Source of the DNA: Escherichia coli
GTDB lineage: Bacteria > Pseudomonadota > Gammaproteobacteria > Enterobacterales > Enterobacteriaceae
NCBI RefSeq assembly: GCF_036507355.1
Contig: NZ_AP027877.1
Reading direction: 5' to 3' (one strand)
Length of the DNA stretch: 64,000 nucleotides
Part shown: in pieces, positions 1 through 64,000 of the stretch
Position numbering within the stretch: position 1 is the first letter of the stretch
Layout of the letters: each line of letters begins with the position of its first letter
Translations under genes and position numbers: made by a program
Notes under the pieces: model-generated
Seen by the model: only the letters and a program-made list of their open reading frames with translations
What the model was told of the DNA's origin: nothing
Databases searched by the model: none

Positions 1-98
<98 letters not shown>

Positions 99-107
99 TC
101 ATGTGAA

Positions 108-130
108 GCGCCCATGAAATTCATGGGCGC
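108..130. terminator. Hairpin between convergent mscS and the 140..1216 ORF
   Basis: gcgcccatga-aat-tcatgggcgc: a 10-bp perfect stem with a 3-nt loop, placed between two convergent stop codons. Confidence 0.6.
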
Positions 131-139
131 ACTACCAAT

Positions 140-1216
140 TTAACGCATTGTTTCATCAAGTATATTGGCAACTTTTTGCATGACTTCCCCGGCATTATCC
201 ACGCCTTCAGTTTTTTGCTGTTCTACCCACTGCGTTTGCTCTTGCTGATAACCAATCGCTTTCTGCCAGGCGTCCAGCTCTGATTTTTTCAAATAGCGAA
301 CCTGTGCACCTTCCTGCTCAAGCGTTTTTACCATGCTGATCAGGTTGTTATCTAATGCCTTGCCCAGCGCTTTCTCGGTTGTAATGGCCGCTCGTTGAAT
401 AGCCTCACGATCTCTGTTATCAAGGTTTTCCCACGTTTGTTTATTCATTACCAACAGATAAACATGACCAAGCCAGAGCGAAGGGGAGAGCAACACATTC
501 GGCGCAGCACGTTCAGCATGGATGTCATATCCGCTATCAAGATTGACCATTAAGCCATCGAGTTGTCCGTCGCGGAGTGCTGTCGTAATTTGCTCATTCC
601 ACGGTAAGGTTACGGTTTTTGCCCCCGTATGAGTTAAATAAGCCCGGTGCCAGAAACTGGCTGTTCGCCAGGTGGTTCCCTGAAGTGCAGTCAATTTATC
701 AATGGGCCTGGTAGAGAAAAAGCCTACCGGGTAGCCAAGGAAAAACTGTAAATTCACGATATTGTTACGCTCAAGTTCAGCGTTAAACTCGGGAATTTCC
801 GCATATACGCGACGAAAGAATTCTACCTGACTGGCTCCATGATCCGGGCCAATAGCAAAGCTCTTGAAGATTTGATGAAGCGGTAATTGTTTCGCTGTGT
901 ATTCCGGTACCACTATACCCATATCAGCTTTGCTACCATCACTTATTGTCGTCAGAGCGTCATAGCTGATGGCGGTTTCACCGTTCCAGTGTGGTTCGAT
1001 TTTCAAACGCCCCTGCGACTCTTTTTCAATTTCTGCAAAAAATATCTCTTTAATTATTTGTGTACGCATTCCCCCGTAGGGTTCATGGTCTGTATAACGA
1101 AGAATTTTTTCAGCGGCAACGTTGTGGGAAGATATCAGAAGTAATCCTGATACCAGAGAAAGTAAAAAGTGTTTGAATGTCATCTCAGTTCCATCTGTAA
1201 TTTTATTGGTCGTCAT
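140..1216 (-). CDS. Periplasmic solute-binding protein, TRAP DctP-like (tentative family call); a start at 1183 is possible
   Basis: 358-aa ORF. The second Met (MTFKHFLLSLVSGLLLISSHNVAA) gives a signal-peptide-like N-terminus. Overall it resembles DctP-type binding proteins. No permease genes lie next to it. Confidence 0.55.
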   Translation of the reverse strand: MTTNKITDGTEMTFKHFLLSLVSGLLLISSHNVAAEKILRYTDHEPYGGMRTQIIKEIFFAEIEKESQGRLKIEPHWNGETAISYDALTTISDGSKADMGIVVPEYTAKQLPLHQIFKSFAIGPDHGASQVEFFRRVYAEIPEFNAELERNNIVNLQFFLGYPVGFFSTRPIDKLTALQGTTWRTASFWHRAYLTHTGAKTVTLPWNEQITTALRDGQLDGLMVNLDSGYDIHAERAAPNVLLSPSLWLGHVYLLVMNKQTWENLDNRDREAIQRAAITTEKALGKALDNNLISMVKTLEQEGAQVRYLKKSELDAWQKAIGYQQEQTQWVEQQKTEGVDNAGEVMQKVANILDETMR

Positions 1217-1237
1217 TAATATTAAAAACCGTGAACT

Positions 1238-2167
1238 TTAACAACTAAAATCGAACTTCATATTTTTAAAGTCCAGCCACGCATTGCCAGTACCAAAATT
1301 ATACCCGCCGAAGTATTCTTCAAATTCAATATAAAAAGGTGACATTCCATCTGATATAGATTGAAATGGAACCATTGAACCACCGAGATGATCGGGTTGA
1401 TGTGCACTATGCCACTGGTGAGTTTCACATTTACTCTTTCCCTCTGCATCTTTAGAAAAATAACGAATGGACTGATATTCCGTATTATTTCTTTCTGTGG
1501 GGCTAATTCCCGCATTAGGATCAAAAGCGCGCGGCTTACATGAAATCGCCAGATTGAAAGCCAGCGACTGCTCAGGAATGGTGCCCATTTTACGGTATAC
1601 AAAATTGCTTTCAGGCGTATCTTTTGGTCTGACGCTTGCCTGAAAATAACTAAACGCACTGCCGGTGGTCATCCATTCTGGTGTATCTTGCTGGTTGCGA
1701 TAGTGATTAGGTATAAGTTCAGGCGGTTCACAAAATGGGCCGTTGAACTCTTGCTGGGTGAGTAAAATCACCGCATAAGAACAACCTAATATATCTTCCA
1801 TCCGAAATAGCCGTGGATGTCGTTGCTTTTCTGCCAGCCAGAAAACATAAAGGTCTGGATCTTCGGGGGGGTTGCAGGACTCGAAACTCTCAAACACATC
1901 CAATATTTCTTCTGTACATGGTGTTCCGCCATCGTTGTGCTCGGGCGCAACAGCAAAGAAAGATAACGCGACAATCTCTGGCCCATAAATCCGATAATCT
2001 TCTGGCAACAATAGGGTAAATCCATGATTCAATGGGAAACCATTATTTGGATCCAGCGGCCACTGTTCGGGCGTTATGCCTGGCGGTAGGCCAAAGCACC
2101 AACCTTGTTGGCGCGGTATATTTTCGCGAATAGGATGGGGCAAGAGGGTAAGATCATAAGCATGCAT
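1238..2167 (-). CDS. Hypothetical protein, possibly DUF1963/YwqG-like
   Basis: 309-aa ORF, tightly spaced with the upstream ORF. The C-terminal HLGGSMVPFQS resembles the YwqG-family H-x-LGG-x-P-x-x-Q motif. The family call is weak. Confidence 0.5.
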   Translation of the reverse strand: MHAYDLTLLPHPIRENIPRQQGWCFGLPPGITPEQWPLDPNNGFPLNHGFTLLLPEDYRIYGPEIVALSFFAVAPEHNDGGTPCTEEILDVFESFESCNPPEDPDLYVFWLAEKQRHPRLFRMEDILGCSYAVILLTQQEFNGPFCEPPELIPNHYRNQQDTPEWMTTGSAFSYFQASVRPKDTPESNFVYRKMGTIPEQSLAFNLAISCKPRAFDPNAGISPTERNNTEYQSIRYFSKDAEGKSKCETHQWHSAHQPDHLGGSMVPFQSISDGMSPFYIEFEEYFGGYNFGTGNAWLDFKNMKFDFSC

Positions 2168-2370
2168 TGTGTGAGTCCTTTATAAAGCGAGGCCGTAATG
2201 GCCGTAGCACGATTCCTGTGAGCGATATTGTTATCCAAAAAATAGCCACGCATCCTGACTGTTCGTTTTTTTATTAATATTATTAATATGCTATTAAAAA
2301 TATCCATTTCCGCTAATGATGCTCACACGCTATAGTCTGCAAATCAGATAATTAGCTCGGAATAAATTAC

Positions 2371-3006
2371 GTGATTTCTTATTACTTTCAAGGCCTTGCG
2401 CTTGGCGCAGCTATGATCCTACCGCTCGGTCCACAAAATGCTTTTGTGATGAATCAGGGCATTCGTCGTCAGTACCACATTATGATTGCCTTACTTTGCG
2501 CTATCAGCGATTTGGTCCTGATTTGCGCCGGGATTTTTGGTGGCAGCGCGTTATTGATGCAGTCGCCGTGGTTGCTGGCGCTGGTCACCTGGGGCGGCGT
2601 AGCCTTCTTGCTCTGGTATGGTTTTGGCGCTTTTAAAACAGCGATGAGCAGTAATATTGAGTTAGCCAGTGCCGAAGTCCTGAAGCAAGGAAGATGGAAA
2701 ATTATCGCCACCATGTTGGCAGTGACCTGGCTGAATCCGCATGTTTACCTGGATACTTTTGTTGTACTGGGCAGCCTTGGTGGGCAGCTTGACGTCGAAC
2801 CAAAACGTTGGTTTGCGCTCGGGACAATTAGCGCCTCTTTCCTGTGGTTCTTTGGTCTGGCTATTCTCGCAGCCTGGCTGGCACCGCGCCTGCGCACGGC
2901 AAAATCACAGCGCATTATCAATCTGGTAGTGGGATGTGTCATGTGGTTTATAGCCTTGCAGCTGGCGAGAGACGGTATTGCTCATGCACAAGCCTTGTTC
3001 AGTTAG
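2371..3006 (+). CDS. argO: Arginine exporter ArgO
   Basis: 211 aa with a GTG start. Near-identical to the remembered K-12 ArgO (..[28 protein letters not shown]..). Confidence 0.95.
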
Positions 3007-3098
3007 GCGCTATCTGATGGAAAAATAAAACAGAGGCGCTAAGCTTGCCTCCAGAGGTCCTGAATTTTGGGCAAGTCAATTAACACGGAGAGACTAAC

Positions 3099-3839
3099 GT
3101 GAAGTTCAAAGTTATCGCCCTGGCGGCATTAATGGGTATTAGCGGGATGGCAGCGCAGGCTAACGAATTGCCGGATGGACCGCATATTGTCACCTCCGGT
3201 ACGGCAAGCGTGGATGCGGTGCCAGACATTGCCACTCTTGCGATTGAAGTCAACGTGGCCGCGAAGGATGCCGCTACTGCCAAGAAACAGGCAGATGAGC
3301 GCGTCGCACAATACATTTCCTTCCTTGAACTCAATCAGATCGCGAAAAAAGATATCAGCTCAGCGAACTTACGCACCCAGCCAGATTATGATTATCAGGA
3401 TGGTAAAAGTATCCTTAAAGGCTACCGCGCTGTGAGAACGGTGGAAGTCACGCTCCGTCAGTTAGACAAACTGAATTCCTTGCTGGATGGCGCGCTGAAG
3501 GCGGGTCTTAACGAAATTCGTTCTGTGTCGCTGGGCGTGGCGCAGCCGGATGCCTATAAAGACAAAGCGCGTAAGGCAGCGATTGATAACGCGATTCATC
3601 AGGCGCAGGAACTGGCGAACGGCTTTCATCGTAAACTGGGGCCGGTATATAGCGTGCGCTACCATGTTTCCAACTATCAGCCCAGCCCAATGGTGCGGAT
3701 GATGAAAGCCGATGCCGCGCCGGTCTCAGCCCAGGAAACTTACGAGCAGGCCGCTATTCAGTTTGATGATCAGGTCGATGTGGTCTTCCAGTTAGAACCT
3801 GTGGATCAACAACCCGCTAAAACACCTGCAGCACAATAA
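3099..3839 (+). CDS. yggE: SIMPL/DUF541 periplasmic oxidative-stress protein YggE
   Basis: 246 aa with a GTG start and a signal peptide (MKFKVIALAALMGISGMAAQA). Matches K-12 YggE. Confidence 0.95.
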   Translation: MKFKVIALAALMGISGMAAQANELPDGPHIVTSGTASVDAVPDIATLAIEVNVAAKDAATAKKQADERVAQYISFLELNQIAKKDISSANLRTQPDYDYQDGKSILKGYRAVRTVEVTLRQLDKLNSLLDGALKAGLNEIRSVSLGVAQPDAYKDKARKAAIDNAIHQAQELANGFHRKLGPVYSVRYHVSNYQPSPMVRMMKADAAPVSAQETYEQAAIQFDDQVDVVFQLEPVDQQPAKTPAAQ

Positions 3840-3845
3840 TACTTG

Positions 3846-3869
3846 TAGCCCGACGTATTCGTCGGGCTA
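3846..3869 (+). terminator. Hairpin after yggE
   Basis: tagcccgac-gtattc-gtcgggcta, a 9-bp stem. No clear T-run follows. Confidence 0.45.
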
Positions 3870-4006
3870 ATGCCTTTACCCGATATTGCCTCCTTTTTCT
3901 GTAATTTTCTGTAAAACCATGACGTAATCACCTATCTTTGCTCGCGGTTTCATCAAGGATAGGCTGACTGAAACGGTTAAGCGGACAAGGATGCGGGGGA
4001 GGGGGG

Positions 4007-4903
4007 ATGGACATTTTTATTTCGAAAAAGATGCGCAATTTCATTTTATTAGCGCAAACCAATAATATTGCCCGGGCGGCAGAAAAAATCCATATGACGG
4101 CTTCGCCATTTGGTAAAAGCATTGCCACGCTGGAAGAACAAATTGGCTATACGCTATTTACCCGCAAAGATAATAATATCAGCCTCAATAAAGCCGGACA
4201 GGAACTGTATCAAAAACTGTTCCCGGTTTATCAACGGCTTTCTGCGATTGATAATGAAATCCATAACTCAGGGCGTCGTTCACGAGAAATTGTGATTGGC
4301 ATAGATAATACTTATCCGACAATTATTTTCGATCAGTTGATTAGTCTCGGAGATAAGTATGAAGGCGTGACCGCCCAGCCAGTTGAGTTCAGCGAAAACG
4401 GCGTTATCGATAATCTTTTTGACCGCCAGTTAGATTTTATTATCTCCCCACAGCATGTATCTGCACGAGTTCAGGAACTGGAAAACCTGACTATCAGTGA
4501 ACTACCACCGCTGCGATTGGGCTTTCTCGTTTCTCGCCGTTATGAAGAGCGTCAAGAGCAAGAGCTGCTTCAGGAGCTGCCCTGGCTACAAATGCGCTTT
4601 CAAAACCGGGCTAACTTCGAAGCAATGATTGATGCGAATATGCGACCTTGTGGGATCAATCCAACCATTATTTATCGTCCCTACAGTTTTATGGCCAAAA
4701 TCAGCGCCGTGGAGCGCGGACATTTTCTGACGGTGATCCCGCATTTTGCCTGGCGACTGGTGAATCCGGCAACGCTGAAATATTTTGATGCGCCGCACAG
4801 GCCGATGTATATGCAGGAATATCTTTATTCAATCAGAAATCATCGTTATACCGCCACGATGCTTCAGCATATTGCTGAAGATCGTGACGGGACAAACCAT
4901 TAA
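4007..4903 (+). CDS. ygfI: LysR-family transcriptional regulator YgfI
   Basis: 298 aa with an N-terminal HTH. Matches K-12 YgfI. Its stop overlaps the scpC stop by 4 nt (ttaa). Confidence 0.9.
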   Translation: MDIFISKKMRNFILLAQTNNIARAAEKIHMTASPFGKSIATLEEQIGYTLFTRKDNNISLNKAGQELYQKLFPVYQRLSAIDNEIHNSGRRSREIVIGIDNTYPTIIFDQLISLGDKYEGVTAQPVEFSENGVIDNLFDRQLDFIISPQHVSARVQELENLTISELPPLRLGFLVSRRYEERQEQELLQELPWLQMRFQNRANFEAMIDANMRPCGINPTIIYRPYSFMAKISAVERGHFLTVIPHFAWRLVNPATLKYFDAPHRPMYMQEYLYSIRNHRYTATMLQHIAEDRDGTNH

Positions 4904-6378
4904 CCCAGCATCGAGCCGGTTGCAATTAAATTACGGTGTAAGTCGAAGACGTGGCTAAGATCGTGGTGAATATGTCCGCCAGGCGCATTTTCCAGATAGC
5001 GATGCAGATAATCCCGATACATAGGATGTGCACAATTATCAATGATCGTGCGGGCGCGTTGAAGCGGGGAAAGACCGCGCAGATCGGCGATCCCTTGTTC
5101 GGTGATGATCACTTTGACGCTGTGTTCGCTGTGATCAACATGGCTGCACATTGGCACGACGGTTGAGATCTTGCCTTCTTTAGCAATCGATGGGGCCATA
5201 AAGATCGACAGATACGCGTTGCGTTCAAAATCACCGCTGCCGCCGATGCCGTTCATCAGATCGACCCCGGCTACGTGCGTTGAGTTGGCATGCCCGTAAA
5301 TATCAAACTCCAGGCCGACGTTCAGAGCGATGACGCCCAGACGACGGATGATTTCCGGGTTATTGGAAATCTCCTGCGGACGCAACACAATGCGGCTGGC
5401 AAAGTAATCCATATTGTCGTAAATCTTGCGCAGGGAATCGGCCGAGATTGTCAGGCTGGAGGCGCTGGCCCCGCTGATTTTGCCGGTTTCCAGTAAATGC
5501 ACCACCGATTCCTGTAGCACTTCCGAATACATCATAAACGGAGGAATTTCCGGGTTTTCCCCCAGACGCGCCATTACCGCATTATTGATATTGCCCACGC
5601 CACTTTGCAGCGGCAGAAATTCCGGCGGAATACGCCCATGCGCCATTTCCTGCAATAAGAACGTGACCACGTTATCGGCAATCTGCTGGCACATGGGATT
5701 TTGCTTATCCAGCATATTACCGGCGTCAGGCAAGTTGGTTTCCACGACGGCGACAATCTTTTTCGGATCGATTTGCACATAGCGGGTACCGACGCGATCC
5801 ATTGCATGGAAGATCGACACGCTATTGCGCCGTGGTGGCGCGCCAGGAATCACAATATCTGCCAGTTCTGCAACGCGCGGATCGTGATAGTGATTGAGTT
5901 CAATGATCACTTTCTTCGCTCGCAGCAGCCAGGTCGGCGCATTACCGATCCCGCTGGTTAACCAGACTCGACCATCTGGTGCCAGTGCCGATGCTTCAAT
6001 GACGGCAACATCAATGTCGCCGAAGAAACCGTAATTGACCATTTGCGCCACTTCGCTCAAATGCAGGTCAACGAAACTCACCGCGCCCTGATTGATCTTT
6101 TTACGTAAACCGGACGATGTTTGATATGGCGCACGCCAGGAAACAGCATCAGCGTCAGAAAGTACATCGTCAGCGGCGGCGCTGATTGACGCACCCGTCA
6201 GCAGGCGAATTTGATACGGCTTTTTAGCCTCATGCTGTTCGTTAGCTCTGCGGGCAATCGCGGTGGGTAGGGCTTTCGGTGAACCCGCTGGGGTAAAGCC
6301 GCTAAATGCCACCATGTCGTTATGCTGGATAATTTCTGCCGCTTCATCGGCGGTCATCCTTGTCCACTGAGTTTCCAT
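4900..6378 (-). CDS. scpC: Propionyl-CoA:succinate CoA transferase
   Basis: 492 aa, matches K-12 ScpC (YgfH). Confidence 0.95.
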   Translation of the reverse strand: METQWTRMTADEAAEIIQHNDMVAFSGFTPAGSPKALPTAIARRANEQHEAKKPYQIRLLTGASISAAADDVLSDADAVSWRAPYQTSSGLRKKINQGAVSFVDLHLSEVAQMVNYGFFGDIDVAVIEASALAPDGRVWLTSGIGNAPTWLLRAKKVIIELNHYHDPRVAELADIVIPGAPPRRNSVSIFHAMDRVGTRYVQIDPKKIVAVVETNLPDAGNMLDKQNPMCQQIADNVVTFLLQEMAHGRIPPEFLPLQSGVGNINNAVMARLGENPEIPPFMMYSEVLQESVVHLLETGKISGASASSLTISADSLRKIYDNMDYFASRIVLRPQEISNNPEIIRRLGVIALNVGLEFDIYGHANSTHVAGVDLMNGIGGSGDFERNAYLSIFMAPSIAKEGKISTVVPMCSHVDHSEHSVKVIITEQGIADLRGLSPLQRARTIIDNCAHPMYRDYLHRYLENAPGGHIHHDLSHVFDLHRNLIATGSMLG

Positions 6379-6401
6379 TTTTACTCCTTCGTTCGCAGGG
6401 A

Positions 6402-7187
6402 TTAATGACCAACGAAATTAGGTTTACGTTTTTCGAGGAAAGCGTTCATCCCTTCCTGGTAATCTTCGCTGTCATAAACCGCGCGGCGCATCCCCTGAAT
6501 ACGTTCAAATTCATCGGAGTTCATGGTGTGTGCTTCGCCCAGTACACGCAGCTCTTCTTTGATAACGGCAATGGCTAACGGCGCTTTCTCAGAGATGTGG
6601 TGCGCCATTTGTAAGGTGAAATCTTCCAGTTCTTCCACTTCCACAACATGGTTGAGGATGCCGACAGCCAGCGCGCGCTGGGCGGTGATTGGCGAAGCGG
6701 TAAAAATCAGCTCTTTGACAATGTGGAAGCCCGCGTCGCGGGTCAGGTTGTGAATGCCGACCAGGTTATACGGGACGCCGAGGTTTACAGGCGTCATTGA
6801 GAAGGTTGAGGTACTGGCGGCGATGATCAGATCGGAACTCATGATCATTTCAAATGCGCCACCCCAAACACTACCTTCCACCATCGAAATGATCGGTTTC
6901 GGGAATTTTTGGATCATGCGGGTGATTTGACGCAATGGATCATCATAGGAGAGCGGATCGCGACCGCCAGACGGCAGTTCGTGAATATCGTGACCTGCGG
7001 AGAAGACTTTGGATCCACTCGGCGCGCGCAAAATGATACAGCGAATTTCCGGCCGGTTGAGATCGCTTAACGCCTGCATAAGATCATCAATAAAGACTTT
7101 ACTTAAGGCATTAAGTTTTCGGCCATAGTTAAACTCAATGACCGCCACTTTGTTGATAGTGGCAACGTTCACATACTGATAAGACAT
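6402..7187 (-). CDS. scpB: Methylmalonyl-CoA decarboxylase (crotonase fold)
   Basis: 261 aa from the internal ATG (MSYQYVNVATINK..), matches K-12 ScpB. The N-terminal extension of the track ORF is rejected. Confidence 0.95.
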   Translation of the reverse strand: MSYQYVNVATINKVAVIEFNYGRKLNALSKVFIDDLMQALSDLNRPEIRCIILRAPSGSKVFSAGHDIHELPSGGRDPLSYDDPLRQITRMIQKFPKPIISMVEGSVWGGAFEMIMSSDLIIAASTSTFSMTPVNLGVPYNLVGIHNLTRDAGFHIVKELIFTASPITAQRALAVGILNHVVEVEELEDFTLQMAHHISEKAPLAIAVIKEELRVLGEAHTMNSDEFERIQGMRRAVYDSEDYQEGMNAFLEKRKPNFVGH

Positions 7188-7197
7188 AACAATTCCT

Positions 7198-8193
7198 TTA
7201 ATCAAAATATTGCGTCTGGATAAATTCACTGAGCTGCCGCAGGCCGGTGCGCGGTGAGAGCGTATTGTTTTTGACCGCTAAAAGCGTCTGGCGGTAATAG
7301 CGATCGAAATCTTCATTCGCGAACAGGTGATTCAGTACTTCTTCTTCGGTCTGCTTACGCAGCCATTCCACCGATTGTTGTTGCCGCACTTGTTGTAAAC
7401 GACCACTGGCAGTTAGCGCGGTTTTGAAGTCGATGATGGCGTGCCAGATCTCATCGATTCCACGTTTTTCCAGTGCGCTACAAGTCAGAACCCGTGGCTG
7501 CCATTCGTCGTATTTACGTCGCAGAATACGCAGGGCACTCTCGTACATATGCCGGGCAATGGCGACATTGGTATGGTTATCGCCATCGTCTTTGTTGATA
7601 ACGATCAGATCAGCCACTTCCATCAGCCCTTTTTTAATGCCCTGCAGATCATCGCCGCCACCGGCAATTTGCAACGAGATAAAACAGTCCACCATGCGGG
7701 CGACTTCCGTTTCCGACTGCCCGACGCCAACCGTTTCGACAATCACTACGTCATAACCCGCCGCTTCGCATAACAGCATTAATTCCCGCGCTCGCTGACT
7801 GGCACCGCCCAGATGACCGGAGGATGGTACCGGGCGAATAAACGCCGTCTCGGCACGCGCCAGGTCATTCATGCGGGTTTTATCCCCGAGAATGCTACCG
7901 CCAGTGACCGGACTGCTGGGATCGACCGCAATAACCGCAACCTTTAATCCATCACGAATCAACAACATGCCAAAAGCTTCAAGAAAGGTACTTTTCCCCG
8001 CGCCGGGTGTGCCGGTAACGCCCAGTCGCAGGGCGTTACCGCAGTACGGCATAATGGCATCAAGCAGTTGCGTACTTAGCGCCTGATGACGCGGGTGACG
8101 GCTTTCCACCAGCGTCATGGCCTGGGCGAGTGTGGCACGCTCACCCTGACGTAAGCGGCGAATACTTTCTGCCAGCGTGGCTTCATTAATCAT
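7198..8193 (-). CDS. argK: MeaB/ArgK-type G3E GTPase, chaperone of the mutase
   Basis: 331 aa with Walker [10 protein letters not shown], matches K-12 ArgK (YgfD). Confidence 0.95.
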
Positions 8194-10330
8194 GATGCTG
8201 GCTTATCAGATTCAGTACGTCGCGCACACTGTCGAGCATAGGTGTACCTGGACCATAAATCGCCGCCACGCCGCGCTCTTGCAGGAAGGCGTAATCCTGC
8301 GGTGGAATGACGCCACCGGCGACTACGCAGATATCTTCGCGTCCCCATTTTTTCAGCGCTTCGACCAGTTCCGGGATCAGCGTTTTATGACCGGCAGCCA
8401 GTGAGGATGCGCCCACTACGTGAACGTCATTTTCTACTGCCAGGCGGGCGATCTCTTCAGGTGTAGAGAACATCGGGCTTAAATCTACGTCGAAACCGAG
8501 ATCGGAATAGGCGCTGGCGATCACTTTCGCGCCGCGATCGTGCCCATCCTGGCCCATTTTGGCGATCAGAATGCGCGGGCGACGACCATTGTCGGCAAGG
8601 AACTGCTCCGTTTGCGCAACAATGGCATCGAACTCGGAGGCCGATTTCTCAGATTGATGATAGCTTTGCGCAATCACGCCGGTAACACACTGGCTTGGCA
8701 CCAGATAACGGTCGAAAGCGGCTTCCAGCGCATCGGAAATTTCACCCAGGGTGGCGCGAACGCGAGCGGCATTAACAGCGGCAGCCAGCAGGTTTTCGTT
8801 ATGCTGGGCGGCGTGAGTCAGGGCGTTCAACGCGGCGGTTACGGCGGCATTATCACGGGTGGCGCGAATGCGTTCCAGCGAAGCAATTTGCTCGTTACGC
8901 ACCATCACGTTGTCGATCTCAAGTACATCGGTTTCGTCTTCGTGATCCAGTTTGTACTTGTTGACACCAACGATGACACGCTTGCCCTGGTCGATCAGCG
9001 ACTGTTCGCGCGCTGAGGCCTCTTCGATCATTCGTTTTGGCAGACCTGCTTCGATCGCTTTCGCCATGCCACCGGCTTCGTCGATCTGTTGGATAATAGC
9101 TCTGGCTTGTTTGACGATTTGATCGGTCAGCGACTCAATGTAATAGGATCCGGCCAGTGGATCGACGGTGCGGCAGAGTTCTGATTCTTCCTGGATGATG
9201 ATCTGGGTGTTGCGGGCAATGCGTGCTGAGAAATCGGTAGGCAAACCAAGCGCTTCGTCAAAGGCGTTGGTATGCAGTGACTGAGTACCGCCCAGCGTCG
9301 CAGCCAGTGCTTCAATGGTGGTGCGGATAACGTTGTTATACGGATCCTGTTCAGTCAGGCTCCAGCCTGAGGTCTGGCAGTGGGTACGCAGCGCCAGTGA
9401 TTTCGGGTCCTGTGCGCCAAATCCACTGACCGCTTCGCTCCATAAATAACGTGCCGCACGCAACATGGCGACGTTCATAAACAGATCCATGCCGATGCCG
9501 AAGAAGAACGACAGGCGAGGAGCGAAGTCATCAATTTTCAGTCCGGCAGAGATTGCTGCTTTGATGTACTCAATCCCATCAGCGAGCGTAAATGCTACCT
9601 GCTGCACGCAGTTGGCACCCGCTTCACCCATGTGGTAACCGCTGATACTGATGGTATTAAATCGCGGCATGTTGCCGGAACACCAGGCGATGATGTCGGC
9701 GATAATGCGCATTGACGGTTTTGGCGGGTAAATATAGGTGTTGCGGCAGAGGTACTCTTTGAGGATATCGTTCTGAATGGTGCCGGTCAGTTTATCAGGT
9801 GTAACACCTTGCTCTTCCGCGGCGACGATATAAAACGCCAGTACTGGTAGCACTGCGCCATTCATGGTCATCGAAACCGACATTTTATCCAGCGGGATCT
9901 GGTCGAACAGGACTTTCATATCTTCCACGGTGTCGATAGCGACGCCCGCTTTGCCGACGTCGCCCGCCACGCGCGGGTTATCGGAGTCGTAGCCTCGGTG
10001 GGTGGCAAGGTCAAACGCAACGGAAAGACCTTTTTGCCCGGCGGCCAGGTTACGGCGATAAAAAGCGTTGGACTCTTTTGCTGTTGAAAAACCAGCATAC
10101 TGACGGATGGTCCACGGTTGGGCGGTATACATAGTGGCACGCGGGCCACGAACGTAGGGCGGCAAACCAGGAAGGGTACCTGTCACCTCCAGATTATCGA
10201 GATCGGCTTCGGTATACAGCGGCTTGATGGCGATCCCTTCCGCGGTTTGCTGAACCAGCGAGTCGACAGTTTTCTCCCGACGGCTCAATTCCTTGTTGGC
10301 AAGCTGTTGCCACTCCTGCACGTTAGACAT
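8186..10330 (-). CDS. scpA: Methylmalonyl-CoA mutase
   Basis: 714 aa from [14 protein letters not shown].., matches K-12 ScpA (Sbm). B12-binding C-terminus (DGHDRGAKV). Confidence 0.95.
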
Positions 10331-10533
10331 TATTTGCTCCGTAAAACGCAATCAAAATGAGGGTATTTGCGCCTACGGTGAGCTTTTTACGTGGGTTTGT
10401 CGCCAGCAAAAAAAATGCATTCAGACGTCGTTTTTTGCCGCCTGAGATTTGTCTATTTTGTGATGTGATTCAAGGAATACAAAAAGAAGTGAGGACAACG
10501 CCTGATATGTGCTATCAGGCATTATTTGATGGA

Positions 10534-11427
10534 TTAATCCTGACGAAGGACTTTGTGACCATAATCGAGTAACGCATCAGTGACTTTACGCATCATGCGG
10601 CTTTCAGGAGCAAAGCGGTGCCAGTAGAGCATCCGTCGTTGAAATAGCCCAGGCGTTAAGTCAATCAGTTTACCGCTGGCCAGCTCTTTCTCGATTTGCA
10701 GGTGCGGGATCATACAGCAGGTGGTGCCCTGGCGAGCAAGTTGTACGAACGCTTCTGAAGAATTAACGATATGGCAGGGCACGCTGCCTGGAGGCAGATC
10801 GAAGTTTTGCTGCAAAAAGGCCTGGTGCATATCGTCAAGATGGTCAAACGCGACCACTGGCGCTTTCAGTAATGCCGAACGCGTTACGCCGTTAGGGAAA
10901 TATTTTTCGGCAAAGGGTTTTGAGCTGACGAACAGATAGTCGAGCGCACCAAGTTTATCGACAAGACAACTCGGCAGCGCCTGATGTTGAATACTCACCG
11001 CGCCGACCACTTCGCCGCGACGCAGACGTTCCTGAGTGCGGGTTTCATCTTCTACCTGCAAGTTGAGGCGGATAGGCGAATCAGCCAACACAGGAGCCAG
11101 TGCAGGAAGCAACCACGTCGCCAGACTGTCGGCGTTGACCGCCAGTGAAAGCAGCAGCGGAGTCGAACCGGTTTGTTCATCGCCCAGCCACTCTTCTTCC
11201 AGCAACTCCACCTGGCGCAGCAGTGCCAGCAGTTTTTGCCCTTGTTCCGTCGGGCGCGGCGGTACGGTACGCACCAACAGCGGCTGCCCGAACATATTTT
11301 CCAGTTGCTTAATGCGCTGTGAGACGGCTGATTGTGTAATGCACAGCTTTTGTGCCGCGCGCTCAAATCCTCGTTCACGTATCACCGCATCCAGTGCCTG
11401 TAATGTTCTGTAGTCCGGGCGTTTCAT
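10534..11427 (-). CDS. argP: LysR-type regulator ArgP (IciA)
   Basis: 297 aa from [21 protein letters not shown].., matches K-12 ArgP. The upstream extension is rejected. Confidence 0.95.
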
Positions 11428-11568
11428 TGCTGTTGTCTGCTCCTGGTAAATGCTTTTTCCTGCACTATGACACAATTTTGTGTCAGGTTGCATATACCGA
11501 AGCCGTCGGCGGGTAACATTTGTATTCGTGGTTAAACGCGCAGCTTAAAAGATCAGGGATTTGCGCTA

Positions 11569-11799
11569 ATGCATTTCGCTCAGCGAGTTCGCGCCCTGGT
11601 TGTGTTGAATGGCGTGGCGTTATTGCCTCAATTTGCCTGTAAACAGGGGCTTGCGAACGGTGAATTGGTGCGCCTGTTTGCACCGTGGAGCCGCATACCC
11701 AGACCATTGTATGCTTTATTTGCGGGGCGAAAGGGGATGCCCGCCATTGCGCGATATTTTATGGATGAGTTAACCACGCGGCTTGCCAACGGGGTCTGA
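11569..11799 (+). pseudogene. yqfE: LysR-family C-terminal fragment
   Basis: 76-aa ORF that looks like only the C-terminal effector-domain tail of a LysR regulator. It sits where K-12 carries the yqfE pseudogene. Confidence 0.7.
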
Positions 11800-11854
11800 A
11801 TCGCTTTTTTTGTATATAATGCGTGTGAAATTTCATACCACAGGCGAAACGATC

Positions 11855-12514
11855 ATGACGCAGGATGAATTGAAAAAAGCAGTAGGATGGGCGGCACTTC
11901 AGTATGTTCAGCCCGGCACCATTGTTGGTGTAGGTACAGGTTCCACCGCCGCACACTTTATTGACGCGCTCGGTACAATGAAAGGCCAGATTGAAGGGGC
12001 CGTTTCCAGTTCAGATGCTTCCACTGAAAAACTGAAAAGCCTCGGCATTCACGTTTTTGATCTCAACGAAGTCGACAGCCTTGGCATCTACGTTGATGGC
12101 GCAGATGAAATCAACGGCCACATGCAAATGATCAAAGGCGGCGGCGCGGCGCTGACCCGTGAAAAAATCATTGCTTCGGTTGCAGAAAAATTTATCTGTA
12201 TTGCAGACGCTTCCAAGCAGGTTGATATTCTGGGTAAATTCCCGCTGCCAGTAGAAGTTATCCCGATGGCACGTAGTGCAGTGGCGCGCCAGCTGGTGAA
12301 ACTGGGCGGTCGTCCGGAATACCGTCAGGGCGTGGTGACCGATAATGGCAACGTGATCCTCGACGTCCACGGCATGGAAATCCTTGACCCGATAGCGATG
12401 GAAAACGCCATAAATGCGATTCCTGGCGTGGTGACTGTTGGCTTGTTTGCTAACCGTGGCGCGGACGTTGCGCTGATTGGCACACCTGACGGTGTCAAAA
12501 CCATTGTGAAATGA
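11855..12514 (+). CDS. rpiA: Ribose-5-phosphate isomerase A
   Basis: 219 aa from [18 protein letters not shown].., matches K-12 RpiA. Confidence 0.95.
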
Positions 12515-12769
12515 TCTGACGGGGGAACCTCCCCCGTTAAAAAAATTCTCTTCATTAAATTTGGTGACATGTGTCACGTTTTTACCTGGCTATTGTCGAT
12601 TGCTCTAAATAAATCCTCTAAACCAGCATATTCATCCAAGAATTACCTTTGCGTGATATTTCCTCAACATCGCGATGCAAACGTTCATATTGCCGCAATA
12701 TTATTTTTTGATATGTTGAAAGGCGGACGCAAATCCGCACACAACATTTCAAAAGACAGGATTGGGTAA

Positions 12770-14002
12770 ATGGCAAAGGTATCGCTGGAGAAAGACAAGA
12801 TTAAGTTTCTGCTGGTAGAAGGCGTGCACCAAAAGGCGCTGGAAAGCCTTCGTGCAGCTGGTTACACCAACATCGAATTTCACAAAGGCGCGCTGGATGA
12901 TGAACAATTAAAAGAATCCATCCGCGATGCCCACTTCATCGGCCTGCGATCCCGTACCCATCTGACTGAAGACGTGATCAACGCCGCAGAAAAGCTGGTC
13001 GCTATTGGCTGTTTCTGTATAGGAACAAACCAGGTTGATCTGGATGCGGCGGCAAAGCGCGGGATCCCGGTATTTAACGCACCGTTCTCAAATACGCGCT
13101 CTGTTGCGGAGCTGGTGATTGGCGAACTGCTGCTGCTATTGCGCGGCGTGCCGGAAGCCAATGCTAAAGCGCACCGTGGCGTGTGGAACAAACTGGCGGC
13201 GGGTTCTTTTGAAGCGCGCGGCAAAAAGCTGGGTATCATCGGCTACGGTCATATTGGTACGCAATTGGGCATTCTGGCTGAATCGCTGGGAATGTATGTT
13301 TACTTTTATGATATTGAAAATAAACTGCCGCTGGGCAACGCCACTCAGGTACAGCATCTTTCTGACCTGCTGAATATGAGCGATGTGGTGAGTCTGCATG
13401 TACCAGAGAATCCGTCCACCAAAAATATGATGGGCGCGAAAGAAATTTCACTAATGAAGCCCGGCTCGCTGCTGATTAATGCTTCGCGCGGTACTGTGGT
13501 GGATATTCCGGCGCTGTGTGATGCGCTGGCGAGCAAACATCTGGCGGGGGCGGCAATCGACGTATTCCCGACGGAACCAGCGACCAATAGCGATCCATTT
13601 ACCTCTCCGCTGTGTGAATTCGACAACGTCCTTCTGACGCCACACATTGGCGGTTCGACTCAGGAAGCGCAGGAGAATATTGGCCTGGAAGTTGCGGGTA
13701 AATTGATCAAGTATTCTGACAATGGCTCAACGCTCTCTGCGGTGAACTTCCCGGAAGTCTCGCTGCCACTGCACGGTGGGCGTCGTCTGATGCACATCCA
13801 CGAAAACCGTCCGGGCGTGCTAACTGCGCTGAACAAAATCTTCGCCGAGCAGGGCGTCAACATCGCCGCGCAATATCTACAAACTTCCGCCCAGATGGGT
13901 TATGTTGTTATTGATATTGAAGCCGACGAAGACGTTGCCGAAAAAGCGCTGCAGGCAATGAAAGCTATTCCGGGTACCATTCGCGCCCGTCTGCTGTACT
14001 AA
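12770..14002 (+). CDS. serA: D-3-phosphoglycerate dehydrogenase
   Basis: 410 aa, matches K-12 SerA. Confidence 0.97.
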   Translation: MAKVSLEKDKIKFLLVEGVHQKALESLRAAGYTNIEFHKGALDDEQLKESIRDAHFIGLRSRTHLTEDVINAAEKLVAIGCFCIGTNQVDLDAAAKRGIPVFNAPFSNTRSVAELVIGELLLLLRGVPEANAKAHRGVWNKLAAGSFEARGKKLGIIGYGHIGTQLGILAESLGMYVYFYDIENKLPLGNATQVQHLSDLLNMSDVVSLHVPENPSTKNMMGAKEISLMKPGSLLINASRGTVVDIPALCDALASKHLAGAAIDVFPTEPATNSDPFTSPLCEFDNVLLTPHIGGSTQEAQENIGLEVAGKLIKYSDNGSTLSAVNFPEVSLPLHGGRRLMHIHENRPGVLTALNKIFAEQGVNIAAQYLQTSAQMGYVVIDIEADEDVAEKALQAMKAIPGTIRARLLY

Positions 14003-14022
14003 TTCCCCTTCTCTGAAAATCA

Positions 14023-14053
14023 ACGGGCAGGTCACTGACTTGCCCGTTTTTTT
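14023..14053 (+). terminator. serA rho-independent terminator
   Basis: acgggca..tgcccgt stem followed by a T7 run. Confidence 0.8.
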
Positions 14054-14180
14054 ATCCCTTCTCCACACCGTTGCGCATTCTACTTTGCGAGTATGCTCCA
14101 GAAAATAAATCAAAGTCAGATCAATGCGTTGTGTTTATTTAATGGGGATTTACGATGGCAGGGCAGCATGGGGCTGTAAC

Positions 14181-14321
14181 GGTAAAGCCCTCACCGAAGC
14201 GAGGGCTTGAAGGAGAAGGGTTATGATGCGACTTGTCATCATACTGATTGTACTGTTACTCATAAGTTTCCCAGCTTATTAACAGTCAGTCTCAGGGGAG
14301 GAGTAATCCTCCCTTACCCTT
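14181..14321 (-). ncRNA. sibC: SibC antitoxin sRNA (type I TA); ends approximate
   Basis: The strand opposite ibsC reads aagggtaagggaggattactcctcccc ... aagccctcgcttcggtgagggcttt. That gives ~141 nt with a 5' hairpin and a terminator hairpin, as remembered for K-12 SibC. Confidence 0.75.
14223..14282 (+). CDS. ibsC: Type I toxin IbsC (19 aa, hydrophobic)
   Basis: SD aaggag, then ATGATG: MMRLVIILIVLLLISFPAY*. Located in the serA-ygfA intergenic region as in K-12. Confidence 0.85.
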   Translation: MMRLVIILIVLLLISFPAY

Positions 14322-14382
14322 ACTCACTAAATTAGGTTAAAGAATCAACGATGTCAATCAGGGCGATGCAGGTGTGTCGCCC

Positions 14383-14931
14383 TTACCACTCCCAGACTTT
14401 CGACGGTGTAACCACCGCAGGAAGAGGGATATCCCACTCTTCAACGGGAAGTTTTTCCACTAACTGACAATCATGCGCATAACCCACCGGTTGCATTTTA
14501 TAGTGCTGCCAGTTTTGTAAAGTCCGATCATAAAAACCACCGCCCATTCCCAGGCGCTGGCCGTACTCATCAAAGGCGACCAGCGGTGTGATCAACACGT
14601 CTAATCGGGAAAGGGGTAGCACGTCACGCACATCCAATTTTGGCTCATGGATCTTCAACCTGTTCATCACCAGTTCGCTTTGCGGATGGTAATTCAGGAA
14701 CAGCAAATTACCGGCACTAAAGGGATGCAAAACTGGAAGATATACGCGCTTACCGGCGCGCCAGAGTTGTTCTATAAGCGGCTGGGTGTCGAGTTCTCCA
14801 TCAAAAGAGAGGAATACAGCGACCGTATGTGCCATCACCACCGGGGGATAAGTCATCATCCGGGTAGCGGCTTGTTGACCCATTTCCTGCTGTTGTTCCG
14901 GCGTTAACGCACGACGACGTTGCCGAATCAT
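14383..14931 (-). CDS. ygfA: 5-formyltetrahydrofolate cyclo-ligase (alternative start at 14985)
   Basis: 182 aa from MIRQRRRALTPEQQQEMGQQ.., matches K-12 YgfA (Fau). The track ORF runs upstream into ssrS, and that part is rejected. Confidence 0.9.
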   Translation of the reverse strand: MIRQRRRALTPEQQQEMGQQAATRMMTYPPVVMAHTVAVFLSFDGELDTQPLIEQLWRAGKRVYLPVLHPFSAGNLLFLNYHPQSELVMNRLKIHEPKLDVRDVLPLSRLDVLITPLVAFDEYGQRLGMGGGFYDRTLQNWQHYKMQPVGYAHDCQLVEKLPVEEWDIPLPAVVTPSKVWEW

Positions 14932-15004
14932 TTTGCGGATTTCTTGTCGGGATAATGTCAGTGAGAGTTCTGGTAGATGCGTCATGGCTGGTGCCAGATA
15001 AGAA

Positions 15005-15189
15005 GGGAATCTCCGAGATGCCGCCGCAGGCTGTAACCCTTGAACCCTTGGTTCAAGGTGAATGTGTCGTCGCAGTTTTAAGGCTTCTCGGACGGACCGA
15101 GCATGCTCACCAACCGCGGAGCGCCACATTCTTGTGGTATGAAATATCGGCTCAGGGGACTGGCCCGCTTGCGAACACCTCAGAGAAAT
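15005..15189 (-). ncRNA. ssrS: 6S RNA
   Basis: The reverse complement reads atttctctgaggtgttcgcaagcgggccagtcccctgagccgatatttcataccacaagaatgtggcgc...ggcatctcggagattccc, the E. coli 6S RNA. Confidence 0.95.
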
Positions 15190-15230
15190 TTTGTCTTCAC
15201 GGTTACTCTACCACAGTAAACCGAAAAGTG

Positions 15231-15626
<396 letters not shown>

Positions 15627-15727
15627 CTATAGCTACCCTGATGAGAAGAGACAAGCCCTTTTCTGGTCCACCAGGGCCCAAAGTGGTAGCATATCATGAA
15701 TATTCCTCCCTTTGACGACGAATGCTT

Positions 15728-16306
15728 ATGTCTATACAGAACGAAATGCCTGGTTACAACGAAATGAACCAGTATCTGAACCAACAAGGGACGGGTCTGA
15801 CCCCTGCTGAGATGCATGGTTTAATCAGTGGGATGATATGTGGCGGTAACGATGACAGCTCATGGCTGCCGCTACTTCACGACCTGACGAACGAAGGCAT
15901 GGCTTTCGGTCATGAGCTGGCACAGGCACTGCGTAAAATGCACTCTGCCACCAGCGATGCCCTGCAGGATGACGGCTTCCTTTTTCAGCTTTATCTGCCT
16001 GATGGCGATGATGTCAGCGTTTTCGATAGGGCTGATGCGCTGGCAGGTTGGGTCAATCACTTCCTGCTTGGTCTTGGCGTTACGCAACCGAAGCTGGACA
16101 AAGTGACCGGAGAAACCGGTGAAGCTATCGACGATCTGCGTAACATCGCGCAGCTGGGCTACGACGAAGACGAAGATCAGGAAGAGCTTGAAATGTCGCT
16201 TGAAGAGATCATCGAATACGTTCGTGTTGCCGCGCTGTTATGCCACGACACCTTTACTCATCCGCAACCGACCGCGCCAGAAGTACAAAAACCGACTCTA
16301 CACTAA
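15728..16306 (+). CDS. ygfB: UPF0149 protein YgfB
   Basis: 192 aa from [17 protein letters not shown].., matches K-12 YgfB. Confidence 0.9.
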
Positions 16307-16331
16307 AAACAAAAAACGTAAGGAGAGTGTT

Positions 16332-17657
16332 ATGAGTGAGATATCCCGGCAAGAGTTTCAGCGTCGCCGTCAGGCCCTGGTGGAGCAAATGCAACCCGGC
16401 AGCGCCGCGCTGATTTTTGCTGCACCAGAAGTAACACGTAGCGCCGACAGCGAATACCCCTATCGTCAGAACAGTGACTTCTGGTACTTCACCGGCTTTA
16501 ACGAACCGGAAGCGGTGCTGGTGCTGATTAAAAGCGATGACACTCATAACCACAGCGTTCTGTTTAACCGCGTTCGCGACCTGACGGCGGAGATCTGGTT
16601 TGGCCGTCGTTTAGGTCAGGATGCCGCGCCAGAGAAACTGGGCGTTGACCGCGCACTGGCATTCAGCGAAATTAATCAGCAACTTTATCAACTACTTAAT
16701 GGTCTGGATGTGGTTTACCACGCCCAGGGCGAATATGCATATGCTGATGAAATCGTGAACAGCGCGCTTGAGAAACTGCGTAAAGGTTCGCGGCAAAATC
16801 TCACCGCGCCGGCAACGATGATCGACTGGCGTCCCATTGTTCATGAAATGCGCCTGTTCAAATCACCAGAAGAGATTGCCGTACTTCGCCGCGCGGGGGA
16901 AATCACCGCCCTGGCGCATACCCGGGCGATGGAAAAATGCCGTCCTGGGATGTTCGAGTACCATCTGGAAGGCGAAATTCACCACGAATTTAACCGCCAC
17001 GGCGCGCGCTATCCTTCCTATAACACCATTGTCGGCAGCGGTGAAAACGGCTGCATTCTGCATTACACCGAAAACGAGTGTGAACTGCGCGACGGCGATC
17101 TGGTGTTGATTGACGCGGGTTGCGAATACAAAGGTTACGCTGGCGATATTACCCGCACCTTCCCGGTCAACGGCAAATTCACTCAGGCTCAGCGTGAAAT
17201 CTACGACATTGTGCTGGAGTCTCTCGAAACTAGCCTGCGCCTGTATCGTCCGGGAACTTCCATTCAGGAAGTCACCGGTGAAGTGGTGCGCATCATGGTT
17301 AGCGGCCTGGTAAAACTCGGCATCCTGAAAGGTGATGTTGATGAACTGATCGCTCAGAACGCCCATCGTCCTTTCTTTATGCATGGCCTTAGCCACTGGT
17401 TAGGACTGGATGTCCATGACGTTGGCGTTTATGGCCAGGATCGCTCGCGCATTCTGGAACCGGGCATGGTACTGACCGTAGAGCCAGGGCTGTATATTGC
17501 GCCGGATGCAGAAGTGCCAGAACAATATCGCGGTATCGGCATTCGTATTGAAGACGACATTGTGATTACCGAAACCGGTAACGAAAACCTCACCGCCAGC
17601 GTGGTGAAAAAGCCGGAAGAAATCGAAGCGTTGATGGCAGCTGCGAGAAAGCAATGA
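16332..17657 (+). CDS. pepP: Xaa-Pro aminopeptidase (aminopeptidase P)
   Basis: 441 aa from MSEISRQEFQRRRQALVEQM.., with SD aggag upstream. The track ORF start at 16119 overlaps ygfB and is rejected. Confidence 0.97.
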   Translation: MSEISRQEFQRRRQALVEQMQPGSAALIFAAPEVTRSADSEYPYRQNSDFWYFTGFNEPEAVLVLIKSDDTHNHSVLFNRVRDLTAEIWFGRRLGQDAAPEKLGVDRALAFSEINQQLYQLLNGLDVVYHAQGEYAYADEIVNSALEKLRKGSRQNLTAPATMIDWRPIVHEMRLFKSPEEIAVLRRAGEITALAHTRAMEKCRPGMFEYHLEGEIHHEFNRHGARYPSYNTIVGSGENGCILHYTENECELRDGDLVLIDAGCEYKGYAGDITRTFPVNGKFTQAQREIYDIVLESLETSLRLYRPGTSIQEVTGEVVRIMVSGLVKLGILKGDVDELIAQNAHRPFFMHGLSHWLGLDVHDVGVYGQDRSRILEPGMVLTVEPGLYIAPDAEVPEQYRGIGIRIEDDIVITETGNENLTASVVKKPEEIEALMAAARKQ

Positions 17658-18832
17658 GCGTAATCATCGTCGGTGGCGGCATGGCGGGCGCGACGCTGGC
17701 GCTGGCTATTTCCCGGTTAAGTCACGGGGCGCTGCCGGTACATTTGATTGAAGCGACCGCGCCAGAGTCACATGCTCATCCGGGCTTTGATGGGCGAGCG
17801 ATTGCGCTGGCGGCGGGTACCTGTCAGCAACTGGCGCGCATTGGCGTCTGGCAATCTCTGGCGGATTGCGCAACCGCCATCACTACCGTGCATGTCAGCG
17901 ATCGTGGTCATGCCGGATTCGTCACCCTCGCCGCAGAAGATTACCAACTGGCGGCGCTGGGGCAGGTTGTCGAATTGCACAATGTCGGGCAACGGCTGTT
18001 TGCATTGCTGCGCAAAGCACCTGGCGTAACGCTGCATTGCCCGGATCGCGTGGCTAACGTTGCCCGTACTCAGAGTCATGTTGAAGTGACGCTGCAGTGT
18101 GGCGAGACGCTGACGGGCCGCGTGCTGGTAGCCGCTGATGGCACCCATTCAGCGTTAGCCACTGTGTGCGGCGTTGACTGGCAGCAGGAGCCTTACGAAC
18201 AACTGGCTGTGATTGCCAACGTTGCGACTTCCGTTGCGCATGAAGGGCGCGCTTTTGAACGCTTTACGCAACATGGCCCGCTGGCGATGTTGCCGATGTC
18301 TGACGGACGCTGTTCGCTGGTCTGGTGTCATCCACTGGAACGGCGCGAAGAGGTGCTGTCGTGGAGCGACGAGAAGTTTTGCCGTGAACTCCAGTCGGCC
18401 TTTGGCTGGCGACTTGGGAAAATTACCCACGCTGGTAAACGCAGTGCTTATCCGCTGGCGTTAACCCACGCCGCCAGATCTATTACCCATCGTACCGTGC
18501 TGGTGGGCAATGCGGCGCAAACCCTGCACCCGATTGCCGGGCAAGGGTTCAACCTCGGTATGCGAGATGTCATGAGTCTTGCGGAAACCCTGACTCAGGC
18601 GCAGGAGCGCGGAGAAGACATGGGTGATTACGGCGTATTGTGTCGTTATCAGCAGCGTCGACAGAGCGATCGCGAAGCAACCATTGGCGTCACGGACAGC
18701 CTTGTACATCTTTTTGCCAACCGTTGGACGCCACTGGTTGTCGGGCGCAACATCGGGCTGATGACGATGGAATTATTCACCCCGGCACGCGATGTGCTGG
18801 CGCAGCGCACCCTCGGTTGGGTGGCGCGTTGA
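17654..18832 (+). CDS. ubiH: 2-octaprenyl-6-methoxyphenol hydroxylase
   Basis: 392 aa with the FAD motif VGGGMAGATLA, matches K-12 UbiH. ATGA overlap with pepP. Confidence 0.97.
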   Translation: MSVIIVGGGMAGATLALAISRLSHGALPVHLIEATAPESHAHPGFDGRAIALAAGTCQQLARIGVWQSLADCATAITTVHVSDRGHAGFVTLAAEDYQLAALGQVVELHNVGQRLFALLRKAPGVTLHCPDRVANVARTQSHVEVTLQCGETLTGRVLVAADGTHSALATVCGVDWQQEPYEQLAVIANVATSVAHEGRAFERFTQHGPLAMLPMSDGRCSLVWCHPLERREEVLSWSDEKFCRELQSAFGWRLGKITHAGKRSAYPLALTHAARSITHRTVLVGNAAQTLHPIAGQGFNLGMRDVMSLAETLTQAQERGEDMGDYGVLCRYQQRRQSDREATIGVTDSLVHLFANRWTPLVVGRNIGLMTMELFTPARDVLAQRTLGWVAR

Positions 18833-18854
18833 AGGCGGTTTTAAGGAATAAACA

Positions 18855-20057
18855 ATGCAAAGTGTTGATGTAGCCATTGTTGGCGGCGGCATGGTGGGGC
18901 TGGCGGTTGCCTGCGGCTTACAGGGGAGCGGCTTACGCGTTGCCGTACTGGAGCAGCGCGTACCGGAACCTCTGGCGGTGGATGCACCACCACAACTGCG
19001 CGTTTCGGCTATCAATGCCGCCAGCGAAAAATTACTCACCCGTCTTGGCGTCTGGCAAGACATTCTCTCTCGTAGGGCCAGTTGCTATCACGGTATGGAA
19101 GTGTGGGACAAAGACAGTTTTGGTCACATTTCGTTTGACGATCAAAGCATGGGCTATAGCCATCTTGGGCATATCGTTGAAAACTCAGTGATTCACTACG
19201 CGCTGTGGAACAAAGCGCAGCAGTCGTCAGATATCACTCTGTTGGCCCCCGCAGAATTACAGCAGGTCGCCTGGGGAGAAAACGAAACCTTCCTGACGCT
19301 GAAAGATGGCAGTATGTTAACGGCGCGTCTGGTGATTGGCGCGGACGGCGCTAATTCCTGGTTGCGCAACAAAGCCGATATTCCGCTGACTTTCTGGGAT
19401 TATCAGCATCACGCGCTGGTAGCGACCATACGCACGGAAGAACCGCATGATGCGGTGGCGCGGCAGGTTTTCCATGGCGAAGGCATTCTGGCCTTTTTAC
19501 CGCTTAGCGATCCGCATCTTTGCTCGATTGTCTGGTCACTGTCGCCAGAGGAAGCGCAGCGGATGCAGCAGGCAAGTGAAGACGAATTTAATCGCGCGTT
19601 AAATATCGCTTTTGATAATCGCCTGGGCTTATGCAAGGTTGAGAGCGAGCGTCAGGTGTTCCCGCTGACGGGGCGTTATGCGCGCCAGTTTGCCGCACAT
19701 CGTCTGGCGCTGGTGGGCGACGCCGCGCATACCATTCACCCACTGGCGGGGCAGGGAGTTAATCTCGGCTTTATGGACGCCGCAGAGCTGATTGCTGAAC
19801 TGAAACGGTTGCATCGTCAGGGTAAAGACATCGGGCAGTACATTTACCTGCGCCGCTATGAACGTAGCCGCAAGCACAGCGCGGCGCTGATGCTGGCTGG
19901 TATGCAGGGATTCCGCGATCTGTTTTCCGGTACCAATCCGGCGAAAAAACTGCTGCGTGATATTGGTTTGAAACTGGCCGACACGCTTCCTGGCGTTAAG
20001 CCACAACTTATCCGTCAGGCAATGGGATTAAACGATTTGCCTGAATGGCTGCGTTAA
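18855..20057 (+). CDS. ubiI: 2-octaprenylphenol hydroxylase UbiI (VisC)
   Basis: 400 aa, matches K-12 VisC/UbiI. Confidence 0.97.
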   Translation: MQSVDVAIVGGGMVGLAVACGLQGSGLRVAVLEQRVPEPLAVDAPPQLRVSAINAASEKLLTRLGVWQDILSRRASCYHGMEVWDKDSFGHISFDDQSMGYSHLGHIVENSVIHYALWNKAQQSSDITLLAPAELQQVAWGENETFLTLKDGSMLTARLVIGADGANSWLRNKADIPLTFWDYQHHALVATIRTEEPHDAVARQVFHGEGILAFLPLSDPHLCSIVWSLSPEEAQRMQQASEDEFNRALNIAFDNRLGLCKVESERQVFPLTGRYARQFAAHRLALVGDAAHTIHPLAGQGVNLGFMDAAELIAELKRLHRQGKDIGQYIYLRRYERSRKHSAALMLAGMQGFRDLFSGTNPAKKLLRDIGLKLADTLPGVKPQLIRQAMGLNDLPEWLR

Positions 20058-20100
20058 AAATTTCTCCTCTGTTGTTTATTTGATACCCATCACACTTTCA

Positions 20101-20128
20101 TCTCCCGGTTTTTTCGCCGGGAGATTTT
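20101..20128 (+). terminator. ubiI rho-independent terminator
   Basis: tctcccggttttttcgccgggaga followed by tttt. Confidence 0.8.
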
Positions 20129-20504
20129 CCTCATTTGAAATAAACTAATTTCACCTCCGTTTTCGCATTATATTTTCTAATGCCATGATTTTTTGATTTA
20201 GTGTTTTTTGACATTTTTTTAGCTCTTAATATTGTCTTATTCAAATTGACTTTCTCATCACATCATCTTTGTATAGAAACTGGTGTATTTTTTGGTTTTT
20301 TATTCTGTCGCGATTTTTGCATTTTTTAACCATAAGCTAATGTGATGATCAATTTTACCTTATGGTTAACAGTCTGTTTCGGTGGTAAGTTCAGGCAAAA
20401 GAGAACGATTGCGTTGGGGACCGGGAGTGGCTCCGATGCTGGGTTTTGTGGTGATAATTTCACCATGAAAAAGTTGTCAGCCCCGCTTATTCAATGAGGA
20501 CAAG
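20129..20504 (+). promoter_or_regulatory. gcvTHP control region (long AT-rich upstream region)
   Basis: ~375 bp of AT-rich, ORF-free DNA upstream of gcvT. In E. coli this operon is known to be controlled by GcvA/GcvR, Lrp, PurR and CRP. I did not map individual sites. Confidence 0.4.
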
Positions 20505-21599
20505 ATGGCACAACAGACTCCTTTGTACGAACAACACACGCTTTGCGGCGCTCGCATGGTGGATTTCCACGGCTGGATGATGCCGCTGCATTACGGTTCG
20601 CAAATCGACGAACATCATGCGGTACGTACCGATGCCGGAATGTTTGATGTGTCGCATATGACCATCGTCGATCTCCGCGGCAGCCGCACCCGGGAGTTTC
20701 TGCGTTATCTGCTGGCGAACGATGTGGCGAAGCTCACCAAAAGCGGCAAAGCCCTTTACTCGGGGATGTTGAATGCCTCTGGCGGTGTGATAGATGATCT
20801 CATCGTCTACTACTTTACTGAAGATTTCTTCCGCCTCGTTGTTAACTCCGCCACCCGCGAAAAAGACCTCTCCTGGATTACCCAACACGCTGAACCTTTC
20901 GGCATCGAAATTACCGTTCGCGATGACCTTTCCATGATTGCCGTGCAAGGGCCGAATGCGCAGGCAAAAGCTGCCACACTGTTTAATGACGCCCAGCGTC
21001 AGGCGGTGGAAGGGATGAAACCGTTCTTTGGCGTGCAGGCGGGGGATCTGTTTATTGCCACCACTGGTTATACCGGTGAAGCGGGCTACGAAATTGCGCT
21101 GCCCAATGAAAAAGCGGCGGATTTCTGGCGCGCGCTGGTGGAAGCGGGCGTTAAGCCATGCGGCCTGGGCGCGCGTGACACGCTGCGTCTGGAAGCTGGC
21201 ATGAATTTGTATAGTCAGGAGATGGACGAAACCATCTCTCCTTTAGCCGCCAATATGGGCTGGACTATCGCCTGGGAACCGGCAGATCGTGACTTTATCG
21301 GTCGTGAAGCTCTGGAAGCGCAGCGTGAACATGGCACAGAAAAACTGGTTGGTCTGGTGATGACCGAAAAAGGCGTGCTGCGTAATGAACTGCCGGTACG
21401 TTTTACCGATGCGCAGGGCAACCAGCATGAAGGCATTATCACCAGCGGGACTTTCTCCCCGACGCTGGGTTACAGCATTGCGCTGGCGCGCGTGCCGGAA
21501 GGTATTGGTGAAACAGCGATTGTGCAAATTCGCAACCGTGAAATGCCGGTTAAAGTGACGAAACCTGTTTTTGTGCGTAACGGCAAAGCCGTCGCGTGA
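20505..21599 (+). CDS. gcvT: Glycine cleavage system T protein (aminomethyltransferase)
   Basis: 364 aa, matches K-12 GcvT. Confidence 0.97.
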
Positions 21600-21622
21600 T
21601 TTACTTTTTTGGAGATTGATTG

Positions 21623-22012
21623 ATGAGCAACGTACCAGCAGAACTGAAATACAGCAAAGAACACGAATGGCTGCGTAAAGAAGCCGACGGCACTTATACC
21701 GTTGGCATCACCGAACACGCTCAGGAGTTGTTGGGCGATATGGTGTTTGTTGACCTGCCGGAAGTGGGCGCGACGGTTAGCGCGGGCGATGACTGCGCGG
21801 TTGCCGAATCGGTAAAAGCGGCGTCAGACATTTATGCGCCAGTAAGCGGTGAAATCGTGGCGGTAAACGACGTACTGAGCGATTCCCCGGAACTGGTGAA
21901 CAGCGAACCGTATGCAGGCGGCTGGATTTTCAAAATCAAAGCCAGCGATGAAAGCGAACTGGAATCACTGCTGGATGCGACCGCATACGAAGCATTGTTA
22001 GAAGACGAGTAA
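21623..22012 (+). CDS. gcvH: Glycine cleavage system H protein (lipoyl carrier)
   Basis: 129 aa from [16 protein letters not shown].., with the lipoyl-lysine context ESVKAAS. Confidence 0.97.
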
Positions 22013-22129
22013 CGGCTTTATTCCTCTTCTGCGGGAGAGGATCAGGGTGAGGAAATTTACGCCTCACCCTCACTCTCTTCGTAAGGAGAGAGGTTCACAA
22101 TTCACTGCACGTTTCAGGAACCATCGCTC

Positions 22130-25003
22130 ATGACACAGACGTTAAGCCAGCTTGAAAATAGCGGCGCTTTTATTGAACGCCATATCGGACCGGACGCCGC
22201 GCAACAGCAAGAAATGCTGAATGCCGTTGGCGCGCAATCGTTAAACGCGCTGACCGGCCAGATTGTACCGAAAGATATTCAGCTTGCGACCCCGCCGCAG
22301 GTTGGCGCACCGGCGACCGAATACGCCGCGCTGGCGGAACTCAAGGCTATTGCCAGTCGCAATAAACGCTTCACGTCTTACATCGGCATGGGTTACACCG
22401 CCGTGCAGTTACCGCCGGTTATCCTGCGTAACATGCTGGAAAATCCGGGCTGGTATACCGCGTATACTCCGTATCAACCTGAAGTCTCGCAGGGCCGCCT
22501 TGAGGCACTGCTCAATTTCCAGCAGGTAACGCTGGATTTAACCGGGCTGGATATGGCCTCTGCTTCTCTTCTTGACGAAGCCACCGCTGCCGCCGAAGCA
22601 ATGGCGATGGCGAAACGCGTCAGCAAACTGAAAAATGCCAACCGCTTCTTCGTGGCTTCCGATGTGCATCCGCAAACGCTGGATGTGGTCCGTACTCGTG
22701 CCGAAACCTTTGGTTTTGAAGTGATTGTCGATGATGCGCAAAAAGTGCTCGACCATCAGGACGTCTTCGGCGTGCTGTTACAGCAGGTTGGCACTACCGG
22801 TGAAATTCACGACTACACTGCGCTTATCAGCGAACTGAAATCACGCAAAATTGTGGTCAGCGTTGCCGCTGATATTATGGCGCTGGTGCTGTTAACTGCG
22901 CCGGGTAAACAGGGCGCGGATATTGTTTTTGGTTCGGCGCAACGCTTTGGCGTACCGATGGGTTACGGTGGCCCACACGCGGCATTCTTTGCGGCGAAAG
23001 ACGAATACAAACGCTCAATGCCAGGCCGTATTATCGGTGTATCGAAAGATGCAGCTGGCAATACCGCGCTGCGCATGGCGATGCAGACTCGCGAGCAACA
23101 TATTCGTCGTGAGAAAGCGAACTCCAACATTTGTACTTCCCAGGTGCTGCTGGCAAACATCGCCAGCCTGTATGCCGTTTATCACGGCCCGATTGGCCTG
23201 AAACGTATCGCTAACCGCATTCACCGTCTGACCGATATCCTGGCGGCAGGCCTGCAACAAAAAGGTCTGAAGCTGCGCCATGCGCACTATTTCGACACTC
23301 TGTGTGTGGAAGTGGCCGACAAGGCGGGCGTACTGGCGCGTGCCGAAGCGGCTGAAATCAACCTGCGTAGCGATATCCTGAACGCGGTTGGGATCACCCT
23401 TGATGAAACCACCACGCGCGAAAACGTGATGCAGCTTTTCAGCGTACTACTGGGGGATAATCACGGGCTGGACATCGACACGCTGGACAAAGACGTGGCT
23501 CACGACAGCCGCTCTATCCAGCCTGCGATGCTGCGCGACGACGAAATCCTCACCCATCCGGTGTTTAATCGCTACCACAGCGAAACCGAAATGATGCGCT
23601 ATATGCACTCGCTGGAGCGTAAAGATCTGGCGCTGAATCAGGCGATGATCCCGCTGGGTTCCTGCACCATGAAACTGAACGCCGCCGCCGAGATGATCCC
23701 AATCACCTGGCCGGAATTTGCCGAACTGCATCCGTTCTGCCCGCCGGAGCAGGCCGAAGGTTATCAGCAGATGATTGCGCAGCTGGCTGACTGGCTGGTG
23801 AAACTGACCGGTTACGACGCCGTTTGTATGCAGCCGAACTCTGGCGCACAGGGCGAATACGCGGGCCTGTTGGCGATTCGTCATTATCATGAAAGCCGCA
23901 ACGAAGGGCATCGCGATATCTGCCTGATCCCGGCTTCTGCGCACGGCACTAACCCTGCTTCTGCACATATGGCAGGAATGCAGGTGGTGGTTGTGGCATG
24001 TGATAAAAACGGCAACATCGATCTGGCTGATCTGCGCGCGAAAGCGGAACAGGCGGGCGATAACCTCTCCTGTATCATGGTGACCTATCCTTCCACCCAC
24101 GGCGTGTATGAAGAAACGATCCGTGAAGTGTGTGAAGTCGTGCATCAGTTCGGCGGTCAGGTTTACCTTGATGGCGCGAACATGAACGCCCAGGTTGGCA
24201 TCACCTCGCCGGGCTTTATTGGTGCGGACGTTTCACACCTTAACCTACATAAAACTTTCTGCATTCCGCACGGCGGTGGTGGGCCGGGTATGGGACCGAT
24301 CGGTGTGAAAGCGCATCTGGCTCCGTTTGTACCGGGTCATAGCGTGGTGCAAATCGAAGGCATGTTAACCCGTCAGGGCGCGGTTTCTGCGGCACCGTTC
24401 GGTAGCGCCTCTATCCTGCCAATCAGCTGGATGTACATCCGCATGATGGGCGCAGAAGGGCTGAAAAAAGCAAGCCAGGTGGCAATCCTCAACGCCAACT
24501 ATATTGCCAGCCGCCTGCAGGATGCCTTCCCGGTGCTGTATACCGGTCGCGACGGTCGCGTGGCGCACGAATGTATTCTCGATATTCGCCCGCTGAAAGA
24601 AGAAACCGGCATCAGCGAGCTGGATATTGCCAAGCGCCTGATCGACTACGGTTTCCACGCGCCGACGATGTCGTTCCCGGTGGCGGGTACGCTGATGGTT
24701 GAACCGACTGAATCTGAAAGCAAAGTGGAACTGGATCGCTTTATCGACGCGATGCTGGCTATCCGCGCAGAAATTGACCAGGTGAAAGCCGGTGTCTGGC
24801 CGCTGGAAGATAACCCGCTGGTGAACGCGCCGCACATTCAGAGCGAACTGGTCGCCGAGTGGGCGCATCCGTACAGCCGTGAAGTTGCGGTATTCCCGGC
24901 AGGCGTGGCAGACAAATACTGGCCGACGGTGAAACGTCTGGATGATGTTTACGGCGACCGTAACCTGTTCTGCTCCTGCGTACCGATTAGCGAATACCAG
25001 TAA
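22130..25003 (+). CDS. gcvP: Glycine dehydrogenase (decarboxylating), P protein
   Basis: 957 aa, matches K-12 GcvP. Confidence 0.97.
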
Positions 25004-25025
25004 TTCACTGATTCGACTATCTTCT

Positions 25026-25047
25026 AAAGGCGCTTCGGCGCCTTTTT
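25026..25047 (+). terminator. gcvP rho-independent terminator
   Basis: aaaggcgc-ttcg-gcgccttt plus a T-run. Confidence 0.8.
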
Positions 25048-25069
25048 AGCTTGTTAATAAAGTGCGCTT

Positions 25070-25158
25070 TGTGTGTCGGATGAAGCGTAAATATAAAATC
25101 CTGGAGTTCAATATATGACAGGAGCGCCAGGCCTGATGAGCGGGGCGCATCAGGCACA
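25070..25158. repeat. REP-like extragenic palindromes
   Basis: gtgtcggatgaagcgt.. and gccaggcctgatgagcggggcgcatcaggc, the REP consensus style. Confidence 0.6.
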
Positions 25159-25166
25159 GCGGGTAA

Positions 25167-26627
<1,461 letters not shown>

Positions 26628-26644
26628 TTACAGGAAATAGTACC

Positions 26645-26956
26645 ATGCAGCCAAACGACATCACTTTTTTTCAACGTTTCCAGGATGACATTCTGGCTGG
26701 GCGTAAAACCATCACCATCCGCGACGAGTCTGAATCGCACTTCAAAACGGGTGATGTGCTTCGTGTCGGGCGTTTTGAAGATGACGGTTATTTTTGCACG
26801 ATTGAAGTCACCGCAACCTCAACCGTAACGCTGGATACGCTGACGGAAAAACATGCAGAGCAGGAAAATATGACCCTGACTGAACTGAAAAAGGTCATTG
26901 CCGACATCTATCCCGGTCAGACACAGTTTTATGTGATTGAATTTAAATGTCTTTAA
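26645..26956 (+). CDS. yqfB: ASCH-domain protein YqfB
   Basis: 103 aa, matches K-12 YqfB. Confidence 0.95.
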
Positions 26957-27116
26957 ATTGAACTCACGCCTGTTAGTTGAAATTTCGCATTTAATTTCAT
27001 GATTTTTAGGAGATTAGTCTCAAATCAGAATTTATTTTAGCTAACAGGTGTTCACTGGAACTATTCTCAGTTACGCTGGAGAGGTATACATGTGCGTGTA
27101 CGTTTCTCCGGAGTAA

Positions 27117-27779
<663 letters not shown>

Positions 27780-27787
27780 TGGGTATG

Positions 27788-27850
27788 CCTTTGTAGGCCT
27801 GATAAGACGCGCCAGCGTCGCATCAGGCGATAAATGCCTGATGCGACACA
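27788..27850. repeat. REP/BIME element
   Basis: gtaggcctgataagacgcgccagcgtcgcatcaggc plus gcctgatgcgacac, an inverted pair of REP units. Confidence 0.7.
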
Positions 27851-27855
27851 GAGAT

Positions 27856-28836
27856 TTACTCTTCGAGCGAATACGGCAGCGGCTCGATATGCAATGTATT
27901 CGCATCGTCACGCACGCGGAAGATGCTGTCCGGTTCCATATCGTTATTCATGACGACCTGTACCACGACCTGACCATCTTCCAGTTTTACCGCAGCCAGC
28001 ACCGTACCGGTGCGACGCCAGTTCTCGCCCATTTTCAGCTCTAAATCTTCACCAGCTTCCGGCAGTCGGCTGGCGCTACCTGCCAGCAACCAGAGCGCAC
28101 GTTTATTGGCACCACGGAATTTTGCTCGCGCCACCATCTCTTGTCCGGTATAACAGCCTTTCTTAAAGCTGATACCGCCCAGCGCCTGGAGATTGGTCGC
28201 CTGTGGGATAAACTGCCCGCTGTTCGCGGCATCAATCACCGGGAAACCCGCTTCAATGTTTAATGCCAGCCACTGTTGGCTATTGTTCAGTTCCGCTTCA
28301 CCGCGCAGTTTATCGGTCAGCATATTGGCAGTAGCTTCATCGGTTACGATCAGGAAACGTTCTGCCGGGTGTTCAAACCATAGCAAAGTGGTCGCGCCTT
28401 CTTTAACTACCTGTTTTTCTCTCGAAGGTAGTTCACTAAAGAGATTGGCCAGTGCGGCGCGCGCCTGAAAACCGGCAACACCAAGCAGCACACGCTCGTC
28501 GTCTGGCGCGATGGTCACTTTAGAGAATACCGCATATTTTTTCAGTTCAGTCAGCTGCGGTTCACGCACGCTGCGCCGTTCAATCCACGCAAAGCCATCG
28601 CCGTCGCGGAACAGACGTAAATTGCTCCACATTTTACCTTTGGCGTCGCAATGGGCGGCGAGCAGGTGCTGATTTTCTGTCATCTGGCTGACATCTGCTG
28701 TCACCTGGCCCTGCATATATTTTTCGCTGTCCGCGCCAGTAATGGTGGCAAGCGCCCAGTCATCAAGCGTCATCAGCGTCAGCGGTAAACGGGCAGAAGC
28801 CGTAGGCTGACGGGGAGGAAAAGGTGTAAAAGCCAT
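27856..28836 (-). CDS. ygfZ: Folate-binding Fe-S cluster repair protein YgfZ
   Basis: 326 aa, matches K-12 YgfZ. Confidence 0.95.
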
Positions 28837-29066
28837 AATAGAGTCCTGAGTTGCTTAACGGCGTATTAATAACTAATGGTAAAAGAGCTATGAGGCAATG
28901 CAAGTGCTTTCACTACGCGATCTGTGCCTTCTGCGAGGCGACTTCCAAAAAAATGAAGCCCTTGAATTGTTGTGAATTAATTTCGCGATCGCGATTGTGT
29001 TTACTGATATTCCCGTAAAAGAAGTCGAAAAACACGTTACAATAGCGGGGTACTGGATTTTCGTGA

Positions 29067-29733
<667 letters not shown>

Positions 29734-29772
29734 AGATGACGGCAAAGCATATGCGCTAAGCCGTCAGTGAGA

Positions 29773-30294
29773 TCAGGCGTAATGCTCTGCCATTTCGTTG
29801 AGGATTTGCTCGCACCAGCTCTGAATACGCTCGTCGCTAAGGTCATACTGGTTAGTTTCATCCAGCGCCAGACCCACGAACAGTTGCCCGTCAGCAATCA
29901 CCGGTTTCGGGCTGGTAAATTCATATCCTTCCGTTGGCCAGTAGCCGACGAACTTCACGCCTTTGGTAGAAAGTTTGTCATGCAGCATCCCTAGCGCATC
30001 GAGGAACCATTCACCGTACCCGAGTTGATCGCCAAGCCCATACAGCGCAACAATTTTACCTTCGAGGTTCAGGTCGTCGAGCTGATCCCAGACGGCTTCC
30101 CAGTCTTCCTGGATTTCGCCAAAATCCCAGGTCGGGATACCCAGAATGAGCACATCGTACTGCTCCATTAATTTCGGGGAGTCGTCCTTGAGGTTATGTA
30201 AGGTCACCAGTTCTGGGCCGATAATATCGCGGATTTTTTCTGCCGCCATTTCGGTGTAACAGGTGCTGGAACCGTAAAAAAGACCCATATTCAT
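29773..30294 (-). CDS. fldB: Flavodoxin 2
   Basis: 173 aa, matches K-12 FldB. Confidence 0.95.
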
Positions 30295-30405
30295 AACGTA
30301 AGCTTCTCGATTCTGCTGTGGCTTTTGCGGCTAGTGTATCAGAATCGCTTTAGTCACGGCACAATAAGGCATAATGGATCAAATGAGTGACCATAAGGGG
30401 CGCAA

Positions 30406-31302
30406 GTGAAACAGGATCTGGCACGCATCGAGCAGTTTCTTGATGCTCTGTGGCTGGAAAAAAATCTGGCTGAAAATACGTTGAACGCTTACCGTCGCGA
30501 TCTGTCAATGATGGTGGAGTGGTTGCATCACCGCGGGTTGACGCTGGCGACGGCGCAAAGTGACGATTTGCAGGCATTACTGGCAGAACGGCTGGAGGGC
30601 GGGTATAAAGCCACCAGCTCAGCGCGTTTGCTGAGTGCAGTGCGCCGATTGTTCCAGTATCTTTATCGCGAAAAGTTTCGTGAAGATGATCCCAGTGCGC
30701 ATCTCGCTTCACCGAAATTGCCCCAGCGTTTGCCAAAAGATTTAAGCGAAGCGCAGGTCGAACGTTTATTACAGGCACCATTAATTGATCAGCCACTGGA
30801 GCTACGCGATAAAGCCATGCTTGAAGTGTTGTATGCTACCGGGCTGCGTGTCTCTGAACTGGTCGGGCTGACAATGAGTGATATCAGCCTGCGTCAGGGC
30901 GTAGTGCGGGTCATTGGTAAAGGCAACAAAGAGCGCCTGGTGCCGTTAGGTGAAGAGGCGGTTTACTGGCTGGAAACCTATCTGGAACATGGGCGTCCGT
31001 GGCTGTTGAATGGTGTGTCAATTGACGTGTTGTTTCCCAGCCAGCGTGCGCAGCAGATGACGCGACAGACCTTCTGGCACCGTATTAAACATTATGCCGT
31101 GCTGGCGGGTATCGACAGCGAAAAGCTGTCACCGCATGTGTTGCGTCACGCTTTTGCCACTCATTTATTAAATCATGGTGCGGATTTACGCGTGGTGCAG
31201 ATGCTACTGGGCCACAGCGATCTTTCCACCACGCAAATTTATACGCATGTCGCTACCGAGCGTCTGCGGCAACTTCATCAACAGCATCACCCGCGGGCGT
31301 GA
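30406..31302 (+). CDS. xerD: Tyrosine recombinase XerD
   Basis: 298 aa with a GTG start, matches K-12 XerD. Confidence 0.97.
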   Translation: MKQDLARIEQFLDALWLEKNLAENTLNAYRRDLSMMVEWLHHRGLTLATAQSDDLQALLAERLEGGYKATSSARLLSAVRRLFQYLYREKFREDDPSAHLASPKLPQRLPKDLSEAQVERLLQAPLIDQPLELRDKAMLEVLYATGLRVSELVGLTMSDISLRQGVVRVIGKGNKERLVPLGEEAVYWLETYLEHGRPWLLNGVSIDVLFPSQRAQQMTRQTFWHRIKHYAVLAGIDSEKLSPHVLRHAFATHLLNHGADLRVVQMLLGHSDLSTTQIYTHVATERLRQLHQQHHPRA

Positions 31303-31326
31303 TGTCTGAAAAGAACGGGAAGATTT

Positions 31327-32037
31327 ATGAAGAAAGGTTTTATGTTGTTTACTTTGTTAGCGGCGTTTTCAGGCTTTGCTCAGGCTGATGACGCGGCAAT
31401 TCAACAAACGTTAGCCAAAATGGGCATCAAAAGCAGCGATATTCAGCCCGCGCCCGTAGCTGGCATGAAGACAGTTCTGACTAACAGCGGTGTGTTGTAC
31501 ATCACCGATGATGGTAAACATATCATTCAGGGGCCAATGTATGACGTTAGCGGCACGGCTCCGGTCAATGTCACCAATAAGATGTTGTTAAAGCAGTTGA
31601 ATGCGCTTGAAAAAGAGATGATCGTTTATAAAGCGCCGCAGGAAAAACACGTCATCACCGTGTTTACTGATATTACCTGTGGTTACTGCCACAAACTGCA
31701 TGAGCAAATGGCAGACTACAACGCGCTGGGGATCACCGTGCGTTATCTTGCTTTCCCGCGCCAGGGGCTGGATAGCGATGCTGAGAAAGAAATGAAAGCT
31801 ATCTGGTGTGCGAAAGACAAAAACAAAGCGTTTGATGATGTGATGGCAGGTAAAAGCGTCGCACCAGCCAGTTGCGACGTGGATATTGCCGACCATTACG
31901 CACTTGGCGTCCAGCTTGGCGTTAGCGGTACTCCGGCAGTTGTGCTGAGCAATGGCACACTTGTTCCGGGTTACCAGCCGCCGAAAGACATGAAAGAATT
32001 CCTCGACGAACACCAAAAAATGACCAGCGGTAAATAA
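31327..32037 (+). CDS. dsbC: Thiol:disulfide interchange protein DsbC
   Basis: 236 aa with a signal peptide and the CGYC active site. Confidence 0.97.
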   Translation: MKKGFMLFTLLAAFSGFAQADDAAIQQTLAKMGIKSSDIQPAPVAGMKTVLTNSGVLYITDDGKHIIQGPMYDVSGTAPVNVTNKMLLKQLNALEKEMIVYKAPQEKHVITVFTDITCGYCHKLHEQMADYNALGITVRYLAFPRQGLDSDAEKEMKAIWCAKDKNKAFDDVMAGKSVAPASCDVDIADHYALGVQLGVSGTPAVVLSNGTLVPGYQPPKDMKEFLDEHQKMTSGK

Positions 32038-32042
32038 TTCGC

Positions 32043-33776
32043 GTGAAACAACAGATACAACTTCGTCGCCGTGAAGTCGATGAAACGGCAGACTTGCCCG
32101 CTGAATTGCCTCCCTTGCTGCGCCGTTTATACGCCAGCCGAGGAGTACGCAGTGCGCAAGAACTGGAACGCAGTGTTAAAGGTATGTTGCCCTGGCAGCA
32201 ACTGAGCGGCGTCGAAAAGGCCGTTGAGATCCTTTACAACGCTTTTCGCGAAGGAACGCGGATTATTGTGGTCGGTGATTTCGACGCTGACGGTGCCACC
32301 AGCACGGCTCTAAGCGTGCTGGCGATGCGCTCGCTTGGTTGCAGCAATATCGACTACCTGGTACCAAACCGTTTCGAAGACGGTTACGGCTTAAGCCCGG
32401 AAGTGGTCGATCAGGCCCATGCCCGTGGCGCGCAGTTAATTGTCACGGTGGATAACGGTATTTCCTCCCATGCGGGGGTTGAGCACGCTCGCTCGTTGGG
32501 CATCCCGGTTATTGTTACCGATCACCATTTGCCGGGCGACACATTACCCGCAGCGGAAGCGATCATTAACCCTAACTTGCGCGACTGTAATTTCCCGTCG
32601 AAATCACTGGCAGGCGTGGGTGTGGCGTTTTATCTGATGCTGGCGCTGCGCACCTTTTTGCGCGATCAGGGCTGGTTTGATGAGCGTAACATCGCAATTC
32701 CTAACCTGGCAGAACTGCTGGATCTGGTCGCGCTGGGGACAGTAGCGGACGTCGTGCCGCTGGACGCTAATAATCGCATTCTGACCTGGCAGGGGATGAG
32801 TCGCATCCGTGCCGGAAAGTGCCGTCCGGGGATTAAAGCGCTGCTGGAAGTGGCAAACCGTGATGCACAAAAACTCGCCGCCAGCGATTTAGGTTTTGCG
32901 CTGGGGCCACGTCTCAATGCTGCCGGGCGACTGGACGATATGTCCGTCGGTGTGGCGCTGTTGTTGTGCGACAACATCGGCGAAGCGCGCGTGCTGGCAA
33001 ATGAACTCGATGCGCTAAACCAGACGCGAAAAGAGATCGAACAAGGAATGCAAATTGAAGCCCTGACCCTGTGCGAGAAACTGGAGCGCAGCCGCGACAC
33101 GCTACCCGGCGGGCTGGCAATGTATCACCCCGAATGGCATCAGGGCGTTGTCGGTATTCTGGCTTCGCGCATCAAAGAGCGTTTTCACCGTCCGGTTATC
33201 GCCTTTGCGCCAGCAGGTGATGGTACGCTGAAAGGTTCAGGTCGCTCCATTCAGGGGCTGCATATGCGTGATGCACTGGAGCGATTAGACACACTCTACC
33301 CTGGCATGATGCTGAAGTTTGGCGGTCATGCGATGGCGGCGGGTTTGTCGCTGGAAGAGGATAAATTCGAACTCTTTCAACAACGGTTTGGCGAACTGGT
33401 TACTGAGTGGCTGGACCCTTCGCTATTGCAAGGCGAAGTGGTGTCAGACGGTCCGTTAAGTCCAGCCGAAATGACCATGGAAGTGGCGCAGCTGCTGCGC
33501 GATGCTGGCCCGTGGGGGCAGATGTTCCCGGAGCCGCTGTTTGACGGTCATTTCCGTCTGCTGCAACAGCGGCTGGTGGGCGAACGTCATTTGAAAGTCA
33601 TGGTCGAACCGGTCGGCGGCGGTCCGCTGCTGGATGGTATTGCTTTTAATGTCGATACCGCCCTCTGGCCGGATAACGGCGTGCGCGAAGTGCAACTGGC
33701 TTACAAGCTCGATATCAACGAGTTTCGCGGCAACCGCAGCCTGCAAATTATCATCGACAATATCTGGCCAATTTAG
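32043..33776 (+). CDS. recJ: Single-stranded-DNA-specific exonuclease RecJ
   Basis: 577 aa with a GTG start and DHH motifs (DFDADGATS, DHH). Confidence 0.97.
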   Translation: MKQQIQLRRREVDETADLPAELPPLLRRLYASRGVRSAQELERSVKGMLPWQQLSGVEKAVEILYNAFREGTRIIVVGDFDADGATSTALSVLAMRSLGCSNIDYLVPNRFEDGYGLSPEVVDQAHARGAQLIVTVDNGISSHAGVEHARSLGIPVIVTDHHLPGDTLPAAEAIINPNLRDCNFPSKSLAGVGVAFYLMLALRTFLRDQGWFDERNIAIPNLAELLDLVALGTVADVVPLDANNRILTWQGMSRIRAGKCRPGIKALLEVANRDAQKLAASDLGFALGPRLNAAGRLDDMSVGVALLLCDNIGEARVLANELDALNQTRKEIEQGMQIEALTLCEKLERSRDTLPGGLAMYHPEWHQGVVGILASRIKERFHRPVIAFAPAGDGTLKGSGRSIQGLHMRDALERLDTLYPGMMLKFGGHAMAAGLSLEEDKFELFQQRFGELVTEWLDPSLLQGEVVSDGPLSPAEMTMEVAQLLRDAGPWGQMFPEPLFDGHFRLLQQRLVGERHLKVMVEPVGGGPLLDGIAFNVDTALWPDNGVREVQLAYKLDINEFRGNRSLQIIIDNIWPI

Positions 33777-33866
33777 CGTCATCTTCTCTATAAAAAAGAG
33801 CGTGGATTGGGTACAATCCCGCTCTTATCACCGCATTTTGACTAGCTCAATAAAAGAAATCAGACC

Positions 33867-34965
33867 ATGTTTGAAATTAATCCGGTAAATAATCGCATTC
33901 AGGACCTCACGGAACGCTCCGACGTTCTTAGGGGGTATCTTTGACTACGACGCCAAGAAAGAGCGTCTGGAAGAAGTAAACGCCGAGCTGGAACAGCCGG
34001 ATGTCTGGAACGAACCCGAACGCGCACAGGCGCTGGGTAAAGAGCGTTCCTCCCTCGAAGCCGTTGTCGACACCCTCGACCAAATGAAACAGGGGCTGGA
34101 AGATGTTTCTGGTCTGCTGGAACTGGCTGTAGAAGCTGACGACGAAGAAACCTTTAACGAAGCCGTTGCTGAACTCGACGCCCTGGAAGAAAAACTGGCG
34201 CAGCTTGAGTTCCGCCGTATGTTCTCTGGCGAATATGACAGCGCCGACTGCTACCTCGATATTCAGGCAGGGTCTGGCGGTACGGAAGCACAGGACTGGG
34301 CGAGCATGCTTGAGCGTATGTATCTGCGCTGGGCAGAATCGCGTGGTTTCAAAACTGAAATCATCGAAGAGTCGGAAGGTGAAGTGGCGGGTATTAAATC
34401 CGTGACTATCAAAATCTCCGGCGATTACGCTTACGGCTGGCTGCGTACAGAAACCGGCGTTCACCGCCTGGTGCGTAAAAGCCCGTTTGACTCCGGCGGT
34501 CGTCGCCACACGTCGTTCAGCTCCGCGTTTGTTTATCCGGAAGTTGATGATGATATTGATATCGAAATCAACCCGGCGGATCTGCGCATTGACGTTTATC
34601 GCGCGTCCGGCGCGGGCGGTCAGCACGTTAACCGTACCGAATCTGCGGTGCGTATTACCCACATCCCGACCGGGATCGTGACCCAGTGCCAGAACGACCG
34701 TTCCCAGCACAAGAACAAAGACCAGGCCATGAAGCAGATGAAAGCGAAGCTTTATGAACTGGAGATGCAGAAGAAAAATGCCGAGAAACAGGCGATGGAA
34801 GATAACAAATCCGACATCGGCTGGGGCAGCCAGATTCGTTCTTATGTCCTTGATGACTCCCGCATTAAAGATCTGCGCACTGGGGTAGAAACCCGCAACA
34901 CGCAGGCCGTGCTGGACGGCAGCCTGGATCAATTTATCGAAGCAAGTTTGAAAGCAGGGTTATGA
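33867..34965 (+). CDS. prfB: Peptide chain release factor 2, made by a programmed +1 frameshift: join(33867..33941,33943..34965)
   Basis: ATG at 33867 gives [25 protein letters not shown], then an in-frame TGA at 33942-33944. The +1 frame continues as [12 protein letters not shown]... to 34965, including the GGQ motif (SGAGGQHVN). Confidence 0.95.
33930..33945 (+). promoter_or_regulatory. prfB autoregulatory +1 frameshift cassette
   Basis: agggggtat ctt tga c: an internal SD-like AGGGGG placed 3 nt before the CUU UGA C slippery/stop site. Confidence 0.9.
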
Positions 34966-34974
34966 GGAACCAAC

Positions 34975-36492
34975 ATGTCTGAACAACACGCACAGGGCGC
35001 TGACGCGGTAGTCGATCTTAACAATGAACTGAAAACGCGTCGTGAGAAGCTGGCGAACCTGCGCGAGCAGGGGATTGCCTTCCCGAACGATTTCCGTCGC
35101 GATCATACCTCTGACCAATTGCACGCAGAATTCGACGGTAAAGAGAACGAAGAACTGGAAGCGCTGAATATCGAAGTCGCCGTTGCTGGCCGCATGATGA
35201 CCCGCCGTATTATGGGTAAAGCGTCTTTCGTTACCCTGCAGGATGTGGGTGGCCGCATTCAGCTGTACGTTGCCCGTGACGATCTGCCGGAAGGCGTTTA
35301 CAACGAGCAGTTCAAAAAATGGGACCTCGGCGACATCCTCGGCGCGAAAGGTAAACTGTTCAAAACCAAAACCGGCGAACTGTCTATCCACTGTACCGAG
35401 CTGCGTCTGCTGACCAAAGCACTGCGTCCGCTGCCGGATAAATTCCACGGCTTGCAGGATCAGGAAGCGCGCTATCGTCAGCGTTATCTGGATCTCATCT
35501 CTAACGATGAATCCCGTAACACCTTTAAAGTGCGCTCGCAGATCCTCTCTGGTATTCGCCAGTTCATGGTGAACCGCGGCTTTATGGAAGTTGAAACGCC
35601 GATGATGCAGGTGATCCCAGGCGGTGCCGCTGCGCGTCCGTTTATCACCCACCATAACGCGCTGGATCTCGACATGTACCTGCGTATCGCGCCGGAACTG
35701 TACCTCAAGCGTCTGGTGGTCGGTGGCTTCGAGCGTGTATTCGAAATCAACCGTAACTTCCGTAACGAAGGTATCTCCGTACGTCATAACCCAGAGTTCA
35801 CCATGATGGAACTCTACATGGCTTACGCAGATTACAAAGATCTGATCGAGCTGACCGAATCGCTGTTCCGTACTCTGGCACAGGATATTCTCGGTAAGAC
35901 GGAAGTGACCTACGGCGACGTGACGCTGGACTTCGGTAAACCGTTCGAAAAACTGACCATGCGAGAAGCGATCAAGAAATATCGCCCGGAAACCGACATG
36001 GCGGATCTGGATAACTTCGACTCTGCGAAAGCGATTGCTGAATCTATCGGTATCCACGTTGAGAAGAGCTGGGGTCTGGGCCGTATCGTTACCGAGATCT
36101 TCGAAGAAGTGGCAGAAGCACATCTGATTCAGCCGACCTTCATTACTGAATATCCGGCAGAAGTTTCTCCGCTGGCGCGTCGTAACGACATTAACCCGGA
36201 AATCACAGACCGCTTTGAGTTCTTCATTGGTGGTCGTGAAATCGGTAACGGCTTTAGCGAGCTGAATGACGCGGAAGATCAGGCGCAGCGCTTCCTGGAT
36301 CAGGTTGCCGCGAAAGATGCAGGTGACGACGAAGCGATGTTCTACGATGAAGATTACGTTACCGCACTGGAACATGGCTTACCGCCGACAGCAGGTCTGG
36401 GGATTGGCATCGACCGTATGGTAATGCTGTTCACCAACAGCCATACCATCCGCGACGTTATTCTGTTCCCGGCGATGCGTCCGGTGAAATAA
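34975..36492 (+). CDS. lysS: Lysyl-tRNA synthetase (constitutive)
   Basis: 505 aa, matches K-12 LysS. Confidence 0.97.
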
Positions 36493-36510
36493 GCATTACG
36501 TTATGCTCAC

Positions 36511-36535
36511 AACCCCGGCAAATGTCGGGGTTTTT
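36511..36535 (+). terminator. lysS terminator, directly abutted by the IS1 end
   Basis: aaccccg-gcaaatgt-cggggttttt. The IS1 inverted repeat starts at the next base. Confidence 0.75.
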
Positions 36536-36550
36536 GGTAATGACTCCAAC

Positions 36551-37054
36551 TTATTGATAGTGTTTTATGTTCAGATAATGCCCGATGACTTTGTCATGCA
36601 GCTCCACCGATTTTGAGAACGACAGCGACTTCCGTCCCAGCCGTGCCAGGTGCTGCCTCAGATTCAGGTTATGCCGCTCAATTCGCTGCGTATATCGCTT
36701 GCTGATTACGTGCAGCTTTCCCTTCAGGCGGGATTCATACAGCGGCCAGCCATCCGTCATCCATATCACCACGTCAAAGGGTGACAGCAGGCTCATAAGA
36801 CGCCCCAGCGTCGCCATCGTGCGTTCACCGAATACGTGCGCAACAACCGTCTTCCGGAGCCTGTCATACGCGTAAAACAGCCAGCGCTGGCGCGATTTAG
36901 CCCCGACATAGCCCCACTGTTCGTCCATTTCCGCGCAGACGATGACGTCACTGCCCGGCTGTATGCGCGAGGTTACCGACTGCGGCCTGAGTTTTTTAAG
37001 TGACGTAAAATCGTGTTGAGGCCAACGCCCATAATGCGGGCTGTTGCCCGGCAT
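36551..37054 (-). CDS. insB: IS1 InsB' frame (transposase InsAB' via -1 frameshift at the A6 run 36992-36997)
   Basis: 167-aa frame overlapping the insA 3' end. The motif ttaaaaaac lies on the IS1 coding strand. Confidence 0.9.
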
Positions 37055-37248
37055 CCAACGCCATTCATGGCCATATCAATGATTTTCTGGTGCGTACCGG
37101 GTTGAGAAGCGGTGTAAGTGAACTGCAGTTGCCATGTTTTACGGCAGTGAGAGCAGAGATAGCGCTGATGTCCGGCGGTGCTTTTGCCGTTACGCACCAC
37201 CCCGTCAGTAGCTGAACAGGAGGGACAGCTGATAGAAACAGAAGCCAC
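36973..37248 (-). CDS. insA: IS1 InsA
   Basis: 91 aa, [43 protein letters not shown]... Confidence 0.95.
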
Positions 37249-37504
37249 TGGAGCACCTCAAAAACACCATCATACACTAAATCAGTAAGTTGGCAGCATC
37301 ACCCGCATCAGGATGGGAAATAGGGTAAAAAAGTAAGGAACTTCGATACCTCTACTACAGTGAATATTTTGCTGATGATACTTCCCTTTGCCAAATGAAA
37401 TTAACCTCTTTCTCTATTACCGCGTTTTTCCAGAAGCAAGAGATTGGGTATCAAGAGGCTGGCTGCTATGATATGGCGTCTTGTTTTTTAAGCGAGGAAA
37501 GATT

Positions 37505-38260
37505 TTGAGTGCGGGACGCCTGAATAAAAAATCTCTGGGTATCGTGATGTTGTTATCGGTTGGACTGCTTTTGGCGGGCTGTTCGGGTAGCAAATCATCC
37601 GATACAGGAACGTATTCCGGCTCCGTTTACACCGTGAAACGGGGGGATACGCTATATCGTATTTCGCGCACCACGGGAACCAGCGTAAAAGAACTGGCGC
37701 GACTGAACGGCATTTCCCCCCCTTACACTATTGAAGTAGGTCAGAAACTAAAACTGGGTGGGGCGAAAAGTAGCAGTAGTACACGTAAATCAACCGCCAA
37801 ATCAACGACTAAAACCGCATCGGTTACACCGTCATCAGCGGTACCGAAATCTTCCTGGCCGCCAGTAGGGCAACGTTGTTGGTTATGGCCAACGACAGGG
37901 AAAGTTATCATGCCGTATTCGACAGCAGATGGCGGCAATAAAGGGATTGATATCTCAGCTCCACGGGGTACACCTATTTACGCCGCGGGTGCAGGAAAGG
38001 TGGTGTATGTGGGCAACCAGCTGCGTGGCTACGGTAATCTCATCATGATTAAACACAGTGAAGATTACATTACGGCTTACGCCCATAATGACACGATGCT
38101 GGTAAATAATGGGCAAAGCGTGAGGGCTGGGCAAAAAATCGCCACCATGGGGAGCACGGATGCGGCATCTGTTCGCCTGCATTTCCAGATTCGTTACCGT
38201 GCAACGGCAATTGATCCGCTACGTTACTTGCCGCCGCAGGGCAGCAAGCCAAAATGCTGA
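37505..38260 (+). CDS. ygeR: LysM/M23 peptidase-family lipoprotein YgeR
   Basis: 251 aa from a TTG start, with SD gagga 7 nt upstream. Lipobox LLAGC, a LysM domain (YTVKRGDTLYRISR) and an M23 domain. Matches K-12 YgeR. Confidence 0.9.
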   Translation: MSAGRLNKKSLGIVMLLSVGLLLAGCSGSKSSDTGTYSGSVYTVKRGDTLYRISRTTGTSVKELARLNGISPPYTIEVGQKLKLGGAKSSSSTRKSTAKSTTKTASVTPSSAVPKSSWPPVGQRCWLWPTTGKVIMPYSTADGGNKGIDISAPRGTPIYAAGAGKVVYVGNQLRGYGNLIMIKHSEDYITAYAHNDTMLVNNGQSVRAGQKIATMGSTDAASVRLHFQIRYRATAIDPLRYLPPQGSKPKC

Positions 38261-38293
38261 TGGCGAATTAATCAGCAGTCAGCAGCGCGGCAC

Positions 38294-38321
38294 TTGCTAA
38301 GGAGAGCGTAAGGTTTATAAT
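38294..38321 (+). promoter_or_regulatory. Putative sigma70 promoter of glyU
   Basis: TTGCTA-N16-TATAAT, with the -10 element ending 17 nt before the mature tRNA 5' end. Confidence 0.5.
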
Positions 38322-38338
38322 GCCTTACGCATCTCGAA

Positions 38339-38412
38339 GCGGGCGTAGTTCAATGGTAGAACGAGAGCTTCCCAAGCTCTATACGAGGGTTCGATTCCCT
38401 TCGCCCGCTCCA
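38339..38412 (+). tRNA. glyU: tRNA-Gly (anticodon CCC)
   Basis: gcgggcgtagttcaatggtagaacgagagcttCCCaagctctatacgagggttcgattcccttcgcccgctcca. 74 nt, cloverleaf-compatible, CCA encoded. Confidence 0.95.
38390..38412 (+). repeat. attL core (glyU 3' end)
   Basis: 23 bp identical to 42585-42607. Confidence 0.85.
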
Positions 38413-38546
38413 TGACCTTTCTTAAAGTACTCCAACCTACTGAATCCTAAGGGATACGGCTTTAAGCCTTCCGCTAGTTTTACTCACTGTAACCAACACT
38501 GTAACTAAATTTGTTGAAATAGTGAGCAGACTTAAGATCTCAGTAC

Positions 38547-40178
38547 ATGCTCAACTCAAAAACCTATCTTTATCAGCGCAATGGCGTCTTTTATATCCGC
38601 CTCAGGATGAAGTCCACAGATCGCCTGACCGTTTCACATCCTTCCCATAGCCGTTATAAAATAGCGTCAGTATCACTACGGACTAAGGATAGACGTACAG
38701 CTATGGCTTACTCACGGCAAATCAAGGCAGCACTTAGGGCAATCCATGCAGACAGACCCAACGCCTCCTATGAGGAAATGAGGGAACACCTGAGGGACAT
38801 CGCAGAGTGGGAGTTGTCTACAGGTCGTTCAGACCTCTTCGAGCCAGATATGAGAGATCTATACCGTGACCAGTATGGGGAAGTGGGAGAGAATCTTGTC
38901 CATGCTCTGGCAAGCGAGCCACTGACTATTGACCAGCATCGCTATATTAATGAGGCTCTTAATGTACTCAAGGCCTGCATGAAGCGCATTGAAGCGGGAG
39001 ATAGCCAGCCACTTATAGATTATATAGATGGATTTGATGCTGCTGCTGGGGCTAATGGCCAAGCCTCTGCAACTCTATCTGTTAGTGCTCCCCAAAAAAC
39101 AAGCATTACTGAAGGCAAACACTGCGTAACCGTTGCTTCTCTCTTTGAGCAGTACGAGCAGGAAAACGCCCAGAACTGGAAGCCAGCAACATTACGAGAA
39201 AACAAAGCTTCTCATGCTGCGTTAATCGAAGTTTTTGATTATCTGGGCCTCAATGCTGACGCCAATGTGTTAGCTCGTGCGGATATGCTTAGGGTTCGGG
39301 ATATCCTCCAGCAATTGCCGAAGAATCGTAAGCAGCGTTTCAAAGATGTTCCGTTGGTTGACCTGCTAGGTCGTGAGGATAAAACCGATTGTCTGGATAT
39401 TGTTACCATCAATAATAAATATCTCATTAAGATGGCGGCTGTTTTCAAGTGGGCCGTGCGTAATGACCTGATTAAAAAGAATATGACAGAAGGGCTAGAG
39501 CTTAAGGTTCCCCAGCGTAAAGCCTCTGAGGCGCGTAATGCTTTCTCTACGGAGCAGGTAGGACAACTACTGGCTGCCGCCCAAGTTTACTCACAGAGAC
39601 CTTCTGGTAAGCCGTATCATTATTATGTTACCGCCTTGGCTGCTATCACTGGGGCGAGACTCAATGAAATAGCCCAACTACAGGTCAAAGACGTCAGGAC
39701 CACTGAGGCGGGAACCGTTTATATTCATATCAATGAAGACGATAGTAGTCTACCCGGTAAGAGCATCAAGAACGCTCATAGTGACCGCTGTGTGCCTCTG
39801 GTCGATGGGGCCTATGGTTTTATATTGGCTGACTTTATGAGGTTGGTTGAGACCCGTAGAGGCGCTGATGGTGATGACGCTATGGTGTTCGATGGTCTTC
39901 GCCTCATGAAGAACGGTTACGGTGAGCAGGTGAGTAAATGGTTTAATCGGACGTTGTTGCCTAAAGTCCTCGCAGACCGTAGCGGCTTAGCGTTTCACTC
40001 GTTTAGACATACAGTTGCGACCCAGTTAAAACAACATGGGGTCGAGTTGGCGTATGCACAGGCGATCATGGGGCATAGTTCAGGGTCTATTACTTACGAC
40101 CGTTATGCTAAAGAGGTTGAGGTTGATAGACTGGTCAATGTGATGGCTGATGTTTATAAGGAGGTTGTGGCCCCTTAA
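38547..40178 (+). CDS. Tyrosine recombinase / integrase (large, 543 aa)
   Basis: The C-terminal catalytic signature is visible: ..GARLNEIAQL.. (R), HSFRHTVATQL (HxxR), GHSSGSITYDRY (H..Y). The N-terminus YLYQRNGVFYIRLR is typical of integrase N-terminal arm-binding domains. Confidence 0.85.
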   Translation: MLNSKTYLYQRNGVFYIRLRMKSTDRLTVSHPSHSRYKIASVSLRTKDRRTAMAYSRQIKAALRAIHADRPNASYEEMREHLRDIAEWELSTGRSDLFEPDMRDLYRDQYGEVGENLVHALASEPLTIDQHRYINEALNVLKACMKRIEAGDSQPLIDYIDGFDAAAGANGQASATLSVSAPQKTSITEGKHCVTVASLFEQYEQENAQNWKPATLRENKASHAALIEVFDYLGLNADANVLARADMLRVRDILQQLPKNRKQRFKDVPLVDLLGREDKTDCLDIVTINNKYLIKMAAVFKWAVRNDLIKKNMTEGLELKVPQRKASEARNAFSTEQVGQLLAAAQVYSQRPSGKPYHYYVTALAAITGARLNEIAQLQVKDVRTTEAGTVYIHINEDDSSLPGKSIKNAHSDRCVPLVDGAYGFILADFMRLVETRRGADGDDAMVFDGLRLMKNGYGEQVSKWFNRTLLPKVLADRSGLAFHSFRHTVATQLKQHGVELAYAQAIMGHSSGSITYDRYAKEVEVDRLVNVMADVYKEVVAP

Positions 40179-40180
40179 GG

Positions 40181-40219
40181 ATGACCATAGGCGATGACCA
40201 TAGGCGATGACCATAGGCG
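40181..40219 (+). repeat. Tandem 13-bp repeat atgaccataggcg x3 (plus a partial fourth)
   Basis: Three perfect head-to-tail copies begin 3 nt after the integrase stop. Each contains the reverse complement of the CTATGGTC motif that recurs at 40239-40291 and 40821-40848. Confidence 0.9.
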
Positions 40220-40330
40220 ATGACACTTGCTACTATTCCTATGGTCCCCTTTGTGGTCCTATGTGGTCCTGTGTGACCCTTTGTGTGGTCATGTTTTGAC
40301 TCATAGTTTTCACTACTTGTCAAGCATATT

Positions 40331-40353
40331 TAATACGACTCACTATAGGGAGA
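40331..40353 (+). promoter_or_regulatory. Phage T7 RNA polymerase class III promoter consensus, 23/23 match
   Basis: TAATACGACTCACTATAGGGAGA is read directly, with an AT-rich -22..-18 region (atatt). Predicted +1 is the G at 40348. It points toward the cargo genes at 41158 and 41845. The sequence match is certain. Its function in vivo is inference. Confidence 0.85.
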
Positions 40354-40585
40354 AGGGACACAAAAAGTTTTCTCTCTCTGTCTCTCTCTATGATGACACT
40401 TGCTACTACTTCAGGTAGCTTTAACTCTAACCGTAACTTATCGCATCCTTTCAGGGGCGGGATGACCAATTACAGACACCAAGCGTTCTACTTAAAATGA
40501 ATGCTTCCTGTGTGCTCTGGGTCAGTCGATAAGTGAATAGCCTTAGACATCATATTAATTATGGTCTCTAACCCCTACAGGGGCT

Positions 40586-40729
40586 TAACTTTAAGTATTA
40601 ACTTATAGTCTACTTAAAGACACAATTAAAGATTAACTTAAAGTATTAAATTATAGATTAATTAAAGACCAATTAAAGAGTAACTTTAAGTATTAACTTA
40701 TAGTCTACTTAAAGACACAATTAAAGATT
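40586..40729 (+). repeat. Three tandem ~47-bp AT-rich iteron-like repeats
   Basis: The 49-bp string taactttaagtattaacttatagtctacttaaagacacaattaaagatt is identical at 40586-40634 and 40681-40729. A degenerate copy (40635-40680) lies between them. All are rich in TTAAAG submotifs. Confidence 0.85.
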
Positions 40730-40922
40730 GACTCTAAGGGAATACCTTAAGAGGTGATGATATTCATAATAATCAATCACCAAACCTATAGGTCTCCTCA
40801 AGGCATTACCCAGAAGCTAACTGTATGGCCCTGTATGGTCCTGTACGCCATTCTTTAGGATGCCATGTAGTTTCGTATGGCCTGATGCCTAGCGTGGCTC
40901 AGAGACCCTCCCAGTAGTAAAT

Positions 40923-40945
40923 CAATACGACTTACTAATAGGAGA
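40923..40945 (+). promoter_or_regulatory. Degenerate T7-like promoter
   Basis: caatacgacttactaataggaga matches the T7 consensus at 18/23 ungapped, or better if a 1-nt insertion near -3 is allowed. It lies 213 nt upstream of the 41158 ORF. Confidence 0.35.
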
Positions 40946-41157
40946 CACACTCCGAACCACTCACCACGTGTCTCTCAAAGTTCCACCTCTCGCGCTTCAC
41001 CATACAGTAGCTCCGCACAGCTACGACACAATCATTCATTCAATCTCAAAGTCATTCTGTTTGCATCCTGTTGTCCTGCTGGTCTCCCTTCGCTTGGGGA
41101 CTTTGAGTGGGCCAGTAGGGGGCGGTTTAGTGTGCATATTTAAAAGGTAACCAAGCA

Positions 41158-41721
41158 ATGAACAATAAACATAAACATGCAGGTCATATTATCACTATTG
41201 AAGGCCACAGCTTTAAGTCTAATGAGTCTGGCATGTGGAATCTTACAGAAATATGGAAAATCCTCGGATTACCTAACAATAAGCTACCCTCTCAGTGGCG
41301 CGGCAAGGTAACAAAGAGGCTCACCGACATGCAAAAAATGCACGTCGAGAAGATTGGTATTGAAAGCATAACCTACGCAGACAAACAGGCTACCCTCAAG
41401 TATGCAGGATGGGTCTCTGAAGATTTCGAGGACATGGTCTATGCAGCCTTTGAGGCTATCCTTGAGATGCCTGAAGTTGCCACGGTCGTTGCTAATAAGA
41501 TGGTCGAACTTGGCTATCACGCTGAAGCTGAGCTATTGGAACGTCATAAGGACGACTATAGAGAAGCTATGCAGACCCTTAAAAAGATTGGTAAACGTGT
41601 TGACGGCAGGAAGCCTGAGCGCATCTACAAGGCCGTACTTAACGGTAATCTGACGAAATTTCAAGGGTTATCCATGATTTCTCGCAGCAGTGTCTGGTAC
41701 GCCCGAACAGTGAATCTATGA
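41158..41721 (+). CDS. KilA-N-like DNA-binding domain protein (tentative)
   Basis: 187 aa. The N-terminal pattern is ..ITIEGHSFKSNESGMWNLTEIWKILGL..P.QW.. followed by ..TYADKQATLKYAGWVSEDFEDMV.. This resembles the KilA-N/Bro-type fold as I remember it. The C-terminal half is helical and basic. Confidence 0.5.
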   Translation: MNNKHKHAGHIITIEGHSFKSNESGMWNLTEIWKILGLPNNKLPSQWRGKVTKRLTDMQKMHVEKIGIESITYADKQATLKYAGWVSEDFEDMVYAAFEAILEMPEVATVVANKMVELGYHAEAELLERHKDDYREAMQTLKKIGKRVDGRKPERIYKAVLNGNLTKFQGLSMISRSSVWYARTVNL

Positions 41722-41844
41722 TGGCTATCGATCACGATAGATGCCAGCGATCAATTTCAGGTTACCGATCGAAACAAACGATCAGCACGATGGTTGCAAT
41801 CGGATATCATATTGACACTTGTCTGACATCCTGAAGGTATCAAT

Positions 41845-42318
41845 ATGTTTGGGCTTTTTAAGAAAAAGGCAAAAGCGGAAAGGTGTTATGATGTAACACG
41901 CATTCAATACGAGCTGGTTGTAATGTCATCTAAGCTGATAAAAAAACAGACCGATATGTTCAAAGTAATAAAAGGGGAGCGAGAGGAGGCTTTAGGAGAC
42001 CCTTTATTATCAGCAGGGTATATAACGCCATGGGTCATTGGATATTGCACTGGTCTCCTGGATGCAGTGACTCAGACGGAGGCTAACAGGATGGCATTTA
42101 CATCAGAAATGCTTGGGCTTCTTTTTGCTGCAGTTTTCGGTGATGATAAGTCTCTTGAGGCCATGGGAACTTATATAGCCTGTAACGAAGCCTCCTCACC
42201 AGACCATGGATTTCATGTTACGTATGAGCTTTATATGTCTGGTCTAGCGAAAGCGTTTAATGAGGTATGTGAGGATAAACCTGCGATAGGACTTCTGAAC
42301 TATTTAATGCAGGATTGA
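41845..42318 (+). CDS. Hypothetical protein (157 aa), no recognisable family
   Basis: Intact ORF on the same strand as the T7 promoter and the 41158 ORF. It is preceded by a GATC-rich spacer. Confidence 0.55.
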   Translation: MFGLFKKKAKAERCYDVTRIQYELVVMSSKLIKKQTDMFKVIKGEREEALGDPLLSAGYITPWVIGYCTGLLDAVTQTEANRMAFTSEMLGLLFAAVFGDDKSLEAMGTYIACNEASSPDHGFHVTYELYMSGLAKAFNEVCEDKPAIGLLNYLMQD

Positions 42319-42584
42319 AAATTTCCCACAAAAATCTCAGTGCCTATCTAACAGTAATAACCCTGCAACATTCCCCCGTATACCTCCAGAAGTTATCCAG
42401 AAGCCGAAGTAGGTATCCTGTCATGTATTTGAATCATCAAAGTTGTTCGTTCTATTCCTCTTTAGGGAATATTACAGCCCTACAGCCTTGACCAGAGATC
42501 ACTTGATGTGTAACCATAACTGTAACCAAAAGGATTCATCATCCTTTAAGAAACAATTGGTTAGTGAGTGATTGTCTTCGATAC

Positions 42585-42607
42585 TTCGATTCCCTTCGCC
42601 CGCTCCA
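42585..42607 (+). repeat. attR of islet 1, and remnant att junction preceding island 2
   Basis: ttcgattcccttcgcccgctcca, identical to the last 23 nt of glyU. Confidence 0.85.
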
Positions 42608-42771
42608 AACTCAAGTCTCCTGAAGTCTACCAAACTCAATTTTTCCTTGATAAATCAGCAGTTATAGCTTTCTATTAGTCTATTGAACTCAATTGTACTC
42701 CCCCAGGGTCAAGCTCAATGTGGGGGTATGGATGGGGGTATAATTGTACCCCCTGCTGAGAGGTACCCCCA

Positions 42772-43998
42772 ATGAAGCTGACTGCTCGTCAGGTTGAAAC
42801 TGCGAAACCCAAAGAGAAGCCCTACAAACTGGCCGATGGTGGTGGGCTTTACCTGCTGGTTAATCCCAACGGTAAAAGATACTGGCGTCTCAAATACCGT
42901 TCGTTAGGTAAAGAGAAGCTGCTCGCTATTGGCGTTTATCCCGATGTTTCTTTAGCTGAGGCCCGAAGTAAGCGTGAGGATGCTAAAAGAACATTAGCGG
43001 CTGGCAACGATCCCTCTCTTGAACGAAAAATTGAGAAACTTAGTCGTCAACAAGACGCTGAAAACTCGTTTGAGGCTATCACACGGGAGTGGTATCAGCG
43101 TCGCTATGACCGCTGGTCTGTCTCCTACCGCGAAGAAATGCTGAGAACCTTTGAGAAAGATGTATTTCCTTATATCGGTCACAGGCCAATCAAAGATATC
43201 AAGCCGATGGAGTTGCTTGCAGTTCTTTCAAAGATAGAAGCACGAGGGGCAACAGAGAAAGTCCGCAAGGTTCGTCAGCGTTGTGGAGAGGTCTGGAAGT
43301 ATGCCGTTGTGACTGGGAGGGCCGAGTACAATCCAGCACCTGATCTAGCCAGCGCCGTGAGTCCTCATGAGAAAGAGCACTATGCTTTTTTAACCCAGGA
43401 TGAATTGCCTGAGTTTCTTCGGACTCTGAACGCCTATGCCGGTAGTGTGCTTGTTAAGATTGCGATGCAATTGCTCATTTTAACAGGAGTAAGGCCAGGG
43501 GAGTTGAGGCAAGCGGAGTGGCAGGAGTTTGATTTTGAGAAAAAGGTTTGGAATGTACCAGCGGAACGTATGAAAATGCGCCGCCCTCATCTTGTTCCAT
43601 TATCAAGCCAGGCAATTGACCTGCTTAATCAACTTAAACCCATAACGGGAGCAGGAGCGTTATTATTCCCAGGACGTAATAATCCTAAGAAACCGATGAG
43701 CGATATGGCATTGACTGTGTTGGTCAGGCGTATCGGCTATGCCGGGCGCGTTACAGGGCATGGATTCCGCCACACGATGAGTACCATTTTGCATGAGCAG
43801 GGATTCAACTCGGCCTGGATTGAGTTACAGCTGGCTCACGTCGATAAGAACTCAATTCGTGGGACGTATAACCATGCTCAATATTTGGAAGGTCGGCGGG
43901 AGATGATGCAGTGGTATGGAGATTTCATCGGTCAAGCAGGCAAATCCGGATCATCGCTAGCTTATGCAGCTATTAGCTTGACTGCTGAATTAGAGTGA
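42772..43998 (+). CDS. P4-family tyrosine integrase
   Basis: 408 aa. The N-terminus MKLTARQVETAKPKEKPYKLADGGGLYLLVNPNGKRYWRLKYR is typical of the DUF4102 arm-binding domain. Catalytic residues: GVRPGELRQ (R), HGFRHTMST (HxxR), IRGTYNHAQY (Y). Confidence 0.9.
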   Translation: MKLTARQVETAKPKEKPYKLADGGGLYLLVNPNGKRYWRLKYRSLGKEKLLAIGVYPDVSLAEARSKREDAKRTLAAGNDPSLERKIEKLSRQQDAENSFEAITREWYQRRYDRWSVSYREEMLRTFEKDVFPYIGHRPIKDIKPMELLAVLSKIEARGATEKVRKVRQRCGEVWKYAVVTGRAEYNPAPDLASAVSPHEKEHYAFLTQDELPEFLRTLNAYAGSVLVKIAMQLLILTGVRPGELRQAEWQEFDFEKKVWNVPAERMKMRRPHLVPLSSQAIDLLNQLKPITGAGALLFPGRNNPKKPMSDMALTVLVRRIGYAGRVTGHGFRHTMSTILHEQGFNSAWIELQLAHVDKNSIRGTYNHAQYLEGRREMMQWYGDFIGQAGKSGSSLAYAAISLTAELE

Positions 43999-44008
43999 GA
44001 AGGGGCAA

Positions 44009-44039
44009 GTTGAGCCTCTTCGCTGAGAAGAGGCTCAAC
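44009..44039 (+). terminator. Hairpin after the integrase
   Basis: gttgagcctcttc-gctga-gaagaggctcaac, a 13-bp stem. A T7 run lies 10 nt downstream. Confidence 0.5.
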
Positions 44040-44195
44040 GTGAACCTATTTTTTTGGGAGTTAATACTTTTTGCAATTTTTTTTTTCGTGCCGTTGGATG
44101 TAAAGATCTGTGGGGGTTAGGGAAGAAAATCATGCTATGTTAGTCTTTGAGGAGTGAGTCAAAATGTTATAACTTTTTCAAAGAGGCGTTACATC

Positions 44196-45131
44196 GTGAA
44201 AGTCGTTTTTAATGTTAATGGTAAAAAAGTTCCGCTCAAATCTCTGCAATATATAAGTAAAGCAAATCAACTCGAAGTTATGCGGAATTGGTTTTTTGAG
44301 AATTTTGAAGATCCCGCGAACTCTTGCCCGTATGAATCCCGTGAAGGCGGGTATGCTTACATTTATGGGGGCCCATACGAAGCAAGTGAAGAGTTGCAAG
44401 CGATGTTTGAAGGACACGTGAAATTTGATTATATCCAAGAATTAGTCAATGAATTACAAGAACAGTGCTATGAATGGTCTGGTAATTCAAATAATATTAA
44501 TGATTGGTACGATGAAGACTTGTATGATGCTGTTACATCTTCTGAACATCCTTTTTCTAAGTTCGTTGAAAGCATTGATGGAATAAAATTGCTGTCTAAA
44601 GGCGAATTTAAAGATAAACAAAAAGATCATCTGCTTAGCATCCTATATATTAATGTCATTACAGCCCTGGAAACACTTTATGTTGAGTTATTTATTAACT
44701 CTATAGATAAAAACGACTCATATCTTGCTGACTTTATAGAAAAAGGTAAGACGGAATTTAAGGTAAATAAAGGAATATTGGCTTTGCCATTCAAAGGAGA
44801 AACTATTGAAAACATGAGGGCGCAATTAATTAAGGTAATTAAAGAGCATTTGATTAGTGCAAGTTGGCATAGTACAAACAAAGTTGTAGGACGTTATAAA
44901 GCTACATTTGATATAAAAGTACATAAAGAGTGGCCAATAGATGTGATCGAAATAGCAACTCAAAAGCGTAATCATTTAGTCCATCGTGGCGGGAAAGATA
45001 AAGAAGGTAATTCGGTAGTGATTACTGAACAGGATTTAGAAATGTTGCTGGATCACGCACAATCTCTTGGAGAAAAATTGTTTGATAGCCTTGAGGTGGC
45101 ATTACAGAAAAAAGATGAGAATGAATTTTGA
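44196..45131 (+). CDS. Candidate HEPN-domain (Rx4H) protein; the track ORF begins at 44154
   Basis: GTG at 44196 is preceded by aagagg at good spacing. The C-terminal region contains ..ATQKRNHLVHRGGKD.. (R-N-x-x-x-H), the hallmark HEPN RNase motif. The N-terminal domain is unassigned. Confidence 0.4.
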   Translation: MKVVFNVNGKKVPLKSLQYISKANQLEVMRNWFFENFEDPANSCPYESREGGYAYIYGGPYEASEELQAMFEGHVKFDYIQELVNELQEQCYEWSGNSNNINDWYDEDLYDAVTSSEHPFSKFVESIDGIKLLSKGEFKDKQKDHLLSILYINVITALETLYVELFINSIDKNDSYLADFIEKGKTEFKVNKGILALPFKGETIENMRAQLIKVIKEHLISASWHSTNKVVGRYKATFDIKVHKEWPIDVIEIATQKRNHLVHRGGKDKEGNSVVITEQDLEMLLDHAQSLGEKLFDSLEVALQKKDENEF

Positions 45132-45206
45132 GTCTCGGGGTAGGTTGATAGTGCTACCGATAACGAGCAAGCAAATGATACTCGGCAGGCAGTGCCTGCC
45201 GGAGGA

Positions 45207-46910
45207 TTACTTTTTACTTCCAAATTGAATGCCGAGAAGTTTATTCTCTGCTTTATCGCCACGTAGAGTAAGAACAATTTTTGATTTCAGTTCTAACATT
45301 TCGATTTCAGATAAAGTTGTTTCCATAGCATTAAAGTTTTCAGTGTTTAAAGATGCTATATATTGCTTTCCGCTTCGTTTTAATGACTGATTGACAAATG
45401 AGAACCATCTTGCGCGAACACCTGGATCTATATCAGCAAAAAGACGGTTATCATGCCATAGCATATCCATGGCATGGTTTTCACCACATGTAAATACTAA
45501 CCAGTCAAAGCATAATATCCTAGCATCATTGATCCCATCCGAATCATCACCCTCGATTTGGATGCTTAGATCATAACGAATTTTGTTGTCACCAGTATTA
45601 ACATCCAAAACTATTCCTGCTGGTACCCTTGGGTACATTATTTCTGCGAGCTCAGCAAAAATTTTATCGTATTCTGAAAGAGGATTTGTAGAAGCATAGT
45701 TTACCGCTAATCTGTCTTGTTCAACTTTTCGTTCTCTTAGATTTTGAGCTTTCTGTTGAAGGTTAATAGAAAAATTTAAATAATCATGTAACCTTTCTTT
45801 TTCTTCTTTAAATTCAGCTAGTTGTCTAGCTATGACTGCGTATTCATCAAATGCTTTCTTGCCTTGCAGGGATTCCAAATATGAATCACGTAATGCTGAA
45901 ATATCCTTAATGTCAATTTTAAGAGATTCAATTTCTAACAAAAGTTTTACTTTATCATTTTCAAGTCTTTTCTTTCTGTTAAAAGATAATGATTTGTGAA
46001 AATTTTCAACTGACTCAAAATGGGCCAATGTTTCTGGCTTGAAAATCTCTTGTAAGCCATTGTACAGTTCAAGAAGCTCTTCTCTTGAAATGTCAGGGTG
46101 TTCTAATAAAGTTTTTTCTATATTATTTACTTTAAATTCAGCTATATTTTTGTTTTTTTCAACTTCTCGTAATTTTATAGTTAAACTGTTTGTTTCATTC
46201 TCAATAGCTCTGTATTGCTCGTGAACTTGAAATGCATTCAGTTCATCCTGCAGTCTTGGGATCTCTCTTTCTAGCCACTCATAGCGTACTTTAGGTTGAG
46301 AGCCTGCTCTAAACATGTCTTTTAGAATATCATCGTCTTGCCAATTTTTTAGCGATTGACTTACTTTATCCAGCTCTTGCTTATTATTTCTTTTAGATAA
46401 TATTAAATTATGATCTATACCGAGAAGAAATGCGGTACGAAGCAATGCTTCAAAGTCTTGCTCCTTTTTTGTCCTAGTTGGACTGATGCAGTCATCTCTG
46501 GTATATCGCGAAAAACGCTTAAATAAAGATCTGAATGATAAATACGGAATGTTATTCTCAAGATTAAATATTCCTATTTTATCTAATAAATCTTTAAATG
46601 CTTTTAAAGATATTGTTTTGTCATTTAATAATAATTTTTTTCCATTGCCCGTTCTAGATATTAAGTACTCAACTCCATTATGAGAAAAAAGTAAAGAGAA
46701 CCACCAATCTGGAACTGCTGAAGTTAATTTTTTATCAGCATTAGCTCCTAAACAATGTTGAATGAGACCGAGAATAAGTGTCTTACCGACTCCGTTACTA
46801 CTGCCTTCTTTTTCTTTAGAGCTATCACCAATGATCAACGTTAGTCCTGTATCATTGAAATGCACTGGATGAAAAGTTGGCTGATCGCAAGTTAAGCGAA
46901 TTAACTTCAT
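45207..46910 (-). CDS. SMC/ABC-type ATPase with coiled-coil insert (LmuB / ABC-3C ATPase-like, DUF2326-like)
   Basis: 567 aa. Walker A is SSNGVGKT. There is a long K/E-rich coiled-coil middle, and the C-terminal block is ..DDSDGINDARILCFDWL... Its start codon abuts the stop of the upstream small ORF (taaATG). Confidence 0.6.
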   Translation of the reverse strand: MKLIRLTCDQPTFHPVHFNDTGLTLIIGDSSKEKEGSSNGVGKTLILGLIQHCLGANADKKLTSAVPDWWFSLLFSHNGVEYLISRTGNGKKLLLNDKTISLKAFKDLLDKIGIFNLENNIPYLSFRSLFKRFSRYTRDDCISPTRTKKEQDFEALLRTAFLLGIDHNLILSKRNNKQELDKVSQSLKNWQDDDILKDMFRAGSQPKVRYEWLEREIPRLQDELNAFQVHEQYRAIENETNSLTIKLREVEKNKNIAEFKVNNIEKTLLEHPDISREELLELYNGLQEIFKPETLAHFESVENFHKSLSFNRKKRLENDKVKLLLEIESLKIDIKDISALRDSYLESLQGKKAFDEYAVIARQLAEFKEEKERLHDYLNFSINLQQKAQNLRERKVEQDRLAVNYASTNPLSEYDKIFAELAEIMYPRVPAGIVLDVNTGDNKIRYDLSIQIEGDDSDGINDARILCFDWLVFTCGENHAMDMLWHDNRLFADIDPGVRARWFSFVNQSLKRSGKQYIASLNTENFNAMETTLSEIEMLELKSKIVLTLRGDKAENKLLGIQFGSKK

Positions 46911-47216
46911 TTAACTTTCCTTATTTTTTAATTTGTCATAATTGCAACAGATTGGCATTATTCTGTTTTCATTATCTAGCGTTATTTGTTTGATGCAAAA
47001 AAGAATGTCTACGGCAAGTATAAATTGTGTAAAAGAGGGCGTGATTATCGTTGATTTATTTTTCCGCTCTATTTTTGTCCATAGTTCTTCTATGGATACC
47101 GGTCCATCAATTAACGAACGGATGTATCCTGCAATCGCAATTAGGGAGTTACTAAACCTAACATGCTTATGTGGCAGAAGCATTGCTTGGATGTTCATAA
47201 GCATCACATGTCTCAA
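46911..47216 (-). CDS. Small middle-component-like protein (LmuC / ABC-3C MC-like); possibly the 3' part of a frameshifted ~148-codon gene
   Basis: 101-aa ORF with a TTG start, translationally coupled to the ATPase. A 62-aa ORF in another frame (47167..47355) fills the gap back to the upstream gene. Confidence 0.4.
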   Translation of the reverse strand: MRHVMLMNIQAMLLPHKHVRFSNSLIAIAGYIRSLIDGPVSIEELWTKIERKNKSTIITPSFTQFILAVDILFCIKQITLDNENRIMPICCNYDKLKNKES

Positions 47217-47390
47217 AATATTTAGCTAAAATTAACTCTGCAGCAAATCGATAACTCGCGACCGCACTTGTGGGAACTTGCGGGGGAAGGAGTTTATCTA
47301 TCATCCAAGTATATCTTAAATCTGCATAATTGTGGTTATCTTCAGTTATCGCCAATTTACTTTTTGCATAAGTATCTCTAACTTCTTGAG

Positions 47391-48173
47391 CTATAGTTTG
47401 TTCAAGACCACAAGACCATTATCAACAGAATCTAAAAATTCATTTATCAAATATAGTTGATAGCTAAAAGATTCCAGCCTGCTTTTTATTGGTTTTGTAA
47501 TACCATTTATTTTTATTTTATCTTCGAAGTCCGGGGCTGTTTCACTTAAAAAATTCATGGGTGAAGAAGATTTTTGTGCTAAAAAAGTCAATACTTCACC
47601 AACAGCTCGAGTATCTGTAAAGTCTAAATTAACCTCAGGAATGAAACCTACAATATCTTGCTTTTCACCCTCGGATAATGACATAAACTTTTGAAGGAGC
47701 TCCATCCCACCCATTGCACCTGCGTGATTAAGACTTTTACTGATTGCAAGTGTATTTAATGAAAGTCCAACAGGTGCTGGAATACCCTTGAAATAATCAT
47801 TCATTACAAAAGTATATTTTGATACTTTCCCCCATTTGGCGACTAATTTATCAAAGTCGCCAATCGATTTATTAACAGCTTCTAGCTCTTTGGTTTGATT
47901 TGAAGGTTTAGGTCCATAAACTTGGAAGTAATGAGCCTCATGAGCAATCCACCCATCATTCCCGCCATCTCCCCAGTTTCCCCAAGGGGAAACAGCTTGA
48001 AAGCCAGGAGTCGCGTATTGCATAACCTTCGAAAAAAGCGCCTGAAAACTGTCTCCCATACATTCATGTACTTTTAACCGAAAGAACTGTCTGTAGAGGT
48101 AATCTTGCTGTGTCGAACTCATTTTCCTCTCATCCATGATGAACACTTTTGATGATAATATCCTCTCATTCAT
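47391..48173 (-). CDS. Putative effector of the three-gene system, with an N-terminal Mrr-like PD-(D/E)xK motif (LmuA-like); start may be M18
   Basis: 260 aa. The GNWGDGGNDGWI motif resembles the GDGGIDG motif of the Mrr catalytic domain. The C-terminal half is helical. It is the first gene of the operon. Confidence 0.4.
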   Translation of the reverse strand: MNERILSSKVFIMDERKMSSTQQDYLYRQFFRLKVHECMGDSFQALFSKVMQYATPGFQAVSPWGNWGDGGNDGWIAHEAHYFQVYGPKPSNQTKELEAVNKSIGDFDKLVAKWGKVSKYTFVMNDYFKGIPAPVGLSLNTLAISKSLNHAGAMGGMELLQKFMSLSEGEKQDIVGFIPEVNLDFTDTRAVGEVLTFLAQKSSSPMNFLSETAPDFEDKIKINGITKPIKSRLESFSYQLYLINEFLDSVDNGLVVLNKL

Positions 48174-48282
48174 TGTTGTAAACCTATGATTAGCAAAATT
48201 GGAGATGCTTTCACTTTAGAGTTGGTATCTAAAGGTTATAAATTATCAAAACAGGTTGTATAGATATCAAATTGAATACGAT

Positions 48283-48310
48283 TTGACATATATGTTAATC
48301 TGATTAGTAT
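48283..48310 (+). promoter_or_regulatory. Putative ars promoter
   Basis: TTGACA-N16-TAGTAT, located ~25 nt upstream of the arsR ATG. Confidence 0.4.
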
Positions 48311-48332
48311 CAGAGAAAAACAGGAGTCCTTA

Positions 48333-48683
48333 ATGTCGCTTATCCCCCTACAACTCTTCAAAAACCTCTCCGATGAAACCCGTTTGGGCATCGTGTTGCT
48401 GCTTAGAGAGATGGGAGAGCTGTGCGTGTGCGACCTTTGCACTGCGCTAGAACAGTCGCAGCCCAAGATCTCCCGTCATCTGGCAATGCTCCGGGAAAGT
48501 GGTCTATTGCTGGATCGTAAACAGGGCAAGTGGGTTCACTACCGCTTATCCCCGCATATTCCTTCCTGGGCCGCTCAGGTGATTGAGCAGGCCTGGTTAA
48601 GCCAACAGGACGATGTGCAGGCCATCGCCCGTAAGCTGGCATCAGCAAACTGCTCTGGTAGCGGTAAGGCTGTTTGTATCTAA
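48333..48683 (+). CDS. arsR: Arsenical resistance operon repressor
   Basis: 116 aa. Contains ELCVCDLC, the As(III)-binding motif. Near-identical to the remembered R773 ArsR. Confidence 0.95.
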   Translation: MSLIPLQLFKNLSDETRLGIVLLLREMGELCVCDLCTALEQSQPKISRHLAMLRESGLLLDRKQGKWVHYRLSPHIPSWAAQVIEQAWLSQQDDVQAIARKLASANCSGSGKAVCI

Positions 48684-48730
48684 AAAATTTGCCTGAACAT
48701 ATATGATTTTTCGAATGCGAGGTGTTCAGA

Positions 48731-49093
48731 ATGAAAAAGTTAACGGTGTTTGACCCGGCAATGTGCTGCAGTACCGGCGTATGTGGCTCAGATGTCGATC
48801 AGGTTCTGGTTGATTTTTCTGCTGATGTGCAGTGGCTGAAAGGACGTGGCGTACAGGTTGAACGTTACAACCTGGCGCAGCAGCCCATGAGCTTTGTTCA
48901 AAATGAGAAAGCGAAAGCATTCCTCGAAGCATCTGGAGCAGAAGGGCTTCCGTTACTGCTGTTGGACGGTGAAACGGTGATGGCAGGGCGATACCCAAAA
49001 CGCGCTGAGCTGGCTCGCTGGTTCGGTATACCGCTGGAGAAGGTAGGTTTAGCTCCCACCAGCTGCTGTGGTGGTAATACTTCCTGTTGCTGA
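48731..49093 (+). CDS. arsD: Arsenic metallochaperone / trans-acting repressor ArsD
   Basis: 120 aa from MKKLTVFDPAMCCSTGVCG.., ending CCGGNTSCC. Confidence 0.95.
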   Translation: MKKLTVFDPAMCCSTGVCGSDVDQVLVDFSADVQWLKGRGVQVERYNLAQQPMSFVQNEKAKAFLEASGAEGLPLLLLDGETVMAGRYPKRAELARWFGIPLEKVGLAPTSCCGGNTSCC

Positions 49094-49110
49094 GTATGTC
49101 AGGAGGACAT

Positions 49111-50862
49111 ATGAAATTCTTACAGAATATCCCGCCTTACCTGTTTTTTACCGGTAAGGGAGGTGTAGGAAAAACTTCTATTTCCTGCGCGACGGCAATC
49201 CGCCTTGCTGAACAGGGTAAGCGGGTTTTGCTGGTCAGTACCGATCCGGCCTCCAATGTCGGCCAGGTATTCGATCAGGCTATCGGTAACACCATTCGCC
49301 CTGTGGCAGCAGTTCCTGAACTTTCCGCTCTGGAAATCGACCCGCAGGAAGCCGCCAAACAATATCGTTCCAGAATCGTTGCTCCTATCAAAGATCTTTT
49401 GCCTGATGACGTTGTTAACAGTATCAGCGAGCAGCTTTCAGGAGCCTGTACCACTGAGATTGCGGCGTTTGATGAGTTCACCGGCTTATTGACAGACGCT
49501 TCCCTGCTGACCCGCTTCGATCACATCATTTTTGATACAGCGCCGACGGGCCACACGATTCGCCTTCTCCAGCTTCCCGGTGCCTGGAGTAACTTCATTG
49601 AGAGTAACCCGGATGGTGCTTCCTGTCTTGGCCCAATGGCCGGACTGGAAAAGCAGCGTGAGCAGTATGCTCATGCGGTAGAGGCGTTATCCGATCCTGA
49701 ACGTACCCGCCTGGTTCTGGTTGCAAGACTGCAAAAATCCACGCTGCAGGAAGTCGCCCGCACCCATGAAGAACTCGCCGCAATTGGCCTGAAAAACCAG
49801 TACCTGGTGATTAATGGTGTGCTGCCTAAAGCCGAAGCTGAACATGACGCCCTGGCCGCTGCGATATGGCAACGTGAACAGGAGGCACTGGCAAATCTTC
49901 CTGCCGGTTTATCCGGGTTGCCGACAGATACCCTATTACTACAGCCAGTCAATATGGTTGGTGTTTCAGCATTGAAGGGACTGCTGGATACCCGTTCTGA
50001 GGCATTACCGCTCCCGGTAACGAACATCCAGTACACGCCTGAAAACATATCGCTCTCTGGCCTGGTCAATGATATCGCCCGCAGTGAACACGGCCTGATT
50101 ATGCTGATGGGCAAAGGTGGCGTGGGTAAAACCACGATGGCTGCTGCCATCGCCGTAAGGCTGGCGGATATGGGATTTGATGTCCATCTCACCACCTCAG
50201 ATCCCGCTGCACATCTCAGTACCACGCTGAACGGTAGCCTTAATAACCTGCAGGTCAGCAGGATTAATCCACACGAAGAAACCGAACGCTATCGCCAGCA
50301 TGTTCTTGAGACGAAGGGTAAAGATCTGGACGAAGCAGGGAAACGGCTACTGGAAGAGGATTTGCGCTCTCCCTGTACTGAAGAAATTGCCGTGTTTCAG
50401 GCCTTTTCCAGGGTGATTCGTGAAGCGGGTAAACGGTTTGTTGTCATAGATACCGCCCCTACCGGACACACGCTGTTGCTGCTGGATGCGACCGGGGCTT
50501 ACCACCGAGAGATTGCCAAAAAAATGGGGAGTAAAGGTCATTTTACTACCCCAATGATGCAGCTTCAGGATCCGGATAGAACCAAAGTTCTGCTTGTTAC
50601 GCTTCCTGAAACCACACCGGTTCTGGAAGTGGCAAACCTGCAGGCTGACCTTGAAAGAGCGGGGATTCATCCGTGGGGCTGGATTATCAATAACAGCCTT
50701 TCCATTGCGGATACGCGTTCTCCGTTGCTTTGCCAGCGCGCCCGGCAGGAACGGCCTCAGATTGAGGCTGTTAAGAATCAGCATGCTGAGCGTATAGCGC
50801 TTGTTCCGGTGCTGGCGTCAGAGCCCGCCGGTATTAAAAAGCTCAGAGAGTTGATGAGTTAA
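49111..50862 (+). CDS. arsA: Arsenite-stimulated ATPase ArsA
   Basis: 583 aa from [23 protein letters not shown], with SD aggagg. Two P-loops (GKGGVGKT x2) and DTAPTGHT x2. Confidence 0.97.
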
Positions 50863-50909
50863 TTTTTTGGCATATACAGGGCGGCAAAGTCGCCCTGTCA
50901 GGAGGTTTT

Positions 50910-52199
50910 ATGTTACTGGCAGGCGCTATTTTTGTCCTGACCATTGTTTTGGTTATCTGGCAACCAAAGGGATTAGGGATCGGCTGGAGTGCAATGCTGG
51001 GCGCGGGACTGGCTCTGATATCAGGCGTTGTGCATGTGGGCGATATTCCGGTGGTGTGGAATATCGTCTGGAACGCGACGGCGACCTTTATTGCCGTAAT
51101 TATTATCAGCCTGCTGCTTGATGAGTCCGGTTTTTTCGAATGGGCAGCGCTGCACGTTTCCCGCTGGGGTAACGGTCGTGGACGTTTGCTCTTTACGTAT
51201 ATCGTTCTGCTCGGTGCGGCGGTGGCGGCACTGTTTGCCAACGATGGTGCGGCACTTATTCTGACGCCGATAGTCATCGCCATGCTGCTGGCATTAGGGT
51301 TCAGCAAAGGCACCACGCTGGCATTCGTCATGGCTGCCGGTTTTATTGCCGATACGGCCAGCCTGCCGCTTATCGTGTCGAACCTGGTGAATATAGTCTC
51401 GGCGGACTTCTTTGGACTGGGCTTCACTGAGTATGCGTCGGTAATGGTGCCGGTGGATATTGCCGCTATTATCGCCACGCTGGTGATGCTGCATCTGTTC
51501 TTCCGCAAAGATATTCCACCGACTTACGACCTGGCTCTCCTGAAAGCACCGGCAAAGGCGATTAAAGATCTGGCAACCTTCAGAACCGGCTGGATAGTTT
51601 TAATTCTTCTGCTGGTTGGGTTCTTTGTCCTCGAGCCGCTCGGTATTCCCGTTAGCGCGATTGCGGCTGTTGGAGCTGTGATCCTGTTTGCTGTAGCTAA
51701 ACGAGGCCATGCCATTAACACCGGCAAAGTGCTGCGCGGTGCGCCATGGCAGATCGTCATCTTCTCATTGGGGATGTACCTGGTGGTCTACGGTCTGCGC
51801 AACGCCGGGCTAACCGAATACCTTTCAGGTGTGCTGAACGTACTGGCGTATAAAGGACTCTGGGCCGCAACGCTGGGTACTGGTTTCCTGACGGCTTTCC
51901 TCTCTTCCATCATGAACAACATGCCTACCGTGCTGGTTGGCGCTCTCTCGATCGATGGAAGCACCGCATCCGGCGTTATTAAAGAGGCGATGATCTACGC
52001 CAACGTGATTGGCTGCGATCTGGGGCCGAAAATTACACCTATTGGTAGCCTGGCAACGCTGCTCTGGCTGCATGTACTTTCACAGAAGAATATGACCATC
52101 ACCTGGGGATACTATTTCCGCACCGGGATCGTCATGACTCTGCCTGTGCTGTTTGTAACGCTGGCCGCGCTGGCGCTACGTCTCTCTTTCACTTTGTAA
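50910..52199 (+). CDS. arsB: Arsenite efflux permease ArsB
   Basis: 429 aa, polytopic, ArsB family. Confidence 0.95.
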
Positions 52200-52211
52200 T
52201 GAGATACTGAT

Positions 52212-52637
52212 ATGAGCAACATCACCATTTATCACAACCCGGCCTGCGGCACGTCGCGTAATACGCTGGAGATGATCCGCAACAGTGGTACTGAACCGAC
52301 CGTAATTCTTTACCTTGAGACTCCACCGTCTCGCGATGAGCTGGTCAAACTCATTGCAGATATGGGCATTTCAGTCCGGGCTTTGCTGCGCAAAAACGTC
52401 GAGCCTTATGAAGAACTGGGGCTTGCAGAAGATAAGTTTACTGACGATCAGTTAATCGGCTATATGCTGCAGCATCCGATCCTGATTAACCGCCCGATTG
52501 TGGTGACACCGTTGGGAACGCGCCTGTGCCGTCCTTCCGAAGTGGTACTGGATATTCTTCCGGATGCGCAAAAAGGCGCATTTGCAAAGGAAGACGGCGA
52601 GAAAGTCGTTGATGAAACAGGTAAACGATTGAAATAA
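52212..52637 (+). CDS. arsC: Arsenate reductase (glutaredoxin-coupled)
   Basis: 141 aa, MSNITIYHNPACGTSRNTLEMIR... Confidence 0.95.
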   Translation: MSNITIYHNPACGTSRNTLEMIRNSGTEPTVILYLETPPSRDELVKLIADMGISVRALLRKNVEPYEELGLAEDKFTDDQLIGYMLQHPILINRPIVVTPLGTRLCRPSEVVLDILPDAQKGAFAKEDGEKVVDETGKRLK

Positions 52638-52642
52638 ATATA

Positions 52643-52662
52643 AAGGGGGCTGATGCCCCCTT
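52643..52662. terminator. Bidirectional hairpin between arsC and the acetyltransferase gene
   Basis: aagggggc-tgat-gccccctt. Confidence 0.5.
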
Positions 52663-52671
52663 ATTCCTGCC

Positions 52672-53208
52672 TCAGAGCATACGATCTGAATCTTCTGGCA
52701 GAGTACTATTCCCTTCACCAAGTTTCATTTGCAGCAAAACCGTGTCAAGCCAGCGGCCATGCTTGAAACCAATGTCCTTTAATGTACCTATTTCAGTAAA
52801 TCCTGCGCGGATATGAAGCGCTACAGAAGCGACGTTAGCGCTGTCACCCACAACAGCAATCATCTGGCGATAGCCTTCGGACTCGGCCCATTTTAATGCA
52901 TGATCGAGCAGTGCTTTTCCGACGCCCTGTCGCTGATAAGCCGAATCAATATATATCGAATTTTCGACCGTATACCGATAGGCATGGCGTTCGCGGTAAC
53001 GGGAAATATAACAGTAGCCGATGACCGTATCGCCATGCAGAGCGACATACCATGGGAATCCTCGAGACTGAATGCTCCTCAGTCGGTTAAGCATTTCCTG
53101 CGTATCCGGAGGTTCGGTTTCGAAGCTACCTGTACCATGCAGAACATGGTGAGCATAGATATTGCGTATCGCGGTAATGTGCTGTTCTTCAGCATTAATA
53201 ATGTGCAT
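52672..53208 (-). CDS. GNAT N-acetyltransferase, phosphinothricin-acetyltransferase (PAT)/ArsN1-like
   Basis: 178 aa. The pattern ..IYAHHVLHGTGSFETEPP.. then ..QRQGVGKALL.. is typical of PAT-family GNATs. Its position next to an ars operon fits ArsN1-type genes. Confidence 0.6.
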   Translation of the reverse strand: MHIINAEEQHITAIRNIYAHHVLHGTGSFETEPPDTQEMLNRLRSIQSRGFPWYVALHGDTVIGYCYISRYRERHAYRYTVENSIYIDSAYQRQGVGKALLDHALKWAESEGYRQMIAVVGDSANVASVALHIRAGFTEIGTLKDIGFKHGRWLDTVLLQMKLGEGNSTLPEDSDRML

Positions 53209-53332
53209 CGTGTTACTCCAGTAATGGTGTTTTACAAACTACCGGAATTCGCGACAGCAGGTTAAGTACTTAAACTTATAACCTGTATAAGCAAAAGTTT
53301 GGCTGCAGTAAATGGGGCCGTAGCCCCATCTA

Positions 53333-53629
53333 TTAGCCTGCCATTTTTGCCAGCAGAGCCGCACCCACTGGTTCTTCGTTCTGCAGTGGCGTTAATGCAA
53401 TACGCTTTGCAAACTGCTCTGCAACGTCATTTATCAGCGGCAGTTCGCGACTGGCTCGGGTTACCAGGAACGGTGAGGACGGTTTCGCAGCAGCCAGACT
53501 GCTATTGATTACCCATGCCCATGGTTCAATTTCAGCCCGACGCAAATCCTGTTGCAGGTTTGCCGCTTCCAGCACCGGTGTCGTTTCGGCAAGCGTCACG
53601 ATAATCACCTTCGTCTTCTCCGGGTCATC
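53333..53629 (-). pseudogene. arsA: 3' fragment of a second, divergent arsA
   Basis: ..DDPEKTKVIIVTLAETTPVLEAANLQQDLRRAEIEPWAWVINSSL.. aligns by eye to the last ~98 aa of the intact ArsA ([45 protein letters not shown]..). Confidence 0.75.
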
Positions 53630-54034
53630 GGCCAGAGACTGCTGGGGACGCCGGTTAAGGTCGGATTCTTCAATCAACCACCGCTCATCTTCAGGTAATG
53701 CCTGCAATGTTTCAGGCAGGCAAATATCCAGCGTTGAGATTGCATCAGTGGATGGATCAGTTAATGGGGCATCATCTTCCAGATCAACGAATTCCCTGGT
53801 GGTGCGGTACTCATCAATCAGCAGATTCCTCGCCGCCCGATACAGCCAGGCTCGCGGATTCTCCATTTCGCAGAAACTGTCTGAATGAGCGCGGGCACGC
53901 AGGAATAGCTCTTGTAGAAGGTCTGCTGCTTTTTCGCTATCACCTGTCTTCTATGTCAGAAAGCGAGAGAGTTCGGCTTCATGTTGCTGCCAGAACACGC
54001 TCATGCAGTTGTTGAATGCCGTTACATCACTCAT
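53630..54034 (-). pseudogene. ECF-type sigma factor gene remnant, with an internal TAG and the 3' end fused in frame to the arsA fragment
   Basis: ATG at 54034: MSDVTAFNNCMSVFWQQHEAELSRFLT*. Reading resumes as ..DLLQELFLRARAHSDSFCEMENPRAWLYRAARNLLIDEYR.. (sigma70 region 2 style), then ..LQALPEDERWLIE.. (start of region 4). Confidence 0.5.
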
Positions 54035-54042
54035 ACCAGCCC

Positions 54043-54586
54043 TCAAATTTTGCTCTGATTAACCCGCCGTGAAAGTTCTTCTGCAGATTCTTTTCGTTCG
54101 CTGTAGCGATCAACGAGATAGGCTGAGTTACCTCGGGTCAGCAGAGTAAATTTCACCAGTTCTTCCATCACATCCACGATTCGGTCGTAATAAGACGACG
54201 GTTTCATTCGTCCATCTTCATCAAATTCCTGCCAGGCTTTTGCCACAGAGGACTGATTCGGGATGGTGATCATCCGCATCCAGCGGCCAAGAATTCGCAT
54301 CTGGTTTACGGCATTGAAAGACTGAGAGCCACCGCAGACCTGCATAACGGCCAGTGTCTTACCCTGCGAAGGGCGAACAGCGCCTTCTGATAACGGTATC
54401 CAATCAATCTGGGCTTTCATGATGCCGGTCATCGCACCATGGCGTTCAGGGGAACACCACACCATCCCTTCGGACCAACGAACCAGCTCGCGCAGTTCCA
54501 TGACTTTAGGATGTGAGTCAGGCGCATCATCAGGAAGAGGCAAGCCTGAGGGATTGAAGATCCGAACCTCTTCGCCCATGGCTGCA
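54043..54586 (-). pseudogene. arsH: arsH (NADPH-dependent FMN reductase), 5'-truncated by the IS
   Basis: ..[62 protein letters not shown].. matches ArsH from about residue 60 onward. The reading frame runs straight into the IS inverted repeat at 54587. Confidence 0.8.
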
Positions 54587-54604
54587 TGAATCGCCACGGA
54601 TAAT

Positions 54605-55417
54605 CTAGACACTTCCGAGCCGTTGATAATACTGGTTTTCATATTCTGTCGGTGACATCTGATCGCTGGAACCATGCCGACGCTTACTGTTATAAAACAT
54701 TTCGATGTAATCAAAAATATCGCTGCGGGCTTCTTCCCGCGTTCCGTAGATCTTTTTCTTTATCCGTTCGCGTTTCAACAACTGGAAAAAGCTTTCTGCA
54801 ACCGCATTATCATGGCAGTTACCGCGACGGCTCATGCTGCCCTCCAGGCCGTGTGATTTCAGGAACGACTGCCACTCATGGCTTGTGTACTGACTGCCCT
54901 GATCCGAATGAACCAGCACCTGTTTTTGGGGATTACGGCGCCATACAGCCATCAGCAGTGCGTTCAGGACAATGTCCTTTGTCATCCGGGATTGCATGGA
55001 CCAGCCGATAATTTTGCGTGAGAACAGATCAACAACCACGGCAAGATACAGCCAGCCTTCGTGGGTCCTGATGTAGGTTATGTCCGTTACCCAACGCTTA
55101 TCCGGAGCATCCGGATTGAACTGTCGCTGGAGCCTGTTGGGCGACACGATACTGGCCTCGCCTTTACGTGCCCGCGGGCTCCGGTATCCGACCTGAGCCT
55201 TTATCCCGACACGTTTCATCAGTCGCCAGACTCTGTTCACTCCGCACTGTTGCCCGCTGTCCCGCAGATCCAGATGGATTTTGCGATAACCATAGACGCA
55301 TCCCGATTCCAGCCAGAACTGTTTAATCTGCCCTGTCAGCCTCAGGTCTGCCTGATGGCGTTGTGAATGCGGCTGCTGAAGCCAGGCGTAAAAACCACTG
55401 GGATGAACATCCAGCAC
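54605..55417 (-). CDS. IS3-family OrfB (DDE transposase core; expressed as an OrfAB fusion)
   Basis: 270-aa frame with DDE-type blocks ([29 protein letters not shown]). Confidence 0.9.
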
Positions 55418-55473
55418 CCGACAGAGCAGGCGAACAGGCCAGCAACAGGTGTTGTCACGGATAAAGGCGTACC

Positions 55474-55758
55474 TCAGTCGGACAGCTTTGCGAAGTACGC
55501 CGCGGCTTTTTTTAATATGTCCCGTTCGTCGGTAACCCGCTTCAGCTCTTTCTGGAGACGGCGGATCTCGGCCTGAGCATCTGACTGTTCTTTATTAGCG
55601 GAAGAATCCGGACCGTACTTCTTTATCCAGGCGTAAAGGCTGTGGGTGGTGATATCGAGACGTGTTGCAACGCTGGCAACAGAATAACCGCGATCAACAA
55701 CCTGTTTGACTGCTTCAATTTTAAACTCTTCGGGATAACGCTTACCGCTCATGGGCAC
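55474..55758 (-). CDS. IS3-family OrfA (HTH)
   Basis: 94 aa, ..KRYPEEFKIEAVKQVVDRGYSVASVATRLDITTHSLYAWIKKY.. LKKAAAYFAK. Confidence 0.9.
   Translation of the reverse strand: MPMSGKRYPEEFKIEAVKQVVDRGYSVASVATRLDITTHSLYAWIKKYGPDSSANKEQSDAQAEIRRLQKELKRVTDERDILKKAAAYFAKLSD
55507..55513 (-). promoter_or_regulatory. Probable -1 programmed frameshift site (A AAA AAG)
   Basis: An A7 run sits on the IS coding strand inside the orfA 3' end (..ATATTAAAAAAAGCCGCGG..), the canonical IS3-family slippery motif. Confidence 0.6.
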
Positions 55759-55812
55759 CTCTCTTTAAGCCATCTTAAATGACTCTGAGGTGTCTGTTAA
55801 ACCCGTGGCGAT

Positions 55813-56790
55813 TCACTCTAATGCTTTTTGAGCAGCAAGTTCAAGTTCACTTTTTCCATGAAGTGCCAAAGACATATGGCATTCCGCTAGAAGGCAATAA
55901 CATTCTGTTTTTAGCGTCTGTATATCACTTTTATTTTGTAATCCATCAAATATAGTCATGGCCCTGTAAATGCTTTCAGGGGTGAACTCGTAAAGTTCTT
56001 TCTTTCCGGCTAACATTTCATCTGATAAATAATGATTCTTATATCCTTGGTCCTGCTTAGCTAATCTTACAGATCGTTCTGGTTTATGTACCGTTTGAAG
56101 GATATTATCTATAATAAATTGTGATGTATTATGTAGTTCATCAACAGGGAGATGATTACTGGCGATGAGGAAAAGGTTTTTAGCGTCGATCAACTCAATG
56201 TATAAAGTGTTCACTGCATTATTCTGGTTTATTCTTCCTGTAACGAAATAATCTGGCTTGAATCTGCTCAAGAATGAATTTTGAGATATGTGGTCATTAC
56301 AAAAATTTGTCGCAGCCATCGGATAGGTATAGAGACCATCGATTTTTTTATTTGAAATGATTTGTACTAATTCCTGATTAAGTATTAATGGATCCAGTGT
56401 ATTCAATGAAGTGGTGAAAGGGAATATAGCTATGGAATAGTCTGAAGTATTATCTTCATTAATTTTAGTTTTGAAAACCTGCCCGCTGAAACGATAACCT
56501 TTCCGGTAGATTGTTTCTATGCAGCGATCATAGCCAATTTTTTCAAAAATGCAGCGCAAAGAATAGATACATCTTGTCAGGGACTCGTCACTAACAATAA
56601 TATTTTTCCATACTGATTCGATGATCATATCTTTCAGTACAACATGACCAGCGGATTCAAGTAATACTATTAATACACCTAACTCTTTCGGTGGAATATA
56701 AACTTGCTCATTTCCTTGAGTAAGAATTCCATCTTCCGTGAGCGTTAATCCCTCAAGAAAATGATATGAGAATTTATTTTCTAAGTCCAT
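55813..56790 (-). pseudogene. ygeH: ETT2 HilA-like regulator YgeH, 3'-truncated by the IS (325 of ~458 codons)
   Basis: [25 protein letters not shown].. with an OmpR/ToxR-type winged helix. The ORF's stop codon TGA (55813-55815) is supplied by the IS terminus. Confidence 0.85.
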
Positions 56791-57123
56791 TAGTTAACCT
56801 CTATGAAAAAATTGGTTTCTTGCATCCTGCATAAGCAATAGAAATTATGGCTATTCATATTTATATGTCATTAACGCTACAGGAGTTTACATTCGACATA
56901 TCTATGGTTGTGTTCACTAATTTATCTTAGGAATTCAGTGATGTAATCTGAAATAGCCTTATTCAATTTTGATAAAGTAAAATGCTCTCTAAAGCATTGA
57001 AAAATAATGATTTATTGTATGCTCTTAACTGTTTTAAGATGCTGATTTAAGAAAAGATAAGAGGTGCTGGTTATAGTGGTTAATGCACTATAACCAGCAA
57101 TTTTAACCAAATGATTGTAATGC

Positions 57124-57615
57124 TTAGTTATTATCTTCTGAATTATCGGTTAAGAGTTCGACATATGCCTGCGCTTTACTCTTAACACTATCATCCTCAC
57201 AATTGTTAATAATATGAAAGAAACATTGCATTGCGTTATCGATATTTTTAGCCCCAATTTGACATTGACCCATACGATAAATAACTGAATAGTCATCATA
57301 TGGCGAGTAATTATAACTTAGCTTGTAAAGGTCATATGCTTGTTGATATTTCTTTTTTGACTGACATACTGATGCAAAACCTTTTAGATATTCATGATTT
57401 TCGAACGCATAAATGCACAATAATTTATAATAAATTTCTGCCTCCGTTATATTACCCTTTTCATGGTAGTCGAATGCATATGCATATATTCTATCAAGGA
57501 TATCAGGAGTCAAACCATGTAGTAATGCCAGATTTTCTCCTTTCGATAATGCGTGTTTTAGTTGATTTGCCCATTCATCACTATTATTGAATATTTCAAT
57601 TGTTTCTGTGTCCAT
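57124..57615 (-). CDS. ygeG: ETT2 class II T3SS chaperone (TPR, SicA/LcrH-like)
   Basis: 163 aa, matches K-12 YgeG. Confidence 0.9.
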   Translation of the reverse strand: MDTETIEIFNNSDEWANQLKHALSKGENLALLHGLTPDILDRIYAYAFDYHEKGNITEAEIYYKLLCIYAFENHEYLKGFASVCQSKKKYQQAYDLYKLSYNYSPYDDYSVIYRMGQCQIGAKNIDNAMQCFFHIINNCEDDSVKSKAQAYVELLTDNSEDNN

Positions 57616-57861
57616 AATATTCCTCTGTGATGTGTCTCGTGATGCTAAATTATTATTGATTGACTCATTAATATTTCTACATTTATCTTTTTTAAATTAT
57701 GAGTTTTAAGCTTGCATTGCTTATGAGTATATTTCTTCATTATTAGTAAAATTACTGTCCACTACAAACTAATTACATTATTAGTTATTTTGATAATATT
57801 CACCTTATTAGTAATCTTAATTACGACATTCCATAAATGCCTTAATGTGCATGACCATGAT

Positions 57862-58266
57862 TCATATTATCAATTTCCATTTTTCGATCAAAATTAAAAA
57901 GGGGATTTTTGCGAAGGGGCGAATGTCGTTTGTTTTTTTTTCTTTATTATGTCTGGTGATGAGGGGGGATAGAACGTCGGTGCATATAGTAGAGAATTTA
58001 TCCAGGTCTAAATTATTCTCTATTTTGGTCAGTTTTATGAGTTCATTTGTAGCCATACTCATTAAATCATCTGTTATCGGAAATTTATATATGCTCATAG
58101 CAGATAATATTGCTTGCTGAATTATTTCTTCAGAAAAATCCGCTATCTTTATTGACAAATCATGTATTTGATATTTTCCTCCAAGAGATTCTTGTTCAAT
58201 ATAATTTAAACCAGACCTCATAGTAATTTTAACTGGATTAACGAATTTTTCTTCATTTTTCTTCAT
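57862..58266 (-). CDS. ygeF: ETT2-associated small protein, ygeF-like
   Basis: 134-aa ORF at the position of K-12 ygeF, in very AT-rich DNA. Confidence 0.55.
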   Translation of the reverse strand: MKKNEEKFVNPVKITMRSGLNYIEQESLGGKYQIHDLSIKIADFSEEIIQQAILSAMSIYKFPITDDLMSMATNELIKLTKIENNLDLDKFSTICTDVLSPLITRHNKEKKTNDIRPFAKIPFLILIEKWKLII

Positions 58267-58771
58267 TTTTCTTATTTTTGTTCTCCTGATCAGGAACTAA
58301 TGGTTGCAGTGGTAGGCTATTATTAATATTTCGTGGCTTCATTTTACATTTCTCTCATTTGATTAGAGCAAAATCCGAACTCGCAGCTTCTGATAATGTC
58401 AAATATCACCTTTTCTCATACTTTATTCTATCAAAAATCGCTCATTTTTACTTTTTTTACCATAATGTTACTTTGTAGCATCGGCAATTTACATAACTTA
58501 CACGTTGTTTTTTATATCCTGAAAAAACAGATAGATAGTGTGCGCACTCGAAATGATATTGGTAACATAAATAGCTTTATTCGTGATAAACATCTCAAAA
58601 GATTTCCTTTATTATATTCGAAATTCATTTGATCAAGGTTATCACCTTATGGAGACGTTACGTAGAATGACTATATTTGTTATCGGCACATTAGGGGTAT
58701 TAATTTTAGTATTGATGGAAGGTGATTATTGAACAGTAACATCGAGTCACGGTAAAAATGTGAGGTATATA

Positions 58772-59197
58772 ATGGATATTGAGTTTTCGCAGATTCATGA
58801 AATGGTCTATATGCATGATATTGTAAATTCGGACTCGAAAAAGAAACCAAGGATTCCGTTAAAAAAATTCCTTAATGCTGAGAAGGTTCTCACGCAAACA
58901 ACATCATGGGCATTAAATTCAAGATATGTGAATGTTAATTCTGTTAATAATGCCAACGTAAAGAGTAAAGTTAAAAACAGTTATATCTCACGATCTGTCA
59001 ATGATGAGTTTAGTTTAACAGATGATGAAATCAATTCTTTTAAAGAAACGTTAGTCCTTTCCTCTATTGATTCACTGAGTAAACTGGTTCTTAATAATCC
59101 TCTTTCTGTATTGTTTACTTCGACTGTACGAAGGAATAATAATCGAGCTAAGATGAATGTAGAGTTCGACTCATGGATTTGCACCAGATGTTGTTGA
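58772..59197 (+). CDS. yqeK: Uncharacterised protein YqeK
   Basis: 141 aa from [16 protein letters not shown]... Position and orientation are as in K-12. Confidence 0.7.
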
Positions 59198-59345
59198 TAC
59201 ATGATATTTTACATTGCAAGGGGATGTCTGAAATGAAAGATGTTGATCAAAACTTTGATGCTTTAGACTGCCATATACTGCAAGCATATTTAATTTTATT
59301 GTTTTATGATTAACGAGGTTCCATCTTTTTGTTATCTATTTTAGT

Positions 59346-59840
59346 TTACCTTGCACAATGCATTATTGCTCTGTTACCAATACTCAAAATAAAAGCATGC
59401 TTACCTTGCTTTAGTATATTATAGCTTACACTTTTTTCTGGAAAGACATAAAAATCAGGAATAAGTTCTGCAAGTCTATCATCATCGACTTGATCCATAA
59501 TCTCAAACTTATTAACTTTCTTTGATGTTAAATGGGCTGTGTCATAGTTTTCAACCCATGTGTATTCAATATTTCGCCGTATTGATTTACTTTCTCTGTT
59601 ACCTTGTTGCCAGGTTCCACTCAACGCAACAGTTCCTGTTTTATTTTTTTGGTTATACATAAAGTCGATAGTAAGATTTGCTCGCCCCTGGTCATTAAAA
59701 ATTACCCAATTTGCAGTGCATGTCTCATTATATATCATTTTTTCTGCAGTGTAAGAATAGACAGTGAAGAGAATAAACCCACTGATAAAAACTAAAATAA
59801 ATAATAAGTTTTTTTTATAATCAATCACGATTAACCTCAC
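59346..59840 (-). CDS. yqeJ: Uncharacterised membrane-anchored protein YqeJ
   Basis: 164-aa ORF with an N-terminal TM segment. Overlaps the yqeI 3' end by 20 nt. Confidence 0.8.
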   Translation of the reverse strand: MRLIVIDYKKNLLFILVFISGFILFTVYSYTAEKMIYNETCTANWVIFNDQGRANLTIDFMYNQKNKTGTVALSGTWQQGNRESKSIRRNIEYTWVENYDTAHLTSKKVNKFEIMDQVDDDRLAELIPDFYVFPEKSVSYNILKQGKHAFILSIGNRAIMHCAR

Positions 59841-60630
59841 GGTAAGACAGGGTTAAACAGCCTGCCACTTCATGTTGGTTATAGTTTTTATTGCATGCCA
59901 TAACAATCATCCCCGGTGAGGATTTTGCAAGAGGGAAGTATAACCACGGATATTTTTTACAGTTAATCCCCGAATCCAATATCCGTGTTTTATATTTATC
60001 GAACTCTTTCAACCCATCAATTGTATCTTCTGTTACATTAAAATGGCAGCCATTAATTTCCGCAACAATCTTGTAATCCTTGAAAAATGGCTTCGGTTGA
60101 TTATTATTCCATAGCCAATATGCAAAATATGCGCCTATGACAAATGCGCTCAACATAATTAGATGACTTTTTATATGTTTGAGGATTTTGTTATTGAAAT
60201 TCTTTGCGCCACCAATGCTCTCTTTGTATCCCGCATTAACTTTTATGGCCGGTGGGGTATTGTGTGTATGTGCGTCTGTTGACGAGTTTATTACATGATT
60301 TTGTATGTTAATGTCATTATGGATCTTGAATCCTCTTCTCGGCACGGTTGCAATAAGTGAGTGGGTAGTATCACCAACAGCGCGAAATCCGCGTCTGATA
60401 ATGGATATGTTCTGATATAACGTGTTAGTTGGCACACGCATACCTTCTTCTTCCCAGACTCTGGTGAAAAAATCTTGTTGTGCAACCACATCAGGAAAAG
60501 CTTCAAGTAGAAGGGATAAACAACGACTGGCTGGCGTTGTCAGAACGACGTTAAGATCGGCGTTATGTACCGATATTAATTTTCGGTGCTCAGGCCAGAA
60601 CTCGATATTATCGTTAATAATCCAGTACAT
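59821..60630 (-). CDS. yqeI: ToxR/CadC-like membrane-anchored transcriptional regulator
   Basis: 269 aa with an N-terminal winged-helix domain (..RVPTNTLYQNISIIRRGF..) and one TM segment. Matches K-12 YqeI. Confidence 0.9.
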   Translation of the reverse strand: MYWIINDNIEFWPEHRKLISVHNADLNVVLTTPASRCLSLLLEAFPDVVAQQDFFTRVWEEEGMRVPTNTLYQNISIIRRGFRAVGDTTHSLIATVPRRGFKIHNDINIQNHVINSSTDAHTHNTPPAIKVNAGYKESIGGAKNFNNKILKHIKSHLIMLSAFVIGAYFAYWLWNNNQPKPFFKDYKIVAEINGCHFNVTEDTIDGLKEFDKYKTRILDSGINCKKYPWLYFPLAKSSPGMIVMACNKNYNQHEVAGCLTLSYREVNRD

Positions 60631-60963
60631 ACGTCAATAAACACTAAATCAATCGAAATGGAAATCACATAGTTTGCTAAGTATATTGGTATTTACGGCA
60701 TAAATATATATTAATTTTATATTTATCATGATGATTGAAATGAGGCTTTAATGGCGCAACGTAAAACTTTATATAAATTAACATGGTTAACATTTATGCC
60801 ACTATTGTTGATAAATTCATATTTCGTAATGCTTCTGAATTTTTCGTGTGATGGTTTTAAATACTATGTTGTTTACTCTTGGGGTTACTGCTTATTTATA
60901 AAATACGGGCATTCCAATAGATGCCCGTATAAGCAGAGTATGATTCTGGCAGATCGTTGAGTA

Positions 60964-61596
60964 TTAATGTTGGACCGAATGTGAACGAATAAATAACTCG
61001 TTTATTTTACCACCCATTCTCTTTTCGATTCGTTGCTTGTACGCGTAGATGCTACGGATATCCATATCCAGAACTTCAGTAATCTGATATGGGTTATAAC
61101 CAGAAACCATATACCCCATTATGGTGAATTCCATCTGAGTTAATGTGTTACCTCTGGTAAATGATAAATAACGACCAATAAATAGTTGTCTGATCTTTTC
61201 ATTGGCAACATCAAGACCATCATCATTATATATGACAGCAGATATTGCAGAGTTGTGCTTTCGCCAGTAGTTAGCTAACGATTGCATATTGCGGTCGCTG
61301 ACTAAAACAATCCCCATGTCAGTACTTGCAAGATAGTCAATCCAGTCTTTTTCAAGGAATAGACGTAAAAAACTTACTGAAAAATCGACAAAAATATATC
61401 CGCTTAATCTCGCATTGTGGTTTTTTGTTAAGATACCTTCCACCACACCACGATTAAAATATGAACTTTCTTCGGGCCACATACAAAAACACGAGTTTGC
61501 GCAATACTGAAAACGCGGTGACTCTTCTGGCATTATTTGGCAATGCATTGAGCAACTATTGCATGTAAGACTTTTATAACGACTACAAAGCCCCAT
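60964..61596 (-). CDS. yqeH: LuxR-type HTH regulator YqeH
   Basis: 210 aa from MGLCSRYKSLTC... C-terminal LuxR/GerE HTH (LTQMEFTIMGYMVSGYNPYQITEVLDMDIRSIYAYKQRI). Confidence 0.85.
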   Translation of the reverse strand: MGLCSRYKSLTCNSCSMHCQIMPEESPRFQYCANSCFCMWPEESSYFNRGVVEGILTKNHNARLSGYIFVDFSVSFLRLFLEKDWIDYLASTDMGIVLVSDRNMQSLANYWRKHNSAISAVIYNDDGLDVANEKIRQLFIGRYLSFTRGNTLTQMEFTIMGYMVSGYNPYQITEVLDMDIRSIYAYKQRIEKRMGGKINELFIRSHSVQH

Positions 61597-62055
61597 GTTA
61601 AGAACCTCCCTATCCGTATATAATTGCATAATTTCATTGGTTATTGATGATGTCAATACACCATGATTTTGTAATGTTGCTGGGAAAAATTGCGATTAAT
61701 CTGTATTTGCTATAATTCTGATTAAGACATTTAAAAATGCATTTCTCGTTATTAAATATGATTATGTTTCACTGATTTAATCTTGCATGGTTGAGAGTGG
61801 TCCAGATAACTATCTCATGGTATGAGAATATCTATATCGCAAATTGTTTTTGAATGACCAGAAGATATCTTGCGAATCTAAGTTATGCATCTTAAATAGT
61901 CTTATTTAAGATGTTCAGATCTCTTTGTGTGTTTAACTAACTGATAATTCTAGGATATGATGAGAGAAGTGATAGGGCGGAATAATAACAAATGAACATT
62001 ATGAAAAATGGAATGGTTCAAAATTGTAGTAATTTTGAACCATTCACAATGGATA

Positions 62056-63285
62056 TTAGCTAAAGAACATTACCGATACGCACAGAATACCCACGATCAG
62101 CGTAATCAGATTTCCGATGGAACGCCAGGGTTTAAGCGCCGGGATGAGATACGTTGACAGCGTAGGCATGATGAAAAGTATCATGGCAATGAGTGGGCCG
62201 CTGATCGCATAAATCATCGAAATCGCGTTCGGGTTAATGCAACAAACAATGAAGGTGATCAGCGATACCAACATAATTGATAGTGCGCGGTTAAATGCAC
62301 GACTTTTCTTTACACCAACCTGCTGTAATGTTGTTTTGACGACCTCTGTGGCACCTTCAATAACGCCAAAGTACGTACCCAGGAATGATTTCGACATGGC
62401 AACTACTGCGACAATAATCCCGGAAATTGACAACCATGCTGGGGCGTTCGGCAGCATAGAAAGCGCCGATAAAATGGTGACCCCTTCTTCTTTAGCCGCT
62501 TCAATATACGAAGGTGGAATAGAAAGCAGGCAGCTAAAGACAAAGAACAGTACACTTATGCAGATGATGAGATAAGCGACTTTCATAATTTTTTTGCATT
62601 TATCCATAGCGTGTTCGCCATATTTTTCACGTCTGTCTATGGCAAACGTAGAAATAATGGGCGTATGGCTAAAGGCGAAAACCATCACGGGAATCGATAT
62701 CCATATCTGGTGAAGGGTATTCTGATTGAACTCTACCTGGGTTGTTAATAGATCAGGTTGCCAACTACCGACAAGGTAAATGGAAAGAAATAAGAAATAG
62801 GCAATCAATGGGAATACCAAAAATCCCATTACCCGAATAGTGGCATGACGTCCCATCAGAAAAATGAGATTCAGAATTAATACAACACCCAGACTCACCA
62901 ACATACGGATGCGAAGATCAATAACCATATGCTTTGCCAGCTGTTCCGTAAGTGAGTTGGTAATTGCCACTGCATATATCAACACGACGACAAAAAAGGC
63001 GATGAAGTACAGCGTGGTAATCAGATTACCTATCTTCTTGCCATAGTAGTGTGTTACTGCGCCCGTTATCCCTTCACCTGCTGATGTTTTCGATGAGAGG
63101 ATGAACTGACATAAGGCTTTATGTGGCCAGTATGTTAAAGGCCAGGCGACCAGAGCAGTAATAAACAGGACCACAGCCCCTGCCGAACCTAACTGAATAG
63201 GAAGGAAGAGCGTGCCTGCACCAACGGCTGTGCCGTAGAGCGCGAAACTCCACAGAGTTTCTTCTTTTGACCAAATATTAGACAT
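62056..63285 (-). CDS. yqeG: HAAAP-family (serine/threonine transporter-like) permease
   Basis: 409 aa, polytopic, matches K-12 YqeG. Confidence 0.95.
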   Translation of the reverse strand: MSNIWSKEETLWSFALYGTAVGAGTLFLPIQLGSAGAVVLFITALVAWPLTYWPHKALCQFILSSKTSAGEGITGAVTHYYGKKIGNLITTLYFIAFFVVVLIYAVAITNSLTEQLAKHMVIDLRIRMLVSLGVVLILNLIFLMGRHATIRVMGFLVFPLIAYFLFLSIYLVGSWQPDLLTTQVEFNQNTLHQIWISIPVMVFAFSHTPIISTFAIDRREKYGEHAMDKCKKIMKVAYLIICISVLFFVFSCLLSIPPSYIEAAKEEGVTILSALSMLPNAPAWLSISGIIVAVVAMSKSFLGTYFGVIEGATEVVKTTLQQVGVKKSRAFNRALSIMLVSLITFIVCCINPNAISMIYAISGPLIAMILFIMPTLSTYLIPALKPWRSIGNLITLIVGILCVSVMFFS

Positions 63286-63539
63286 TATCTGAACGTATCA
63301 TCTACAAATTAAACAAAATAGAGGGCAATTTACCATAAACCAGGTTAAGTATGGGAGATTAACGCCCTATCTACCCCTCTATTGGTGGGTTAGTGGTTGC
63401 AAACCTTACGTGCCAGTTATGTCTCTGACTGCTGGTCAGGCGTATTTCCTTTGTGATAAAAATCACTTTTTTTAAACAATTAAGATAACTGTAATTAACA
63501 ATCATTTACTATTGCACTGTTAATTGGTGCGAGGTTGTG

Positions 63540-64000
63540 ATGAAAGACGTTGTGATTGTCGGGGCGTTACGGACACCTATCGGCTGCTTTCGTGGTGCGT
63601 TAGCGGGTCATTCCGCCATGGAACTTGGTAGTCTGGTCGTGAAAGCGTTAATAGAACGTACCGGCGTGCCTGCATATGCGGTGGATGAAGTGATTCTTGG
63701 CCAGGTGTTGACTGCAGGGGCAGGGCAGAATCCGGCAAGGCAATCGGCTATTAAAGGTGGCCTTCCTAATAGCGTTTCTGCAATCACGATTAATGACGTT
63801 TGCGGTTCCGGGCTTAAAGCACTGCATCTGGCTACTCAGGCGATACAGTGTGGCGAGGCTGATATTGTCATCGCCGGTGGCCAGGAAAACATGAGCCGCG
63901 CACCACATGTTCTGACTGATAGCCGCACCGGTGCACAGCTTGGCAATAGCCAGTTGGTTGACAGTCTTGTGCATGATGGGTTGTGGGATGCCTTCAATGA
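63540..64000 (+). CDS. yqeF: Acetyl-CoA acetyltransferase (thiolase), 5' part; runs off the window
   Basis: ATG at 63540: MKDVVIVGALRTPIGCFRGALAGHSAMELG..NDVCGSGLKAL.. (active-site Cys). Open to the window end. Not in the ORF track because no stop is reached. Confidence 0.95.
   Translation, partial: MKDVVIVGALRTPIGCFRGALAGHSAMELGSLVVKALIERTGVPAYAVDEVILGQVLTAGAGQNPARQSAIKGGLPNSVSAITINDVCGSGLKALHLATQAIQCGEADIVIAGGQENMSRAPHVLTDSRTGAQLGNSQLVDSLVHDGLWDAFN

Follow-up and report, generated by a model that had tools for sequence, protein, structure and literature searches.

The 64-kb stretch of Escherichia coli DNA analyzed here (referred to as the window) was aligned by BLAST to positions 2,990,000-3,038,000 of the K-12 MG1655 chromosome and to its annotation. 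The part of the window considered in most detail contains an intact lysS gene with its intrinsic terminator, a complete copy of the insertion sequence IS1, a segment of the intergenic region that in K-12 separates actS from xdhA, an intact actS gene, and the tRNA gene glyU. The final gene ahead of the IS1 joint is lysS. The coordinates of these features, and of those that lie beyond glyU, are collected in Table 1.

Table 1. Features of the window. Positions are window coordinates; K-12 positions refer to strain MG1655.
Feature	Position	Strand	Remarks
lysS, lysine--tRNA ligase, intact	34975..36492	+	NCBIfam NF009101, 1108.8 bits, full length; collinear with K-12
lysS intrinsic terminator	36511..36535	+	hairpin 36511-36532 kept; RNA fold -20.7 kcal/mol, z = -3.7
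Left 9-bp flank, GGGGTTTTT	36527..36535		last base = K-12 3033614
IS1, IS1A type	36536..37303	-	IRR end at 36536, IRL end at 37303
insB' frame, catalytic part of the InsAB' transposase	36551..37054	-	167-aa ORF; NCBIfam transpos_IS1 NF033558, E=1.8e-42
insA frame	36973..37248	-	91 aa, GTG start; NCBIfam IS1 transposase model NF033558, E=7.5e-26
Right 9-bp flank, CGCATCAGG	37304..37312		first base = K-12 3000088
Retained actS-xdhA intergenic stretch, directly upstream of actS	37304..37504	+	201 bp; 95.5% identity to K-12 3000088->2999893
actS (ygeR), LysM/M23 amidase activator, intact	37505..38260	+	NCBIfam NF040883 (ActS), E=1.1e-136
glyU, tRNA-Gly(CCC)	38339..38412	+	ARAGORN; BLAST to K-12
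First element behind glyU	38413..42584		4.2-kb module with 543-aa tyrosine recombinase
Second element behind glyU	42585 to about 54600		island with 408-aa integrase, DUF2326, HEPN/RES-like genes, arsRDABC operon, GNAT gene
IS3-family OrfB (rve domain)	54605..55417	-	about 0.4 kb from truncated ygeH
ygeH, truncated	55813..56790	-	N-terminal 325/458 codons left

The IS1 element is complete (768 bp), and its transposase is encoded on the minus strand. Its IRR end opens with GGTAATGACTCCAACTTATTG and its IRL end closes with AAGTTGGCAGCATCACC; both its length and its imperfect terminal inverted repeats, GGTGATGCTGCCAACTTACTGAT and GGTAATGACTCCAACTTATTGAT, which are identical at 18 of the first 23 positions, are those of an IS1. 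The A6C motif for -1 frameshifting (AAAAAAC) is found at IS1 position 307, at the 3' end of insA. Over its 768 bp the element shows 0 differences (100% identity) from the IS1 of strain A30, which is annotated in RefSeq as intact and of the IS1A family. It is the only IS1 copy in the window (n = 1), in which there is also no internal repeat longer than 150 bp. Both features would be unusual for Shigella, a candidate source whose genomes lie outside the E. coli collection used here. A promoter-like match (CTGCCA, a 16-nt spacer, and TATGAT, at 37296-37269 on the minus strand) can be recognized in the IRL end; it is directed away from actS and lies at the location of the insA promoter.

The two 9-bp sequences that flank the element share the same base at no more than 2 of 9 positions, and a target-site duplication is lacking at every length between 6 and 11 bp, while a duplication of 9 bp, or rarely 8 bp, is expected for a simple insertion. 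The initial annotation, which was made from the sequence alone, had described a complete 768-bp IS1 with differing 9-bp flanks, and this description is borne out in every detail. A missing duplication is expected for an IS1 copy that has been left behind by a deletion or a recombination, and does not affect the assignment of the element to IS1.

On the lysS side, the alignment runs as far as window position 36535 and K-12 3033614. This K-12 base lies immediately beyond the idi stop codon, within the 43-bp spacer of the convergent lysS and idi genes. The joint falls just after the hairpin of the lysS terminator; this terminator was not flagged by a simple terminator scan, but its hairpin is evident on folding. 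The T-run that follows the hairpin is shortened by the IS1 joint from 7 T in K-12 (cggggtttttttat) to 5 T in the window (cggggttttt/ggtaatg, where the slash marks the joint); the final two T of the K-12 run are the complement of the idi stop codon. On the actS side, the alignment starts from window position 37304 and from K-12 3000088 downward, a point within the 453-bp actS-xdhA spacer that precedes the actS start by 197 bp. The alignment of the window to an E. coli locus in which xdhA is intact (L055) also begins exactly at 37304. The actS gene retains 201 bp of upstream DNA, and transcription of IS1 is directed away from it. The sequences on the two sides of IS1 are on the same strand and collinear with K-12, and the breakpoints coincide exactly with both IS1 ends; since the flanks are collinear in their native orientation, a simple inversion is ruled out. 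The joint had originally been placed between the lysS terminator and the region upstream of ygeR: this placement holds, with the corrections that the terminator has lost part of its T-run and that ygeR is now named actS.

Collinearity with K-12 on the actS side ends at glyU, which is the attachment point of islands; two elements lie behind it in tandem. In the second of these, the part between 42585 and 48000 has counterparts in a different genus at 99.6-99.8% identity, against only ~80% for the core DNA of that genus, a disparity that points to a recent horizontal spread of this island. Farther along, in the region 54605-56790, an IS3-family OrfB is found close to a ygeH gene reduced to its N-terminal portion, and the ETT2 remnant lacks the K-12 genes from ygeQ to ygeI; here the window may contain a second truncation associated with an IS.

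The K-12 segment that is missing between the two joints (3000089..3033613) amounts to 33,525 bp and, according to the K-12 annotation, to 25 genes, from xdhA through idi: xdhABC, ygeV, ygeW, ygeX, ygeY, hyuA, yqeA, yqeB, yqeC, mocA, ygfK, ssnA, ygfM, xdhD, xanQ, guaD, ghxQ, ygfS, ygfT, uacT, yqfG, yqfH and idi. In the BLAST comparison with K-12, no part of the xdhA..idi interval was found anywhere in the 64-kb window. The absence of the block between lysS and ygeR had been noticed in the initial annotation, whose K-12 gene order from lysS to ygeR/glyU agrees with the annotation table; its estimate of the size of the block (35-40 kb) was slightly too high.

On the basis of the K-12 annotation and of the literature, the missing segment predicts the loss of xanthine dehydrogenase XdhABC, guanine deaminase, the purine/urate transporters XanQ, GhxQ and UacT, MocA and idi. 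It also predicts the loss of the complete reductive (anaerobic) pathway for the degradation of uric acid, which is formed by XdhD-YgfM, YgfK, SsnA, HyuA, YgeW, YqeA, YgeY and YgeX (PMC12507026). The regulator YgeV, the maturation factors YqeB, YqeC and MocA, as well as YgfS and YgfT, are encoded in the same block (K-12 annotation; PMC12507026). The earlier suggestion that the strain has been deprived of xanthine dehydrogenase and of a purine catabolic cluster is supported in the form of a prediction from these two sources. In another enterobacterial genus idi is found beside actS, at a distance of 163 bp (L054/L057, 8236-9682), an adjacency that makes the entire E. coli xdh-ygf block look like an insert between idi and actS; the deletion in the window takes out the xdh-ygf block plus idi.

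We have studied how common the intact block is by searching 5426 complete E. coli genomes with a 24.6-kb query extending from xdhA to xdhD, which was covered to at least 80% in one piece in 5151 of them (95%). Many E. coli assemblies encode an ActS protein identical to that of the window, and xdhABC adjoins its gene in all 10 of the 10 contexts shown. The existence of strains with identical ActS next to xdhABC, together with a prevalence of 95%, makes an ancestral absence of the block, which the initial annotation had left as a possibility, very unlikely. At the level of the species, which is the level of this comparison of ancestral states, the block is the normal condition of E. coli, and its loss in the window a derived one.

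Among the same 5426 genomes, the best identity to a 22.5-kb stretch of core DNA in the window (14000-36535) was 99.0%; either the source lineage has no close relative in this collection, or the stretch 14000-36535 is a recombination mosaic. Like ActS, the RecJ protein and the 543-aa and 408-aa integrases of the window represent either common alleles or components of an island with a wide distribution. Exact-match scans of species-representative genomes and of metagenome contigs returned neither of the exact joints, and in none of the 5426 complete E. coli genomes was either exact joint combined with the other flank of the window. A genome that could represent the parental state, with either exact joint and an intact block, was likewise absent from the 5426 E. 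coli genomes, where the best core identity was only that given above, and from the contig collections.

Deletions of the same general kind are found in other strains. In the complete E. coli genomes we examined 23 loci with an IS1 near actS or lysS, mapping the IS1 flanks to K-12 wherever they matched. Between lysS and actS, other strains in the set of 5426 E. coli genomes have at least 20 distinct IS1-bounded joints besides those of the window (Table 2). All 23 loci represent a deletion or a rearrangement, with 0 simple insertions and 0 target-site duplications, and part of the interval is gone in every locus that could be mapped on both sides. The loci of this series (L002-L005, L024-L042, L053) have their joints at K-12 3000060-3005184 and 3015117-3033614; further IS1-bounded examples, which are unmapped, were seen in assemblies met via RecJ (L045, L046, L050, L051). 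The deletion in the window is the largest of the set, and the sole one that removes idi entirely and ends in the lysS terminator; its left joint is found in no other strain of the set.

Table 2. IS1-bounded joints in the lysS-actS interval. Left and right joints are K-12 coordinates; the orientation of IS1 is relative to that in the window.
Strain	Left joint	Right joint	IS1 orientation
Window	3033614	3000088	same
KH_005	3031004	3000088	same
SW071610 + ET881	3033058	3000515	same
A30	3032771	3000103	same
XJ6.2 + ABW_A32	3015117	3000161	same
EC556	3030981	3000119	same
LF3-1	3032222	3000454	same
GF66.2 + PSS-11	3030953	3000416	same
Z503	3029816	3000144	same
AST217	3031055	3000144	same
N-01	3031029	3000128	same
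23CRST013	3031029	3000063	same
720632	3032090	3000060	same
19SZHZ886Rt	3033563	3004842	same
PSJ-14	3033467	3004527	same
702/18	3033033	3005184	same
C21	3033187	3000128	opposite
strain 10	3033033	3000336	opposite
EA7	3031836	3000064	opposite
Ecol_AZ155	idi'-IS1-ygfT (from annotation alone)
AF3	flank rearranged	3000088	opposite
N10	flank rearranged	3000246	opposite

The first 16 events recovered all had IS1 oriented as in the window. An apparent bias toward a single orientation was nevertheless rejected, because the joint queries had joined pieces on one strand only: when synthetic queries with a reversed IS1 end were used, the opposite orientation was found in 23 genomes near actS and in 44 near lysS. 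In total, an IS1 lies within ~0.6 kb upstream of actS in 41 genomes (18 in the orientation of the window, 23 opposite), and within ~0.6 kb of the lysS 3' end in 52 genomes (8 in the orientation of the window, 44 opposite), these two sets being overlapping.

Two aspects of this series bear on the way in which the deletions came about. Strains N-01 and 23CRST013 have identical left joints, IS1 copies and flanking alleles, while a distance of 65 bp separates their right joints; such a pair is the signature of a deletion that extends stepwise from a resident IS. At other loci (L004, L025, L028, L029, L031) the IS1 copies are mosaic, with one part identical to the IS1A type and the rest 5-15% divergent, the differences being confined to one end or to the middle of the element. 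These mosaic copies are compatible with recombination between IS1 variants.

The joints are not spread evenly over the interval: right ends cluster at 3000060-3000161, in the actS-xdhA spacer, and left ends at 3030953-3031055, in the ygfT-uacT spacer. Individual positions are also reused. Position 3000088 is reached three times, in the window, in KH_005 (same orientation) and in AF3 (opposite orientation); position 3000128 twice, with opposite orientations, in N-01 and C21; position 3000144 twice, in Z503 and AST217; and position 3033033 twice, again with opposite orientations, in 702/18 and strain 10. The case of KH_005 is the closest to the window, with which it shares the interval, the element, the right joint (3000088, CGCATCAGG), the orientation and the lack of a duplication, and from which it differs in the left joint. 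We considered a single ancestral event common to the two and rejected it: in the 127 bp beside the shared right joint, the IS1 of KH_005 differs from that of the window at 16 positions, which makes the two events independent hits on the same base, with no common origin. The target reused here, CGCATCAGG, is similar to the tip of the IS1 IRL end (GCATCACC), and hot spots with homology to the ends of IS1 have been described earlier.

Adjacent deletion is a classical behavior of IS1 in E. coli. In the window the IS1 is intact, its flanks differ, the breakpoints are the ends of the element, the flanking genes are collinear with K-12, and the block that is missing belongs to the common state of the species. 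We consider a derived deletion made by IS1 to be the best explanation of this arrangement, with a probability of about 0.87. The initial annotation had proposed either an IS1-mediated deletion or a recombination between IS1 copies as the simplest explanation, and this proposal is supported by the coincidence of the breakpoints with the IS1 ends, by the collinear flanks and by the presence of the block in 95% of the genomes. The order of the events would be as follows. The ancestor would have had the arrangement lysS-idi-yqfH-yqfG-uacT-ygfTS-ghxQ-guaD-xanQ-xdhD-ygfM-ssnA-ygfK-mocA-yqeCBA-hyuA-ygeYXWV-xdhCBA-actS, and would have gained an IS1 at the position of one of today's joints. The ends of this IS1 would then have attacked another site in the same chromosome by intramolecular transposition (adjacent deletion), with loss of the intervening DNA and retention of a single IS1 copy. 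The lack of a 9-bp duplication would follow from the fact that the two flanks originate from different places.

The same product, one IS1 copy whose two flanks stem from separate sites, would also be obtained if RecA-dependent recombination between two direct IS1 copies, one located at the lysS terminator and the other ahead of actS, had excised the block together with one IS1. This second route to an IS1-mediated deletion is a serious, if less probable, candidate. Both routes are known to be frequent: IS copies without duplications arise either through adjacent deletions, which often grow over time, or through IS-IS recombination, a documented source of missing duplications (Ngan et al. 2024, PMC11708052). 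Mosaic elements, part IS1A-type and part divergent, at analogous joints in KH_005, GF66.2, Z503, EC556 and AST217 have the appearance that recombinational hybrids would have. Against this route, it requires two earlier insertions instead of one, and it does not explain the stepwise extension seen between N-01 and 23CRST013; moreover, at none of the inspected loci is the whole interval or a portion of it enclosed by a pair of IS1 copies. Because of that extension, and of the lack of an inspected locus with two bracketing copies, we lean toward adjacent deletion. This preference derives from the series as a whole: the IS1 of the window is of the common IS1A type, has no mosaic structure and carries no chimeric signal in either direction, and for the window itself nothing separates adjacent deletion from recombination.

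The remaining explanations do not invoke a deletion made by IS1. One is that the joint is an artefact of assembly, in which lysS was connected to actS through a collapsed IS1 repeat and the true order is IS1-block-IS1, or else that the block has moved next to another IS1. An IS1 repeat is longer than short reads, and collapsing two flanking copies would in principle yield the sequence seen here; furthermore, the 64 kb in view are only part of the genome, and the block could sit elsewhere. We regard this explanation as improbable, given that the same kind of joint is seen in many complete genomes, that flanks collinear in native orientation exclude a simple inversion, and that the window contains neither a second IS1 nor any other repeat longer than 150 bp.

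Somewhat less probable still is the capture of an IS1 at a DNA break in the course of a deletion not made by transposase, a model put forward by Ngan et al. (2024) for some IS5/IS481 events. This model too predicts an IS at the center of a deletion and no duplication (PMC11708052). In the same study, however, all 14 of the 14 IS-plus-deletion events in three LTEE populations could be explained by an ordinary multistep process, consisting of insertion, adjacent deletion and often extension (PMC11708052). Moreover, in the series described here the joints reuse positions that have been hit repeatedly by IS1 ends in both orientations (3000088 three times, 3000128 and 3033033 twice each), which argues for target choice by the transposase rather than for random breaks. 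Finally, it is hardly credible that the lineage never had the block and that IS1 sits at, or has trimmed, an old idi-actS junction: idi does directly adjoin actS, with no xdh-ygf block, in the other enterobacterial genus (~80% core DNA identity; L054, L057), but the window has 98.7-99.0% identity to E. coli, a species in which 95% of the genomes have the block, its retained 201 bp are those of the E. coli actS-xdhA spacer and exceed the entire 163-bp idi-actS spacer of the other genus, and its left flank runs as far as the idi stop codon in the gene order of E. coli.

A derived deletion made by IS1 can be compared with systems already described. As in the IS1-promoted adjacent deletions discussed by Ngan et al. 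(PMC11708052), an intact IS is found in the window at a novel joint, with no duplication and with collinear flanks; in those cases, too, related strains show deletions that grow from a fixed IS end. The difference from a classical adjacent deletion is that here the one-ended mechanism is an inferred one. The accounts of large IS1-related deletions in E. coli isolates and evolution experiments that deal with the nfsB region (PMC10569738) and with the LTEE rearrangements (PMC4173774) concern the same element and the removal of tens of kb of non-essential DNA; the locus is another one, whereas what is lost in the window is the xanthine/uric-acid block between lysS and actS. Our literature search returned nothing specific on an IS1 deletion between xdhA and lysS, and for the ygeR-xdhA spacer only a point mutation is mentioned (PMC12416847). 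The window contributes a new allele to a familiar class of events, the mechanism of which is textbook and not surprising.

These results can also be viewed in the broader context of the lysS-actS interval. We tentatively suggest that it may be a fragile locus that is recurrently deleted, in which short stretches of the actS-xdhA and ygfT-uacT spacers would be IS1 target hot spots at the nucleotide level, perhaps helped by the likeness between target and IS1 tip; IS1-rich lineages would then repeatedly lose the uric-acid pathway, possibly under selection, and the allele of the window would be the extreme of this series. The naturally occurring, independent IS1 deletion alleles of this locus, whose ends are known to the base and whose targets are reused, could serve to study target choice by IS1 and stepwise genome reduction. 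The reductive uric-acid pathway has recently been tied to the clearance of urate by gut bacteria, and E. coli strains without the pathway would not add to this clearance in the gut.

Follow-up and report, generated by a model that had tools for sequence, protein, structure and literature searches.

A mobile islet at tRNA-Gly in Escherichia coli with conserved T7-type phage promoters aimed at its cargo genes

The glyU islet of E. coli described here carries an exact T7 promoter which is aimed at two cargo genes on the same strand. Related islets share the position and strand of this promoter, and their promoter classes match those of different phages. The islet is an intact, horizontally mobile integrative element of a family that has apparently not been described so far. 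In the following, we present its anatomy, the conservation and diversity of its promoters, its similarity to phage replication origins and its mobility between genera. With slightly better than even confidence, we regard it as an interference or defence islet which is triggered by a phage polymerase and probably replicated by the phage. The window denotes the whole analysed stretch of 64,000 nucleotides.

Anatomy and distribution of the islet

The islet comprises 4,195 bp and is bounded by perfect 23-bp direct repeats of the glyU 3′ end, for which the chance expectation is 0 (Table 1). The core-type site adjoining the att core is conserved in every genus examined, and its left copy is presumably an integrase core site; the CACTGTAAC(C/T)AA repeats probably represent arm-type sites of the same enzyme. 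Relatives of the integrase are 64-87% identical and are located at tRNA-Gly in at least 14 genera. The att repeats, the integrase, both promoters, the 13-mers and the AT-rich repeats had been located by an earlier sequence-only reading, and their coordinates as well as the direction of the promoters towards the cargo genes hold.

Table 1. Features of the glyU islet, with positions counted from the first nucleotide of the window.
Feature	Position	Strand	Basis
glyU, tRNA-Gly(CCC); integration target at its 3′ end (attL core 38390-38412)	38339..38412	+	ARAGORN; Rfam tRNA 71.6 bits; direct repeat
Left core-type site TTCTTAAAG, inverted partner of CTTTAAGAA at 42544-42552	38419..38427	+	conserved beside att core
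Two tandem CACTGTAAC(C/T)AA repeats; third copy at 42518-42529	38485..38508	+	repeat search
Tyrosine integrase, 543 aa	38547..40178	+	PF00589 E = 2e-18; phrog_1 integrase E = 3e-42
Three tandem 13-mers GATGACCATAGGC, each with minus-strand T7 primase site TGGTC	40180..40224		repeat search
10-bp-spaced repeats with TGGTC on the plus strand	40239..40290	+	repeat search
Exact T7 class III consensus promoter TAATACGACTCACTATAGGGAGA, +1 at 40348	40331..40353	+	sole match, conserved in relatives
58-nt block TAACCGTAACTTATCGCATCCTTTCAGGGGCGGGATGACC... with small hairpin CATCC/GGATG	40428..40485	+	nearly invariant across genera
Second conserved non-coding block (...GGGTCAGTCGATAAGTGAATAGC)	40499..40541	+	comparison with relatives
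Conserved GC hairpin CCCCTACAGGGG, opening the AT-rich block	40572..40583	+	comparison with relatives
Three 47-48-bp AT-rich repeats, up to 84% A+T	40586..40738		repeat search; T7 alignments
Conserved inverted repeat GGTGATGAT...ATCAATCACC	40753..40781		read from sequence; present in L006, L008
Second 10-bp repeat cluster (CTGTATGGCC / CTGTATGGTCC)	40821..40849	+	repeat search (family D2)
Degenerate T7-like promoter CAATACGACTTACTAATAGGAGA, 18/23 positions matching	40923..40945	+	repeat search; position of promoter set 2 in relatives
Conserved leader directly ahead of the cargo ribosome-binding site	41049..41128	+	comparison with relatives
Cargo 1, 187 aa; KilA-N-type DNA-binding N-terminal domain, helical C-terminal half	41158..41721	+	KilA-N match
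Cargo 2 (ORF157), 157 aa, all-helical, Enterobacterales only	41845..42318	+	ORF; 25 clusters
Right-arm integrase sites (putative): AACTGTAACCAA at 42518-42529, core-type CTTTAAGAA at 42544-42552	42518..42552	+	repeat search; att-core conservation
attR, perfect 23-bp repeat of glyU 3′ end	42585..42607	+	direct repeat

Homologous islets, proposed as a check in the sequence-only reading, do exist at tRNA-Gly in other Enterobacterales and retain the promoter; the family extends over at least 14 genera of this order, with a cousin in Pseudomonas. The att architecture is intact across all genera examined. Islets of E. coli and Klebsiella are 94.6% identical and those of Buttiauxella and Shimwellia 92%, with flanks that are unalignable. 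Two tight length classes of 4.2-4.45 kb and 6.2-6.45 kb occur in the family despite the swapping of cargo, and all islet genes share one orientation.

The non-coding stretch between integrase and cargo harbors several short ORFs of 30-63 aa, where only two had been counted before, and none of them is conserved in relatives. The copy number of the 13-mers differs among strains (about 14 in L006), and the adjacent repeats, with GGTCC at 10-bp spacing in 40239-40282, occupy the position held by the RNase gene RAZR in relatives. In EHEC-type islets, the hairpin stem of the 58-nt block reads TCTCC/GGAGA, and the counterpart of the GC hairpin in the Pseudomonas islet is ...GTACAGGGGCTAAGG. For the leader, which contains an invariant 16-mer, CCTGCTGGTCTCCCTT (41075-41090), a long irregular hairpin is predicted, with a single-sequence z-score of only -0.2; in the Pseudomonas islet, an inverted repeat of 14 bp, perfect but unrelated in sequence, takes its place.

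Phage-type promoters and origin-like DNA

The exact promoter is the sole match at up to three mismatches in the 64 kb of the window, and none of 100 shuffles contained one. The degenerate promoter is identical in three relatives (L002, L005 and L006). Sigma-70-like sites are rarer than in shuffles and none is located ahead of the cargo; intrinsic terminators were not found.

Across 30 related loci, 53 strict CACTATAGG(G/A) sites were counted, every one of them on the plus (coding) strand and no more than 2.6 kb behind the integrase; the opposite strand of this zone and about 374 kb of flanking DNA contain none. At least one strict site is present in 25 of the 30 loci, and four of the remaining five possess variant cores. 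The T7 promoter occurs, unannotated, in 211 of 5,426 complete E. coli genomes; all cross-checked cases are located at these islets, to which the promoter is essentially confined in E. coli chromosomes. Perfect promoters can be tandemly amplified, with up to three copies at a spacing of about 120 bp (L073 and L076).

The specificity region of the promoter varies among islets and comprises T7, K11, Kayfunavirus-like, ICP3-like and gh-1-like classes, and sometimes two polymerase specificities are mixed in one islet. An exact K11-type promoter, AATTAGGGCACACTATAGGGAGA, was found in the Klebsiella islet and in one E. coli strain, and the CTTAACTATCACTATAGGGAGA class matches Kayfunavirus-like phages of Citrobacter, Enterobacter, Shigella and E. 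coli, which carry 6-7 copies per genome. The promoter of the Proteus islet is identical in 28 of 28 nt to ICP3/N4 promoters (13-18 copies per genome), and 55 of the 61 records matched by that of the Pseudomonas islet are Pseudomonas T7-like phages. The conserved position and strand of the promoter and these phage-matching classes strongly support the proposed wiring of the islet to a T7-type phage RNA polymerase.

A T7 promoter is needed at every T7 origin (PMC8373140). As at the T7 origins (phi1.1A/1.1B as primary, phiOL as secondary origin), the T7 promoter of the islet is followed by AT-rich DNA with significant similarity to theirs, and in relatives the promoters are often tandem. In detail, the AT block aligned to T7 positions 5953-6018 (after phi1.1B) and 408-498 (after phiOL) with scores of 50 and 49, compared to 23 +/- 3 for shuffles, none of 300 of which reached the observed score; among tiles of the T7 genome, these two origin tracts are the only outliers (z = 5.1 and 4.4). 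Primase sites, defined according to PMC12839067, are likewise clustered: 24 pentamers were counted versus 4.8 +/- 2.0 in shuffles (about five-fold; 0 of 1,000 reach 24), an enrichment which is partly carried by tandem repeats and is missing in a few relatives. The cluster is the densest spot of the 64-kb window. Unlike at the T7 origins, where the tract follows directly, about 240 nt separate the promoter from the AT block downstream, which is made of 47-bp repeats in a bacterial chromosome; islets of other promoter classes lack this block. The AT-rich repeats are a candidate origin for the phage replisome.

The earlier idea of an origin composed of a promoter and AT-rich DNA gained support, and the suspected resemblance to T7 genome ends survives in part: it stands for the AT-rich repeats with respect to the phiOL and phi1.1B tracts and falls for two other tracts. 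Against the T7 terminal repeat or concatemer junction, the TG-rich one scored no better than shuffles; the CT tract is marginal (7 of 300 shuffles reach its score) and is not conserved in relatives. A likeness to the terminal repeat is thereby unsupported.

Cargo genes and the link to phage defence

The KilA-N assignment of cargo 1 is based on a Pfam match of 19 bits, below the cutoff, a phrog_129 match (E = 8e-10), and BFVD matches of the structural model (pLDDT 83) to KilA-N proteins. The model of cargo 2 is poor (pLDDT 48), and neither a family match in profile searches nor a phage homologue was found for it. Neither protein matches known defence families, the only hit being a weak one to PD-T4-2_B (padloc, E = 1e-4). 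In relatives, the cargo-1 position always holds a DNA-binding protein, and the leader and ribosome-binding-site context in front of it is kept even where the gene is swapped, which points to selected protein expression. BstA, a KilA-N-domain protein known as an effector of abortive infection, acts where phage DNA is being replicated (PMC8585504). Cargo 1 shares with BstA-type proteins the N-terminal KilA-N domain and the location on a mobile element; in contrast to them it has 187 aa, shows no detected similarity outside the domain, and would depend on a phage promoter for its expression.

A further link to defence is RAZR/PD-T7-4, located between integrase and promoters in 14 of 27 integrase entries (padloc, E = 2e-101) and absent from the glyU islet of the window. 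This RNase was shown by experiment to abort infection by T7 and T3 (PMC13017515, PMC9519451), and it does so on appearance of the T7 portal (PMC13017515). In the sister islets its gene overlaps that of the integrase (PMC9519451). It differs from the cargo genes in being located upstream of the phage promoters and in sensing the portal protein, not the polymerase; the promoters and the non-coding module go unmentioned in the published work on RAZR.

Proposed mode of action and alternative explanations

From these features, we infer transcription by the phage polymerase, replication and an anti-phage outcome. The integrase would keep the islet inside the tRNA-Gly gene, where it would be silent in the healthy cell because there is no convincing host promoter and the genes stand behind promoters of phage single-subunit RNA polymerases. 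Upon infection by a T7-group phage, the phage polymerase would recognise the promoter at 40331-40353 and transcribe the leader and both cargo genes, coinciding with the shutdown of host transcription by the phage. In the T7/K11-type subclass, the islet is probably also replicated by the phage replisome and its dosage thereby increased, since the AT-rich block resembles the tracts of both T7 origins and is accompanied by primase-site clusters. The most likely outcome would be interference with the phage, whose own polymerase would act as the sensor of a defence or parasitic module.

A possible, less probable explanation is a true satellite of T7-like phages, which would be excised, form concatemers of about nine units, be packaged in T7-type capsids and so spread between strains and genera. 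It would account well for the integrase and att sites being intact in all genera, for the recent movement from genus to genus of an element that lacks conjugation genes, for the T7-origin-like module, for the two length classes, and for helper-type promoters of several, at times mixed, classes, as expected for an element shuttling between hosts. With all genes in one orientation, transcription by the phage polymerase would cover the whole of a circle or concatemer and thus also the integrase gene. Furthermore, the roughly 800 nt of highly conserved non-coding DNA exceed the needs of a simple promoter-plus-toxin design and hint at cis functions, for instance in replication or packaging, which fits a satellite better. 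PICMI, a minimalist satellite that exploits virulent phages and is packaged as concatemers, provides a precedent (PMC10803314).

Like P4, PICI/SaPI, PLE and PICMI, the islet is a small integrase-bearing island at a tRNA gene or other att site and lacks virion genes. Such elements stay inactive in the absence of their specific helper phage; on its entry, a factor encoded by the helper turns them on. Many replicate in the infected cell, many hinder the helper, and the defence genes they carry are interchangeable. Unlike theirs, the switch of the islet would be direct, through the promoters of the helper polymerase itself, and would need no helper activator or antirepressor. Against a satellite, no similarity to the right end, terminal repeat or concatemer junction of T7 or K11 and no ATCTGTT pause signal was found, and profile searches recognised no replication initiator, primase, terminase, excisionase or gene for capsid remodelling or size. 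The attP junction was not found in IMG/VR or JGI metagenomes, and each of the 23 copies from metagenomes, like every copy in IMG/VR, is integrated; none is circular. The integrase is located upstream of the phage promoters and would therefore not be induced while integrated. In many relatives, RAZR would abort the infection (PMC13017515) and so cut off the supply of capsids. Interference or defence is ranked above a packaged satellite because packaging signal, excised form and virome copy were not found in these searches and RAZR is present in relatives. In the searchable literature, no account of a satellite of T7-like phages (Autographiviridae) was found, in agreement with the sequence-only reading.

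It is improbable that the islet is a pure decoy in which the promoter array, together with the primase sites and the origin-like DNA, would sequester the RNA polymerase and replisome of the phage, with the proteins being incidental. The tandem perfect promoters, the dense primase sites and the variable 13-mer array would suit such a sponge, but one to four promoters would face about 17 on each of hundreds of phage genomes and be outcompeted unless the islet were strongly amplified; the conserved cargo-1 context and the constant DNA-binding protein behind it also argue against it. A decayed left end of a temperate T7-like prophage, suggested earlier, is very unlikely and was rejected: T7 promoter and origin-like DNA do adjoin an integrase, and temperate T7 relatives such as LUZ100 exist (PMC10134795), but the islet contains no T7-like genes, relatives of the cargo are absent from T7-like phages, blastn against 50,697 phage records yielded only the promoter and short AT-rich matches, both att ends and the compact architecture are kept in at least 14 genera, and two polymerase specificities in single islets are unlike any single phage. 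An assembly chimera or vector contamination is excluded, although the promoter matches the laboratory consensus exactly, as independent complete genomes from water, pigs and humans carry the islet at 99.6% identity, the promoter is found at the same locus in the 211 genomes, non-laboratory classes hold its position in other genera and in metagenomes, and no vector sequence flanks it.

Engineered phage-triggered suicide cassettes are laboratory constructs in which a phage-inducible promoter drives a lethal gene. The islet resembles them in that a promoter activated only by the invading phage would stand ahead of a harmful gene. If the interference or defence reading is true, these islets would represent a natural, mobile and diversified version of the phage-triggered suicide cassette.

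Architecture and distribution of the islet family

The architecture of the glyU islet agrees with the sequence-only reading. The last 23 bases of the tRNA gene recur as a perfect direct repeat at the far end of the element, which is 4,195 bp long; a third copy is absent even when up to 3 mismatches are allowed, and chance alone predicts none. The tyrosine integrase of 543 aa is intact (PF00589, E = 2e-18; phrog_1, E = 3e-42). Directly 3' of it lies a stretch of 979 nt without conserved open reading frames, in which all the listed repeats were recovered, followed by the two co-oriented cargo genes. The att design is the same in every genus: a 17-23-bp core lies between two core-type sites in inverted orientation, CTTTAAGAA and TTCTTAAAG, and both islet ends have arm repeats of the CACTGTAACC type. 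Searches of Pfam, PHROGs and PADLOC gave no match to virion structural genes in the islet. As in a satellite, the islet is thus an integrated element with its own integrase and att sites and without virion structural genes.

Features of the glyU islet and its surroundings (window numbering)
Feature	Position	Remarks
tRNA-Gly(CCC), glyU	38339-38412	ARAGORN; sole tRNA of the window
Islet	38390-42607
Integrase	38547-40178
13-mer array	40180-40224	3 copies of GATGACCATAGGC
10-bp GGTCC repeats	40239-40282
T7 class III promoter	40331-40353	coding strand; exact consensus TAATACGACTCACTATAGGGAGA, 23 nt
36-aa ORF	40390-40500	overlaps the 58-nt block
58-nt conserved block	40428-40485
AT block	40586-40738	three units of 47-48 bp
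Degenerate second promoter	40923-40945	CAATACGACTTACTAATAGGAGA
Leader	41049-41128
Cargo 1, KilA-N type	41158-41721	187 aa
Cargo 2, ORF157	41845-42318	157 aa
Second 23-bp repeat	42585-42607
Second island	42608-~54700
P4-type integrase	42772-43998	belongs to the second island, not to the islet
yqeG	62056-63285	chromosome starts again near this gene

A second island sits in tandem at the same glyU att core. Beside its integrase it contains a HEPN/RES-NTD-like protein, a DUF2326 protein, the arsenic resistance genes arsA/arsB and an IS3-family transposase. Its left flank also follows the islet in a Klebsiella locus (L080) and in two metagenome contigs (L105 and L114). In strain SBF22 the islet is alone at glyU, with core genes immediately downstream.

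An assembly chimera or artefact is excluded, since the islet recurs with 99.6% identity in complete E. coli genomes of independent origin (surface water, pigs and humans). At least 80% of the islet is present in 35 E. coli genomes, and the integrase, always chromosomal, in 384 of 5,426. Relatives were collected from E. coli (loci L002-L009), from one genome per species across bacteria (L079-L097) and from metagenomes (L098-L120), and further Yersinia and Pseudomonas loci were reached via cargo homologues. The homologous islets sought elsewhere in the Enterobacteriaceae exist, all at tRNA-Gly genes, and the genera comprise Escherichia/Shigella, Klebsiella, Citrobacter, Enterobacter, Buttiauxella, Shimwellia, Pectobacterium, Lonsdalea, Rouxiella, Edaphovirga, Serratia, Proteus, Morganella and Yersinia. 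The same layout, headed by a more distant integrase of 499 aa, occurs in a Pseudomonas fluorescens locus (L121), and from this locus the family probably extends past the Enterobacterales. L121 (LR134318.1, 789075-801596) also shows gh-1-like promoter sequences and the CACTGTAACC motif downstream of the promoter.

The shared layout starts with the integrase, sometimes accompanied by the anti-T7 gene RAZR, and continues with a first promoter set, about 550 nt of non-coding DNA, a second promoter set, the conserved leader, a DNA-binding protein of 160-250 aa (KilA-N, Rha or Ant type), one or two more proteins and attR, with every islet gene on one strand. The constant core of the family consists of integrase, att sites, promoter array, non-coding blocks and leader. 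Cargo 1 has been swapped in mosaic fashion among otherwise similar islets; across the family its classes are at most marginally related, and those of cargo 2 show no detectable relationship. Four family members in isolate-genome regions of IMG/VR (L066, L073, L075 and L076) are inserted in tRNA-Gly(TCC), the last gene of a Met-Arg-Thr-Gly tRNA cluster, instead of glyU(CCC), so that glyU is not the only tRNA-Gly gene targeted by the integrase.

Islets of different genera can be far more similar than their surroundings. Those of E. coli M217 and Klebsiella pneumoniae ATCC 13883 share 94.6% identity across all 6.4 kb, with flanks that are 72% identical or unalignable, and those of Buttiauxella and Shimwellia share 92%, with flanks lacking any alignment. 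Complete islets fall into two narrow length classes, 4,195-4,454 bp and 6,160-6,447 bp, a pattern that may stem from limits set by packaging or replication, or simply from common descent; multiples of the islet length show no clean integer relation to phage genome length. Where RAZR is lacking, the non-coding region is longer, so that the total length is roughly preserved. IS elements (IS1, IS3, IS66 and one unnamed transposase family) lie in or beside the non-coding module or the cargo in five loci (L074, L075, L090, L007, L009), and some islet copies have therefore been inactivated. The 13-mer array has three copies in the window, whereas strain FT130 has about 14 (L006, 7768-7930), and promoter-bearing units of ~120 bp occur in one to three tandem copies (L002, L006, L073, L076); this part of the islet is changing fast through gain and loss of units.

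Promoters for phage RNA polymerases

The perfect T7 class III promoter was confirmed as the sole match within three mismatches in the 64 kb, with none in 100 shuffles. A 32-nt probe containing it was found in 211 of 5,426 E. coli genomes (~4%) at 248 chromosomal places, all of them unannotated, and every place that was cross-checked sits a few hundred bases downstream of an islet integrase. This islet family therefore appears to account for essentially all T7 promoters in natural E. coli chromosomes. Conservation of the promoter also held in the relatives. Across 30 loci, the strict core N12-CACTATAGG(G/A) occurs 53 times, always on the coding strand and at most 2.6 kb after the integrase, with none on the opposite strand there and none on either strand in the remaining ~374 kb of flanks. 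At least one strict core is present in 25 of the 30 loci, four of the other five have variants such as CACTATAAG, CACTAAGGGG or CACATATAGGG, and in the fifth, the Rouxiella contig L079, which is truncated, no promoter was identified. Islets vary in the specificity region (-17 to -8), which fits real phage promoter classes.

Promoter classes of the islets and the phages that match them
Promoter	Islets	Matching phages
T7-type	E. coli and others	T7 group
Exact K11-type and T7 together	K. pneumoniae ATCC 13883, E. coli M217	Phage K11
CTTAACTATCACTATAGGGAGA	Citrobacter, Enterobacter, E. coli, Shigella	Kayfunavirus-like phages of Citrobacter, Enterobacter, Cronobacter, Shigella, E. coli and Salmonella, 6-7 copies per genome
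ATTAATTAACCCACACTATAGGGAGACA	Proteus	ICP3/N4 promoters, 28/28 nt identical, 13-18 copies per genome
TTAAAAACCCTCAC...	Pseudomonas fluorescens	Pseudomonas T7-like phages, 55/61 records, each match weak alone, often at annotated phage promoters

Two specificities in a single islet cannot derive from one decayed phage. The proposal that the islet is the decayed end of a temperate T7-like prophage is excluded by this mixture of T7 and K11 promoters and by the lack of T7-like genes. Judged from the promoter sequences, the mixed specificities indicate probable selection to respond to several phages.

The Yersinia islets keep the non-coding blocks and cargo and have only the degenerate promoters TAATACGACTCAGTAATGGAGA and GTTACGACTCACTAAGGGGAGA (Yersinia enterocolitica L123, 4680-4830), which are either decaying or matched to another polymerase specificity. 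The degenerate second promoter of the window, which the earlier reading had described correctly, is identical in several E. coli islets (L006, 8725-8765) despite a C>T change at -7, and in L006 it is preceded by three AATCAATACGA repeats.

Host signals are scarce in the islet. Sigma-70-like sites number 5, fewer than the 8.8 in shuffles, with none before the cargo, and no intrinsic terminators were found. With exact helper-type promoters family-wide and no host promoter, expression of the islet genes is predicted to depend on a helper phage. A design that makes the islet responsive to T7-group RNA polymerases is well supported.

Conserved and origin-like non-coding DNA

The 58-nt block downstream of the first promoter is nearly invariant from E. 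coli to Yersinia, Rouxiella and Edaphovirga; the integrase protein is less conserved than this block. EHEC-type islets have TCTCC/GGAGA in place of the block's small hairpin CATCC/GGATG. A 36-aa ORF over this block is also intact in L003 (27 aa with the same C-terminal peptide). As a coding sequence it was rejected: it is broken in the relatives L006 and L008, and conservation therefore acts on the nucleotide sequence and not on a peptide. The leader, regarded as a conserved cis element, is retained ahead of unrelated cargo genes and includes an invariant 16-mer. RNAalifold folds it into a long irregular hairpin in which only two pairs show compensatory changes, with a single-sequence z-score of -0.2. 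A conserved hairpin at this position is best argued by the Pseudomonas islet L121, where a perfect 14-bp inverted repeat, unrelated in sequence, stands at the corresponding place before the KilA-N gene. One may speculate that the leader hairpin is an RNase III-type processing site like those of T7 mRNAs. Beyond the tRNA, no Rfam families were found in the islet.

AT-rich DNA follows the origin promoters of T7. Replication of this phage begins at phi1.1A/phi1.1B, and a T7 promoter is needed at every T7 origin (PMC8373140). The suggested likeness of the islet to origin regions was borne out when its non-coding DNA was aligned to 1-kb tiles of the T7 genome with all promoters masked. Two tiles are outliers from the mean of 23.7 +/- 5.1, namely 5501-6500 with the primary origin (score 50, z = 5.1) and 1-1000 with phiOL (score 46, z = 4.4). 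With only the islet's two promoters masked, the AT-rich repeats align immediately behind phi1.1B (T7 5953-6018, score 50) and immediately behind phiOL (408-498, score 49). The AT block is up to 84% A+T; its dinucleotide shuffles reach 22.6 +/- 3.0 and 23.0 +/- 2.9, and since 0 of 300 attain the observed scores, the likeness exceeds shared base composition. A Klebsiella islet also peaks at the T7 origin tile (z = 5.1), and the window islet aligned to K11 peaks at the equivalent post-gene-1 region (z = 4.9). Islets with Kayfunavirus-like or other promoters are without the AT block and gave no outlier tile against T7, K11 or Citrobacter phage SH4.

The T7 primase site is 5'-(G/T)2GTC-3' (PMC12839067). 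It occurs 24 times in the 979 nt, the densest spot of the window, compared with 4.8 +/- 2.0 in shuffles (0/1,000 reach the observed count); many of these sites are non-independent and lie within repeats, of which four different families each hold one. The enrichment is about three-fold in most relatives and absent in some. A T7-type origin combines a phage-polymerase promoter with adjacent AT-rich DNA carrying primase sites, and with both present the non-coding stretch is a candidate origin of this type. Unlike in T7, the promoter and the AT block are ~240 nt apart. No replication gene was found in the islet.

Cargo genes, RAZR and the possible role of the islets

In cargo 1, helices follow an N-terminal domain of the KilA-N type (phrog_129, E = 8e-10; model pLDDT 83), and the protein matches KilA-N proteins in BFVD. 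A fold search against the PDB returned nothing below E = 1e-3, and the only phage relatives are ~30% identical KilA-N domains of temperate phages. The KilA-N protein BstA is an abortive-infection effector that localises to replicating phage DNA (PMC8585504), and this precedent makes a DNA-targeting interference role for cargo 1 plausible. The BstA family combines its N-terminal KilA-N domain with a C-terminal domain of its own and an aba self-immunity element. The likeness is in the KilA-N fold, without detected homology beyond the domain: cargo 1 showed no match to a BstA model or to the C-terminal part of BstA. Cargo 2 is all-helical, confined to Enterobacterales and absent from phages; its model (pLDDT 48) was not usable for a fold search. 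The cargo proteins of the long-type islets include a DUF6971 protein and one of roughly 350 aa; for cargo 3 of these islets, neither a Pfam nor a PDB sequence match was obtained.

A connection to phage defence comes from sister islets. In 14 of 27 integrase entries, a DUF4145 protein of 210-220 aa overlaps the stop codon of the integrase gene (e.g. L003, L004, L008, L009) and matches PD-T7-4 over its full length (E = 2e-101). PD-T7-4 was discovered by selecting E. coli DNA for T7 resistance, and its discoverers remarked only that it 'often overlaps an integrase gene' (PMC9519451). Now called RAZR, it is a HEPN RNase that acts by abortive infection and is triggered by portal rings of T7 and T3 (PMC13017515). 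A term search of PMC9519451 and PMC13017515 gave no mention of phage promoters or the non-coding module. The family places RAZR within a larger, unrecognised mobile system. The window islet itself lacks this zinc-ribbon + DUF4145 (HEPN) protein and has 13-mer and TGGTC repeats at its position.

Infection by a T7-like phage would bring in a helper RNA polymerase that switches the islet genes on. For what follows, we lean towards infection-triggered interference or defence, with probable amplification from the T7-type origin, an outcome which we infer. This preference rests on the proven anti-T7 abortive-infection gene in sister islets, on a design that would allow host-side expression after T7 has shut off host transcription, and on the finding that nothing points to packaging.

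A serious, if less likely, rival is a true packaged satellite. The islets would then be the first satellites of strictly virulent T7-like phages, a tentative proposal in which they are transcribed by the helper, excised, replicated with helper priming and packaged as concatemers in T7-type capsids. A satellite would fit the spread between genera as well as the extent of the conserved cis region, the single orientation of the genes and the narrow size classes; if true, it would explain the spread across enterobacterial genera and the mixed promoter classes in one islet. Against it stands packaging, for which the searches were negative, although such negatives are weak. Compared with the T7 terminal repeat and concatemer junction, the TG-rich tract that the sequence-only reading had likened to T7-group genome ends is not above shuffles, and the CT tract is marginal and unconserved; in addition, the islet non-coding DNA shows no resemblance to T7 and K11 at the right end, the terminal repeat or the concatemer junction, and lacks the class II pause signal ATCTGTT. 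Terminase-like, capsid-related or excisionase genes were not recognised in the islet. When the complete islet was compared by blastn with 50,697 phage records, nothing appeared at E = 1e-5, and only promoter and short AT-rich matches at E = 10. An attP-specific junction pattern had no match in the assembled data of IMG/VR and JGI metagenomes, which is weak evidence; a bare 16-mer search of IMG/VR yielded mostly chance matches, and the integrase relatives in IMG/VR come only from prophage predictions in isolate genomes, with none from viromes. Every one of the 23 metagenome copies is integrated rather than circular, contigs of islet length being integrated copies broken at the tRNA.

A P4-like satellite, which joins a P4-type integrase with the alpha primase-helicase, delta, psu, sid and cos, was rejected for an islet that has just an integrase and two small ORFs, and a PICMI was rejected because AlpA, Fis and primase/Prim-Pol domains are all missing from the islet proteins.

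We rate the islet as a kind of phage-inducible island with a new trigger logic. In agreement with the earlier statement, neither a described satellite of T7-group phages nor chromosomal arrays of phage-polymerase promoters were found in the searchable literature. Textbooks present T7 as the strictly lytic phage, and molecular biology uses its promoter as a workhorse. That exact T7 promoters are conserved in ~4% of complete E. coli genomes, in one islet family wherever cross-checked, was unexpected, and likewise the K11-, Kayfunavirus-, ICP3- and gh-1-type promoters in other genera. An element of 4.2 kb with T7 as its partner is a tractable model, either for a new defence logic or for a first satellite of Autographiviridae. 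Such islets could matter for T7-based expression in natural isolates and for how well T7-like therapeutic phages succeed, and their promoter arrays are a natural catalogue of orthogonal polymerase-promoter pairs. For the bacteria that carry them, they suggest a simple and general sensing principle, in which the invader's own polymerase serves as the trigger and is active as host transcription shuts down.

Follow-up and report, generated by a model that had tools for sequence, protein, structure and literature searches.

The 64-kb stretch of Escherichia coli DNA analyzed here (the window) raises the question of which elements lie behind the tRNA gene glyU, whether they arrived separately, and what the smaller of them does. 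glyU, a tRNA-Gly(CCC) gene at 38339-38412 on the plus strand (Rfam tRNA, 71.6 bits), is the only tRNA gene that ARAGORN detected in the window and has the same sequence as K-12 glyU. Its last 23 nt (38390-38412) form the attL core copy. This 23-mer, TTCGATTCCCTTCGCCCGCTCCA, has a second exact occurrence at 42585-42607 on the plus strand, where shuffled sequences predict none, and no third copy was found in the window even with 2 to 3 mismatches allowed. Islet 1 (38413-42607; 4.2 kb) is bounded on both sides by exact 23-bp copies of the 3′ end of the tRNA gene, and the second core copy is both its attR and the attL-side junction of the following element, island 2.

Matches to genomes with islet 1 only stop at 42608, and those to genomes with island 2 only start at 42585. 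The exact repeats and these single-occupancy genomes bear out the original prediction of two different integrative elements in tandem at glyU with a 23-bp core, and we conclude that islet 1 and island 2, one behind the other, are independent integrative elements. In relatives, variant attR copies match at 16 to 18 bases, which suggests that the functional core common to both elements may be just the last ∼16 nt. That island 2 uses this core is suggested by the junction positions and by a single full-length copy whose distal repeat is imperfect. We infer that both elements integrated site-specifically, through recombination in the last ∼16 to 23 nt of glyU.

Recombinase and arms of islet 1

Islet 1 is a small, complete element, with an intact recombinase, exact att repeats, and conserved paired modules in both arms. 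Its tyrosine recombinase (38547-40178, plus strand; 543 aa; PHROG 1, integrase) is an intact open reading frame in which Pfam recognizes the Phage_integrase catalytic domain alone (PF00589; residues 334-522), with no Pfam match for the ∼330-aa N-terminal part. Relatives of this recombinase adjoin glyU in 384 of 5,426 E. coli genomes, at 78 to 99% DNA identity. The left (P′) arm (38413-38546, plus strand) is conserved among relatives from E. coli and Klebsiella and carries TTTCTTAAAG (38418-38427), TGAATCC (38441-38447), and the paired module TGTAACCAACACTGTAAC (38488-38505). The right (P) arm (42509-42584, plus strand) carries the paired module TGTAACCATAACTGTAAC (42509-42526), GGATTCA (42532-42538), and CTTTAAGAAA (42544-42553), and the left-arm TTTCTTAAAG and TGAATCC are inverted copies of right-arm motifs.

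TGTAAC modules had been noticed near both islet ends and proposed as arm-type sites. They are real and are the only paired ones in the window: a scan of both strands found two TGTAAC-N6-TGTAAC modules, one close to each end within the islet and oriented alike, against a chance expectation of ∼0.03 (from 30 single hexamers in the window). Their retention in both arms in five further genera strengthens the proposal and makes them candidate arm-type sites; the left-arm modules also occur in Pectobacterium, Proteus, Serratia, and Rouxiella.

Phage-type promoters in the islet

The original prediction recognized the element and its att sites but missed a phage T7 promoter inside it. Between integrase and cargo lies an exact 23-nt T7 class III promoter, TAATACGACTCACTATAGGGAGA (40331-40353, plus strand), unique in the window with 0 expected, directed toward the cargo genes and with a predicted +1 at the G at 40348. 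It matches T7 promoters phi6.5, phi9, phi10, phi13, phi17, and phiOR in NC_001604 at 23/23 positions. T7 origins pair a promoter with AT-rich DNA, and here too an AT-rich repeat lies 3′ of the promoter; in contrast to T7, the promoter sits in a bacterial chromosome, and we found no DNA or protein similarity to T7 in the islet region beyond the promoters. A second T7-type promoter, CAATACGACTTACTAATAGGAGA (40923-40945, plus strand), is degenerate, with 5 mismatches, and has a better copy in relatives.

In each of the 18 full-length relatives examined, phage-type promoters are placed and oriented as in islet 1; the relatives comprise, as named, six E. coli copies, copies from Klebsiella, Pectobacterium, Proteus, Pseudomonas fluorescens, Serratia, and Rouxiella, and five IMG/VR loci. 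The promoters are conserved across at least seven genera while their flanks diverge. Their specificity regions vary between islets, E. coli copies included, and the initiation region is kept. Four of the five promoter variants tested (K11-type, ACTAAACTATCACTATAGG, Proteus type, and Pseudomonas type) occur as multiple same-strand copies in viral contigs of 38 to 42 kb. Among representative genomes of 185,579 species, we found one genuine chromosomal exact T7 promoter, in Klebsiella pneumoniae ATCC 13883, and it belongs to the same islet family.

Noncoding regions and cargo of islet 1

Alignment of islet 1 to its relatives stops at 40165 and restarts at 40330. Here lies a repeat-rich filler (40180-40330) in which TRF identified GATGACCATAGGC ×3.5 (40180-40224), followed by GGTCC/TGGTC-type 10-nt repeats. 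At the same place, directly 3′ of the integrase, most relatives carry a gene that this copy lacks: a 209- to 219-aa DUF4145 gene that matches the anti-T7 defense gene RAZR/PD-T7-4 over its full length (E = 1e-100). Experiments have shown that RAZR/PD-T7-4 protects against T7 and T3 (PMC13017515), and its gene was described as “overlapping an integrase gene” (Vassallo et al. 2022, PMC9519451). That integrase-overlapping locus belongs to the same islet family as islet 1. Neither paper mentions phage-type promoters, a structured leader, a KilA-N-like module, or the glyU att structure.

Downstream of the promoter, a conserved noncoding block (40427-40608, plus strand) holds CCTTTCAGGGGCGGGA and a small hairpin, AACCCCTACAGGGGCTT. 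It is 88 to 92% identical in relatives whose integrase DNA is just 83 to 93% identical, and its motif recurs in Klebsiella, Serratia, and Proteus copies. It is followed by an AT-rich tandem repeat (40585-40738; 21% G+C; 48 bp ×3.2, with a TTAAAG-type subrepeat of 11 to 12 nt), at whose position relatives have AT-rich, ACTTAAAG-rich stretches. Folding and a covariance model delineated a conserved, irregular hairpin of ∼100 nt (41050-41149, plus strand), a structured leader whose 3′ end is the ribosome-binding site of the KilA-N-like gene. In this hairpin 86% of cells are paired (40 to 51% in slid controls), and compensatory changes occur in 20 of 34 pairs versus 7.5 ± 1.8 in shuffles, in an alignment that was fitted to the model. 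The model matches each islet locus once and matches neither T7 nor the K-12 and island-2-only loci, and the hairpin, which has no Rfam match, was found in 341 of 5,426 E. coli genomes. Because the leader seems to form base pairs with part of the Shine-Dalgarno region, transcription may not be enough to yield protein.

Cargo gene 1 (41158-41721, plus strand; 187 aa) encodes a weak KilA-N-like N-terminal domain (Pfam KilA-N, E = 9.5e-4, short of the curated cutoff; PHROG 129, “transcriptional regulator,” 8e-10) and a helical C-terminal half. It has 94 homologues across Enterobacterales and Pseudomonas, and its AF2 model (pLDDT 83.5) had no fold match in the PDB. Cargo gene 2 (41845-42318, plus strand; 157 aa) encodes an all-helical protein with 25 homologues, no match in Pfam, NCBIfam, PHROG, or PADLOC, and an unusable AF2 model (pLDDT 49). 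Neither cargo protein has a recognized toxic or defense domain; a PD-T4-2_B match is weak (1e-4).

Probable role of islet 1

Based on these features, we favor, at a probability of roughly 0.7, the reading that islet 1 is a defense islet responsive to T7-group phages within the glyU tandem array. Upon infection by a T7-like phage, the phage RNA polymerase would transcribe the cargo from the class III promoter, and the transcript would run through the structured leader into the KilA-N-like gene and the small second cargo gene. The likeliest outcome would be abortive infection or another form of defense. In most relatives this phage-responsive module would be coupled with the constitutive anti-T7 RNase RAZR/PD-T7-4, lost from this copy. 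Host-driven expression of the cargo may also occur; a scan for sigma-70-like promoters, which was crude, saw no excess around the cargo. The degenerate second promoter and the missing RAZR gene in this copy count against this reading, as does the lack of recognized toxic or defense domains and of a fold match in the cargo.

We consider it rather unlikely that islet 1 is instead, or besides, a satellite of T7-like phages. In this reading, the phage RNA polymerase would transcribe the element, replication would start as at a T7 origin from the promoter and AT-rich repeat, and after excision the islet DNA would be multiplied and enter T7 capsids as concatemers. Such packaging would account for the spread of the islet without conjugation genes: this small integrase-bearing element has no transfer genes, yet copies in E. 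coli EC31 and K. pneumoniae ATCC 13883 are near-identical. T7 origins consist of a promoter plus AT-rich DNA, which the promoter and following tandem repeat resemble. TGGTC, a T7 primase site, reaches its highest density in the window in the filler (165 nt), and in a circularized element the promoters would drive the integrase too. However, the TGGTC enrichment is a mere consequence of the tandem repeat, and alignable similarity to T7 ends or to the concatemer junction is absent. The attP junction was not found in viral or metagenome contigs, a 4,248-bp contig of circular appearance proved to be an ordinary piece of chromosome, and the integrase matches in IMG/VR look proviral, coming, to judge from their identifiers, from isolate genomes rather than viromes.

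P4 (with its P2 Ogr-activated promoters), PICI/SaPI, PLE, and PICMI are small integrase-bearing chromosomal elements switched on by a specific infecting phage, as islet 1 appears to be, and PLE and PICMI respond to virulent phages, as islet 1 would. These helper-activated satellites and phage-inducible islands use a phage activator or antirepressor, whereas islet 1 would use promoter mimicry for a single-subunit phage RNA polymerase; it has no replication, capsid, or packaging genes, and its mobilization is putative.

Already disfavored, and very improbable, is the reading of the promoters as inert relics, such as scars left by recombination with T7-like phages, or as chance matches, with islet 1 a decaying integrase remnant. 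The loss of RAZR and the degenerate second promoter would fit such decay, as would the pseudogenized or IS-interrupted integrases of some carriers, but an exact 23-mer is unexpected by chance, other phage-derived sequence nearby is absent, and the constant placement in 18/18 relatives, with a kept initiation region and specificity variants that match real phage promoter sets, argues against it.

Island 2

Island 2 is an island with a P4-type integrase that carries ABC-three-component (ABC-3C)-type defense genes and arsenic resistance. Its left arm (42608-42771, plus strand) has its own repeats, TGGGGGTAT as direct copies at 42721 and 42733 and GGGGGTA on the minus strand at 42747 and 42764. 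Four of the five GGGGGTA copies in the window fall in this arm, and the full-length island of E. coli 23S01245-7 has two more in its right arm, as direct copies. The integrase (42772-43998, plus strand; 408 aa) has P4-type architecture (Pfam Arm-DNA-bind_3, Phage_int_M, and Phage_integrase; PF13356, PF22022, and PF00589) and scores 307 bits against NF007246, below the model cutoff of 434 bits. The two integrases had been called unrelated in size (543 versus 408 aa), and their domain architectures do differ, with just a 41-residue catalytic box in common.

The retained part of island 2 (43999-54584) is 99.9% identical to that of 23S01245-7 and 96% identical to that of L26. It comprises a HEPN/RES-NTD-like gene (44154-45131), the ABC-3C-type defense genes (45207-48173, minus strand; Pfam DUF2326, PADLOC PDC-M68B), arsRDABC (48333-52637), a GNAT gene, and a truncated second ars cluster. 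At its end an IS3-family insertion sequence (54585-55815, minus strand; transposase, PHROG 157, 1.6e-114), recognized by its terminal inverted repeats and by a break in the alignment, marks a deletion joint at ∼54584. Lost in this deletion are ∼10 kb at the distal end of island 2, together with the att copy there, and ETT2 genes as far as ygeH. No distal att copy of island 2 is present in the 64-kb window, a point that the original prediction did not raise, and we infer that island 2 here is a truncated, immobilized remnant that has lost excision. Islands of the CP4-57 and CP4-44 kind share the P4-type integrase domains and tRNA adjacency, and the full-length island in 23S01245-7 ends in YagK/YfjJ, GTPase, DUF932, antirestriction, RadC, DUF987, and YeeU/CbtA genes. 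Unlike those islands, the cargo here consists of ABC-3C-type defense genes and two ars clusters, and the distal half is missing.

Occupancy of glyU and order of arrival

Comparison of the glyU loci of other E. coli genomes, as had been proposed, revealed empty, single-occupancy, reverse-order, and third-partner states. The site is empty in K-12. Islet 1 occurs alone in NMBU-W12E19, where its attR abuts the K-12 flank, and in D72 with a variant flank; island 2 alone directly follows glyU in L26 and HH107. In 23S01245-7 the order is reversed (glyU-island 2-core-islet-core), and in ET734 islet 1 is followed by a third, different segment. Junctions are identical across these states, so the two elements insert independently, supporting the predicted successive insertion into the regenerated glyU 3′ end. 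The islet in the window is 99.4 to 99.6% identical to the solo copies in D72 and SBF22 and ∼90% identical to that of 23S01245-7, although the island 2 copies of the latter and the window are nearly the same, which indicates separate histories for the two elements.

It does not follow that the element nearest the tRNA came last. The identical arrangement results whether islet 1 entered the attL of island 2 or island 2 entered the attR of islet 1, and both orders occur in nature, so the last arrival cannot be read from the structure. A single composite unit is already contradicted by the solo copies and the reversed order, and this reading, or acquisition of the pair by homologous recombination with a donor fragment, is highly improbable: in its favor, excision circles were not observed, this copy of island 2 lacks a distal att site, and actS and islet 1 are jointly slightly closer to D72-type genomes (99.4%) than actS is to island 2 carriers (98.6 to 98.8%), but the solo junctions lie exactly at the core, right-side homology is just 23 bp, and each element has a separate integrase and separate arm repeats.

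Two mobile elements head to tail at one tRNA gene are ordinary, and glyU is a recognized integration hotspot (PMC4313913, PMC2808357, bioRxiv 10.1101/860726). As in serial occupancy at GI-glyU/ETT2, pheV, and leuX in E. coli, a tyrosine-recombinase element integrates into the tRNA 3′ end and regenerates it, direct repeats are left behind, and successive elements share a repeat. There is no essential difference from these cases; this exact pair is absent from all 5,426 complete E. coli genomes, and its second element is truncated. Islet 1 is a member of a widespread family of glyU mini-islands that carry exact promoters for T7-like phage RNA polymerase. We found no description of such a promoter-bearing family in the literature searched, and it is apparently undescribed. 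Given these exact promoters, an infecting phage would probably turn on the islet genes itself.

Results

The point of interest in islet 1 (38413-42607), overlooked by the original prediction, is a phage T7 promoter. The sequence TAATACGACTCACTATAGGGAGA lies at 40331-40353 on the + strand, directed at the cargo genes, and is unique in the window, where none is expected by chance. It carries the 23-nt consensus of T7 class III promoters (-17 to +6), with 23/23 identity to phi6.5, phi9, phi10, phi13, phi17, and phiOR (NC_001604); a second copy at 40923 is degenerate. This identity implies that transcription of islet 1 would be phage dependent. Among representatives of 185,579 species, the exact 23-mer was found in 9 genomes, 8 of which carry it on contigs of ≤6.7 kb from unrelated taxa that are probably vector derived. 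The ninth is the chromosome of Klebsiella pneumoniae ATCC 13883, which has an islet of this kind beside tRNA-Gly(CCC) and a K11-type promoter on either side of its T7 promoter (two in all). Near-identical copies of the noncoding stretch in dozens of natural isolates argue that the promoter is not contamination, and we reject that explanation.

An ORF-free stretch of ~1 kb separates the recombinase gene of islet 1 from the KilA-N-like cargo ORF. In a sensitive comparison of this stretch with the whole T7 genome, only promoters aligned. The likeness of its TTAAAG repeats to the CCTAAAG arrays of T7 is one of style, without alignment, and was dismissed. Against deposited phage DNA, the noncoding region gave only a 43-nt, promoter-level match in Salmonella phage Vi06.

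Islet 1 has the recombinase, direct repeats, and empty sites elsewhere that characterize tRNA-integrating tyrosine recombinase elements. The recombinase (38547-40178) is an intact ORF of 543 aa that starts 135 nt past the tRNA; it scores 67 bits against PF00589 (cutoff, 27.1 bits), with a recognizable catalytic domain only at residues 334 to 522. As originally predicted, the two elements would use one core through different integrases; the 543-aa protein and the 408-aa integrase of island 2 have only a 41-residue catalytic box in common. The predicted TGTAAC modules inside both islet ends were likewise located, at 38488-38505 and 42509-42526, and are the sole such pairs in the 64 kb; paired modules are kept in both arms in Pectobacterium, Proteus, Serratia, and Rouxiella.

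The cargo consists of the KilA-N-like ORF (187 aa) and a second ORF of 157 aa. The 187-aa protein was modeled confidently and had no match in the PDB, and the predicted structure of the 157-aa protein was too poor for a fold search. Compared with phage genomes, the cargo proteins had only weak Ant-like matches in Vibrio phages and none in T7-like phages. Cargo differs among islets of the family, which roughly 6-7% of the complete E. coli genomes carry, and includes DUF6971 proteins, 360-400-aa proteins, and Rha-like proteins, a variability like that of defense hotspots. The attP junction of an excised islet (right arm, core, and left arm) was absent from IMG/VR and JGI metagenome contigs, a weak negative. 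One 4,248-bp JGI contig was close in length to what a circular islet would have and was rejected as a chromosomal fragment.

Phage-type promoters occur in the same place and orientation in every full-length relative examined, past the integrase (or the gene next to it) and ahead of the KilA-N/Rha-like gene. Three E. coli relatives (loci L009, L007, and L012) have T7-type promoters, and E. coli EC31 and K. pneumoniae combine K11-type, T7, and a third type. The ACTAAACTATCACTATAGG type is found in a further E. coli locus (L010) and in Rouxiella, with ATTAACGACTCAC... three times in Pectobacterium, AATTAACCCACACTATAGGGAGA twice in Proteus, TTAAAAACCCTCAC... twice in Pseudomonas fluorescens, and AATTGCGACTCACTATAGGGAGA in Serratia. 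The P. fluorescens promoter resembles the gh-1 consensus. In five IMG/VR loci, exact T7 promoters number up to three and lie 120 bp apart; in two of them, L028 (UViG_2660238309) and L032 (UViG_2869936548), three exact copies lie right behind the integrase, spaced by 120-121 bp. In L032 and another relative, L031, the islet adjoins not tRNA-Gly(CCC) but the tRNA-Gly(TCC) that ends a Met-Arg-Thr-Gly tRNA cluster.

Among the islet promoters, the initiation region CACTATAGG is constant and the specificity region is variable. The Proteus type recurs as 5 same-strand copies in a 38.5-kb viral contig. At least 25 contigs (39-42 kb) contain the K11 type and about 20 (each about 40 kb) the ACTAAACTATCAC type, and the Pseudomonas type has 6 copies in one 41.5-kb contig. 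Judging from these sequence matches, we consider the four variants to be real phage promoters. The Serratia type gave single matches only, in contigs that look like proviral calls, and was uninformative.

Just 5' of the KilA-N-like gene, we found an irregular hairpin of ~100 nt (41050-41149), the base of which reaches the purine-rich ribosome-binding region. Single-sequence folds gave an architecture common to all genera tested, with a weakened outer stem in the window's copy. A covariance model of this leader matched exactly once per islet locus and not at all in T7, the K-12 locus, a locus with island 2 only, or the rest of the window. In the leader alignment, 86% of cells were paired, compared with 40-51% in slid controls, and compensatory changes affected 20 of 34 pairs, compared with 7.5 +/- 1.8 in shuffles, in an alignment that was itself fitted to the model. 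The leader had no match in Rfam, in a search of 37000-48000 at E <= 1 that matched the tRNA alone; 341 of 5,426 E. coli genomes carry it without annotation. Its form is reminiscent of the RNase III processing sites of T7.

In islet 1, the position taken in most relatives by the gene right behind the integrase (40180-40330) is filled by 3.5 copies of GATGACCATAGGC and then GGTCC/TGGTC repeats of 10 nt. This filler has the highest TGGTC density in the window (7, compared with a mean of 0.34 per 165 nt), and TGGTC is a T7 primase recognition site. We give the enrichment little weight, because it follows from the tandem repeat. In most relatives, the gene in question is a full-length match to PD-T7-4 in PADLOC (E about 1e-100). 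Now named RAZR, PD-T7-4 is a zinc-finger/HEPN RNase that senses the portal protein and then aborts infection by T7 and T3 (PMC13017515). Vassallo et al. noted that it frequently overlaps an integrase gene (PMC9519451); neither paper mentions the phage promoters or the remaining islet. Islet 1 has no zinc-finger plus DUF4145/HEPN ORF (~210 aa), by which RAZR would be recognized.

The single tRNA gene in the window is tRNA-Gly(CCC) (38339-38412), and since actS/ygeR lies upstream of it, the locus is E. coli glyU, beside the ETT2 region. The 3'-terminal 23 nt of this tRNA, TTCGATTCCCTTCGCCCGCTCCA, have an exact second copy at 42585-42607, where none is expected by chance, and no third copy in the window, even with mismatches allowed. 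These exact repeats and the two integrases confirm the predicted tandem of two different integrative elements at one tRNA with a common 23-bp core. We compared the locus against 5,426 complete E. coli genomes, in which matches to the left part end at 42608 and matches to the right part begin at 42585, the exact edges of the core.

This comparison, proposed with the original prediction, recovered empty, singly occupied, and both-order states of glyU. The site is empty in K-12, and in NMBU-W12E19 an islet-1-type element and its attR are followed by the K-12 flank, with post-core sequence identical to K-12. D72 and EC24 have an islet-1-type element alone, with a variant flank after attR; ET734 has islet 1 and then a third, unrelated segment. 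Island 2 lies directly 3' of glyU in L26, HH107, and 23S01245-7. The last of these has the reverse of the window's order: full-length island 2 (~22 kb), a core with two mismatches (TTCTAATCCC...), an islet-1-type element, an exact core, and backbone. Solo copies and the reverse order contradict the alternative that the segments are always inherited as one unit, and the window's exact pair was absent from the 5,426 genomes. Islet 1 shares 99.4-99.6% identity with solo copies in other genomes, and island 2 shares 99.9% with its counterpart in 23S01245-7, although the islets of the same two genomes are only ~90% identical; these differing identities indicate separate histories of the two parts.

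The predicted order of arrival, with the element nearest the tRNA last, did not stand: both orders occur in genomes, and order is not deducible because insertion of one element into attL of the other and of the other into attR of the first give the same product. The lysS-IS1-actS joint of this strain, looked for as a guide to order among close relatives, was found in no complete genome compared. This joint is formed by an IS1 copy (36536-37303, in region 34684-37303) that connects the end of lysS to 200 bp upstream of actS, so that the idi...xdhABC/ygf purine-catabolism block, which we take to span about 35 kb between lysS and actS in K-12, is absent. In other E. coli genomes, IS1 occurs near idi, uacT, and actS.

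Outside the window, core repeats border the related islets of other E. coli and of Klebsiella, Pectobacterium, Proteus, Serratia, and Rouxiella; they are exact over 23 bp in several E. coli and Klebsiella and have only 16-20 matching bases in others. Some attR copies match only the last 16-18 nt of the core, which suggests that strand exchange takes place within about its last 16 nt.

Island 2 begins at 42608 with its 408-aa, P4-type integrase immediately after the second core copy. Arm-binding, central, and catalytic domains (PF13356, PF22022, and PF00589) all score above cutoffs, and the match to NF007246 (307 bits) is under the 434-bit cutoff. The arm repeats TGGGGGTAT are present in the left arm in the window and in the right arm in the full copy. 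The original prediction was right about an independent P4-type island at the core and incomplete in missing its distal truncation. Island 2 ends at ~54584, where an IS3-family element (54585-55815) with terminal inverted repeats (TGAATCGCCACGG...) joins the second ars cluster to mid-ygeH; gone at this joint are the distal half of island 2, its distal att copy, and most of ETT2. The window therefore holds one att junction of island 2, which would be fixed in place because of these losses, and 23S01245-7 has the full copy with the distal core.

The region 44154-48173 of island 2 is likely a defense cluster. One of its products, 325 aa long, matches HEPN/RES-NTD1 weakly and PHROG 17908 strongly, and the opposite strand has genes of the DUF2326/ABC-three-component type (PADLOC PDC-M68B, 7.7e-73). 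HH107 has a SIR2 gene and an ATPase at the same position, pointing to a variable defense slot. On the minus strand, the ORF of the ABC-three-component gene spans 47391-48173, compared with ~47164-48111 as annotated in 23S01245-7 and L26; the window's gene (47164-48173), seemingly shorter or shifted, may be frameshifted.

We also observed other tandems and flanks in relatives. K. pneumoniae ATCC 13883 (locus L013) was rejected as the same tandem pair, having no P4-type integrase past attR. Its ~97 nt past attR (6992-7090) are roughly 90% identical to window positions 42608-42704 and represent either an island-2-type relic or old native flanking sequence taken along by such islands; the first ~30 nt of this flank are also present in Proteus and Serratia (L024 and L035). 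In Rouxiella sp. S1S-2 (L037, 7610-7660), the islet attR leads into another left arm of the islet type (agacacttcttaaagcttcc...), either a same-family tandem or a remnant, which gives an attP-like P-core-P' junction within the chromosome. A Pectobacterium islet (L023, AODT01000007.1, 2574-4949) lies directly 3' of two Ogr/Delta-type genes, with no tRNA within 3.3 kb upstream, and may have been placed serially behind a P2/P4-like element.

Discussion

That tRNA hotspots are occupied serially, and that glyU is one of them, is already known and ordinary. The tandem array is textbook behavior and matters little beyond documenting glyU dynamics.

We give about even odds (0.5) to the reading that islet 1 belongs to a hitherto undescribed class of mini-islands that detect infection via the phage's own promoters, with cargo transcribed by T7-group RNA polymerases. 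Through evolution, the set of promoters (T7, K11-type, T3-like, gh-1-like, and others, with several in many islets) would keep pace with each host's T7-like phages, and promoter mimicry would serve either to trigger innate immunity or to induce a minimal satellite. During infection, the phage RNA polymerase would initiate at 40348 and transcribe the leader, the 187-aa gene, and the 157-aa gene, possibly running on through attR into island 2. The cargo products would then act against the phage or the infected cell.

The proposed mode of action resembles that of P4 and other helper-activated satellites, in which island promoters are turned on by phage factors. Searches of Pfam, PHROGs, and NCBIfam found no replication, packaging, or capsid redirection genes in islet 1, which is also not similar to the T7 genome ends, and no virome evidence for islet DNA was found. 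In these searches, islet 1 did not show the replication, packaging or capsid redirection, and virion DNA that define a satellite. Defense appears more likely than a satellite life cycle, because there are no replication/packaging functions, no T7-end similarity, and no trace of an excised form. We file islet 1 as a phage-inducible or defense islet variant, which on these features is less probably a satellite and in the window's copy lacks RAZR.

The literature searched, which leaves many subscription journals outside it, describes glyU as a hotspot and PD-T7-4 overlapping an integrase gene and contains no phage promoters in islets and no chromosomal mini-island with promoters for a virulent phage's RNA polymerase. 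If the infection-sensing reading is true, islet 1 would be a natural host element with a phage-encoded RNA polymerase as infection sensor, which to our knowledge has so far been seen only in synthetic circuits. The islets would provide a context, and perhaps a second arm, for RAZR/PD-T7-4 defense, their cargo genes are probably anti-phage effectors, and the leader would be a new conserved structured RNA. Such islets may matter for T7-like phage therapy against E. coli, Klebsiella, and Proteus.

Follow-up and report, generated by a model that had tools for sequence, protein, structure and literature searches.

Bacteriophage T7 can propagate phagemids: those with a T7 origin, pac and the terminal repeat are replicated, packaged and transduced as concatemers of approximately genome length (PMC13236587, citing Chung and Hinkle 1990). 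In the literature searched, no satellite is reported for T7, the model virulent phage, or for T7-like phages. PLE and PICMI are the only satellite families with known virulent helpers (PMC10803314). The PICMI of Vibrionaceae need int, alpA and a primase, and integrate next to fis (PMC10803314). The hallmarks of P4-like, PICI and PLE elements are a primase or rep gene, alpA/stl, and sid/psu/delta or cpm/terS, in elements of 9-18 kb (see also PMC10803314). That chromosomes of Escherichia coli lack T7 promoters is a common assumption; the full-text literature searched held no report of natural chromosomal T7 promoters or of a satellite of T7 or the Autographiviridae.

The locus described here is a 4,195-bp island (38413-42607) inserted in the tRNA-Gly gene glyU of an E. 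coli chromosome. It is likely, with a probability of roughly 0.7, that the island is a minimal integrative satellite of T7-type virulent phages, a natural 'T7 phagemid', because it has counterparts of each phagemid cis-element plus an integrase. Its transcription, excision, replication, packaging and transfer are inferred.

The window, which is the whole 64-kb stretch of DNA that was analysed, covers the xdh / actS / glyU region of the chromosome. The boundaries and genes of the island are as follows.

38339-38412, + strand: tRNA-Gly (CCC), glyU, called by ARAGORN and by Rfam (tRNA, 71.6 bits).
38390-38412, + strand: attL core TTCGATTCCCTTCGCCCGCTCCA, 23 nt, the last 23 nt of tRNA-Gly-CCC; direct repeat.
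38487-38506, + strand: two CTGTAAC(C/T)A direct repeats, 12 nt apart, 75-95 nt inside attL.
38547-40178, + strand: tyrosine integrase, 543 aa (PF00589, E 2e-18; PHROG 1 integrase, E 3e-42).
41158-41721, + strand: KilA-N / Ant-like DNA-binding protein, 187 aa, the first ORF downstream of the promoter.
41845-42318, + strand: orf157, 157 aa, all-helical and hydrophobic, with no known function.
42509-42528, + strand: two TGTAACC direct repeats, 12 nt apart, 60-75 nt before attR.
42585-42607, + strand: attR core TTCGATTCCCTTCGCCCGCTCCA, a perfect 23-nt copy of the tRNA 3' end and the right boundary of the island.

The perfect repeat of the tRNA end at 42585-42607 is what defines the 4,195-bp island. 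A first criterion for a satellite, that the element be mobile and integrated and have an integrase and att sites of its own, is satisfied. The hexamer TGTAAC occurs six times on the + strand of the island and never on the - strand, with four of the six copies next to the att cores. The paired repeats at 38487-38506 and 42509-42528 are candidate arm-type sites, the pair near attL for the integrase or an RDF, with the function inferred.

The integrase and kilA-N genes are separated by ∼1 kb of non-coding DNA that contains the promoter. The 187-aa ORF, which RefSeq labels 'KilA-N domain-containing protein', matches Pfam KilA-N at E 9.5e-4, below the Pfam cut-off, and PHROG 129 at E 8e-10; its product could conceivably be a phage-triggered regulator or an excision factor, a role that is inferred. 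The orf157 product matches 25 cluster representatives in total, all enterobacterial where named. Fold and family searches and structure prediction for it returned nothing informative (AF2 model, pLDDT 69.7). Neither protein has a close homologue among 50,697 phage records searched by tblastn, which gave distant Vibrio Ant-like matches or nothing. The Rfam search matched the tRNA only. A second criterion, the absence of virion structural and lysis genes and hence dependence on a helper, is met on the evidence of Pfam and PHROGs, in which no capsid, tail, terminase or replication gene was matched, the ORFs being int, kilA-N and orf157. No excisionase or replication gene is recognised in the island.

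The first-pass annotation of this DNA, made without database searches, had claimed a perfect 23/23 T7 class III promoter on the + strand, free of vector elements in its flanks and lying between att repeats beside an integrase, and had attributed it to selection for recognition by an RNA polymerase of T7 specificity, as opposed to vector DNA or relic homology. The features of the non-coding region that bear on these claims are listed below.

40180-40285, no strand: variable tandem repeats upstream of the promoter, GATGACCATAGGC x3.5 (40180-40224) and a 10-bp TGTGGTCC-type array (40247-40285).
40331-40353, + strand: T7 class III consensus promoter, predicted +1 at 40348 (G), reading toward kilA-N and orf157.
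40585-40738, + strand: AT-rich 48-nt repeat x3.2 of TTAAAG-type units (TRF).
40744-40836, + strand: inverted likeness to T7 DNA just downstream of phiOR (∼39277-39366), containing the inverted repeat GGTGAT...ATCACC.
40923-40945, + strand: second, degenerate promoter-like site CAATACGACTTACTAATAGGAGA, like T7 phi4.3 with one substitution and a 1-nt insertion.

The promoter claim held. The sequence TAATACGACTCACTATAGGGAGA at 40331-40353 matches the consensus from -17 to +6 with 0 mismatches (23/23), and with its flanks it is identical to T7 phi9 over 26/26 positions and to phi13 over 25/25. No other site within 3 mismatches of TAATACGACTCACTATAGGGAGA exists in the 64 kb, and no match arose in 100 shuffles. 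The integrase gene (38547-40178) lies directly upstream. The claim about vector elements also held and extends to the whole window, in which no lac operator, T-phi terminator, gene-10 leader/RBS or MCS was found, with mismatches allowed for the lac operator, T-phi and the gene-10 leader. The position between att repeats held in part. The nearest repeats, 17 nt long at 40219-40235 and 40392-40408, mark the two ends of a promoter cassette of ∼120 bp that is tandemly amplified in relatives, and their candidacy as att sites is rejected; the true att sites lie ∼1.9 kb and ∼2.2 kb from the promoter, which does fall between them. The cassette is duplicated in loci L007 and L008 and forms a tandem array of 121 bp x 3.1 in L039. 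Copy number of the repeats at 40180-40285 also differs among strains. Pentamers of the form (T/G)GGTC are T7 primase sites, and they are present in these repeats; clusters of such pentamers occur in the window and in L002 and are not conserved across the family, and they were dropped as evidence. No sigma-70-like promoter was found before kilA-N or orf157, and no intrinsic terminator was found in the island outside the integrase ORF.

A perfect 23-mer is all that speaks for contamination with a vector or other laboratory DNA, or a misassembly, that brought in a pET-type T7 promoter. The lack of lacO, T-phi and the gene-10 leader speaks against it. So does the presence of the island, in one and the same chromosomal setting, in dozens of independent complete genomes whose sources are water, animals and humans, and in metagenomes. 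At least 80% of a 4-kb query is present at glyU in 35 complete E. coli genomes, and 303-384 of the 5,426 such genomes contain parts of the island, always on the chromosome. The natural isolates that bear it come from water, from livestock and other animals, and from humans. In SBF22 a 4.2-kb copy (att spacing of 4,203 bp) is followed directly by yqeG. Strains NCTC10973 and D72 are among the other bearers. A search for the 23-mer and its flanks in other genomes, one of the checks that the first-pass annotation had named, thus finds this island at glyU in the complete genomes of many independent natural isolates. Contamination or misassembly, which would have refuted its claim, is for this reason all but excluded.

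The island has relatives well beyond E. coli. The integrase has relatives in at least 246 cluster representatives, certain of them with hundreds of member sequences, and the best 120 listed are 81-99% identical. Their hosts are Enterobacterales, including E. coli, Klebsiella, Serratia, Yersinia, Raoultella, Citrobacter, Plesiomonas and others. Related loci came to light in 17 further species when one genome per species was scanned. Where both att copies can be identified, the islands measure 4.1-7.6 kb. Their cargo varies and includes DUF4145, Ant/Rha, DUF6971 and unknown proteins of 365-402 aa; several copies carry integrases disrupted by IS elements. Metagenomes also carry the island. Metagenome contigs of 4.2-4.6 kb were considered as circles and rejected, as they carry the tRNA and are integrated copies. 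The contig identifiers of the IMG/VR loci read as derived from isolate genomes and not from viromes.

The promoters of these relatives bear on the claim of selection. The perfect 23-mer is kept in 9/10 E. coli relatives that were fetched, and the tenth (L005) differs at one base. Certain relatives have 2-3 promoter copies, and the position of the second, degenerate site of the window, ∼500-630 nt past the first promoter, is occupied by a good promoter in most of them. The T7-group 23-mers of other islands all lie on the + strand, mostly 600-1,300 nt past the integrase and in a few cases closer. In the 30 kb that follow the integrase of 22 loci, the + strand has 37 copies of the motif CACTATAGG and the - strand has none, against an expectation of 0.115; 193 kb of flanking DNA contain no copy. 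Promoters in each relative belong to one of the groups of T7-like phages, namely the T7, K11/KP32, Kayfunavirus or ICP3 type. The K11/KP32-type sequence AATTAGGGCACACTATAGGGAGAC is an annotated promoter present in 5-8 copies per genome in Klebsiella phages K11, KP32, K5 and K30. The ICP3/N4-type promoter AATTAACCCACACTATAGGGAGAG and the Kayfunavirus-type promoter ACTTAACTATCACTATAGGGAGA (EcoDS1 and others) are both found exactly in islands of relatives. The K11/KP32, ICP3/N4 and Kayfunavirus sequences were verified as multi-copy and annotated in those phages. In L003 and L016, K11-type and T7-type promoters stand side by side, and phage-type promoters in relatives are always on the strand of the cargo genes. 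The strand bias and the phage-matched promoters of relatives support selection for recognition by a phage polymerase, as had been proposed without these comparative data. The wider context had been missed, in which the promoter shares a small mobile element with other T7 cis-elements, among them a split mimic of the T7 concatemer junction.

The non-coding DNA beyond the promoter resembles T7 origins. The AT-rich 48-nt repeats, which begin ∼235 nt downstream of the promoter, score 65 and 63 against T7 tiles at 201-700 (phiOL/left end), 57 against 5801-6100 (primary origin, phi1.1A/B) and 40 against the phiOR region, where the T7 genome-wide mean is 20.8 (sd 5.6). The phiOL-region and primary-origin scores of 57-65 are reached by 0/1000 composition-matched shuffles. 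The segment at 40744-40836 has a local score of 49 against a null of 20.1 (sd 3.2; 0/1000 shuffles), and its hairpin as DNA is weak (z -1.8). The combination of a promoter with AT-rich DNA thus meets the sequence criterion for likeness to T7 origins (phi1.1A/B, phiOL), while origin activity is inferred. A reading of the 48-nt repeats as a type III toxin-antitoxin system or structured RNA was set aside, as they have no Rfam support and are T7-origin-like.

Two further segments of the island resemble the edges of the T7 terminal repeat.

39063-39086, + strand: T7 concatemer-junction mimic (right edge of the terminal repeat and class II pause signal), GCCTCTGCAACTCTATCTGTTAGT, within the integrase gene.
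42315-42380, + strand: T7 left-genome-end mimic (right-end unique DNA / start of the terminal repeat), found by local alignment.

Detection of these likenesses depends on the method of comparison. A 15-mer mismatch scan for phage left ends gave matches at chance level, and gapped local alignment then succeeded. Blastn in a distant mode with the 1-kb non-coding region against 50,697 phage records gave nothing at E 1e-5. The likeness to T7 surfaced solely by short-word and local-alignment comparison with T7, K11 and EcoDS1, and no T7 similarity was found in the island beyond the cis-elements given here.

The left-end element shares 34/41 ungapped positions (42315-42355) with T7 39746-39786, which spans the boundary between unique DNA and the terminal repeat. 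The local score of 56 for 42315-42380 is the best in the window on both strands (mean 17.5, sd 3.4, next best 30; z ∼11) and is reached by 0/2000 shuffles. From the sequence, a cut is predicted between 42346 and 42347, CTA|TCTAACAGT. In every island examined the element lies 145-213 nt before attR. Islands with T7 promoters score 56, 60 and 48 against T7, which is their best match; L016, which has a K11 promoter, scores best against K11 (50 vs 43 for T7); and islands with Kayfunavirus promoters score 52 and 46 against EcoDS1 and 24 and 27 against T7.

The other edge lies within coding sequence. In T7, positions 149-168 (CTCTGTGTCCCT|ATCTGTTA) form the right end of the terminal repeat together with the class II pause signal. 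This signal, ATCTGTT, is strictly conserved and sequence-specific and has to follow an A, C or T (10.1101/2021.01.11.426313; 10.64898/2026.02.12.705533), and the pause of T7 RNA polymerase at the junction recruits gp18/gp19 (PMC3276506). The window segment GCCTCTGCAACTCTATCTGTTAGT is identical to T7 147-170 at 16/24 positions; CTATCTGTTA is intact, and the mimic is diverged upstream of it. The pause site ATCTGTT starts at 39077, and T-ATCTGTT (39076-39083) falls in integrase codons L177-S178-V179 (CTA TCT GTT). Within the integrase genes of L016, L019 and L003, T7 149-168 is matched at 20/20 positions. In a codon alignment of divergent integrases, the surrounding linker is hypervariable and rich in indels, and the motif stands in it as a conserved nucleotide block. 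Third-position conservation is 100% for L177 (xTA, mostly the rare codon CTA) and for S178 (TCT), compared with a gene-wide mean of 0.68. The pause variant is ATCTGTT in islands of the T7 and K11 types and ATCTGTA in those of the Kayfunavirus and ICP3 types. Phage annotation agrees, as the 'concatemeric junction' reads ATCTGTT in K11 and ATCTGTA in EcoDS1, and the ICP3 record begins with ATCTGTA. For the Lonsdalea island (L018), either the pattern fails or the helper is unknown.

Promoter type, left junction and pause variant therefore co-vary with the cognate phage where it is known, that is, for T7, K11 and EcoDS1. It takes excision, or a concatemer, to bring the two halves of the junction face to face, and they then meet across attP. 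Measured across attP, the equivalent of the terminal repeat is 925 bp in the window island and 785-958 bp in 13 islands. A third criterion for a satellite, mimicry of the packaging signal of the helper, is met on sequence evidence only, with both edges of the terminal repeat mimicked.

An alternative origin for these elements is a decayed temperate T7-like prophage, of which genome ends and an integrase are left and in which the promoter is relic homology. In its favor, the end region of T7-like genomes (phiOR / terminal repeat / phiOL) is the source of every mimicked element, and several copies have integrases interrupted by IS elements. Against it, the same architecture and size with perfect att repeats recur in many species, and the cis-elements, which are identical or almost identical to those of extant virulent phages, vary in step with them. 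The pause site shows constraint at its synonymous positions, nothing is left of the structural or replication genes of a phage, and the ORFs are without close homologues in the phage records. The relic explanation is very unlikely.

Under the preferred satellite reading, the island would be silent in glyU in an uninfected cell. On infection by T7 or a close relative, the phage RNA polymerase would fire the promoter (+1 at 40348), so that kilA-N and orf157 are expressed. If T7 origins, with their promoter and AT-rich DNA, are a guide, the same promoter would probably also prime replication by the phage replisome. The integrase would then excise the island, perhaps with help from the phage-induced KilA-N protein or a phage factor. 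Joining of attR to attL would place the halves of the junction mimic in phage order, giving the promoter, the genes, the left-end junction (42346|42347), attP, the 5' part of the integrase gene and the pause/cut site (39076|39077). T7 RNA polymerase is predicted to pause at ATCTGTT, and terminase to process the concatemers and fill normal capsids, as in T7. Approximately nine copies plus the 925-bp repeat would make 38.7 kb (38,680 bp), or 97% of the length of the T7 genome. Once in a new cell, a copy would be reinserted at glyU by the integrase. The cis-elements, their statistics, their co-variation with cognate phages and the mobile-element anatomy on which this scheme is built are shown.

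Several observations count against the satellite reading. The fit of integer copies to the capsid is uneven among islands, at 0.84-0.99, and the argument that integer copies fill the capsid does not hold uniformly across them. How the island would escape the degradation of host DNA by T7, within a cycle of ∼20 minutes, is unexplained. The pause-site mimic of the window itself is diverged, and its second promoter is degenerate. Neither an excisionase nor a replication gene is recognised, and direct signs of excision or encapsidation are lacking: the predicted attP junction has no full-length match in the 5,426 E. coli genomes and is absent from IMG/VR and JGI metagenome contigs.

The absence of an encapsidated or circular form from the E. 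coli genomes, IMG/VR and JGI metagenomes is also a point in favor of a second alternative, a defence or decoy island that is triggered by phage polymerase and has no transfer of its own. Its cargo would be toxic or interfering, and its promoters and junction mimics would titrate polymerase or terminase, or cause misprocessing, and so abort infection. Further support comes from the position of the cargo downstream of a phage promoter without a sigma-70-like promoter, from the variable and defence-flavored cargo of relatives (DUF4145, Ant/Rha, DUF6971 and the unknown 365-402 aa proteins) and from the tandem promoter cassettes of certain relatives. PADLOC defence models give a weak, partial match of KilA-N to PD-T4-2_B (E 1.3e-4) and none for int or orf157. 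Defence alone leaves unexplained why the junction halves are arranged to become functional across attP alone, why a geometry of 0.8-0.95 kb is conserved, and why intact integrase, att and arm-type sites persist across genera. As an exclusive account it is unlikely; interference and transfer are compatible, as in PLE and PICI, and defence does not exclude a satellite.

A bolder form of the satellite reading extends it to a gene-poor family across the Enterobacterales that parasitizes virulent T7-like phages almost wholly by cis-mimicry. Promoters for the helper polymerase would serve as both infection sensor and replication primer, and a split junction, with one half in the integrase coding sequence, would be rebuilt solely by excision at attP. 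Individual lineages would have retuned all three signals to helpers of the T7, K11/KP32, Kayfunavirus or ICP3 type. The balance of evidence tips only slightly toward this broader proposal.

If the satellite reading is true, the minimum required to hijack a tailed phage drops to an integrase and cis-signals. It would also bring a new trigger logic, a promoter for the RNA polymerase of the helper itself, and a packaging signal that is hidden in coding sequence and assembled solely by recombination. The conserved mimic pinpoints nucleotides under selection in the poorly defined pac/junction region of T7. The assumption that E. coli chromosomes are free of T7 promoters fails in ∼6% of complete genomes, which bears on T7 expression in wild strains. 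Therapeutic podophages of Klebsiella (KP32/K11-type), Salmonella and E. coli may mobilize such islands or suffer inhibition by them.

Among described satellites, PICMI resemble the island in being very small integrative satellites of virulent phages, in lacking capsid-remodelling and packaging genes and in being packaged as concatemers in full-size helper capsids. In contrast with PICMI, the island uses a tRNA-Gly gene of Enterobacterales and has no AlpA or primase match, so membership is not met; it relies on helper-polymerase promoters and a junction mimic, and its helper group (T7-like Studiervirinae) is inferred from cis-elements. The marine VEIMEs (PMC9618062) are similar in that integrase-bearing monomers of <5 kb to 17 kb form concatemers of 8-17 copies that match phage genome lengths. 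VEIMEs are defined by observed encapsidation, with helpers and signals unknown, whereas for the island the helper type and cis-signals are identified and encapsidation is unobserved. PLE of Vibrio cholerae (helper ICP1) and P4 (helper P2) likewise use the replication or packaging machinery of a helper through mimicry of cis-sites. These elements are 10-18 kb long and have many dedicated genes for replication, capsid redirection and regulation, none of which is detected in the island. With 4.2 kb, three ORFs and no AlpA, primase, Sid/Psu/Cpm or TerS, membership of the P4-like, PICI or PLE groups is not met.

The closest likenesses are to T7 itself and to constructs derived from it. The genome-end region of T7 is matched in the promoter (23/23), the left junction (34/41), the pause site, the AT-rich origin-like DNA and the post-phiOR segment, although in the island these elements are rearranged around non-phage genes. 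Engineered T7 phagemids (Chung and Hinkle 1990; PMC13236587, PMC9981461) have in the island a sequence counterpart of each of their cis-elements. Unlike them, the island is natural and chromosomal, its function is inferred, an integrase and attP replace the plasmid origin, and its junction is split by attP and the 5' end of the integrase gene, spanning ∼925 bp compared with 160 bp in T7. On the satellite reading, the island is a phage satellite with two unusual traits, a promoter switch operated by the polymerase of the helper and a packaging junction that is assembled by recombination and lies partly in coding sequence.

The number and type of phage promoters vary across the related islands found in E. 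coli and other Enterobacterales (fetched loci, numbered with the prefix L and cited in their own coordinates). The promoter cassette, the unit of about 120 bp around the T7 promoter, is present once in the window, while two promoters are found in each of L004, L007 and L008. In L039 (11576-11944; L035 is also cited), a 121-bp cassette with a perfect T7 promoter is repeated in tandem 3.1 times with 96% matches. Promoters of K11/KP32 type and of T7 type lie less than 100 nt apart in L003 (5796-6351) and L016 (9249-9826), and islands with both types occur in E. coli AR435, in ST167-like relatives of AR435, and in K. pneumoniae ATCC 13883. Such dual promoters suggest that a single element can be responsive to two phage genera. 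The Pectobacterium islands (L019 and L020) are without CACTATAGG and carry TTAACTATCACTATTGGGAGA and AATAACGACTCACTATTAGAGAG sites (L019 4381-4402 and 4956-4976; L020), which are possibly promoters of an uncharacterised Pectobacterium podophage. These islands retain the T7-identical junction 20-mer (T7 149-168).

The cargo of the islands is also variable. In a subset (L010 4201-4830, L012-L014, L016 8609-9241), the integrase is separated from the promoters by an inserted DUF4145 gene, the product of which corresponds to PHROG 1305 'DNA binding protein'. This placement puts the DUF4145 gene upstream of the phage promoters, and its expression is presumably driven by the host. In larger islands of 6-7.6 kb, kilA-N and orf157 are replaced by a conserved gene set consisting of an Ant/Rha-like gene, a small ORF, DUF6971, and a 365-402-aa protein without a family match (L016 11614-12822; L029 11505-12602; L004 8797-9918). 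IS elements (ISEc12, IS3 family) break the integrase in several E. coli relatives (L003, L005, and L009), and hence some island copies are probably immobilised; the promoter region remains intact.

Directly abutting attR, the right border of the main island, is a second island of low GC (about 34-36%) at 42608-48200.

Features of the second island (window positions; strand where noted)
42772-43998, P4-type integrase
44154-45131, HEPN/RES-NTD1-like ORF
45207-46910, - strand, DUF2326 protein, matching PADLOC candidate PDC-M68B (E 8e-73)
47391-48173, - strand, LmuA-like ORF (weak likeness)

The second island looks like a defence island and appears to be a tandem insertion at the same tRNA-derived att; a search for a third att copy for this island found none. 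Further along, window 55000-62000 is a long block of low GC (0.31-0.36), and ETT2-type type III secretion remnants are annotated beyond glyU in related loci.

Short repeats accompany the promoters. The 13-bp repeat GATGACCATAGGC (window 40180-40224; L002 5935-6090) is present in about 2 to about 13 copies depending on the strain. It contains TGGTC, a T7 primase recognition pentamer, on the - strand. Other genera do not conserve this feature. A short distance upstream of the promoter cluster in L016 (9149-9162) and L003 (5695-5708) is ACCAGACCTAAAGA. The array of short repeats at the T7 left end (T7 287-313) has a repeat unit to which ACCAGACCTAAAGA is identical at 14/14 positions, a match that is borderline by itself (E about 0.1).

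Follow-up and report, generated by a model that had tools for sequence, protein, structure and literature searches.

A tandem array of AT-rich words as a possible replication-origin element in an Escherichia coli islet that looks like a satellite of T7-group phages

The 64-kb window, that is, the whole stretch of 64,000 nucleotides analysed here, carries at 40585-40738 (plus strand) a tandem array of 3.2 units of about 48 bp, with 12 short words and an A+T content of 80-82%. The array belongs to an integrative islet of 4,195 bp (38413-42607) located at a tRNA-Gly gene, and no other 100-bp stretch of the window is less stable. It is the DNA that is easiest to melt in an islet that copies T7 signals, so it most likely aids the replication of the islet by T7-type phages. 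We give about even odds to the more specific reading in which the array serves a T7-type, transcription-primed origin as its zone of unwinding and priming, within a satellite of T7-group phages. The balance tips slightly towards regarding the islet, together with its relatives from about 12 genera, as a new satellite family of virulent T7-group (Studiervirinae) phages. Such satellites would be replicated and packaged by means of cis-acting mimics, namely a promoter matched to the polymerase of the local phage, an AT-rich block, and both boundaries of a terminal repeat.

The repeat structure of the array is unambiguous. Positions 40586-40634 and 40681-40729 are identical across 49 nt in a match that cannot be extended, and an exact repeat of this length is impossible by chance within 64 kb. 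Tandem Repeats Finder described 40585-40738 as a repeat of period 48 with 3.2 copies (85% matches, score 245) and a sub-period of 11-12. A repeat search resolved three copies at spacings of 48 and 47 nt, the middle one displaying 71% identity to the first over 58 nt. The original prediction had described a 49-bp exact repeat with a degenerate third copy in between and a period of about 47 bp. The tandem-repeat analysis that it proposed, once run, confirmed this layout with a period of 48 and 3.2 copies. Its description of the units as built from TTAAAG and TTATAG also holds: ten such words occur in the array together with two inverted CTTTAAG words, one every 11-13 bp. On the plus strand of the window, TTAWAG occurs 44 times, and 10 of these occurrences fall inside the 154 nt of the array. 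Words pooled from related arrays gave the 9-nt consensus A(C/A)TTA(A/T)AG(A/T), in which the TTA.AG positions are fixed by the search pattern itself; position -2 is A in 74 of the 75 pooled words.

The islet is delimited by the tRNA-Gly(CCC) gene (38339-38412) and by two att cores. The attL core (38390-38412, plus strand) is the 3′ end of this gene and the attR core lies at 42585-42607 (plus strand). Together they form an exact direct repeat of 23 nt, the last 23 nt of the tRNA, for which 0 occurrences are expected by chance, and matches to the islet in other E. coli genomes stop at 42607/42608. In this window a second, unrelated island begins at 42608, and in strain SBF22 the islet stands alone between tRNA-Gly and yqeG. 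The chromosomal context in the window includes a class II aminoacyl-tRNA synthetase gene (lysS-like), an IS1 element, actS, and tRNA-Gly(CCC). At least 80% of 38300-42800 was found in 35 of 5,426 complete E. coli genomes, while related non-coding DNA was found in 350 E. coli genomes.

Three large open reading frames were identified in the islet, all on the plus strand. The first encodes a tyrosine integrase of 543 aa (38547-40178; Pfam Phage_integrase, 2e-18; PHROG 1 integrase, 3e-42). The second encodes a KilA-N-like DNA-binding regulator of 187 aa (41158-41721), with a match to PHROG 129 (transcriptional regulator, 8e-10) and a match to Pfam KilA-N (9.5e-4) that is below the family cut-off. 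The third is an accessory ORF of 157 aa (41845-42318) with no family match in Pfam or PHROG, and three relatives (L004-L006) have no annotated gene at its position. Pfam and PHROG searches of these three ORFs, together with the ORF lists, revealed no gene for replication, packaging, or virion proteins in the islet, including Rep, primase, and helicase, and no credible small ORFs.

This gene content bears on how the array could be recognized. Like the iteron origins of plasmids and lambdoid phages, the array consists of direct repeats beside or within AT-rich DNA, and initiator-binding iterons had been suggested in the original prediction. The islet differs from those origins in having no initiator gene and no DnaA box, and in that its repeating element is a word of some 12 bp whose number is variable and unstable. 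Neither the DnaA box TTWTNCACA nor the IHF consensus WATCAANNNNTTR is present anywhere in the islet. Moreover, array and regulator type do not change together: in the relative L007 the array is accompanied by a Rha-family gene that replaces the KilA-N-like gene, and in L009 a KilA-N gene is accompanied by a reduced, non-tandem block. Classical iterons are unsupported on three counts: Rep gene and DnaA box are both missing, and no binding protein co-varies with the repeats. The lack of co-variation also weighs on a broader possibility, which we consider unlikely: that the array binds a protein for regulation or silencing, be it the KilA-N/Rha-type regulator of the islet, a nucleoid protein of the host (H-NS or Fis), or a phage protein, and thereby keeps the islet silent until infection or tunes the expression of downstream genes. 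The regular word spacing of 11-13 bp, the defined 9-nt consensus, and the DNA-binding regulator gene that always follows the non-coding region would fit such a role, and DNA of 80% A+T is a typical target of H-NS. However, the same words occur in phages devoid of these regulator genes, and the IHF consensus is missing.

The array is contained in about 1 kb of non-coding DNA, within which the only segment with matches in the phage database is a promoter. This is a perfect T7 RNA polymerase promoter (TAATACGACTCACTATAGGGAGA, 40331-40353, plus strand, 0 mismatches) that reads toward the array. Its +1 is position 40348, and therefore the array begins 238 nt downstream, in agreement with the approximately 235 nt estimated before. 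When up to 6 mismatches were allowed, the sole other T7-like promoter in the 64-kb window was a degenerate site with 5 mismatches (40923-40945, plus strand), which is conserved in relatives L001-L006. Short-repeat arrays are found at 40180-40285 (plus strand; 3.5 copies of the 13-bp GATGACCATAGGC, and 10-bp repeats containing TGGTC), which is the same place that short repeats take upstream of phiOL in T7-group phages. Further 10-bp repeats (CTGTATGGCC/CTGTATGGTC) are found at 40821-40845 (plus strand).

Between the promoter and the array lies a conserved structured block (40436-40534, plus strand), a candidate non-coding RNA that is nearly invariant among E. coli, Klebsiella, Rouxiella, Morganella, and Edaphovirga, and whose closing helix ACTTATCG/CGATAAGT displays a compensatory change in Klebsiella. 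An Rfam scan of the islet matched only the tRNA, with nothing for this block, and no T7 homology was found for the conserved stretch 40354-40585. The word block itself is bordered on the left by a small hairpin (CCCCTACAGGGG, 40572-40583, plus strand), present in all variants, and on the right by the hairpin GGTGATGATATTCATAATAATCAATCACC (40753-40781, plus strand). T7 (about 39340-39365) and the T3-like coliphage LL2 have hairpins like the latter (GGTGAT...ATCACC) after phiOR.

In its low duplex stability the array resembles T7 origins. By nearest-neighbour free energy it has -103 kcal/mol per 100 bp, whereas the islet averages -133.7 +/- 7.5. In T7, the four 100-bp windows of lowest stability start at 383, 18558, 5905, and 39250, which correspond to phiOL, phi6.5, phi1.1B, and phiOR. 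The promoters phi1.1A/B make up the primary origin of T7, phiOR and phi6.5 are secondary origins, and a T7 promoter is needed at every origin (PMC8373140). At the T7 origins (primary phi1.1A/phi1.1B; secondary phiOR, phi6.5, phiOL), as in the islet, a promoter for the phage polymerase reads into the least stable, AT-rich DNA of the element. Of 15 relatives belonging to different genera, 11 have a comparable arrangement, with the least stable 100 bp +110 to +460 nt past the first phage-type promoter. The layout of a T7 promoter followed by AT-rich, origin-like DNA, as originally proposed, thus gains support from duplex stability, from best matches to T7/T3-like phages, and from the lack of a replication protein in the islet.

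There are also differences that count against an origin. The low-stability block starts 238 nt after +1 in the islet but about 20 nt or less in T7, and the gap is filled by the conserved structured block. The AT-rich block of the islet, for which an origin role is predicted, is tandem and 150 nt long, whereas that of T7 is single copy and about 61 nt. Furthermore, some relatives, those of the Citrobacter/Enterobacter type, are devoid of a strongly AT-rich block.

Comparison with phage genomes pointed to two regions of T7. When the array was compared by BLAST to the 39.9-kb T7 genome, the eight best matches all fell at 403-498, which extends from phiOL (+1 = 405) to the A1 promoter, or at 5912-6008, the AT-rich region after phi1.1B at the primary origin. 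This similarity is modest and in part compositional: for 21% of shuffled arrays the top T7 match was also in those two regions, and 7 of 200 attained the observed top bit score. Summed BLAST bits in the T7 origin regions amounted to 876 for the array and 270 +/- 71 for shuffles, a figure that we do not rely on because the internal repetition of the array inflates the sum about three-fold. The valid tests are scores per unit against shuffles. One array unit reached a score of 18 against T7 405-500 (dinucleotide shuffles 9.6 +/- 1.8, with 0 of 1000 reaching 18) and a score of 16 against the primary-origin block, which 7 of 1000 shuffles attained. The array and the T7 primary origin also have TTAACTTTAAG and AATTAAAGA in common at similar spacing, and in both a primase-type site lies within the block. 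In the array these sites are GTGTC at 40619 and 40714 and TGGTC at 40667, all on the bottom strand, one per unit; we take GGGTC, TGGTC, and GTGTC to be recognition sites of the gp4 primase. A match between a 20-mer of the array and a viral contig (L022) was discarded as a chance match.

In LL2, the top match of the array was the phiOL-to-A1 block (E 3e-6), and words of the CTTAAAG type follow phiOL in phages fPS-52, Yepe2, LL2, and T7. In fPS-52, phiOL is followed by six tandem units of 23 bp (ATACTTAAAGAACACTTAGAGTC) and four further CTTAAAG words, while Yepe2, LL2, and T7 (410-470) carry shorter word arrays. With its CTTAAAG-type words spaced about 11-12 bp apart after a terminal phage promoter, the islet array fits the phage phiOL block, and in fPS-52 the array is tandem as well. 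The phage block runs directly into the first strong host promoter, whereas the islet keeps nothing but a -35 vestige. This vestige, ATTGACTCTAAG, derives from the -35 region of the first annotated host promoter of Yepe2 and lies at the array end with no -10. A further point against the origin reading is that the phiOL block of the phages may act for A1, as an UP element, or for packaging, and not for replication.

Another explanation is that the units are tandem sigma-70 promoters or UP elements that copy the A1-A3 early promoter cluster of T7 and drive downstream genes before or without phage infection. Within T7, a single unit indeed aligns best with the A1 host promoter and not with the origin (30 of 38 positions, a score attained by 0 of 1000 shuffles), which also speaks against the origin reading. 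Yet a consensus scan found neither a sigma-70 promoter nor a terminator in the array, and no sigma-70 promoter was found after it, with ATTGACTCTAAG as the sole remnant of an A1-type lead-in. The would-be -10 element, TCTACT, has no A at position 2, and the would-be -35 element in most units is TTAACT. We regard this explanation as the most improbable of those considered here.

Comparison among islets provided insights into the origin of the array. A word block is present in all islets of the T7-promoter type, between fixed flanks: the hairpin CCCCTACAGGGG on the left and ...CTCTAAGGGAATACCTTAAGAGGTGATGATATT...ATCACC on the right. Between these flanks the block measures 113 to 237 nt and contains 3 to 14 words, with 10 plus 2 in this window and 14 in L002 and L003, while L015, L008/L024, and L009 have a single, non-tandem block. 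Conservation of the repeats in related islets, on which the original prediction had been made to depend, is thus observed at the level of the word block. Word number varies between fixed flanks, and therefore the three tandem units represent a recent, unstable expansion. In our reading, an ancestral block of about 90-110 nt was expanded in tandem, in a lineage-specific manner, to give the three-copy layout, and we propose that this ancestral block is homologous to the CTTAAAG-word block after phiOL in T7/T3-like phages. The functional unit, if there is one, would be the word of about 12 bp or merely the AT-rich tract. That the tandem form is lineage-specific and unstable speaks against an origin.

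The same variability would be expected if the array were a relic, i.e., left-end DNA (the phiOL-to-A1 spacer) inherited from a phage and tripled by replication slippage or unequal crossing-over in AT-rich repeats, with no sequence-specific role. We consider such neutral expansion unlikely, although it has several observations in its favor. Word number ranges from 3 to 14 between close relatives, copies 1 and 3 are identical at 49 of 49 positions, which implies a very recent duplication, the Yepe2-type vestige ATTGACTCTAAG ends the array without a -10, and some relatives are devoid of the block. On the other hand, the words are retained (A at position -2 in 74 of 75) and the flanks fixed across diverged islets, its location after the promoter is the same from genus to genus, and the block has been kept even though the A1 promoter that follows it in phages is gone.

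The islet also mimics both ends of T7-group genomes. A mimic of the left-end processing site of T7/T3 is found at 42305-42400 (plus strand), with a predicted cut between 42346 and 42347. Its sequence is ACAAAAATCTCAGTGCCTA/TCTAACAGT...TTCCCCCGTATACC, or CCCACAAAAATCTCAGTGCCTA/TCTAACAGTAATAACC...TTCCCCCGTATACC in a longer form, the slash marking the predicted cut. The T7 counterpart is ACCATAAAAATCTGAGTGACTA/TCTCACAGTGTACGGACC...TTCCCCCATAGG, where the slash marks the start of the terminal repeat (T7 39778, equivalent to position 1). Phage AP5 aligns likewise, and its annotated right terminal repeat (repeat_region) starts at the predicted cut. A query of 111 nt with this mimic matched 117 records of the phage database (best E 6e-4). 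The 30 records listed among these are all 37.5-40.8 kb long, with several matches on annotated terminal repeats. Against LL2 the mimic gave an E of 1e-7.

The second mimic lies at 39065-39087 (plus strand), within the reading frame of the integrase, in a linker. It corresponds to the right end of the T7/T3 terminal repeat followed by ATCTGTT, the motif at which T7 RNA polymerase makes its class II pause on the concatemer junction. The sequence is CTCTGCAACTCT/ATCTGTTAGTG in the window. In relatives it reads CTCTGTGTCCCT/ATCTGTTA, the T7 terminal-repeat right end plus ATCTGTT, and matches T7 149-168 (CTCTGTGTCCCTATCTGTTA) at 20 of 20 positions. This DNA motif, translated as SVSLSV, is kept across genera inside a linker that is hypervariable and rich in indels, which points to selection on the DNA. 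The pause of T7 RNA polymerase at the concatemer junction and its tie to packaging have been described (PMC3276506).

The order and orientation of these elements are those of the phages, all on the plus strand: promoter, left cut, terminal repeat, and pause site. In the excised circle, the predicted terminal repeat extends from 42347 across attP to 39076 (925 bp), so that attP lies inside it. In relatives from five genera the predicted repeat measures 847-958 bp for unit lengths of 4.15 to 6.45 kb, and the spacing of the two end mimics is steady across relatives at about 850-960 bp. With both mimics present, the islet possesses candidate cis signals for packaging and end processing that match a helper. 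A separate idea, that unit lengths are quantised, was rejected. A whole number of units plus the terminal repeat amounts to 37.4-39.5 kb for most islets, yet there are exceptions (islet variants of 4.45 and 4.56 kb give 36.5-37.4 or 41-42 kb), and the pattern is not significant under a realistic capsid tolerance.

The original prediction had left room for a packaging or terminase recognition array, and end mimics elsewhere in the islet lend this some appeal. The words of the array would then resemble the short-repeat arrays adjoining T7-group terminal repeats and be read by the terminase or aid concatemer processing, and their TAAAG core is also that of the CCTAAAG repeats at the T7 left end. 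Hashimoto and Fujisawa reportedly linked T3/T7 packaging to terminal-promoter transcription in 1992. A link between packaging in T3/T7 and transcription from terminal promoters is likewise described in PMC3276506. Nevertheless, much better mimics of T7 ends exist at 42347 and 39077, and the array is about 1.5-1.6 kb from each predicted cut site. It lies downstream of the promoter and not between terminal repeat and promoter, and the expected positions of terminal short repeats are already held by the arrays at 40180-40285 and 40821-40845. A packaging role for the array is thus improbable. By weight, the neutral relic comes first among these rivals, followed by protein binding or silencing, then by the packaging-related array, and last by decayed host promoters.

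From the anatomy, similarities, duplex stability, and conservation described above, and from the lack of replication genes in the islet, we infer how an origin at the array would operate. The RNA polymerase of an infecting phage would fire the promoter at 40331-40353, and transcription would cross the conserved structured block before it enters the array, where the islet duplex is least stable. There the transcript would open the DNA and prime T7 DNA polymerase, as at T7 origins. The gp4 helicase-primase would load on the displaced strand; each unit has one candidate primase site on the bottom strand (GACAC or GACCA on the top strand). The amplified, concatemeric islet would be cut at the end mimics at 42347 and 39077 and then packaged, as concatemers of about 6-9 islet units. 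The islet has a full set of cis-acting mimics and no replication or packaging proteins of its own, and a helper would therefore transcribe, replicate, cut, and package it.

Traces of such forms were searched for in public data. The junction pattern of attP, as expected from a circle or concatemer, had 0 occurrences in viral contigs and 0 in metagenome contigs. The left-end site pattern was found in 6 metagenome contigs, in all of which the islet match stopped at the att boundary (42607/42608), with no attP junction. The whole islet matched no phage record in phage collections, and in plasmid collections it had one partial match, to the integrase only. The failure to find an excised or concatemeric form among public viral or metagenome contigs counts against the origin reading. 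It would also suit an islet that is not a satellite but a decayed T7-like prophage remnant, or an abortive-infection island triggered by a phage polymerase, in which the array would be a by-product. Phage promoters upstream of a KilA-N-type gene, and no direct sign of excision or packaging in those contigs or in phage records, are compatible with this explanation. It is at odds with a compact layout of 4.1-6.5 kb repeated in many genera, with a terminal-repeat mimic embedded in the integrase ORF, with an end-mimic distance of about 850-960 bp, and with the lack of any phage structural gene in the Pfam and PHROG searches of the three large ORFs and in the ORF lists. We hold it to be very improbable.

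A satellite of T7-group phages would be reminiscent of T7 phagemids. Equipped with the three elements that they require, namely an origin, a pac site, and a terminal repeat, these are replicated, packaged, and transduced by T7 (PMC13236587, which cites Chung and Hinkle 1990 for laboratory T7 phagemids). The islet likewise has all three cis elements, as candidates, and no trans functions. In contrast to laboratory phagemids, it is natural and integrated by its own integrase, and its attP lies inside the predicted terminal repeat, which at about 925 bp is far longer than the 160 bp of T7. The closest described system is that of PICMI, small satellites of virulent vibriophages that encode their own core proteins for excision and replication and have headful-like random ends (PMC10803314). 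PICMI and the islet are both very small and integrative, have no capsid genes, rely on a virulent helper, and are packaged, as expected in the case of the islet, as concatemers of helper-genome length. The islet differs in having no replication gene, in using promoters for a phage polymerase, and in mimicking defined ends. A search of full-text literature found no satellites of T7-group phages and no chromosomal islets with T7 promoters and end mimics. It is probable that the element hosting the array represents a new satellite family, and the islet looks like an undescribed kind of phage parasite.

These findings could have implications beyond the islet itself. T7 is among the best-studied phages, and a natural T7 satellite would fill a gap in this model system. 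If the satellite reading is true, wild strains of E. coli, Klebsiella, Citrobacter, and other genera harbor a natural T7 phagemid. This would bear on phage therapy with T7-like phages, via transduction and possible interference, and T7-based tools for packaging and replication could be modelled on it. An islet of 4 kb makes the roles of the phiOL/phiOR promoters, AT-rich word blocks, and terminal short repeats testable, and its natural variants with 3 to 14 words are a ready dosage series for the array.

Relatives of the integrase, with 64-85% amino acid identity, occur in about 12 enterobacterial genera: Klebsiella, Citrobacter, Buttiauxella, Shimwellia, Enterobacter, Kluyvera, Proteus, Pectobacterium, Lonsdalea, Edaphovirga, Morganella, and Rouxiella. 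In most of them the promoter core CACTATAGGGAGA, or a close variant, directly follows the integrase, and the specificity region differs; the cores of Lonsdalea and Pectobacterium are 1-2 bases off CACTATAGGGAGA. Promoter specificity varies with the genus and includes the T7 type, the K11 type, the ICP3 type, and several others. Such variation is how the promoters should look if the polymerase of the local T7-group phage drives the element. In Klebsiella and in E. coli L008, a K11-type promoter (AATTAGGGCA) adjoins the T7-type one. The ICP3-type sequence, AATTAACCCA, is present in 11-15 copies per genome in vibriophages of the ICP3/N4 type.

The islet carries sequences that mimic both ends of T7/T3 genomes. 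A mimic of the right end of the terminal repeat, together with an ATCTGTT site (the presumed pause signal of T7 RNA polymerase), is located at window 39065-39087, inside the linker part of the integrase ORF, where the motif is translated as S(V/A)(S/T)LSV. The same combination occurs in related islets, at L007 1880-1913 and L024 about 5490-5510. Among the islet integrases this DNA motif is kept across genera, while the protein around it is hypervariable. The opposite genome end is mimicked at window 42305-42400, which resembles the T7/T3 left-end processing site and the first ~50 nt of the terminal repeat and includes a CCCCC(A/G)TA element. This mimic precedes attR by 238 nt, so that the terminal repeat would span about 925 bp, with attP inside it. 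As a separate observation, the sequence directly past the promoter (window 40354-40392, TCTCTCTCTGTCTCTCTCTAT) is weakly similar to T7 146-164, at the right end of that phage's terminal repeat.

Across the islet of the window (38413-42607) and the related loci L001-L009, L024-L040, and L054-L058, unit lengths clustered at about 4.15-4.22, 4.45-4.56, 5.45-5.49, and 6.1-6.45 kb. When the predicted terminal repeat is added to whole-number multiples of these units, the totals are 36.5-39.5 kb, near the genome size of T7-group phages. These multiples are suggestive of concatemer packaging, a relationship that is not significant when capsid tolerance is allowed for. Some islets are interrupted by insertion sequences: ISEc12 occupies three different positions in the same islet type of E. 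coli WCHEC025970, EC31, and Sanji (L055, L057, and L058), and L002 has an IS3-family insertion within the integrase.

Between the promoter and the AT-rich array lies a block of ~100 nt (window 40436-40534) that is near-invariant in E. coli, Klebsiella, Rouxiella, Morganella, and Edaphovirga, and is conserved more strongly than the integrase. A helix is predicted to close the block, and its Klebsiella version contains a compensatory change. The block matched no Rfam family and showed no homology in T7. We propose this block as a candidate phage-transcribed non-coding RNA.

On either side of the promoter region are arrays of short repeats in which T7 primase-type words (TGGTC, GGGTC) are abundant; they are found at window 40180-40285 and 40821-40845, L004 2936-3110, and L007 3713-3902. 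Their copy number differs between islets, with GATGACCATAGGC present 3.5 times in the window and 13.5 times in L004, and TAGGGTCTCTCTC repeated 14.7 times in L007. Within the window, GATGACACTTGCTACTA occurs twice, at 40219 and 40392. The hairpin GGTGATGATATTCATAATAATCAATCACC (window 40753-40781) resembles the GGTGAT...ATCACC hairpins past phiOR in T7 (about 39340-39365) and in the T3-like coliphage LL2.

In islet relatives from other genera, the phage-polymerase promoters share a CACTATAGG-type core but differ in their specificity regions, as seen by comparing L024 7276-7830, L008 3296-3875, L026, L028, L029, L031, L034, L037, L038, L039, L040, and L041. The core is GGGAGA in most relatives, with variants in Lonsdalea and Pectobacterium, and the specificity regions are of K11 type, ICP3/N4 type, and several further kinds. 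T7-type and K11-type promoters occur together in Klebsiella islets and some E. coli islets. Promoter copies also vary in number, with two each in L005, L006, and L007, and a 121-bp unit holding a perfect T7 promoter present three times in one islet variant (L014 5512-5880).

The spacer between the KilA-N and 157-aa ORFs (window 41722-41844) has CGATC-type repeats that supply four GATC sites (41730, 41749, 41767, and 41780); this stretch may have a regulatory function or respond to methylation. A second island (window 42608-52200) follows the islet in tandem, having inserted at the tRNA-end copy that forms attR. It encodes a P4-type integrase (window 42772-43998), a HEPN/RES-like protein, and a candidate defence system consisting of DUF2326 and an ABC-3C middle component, after which comes an arsRDAB-type arsenic-resistance gene cluster.
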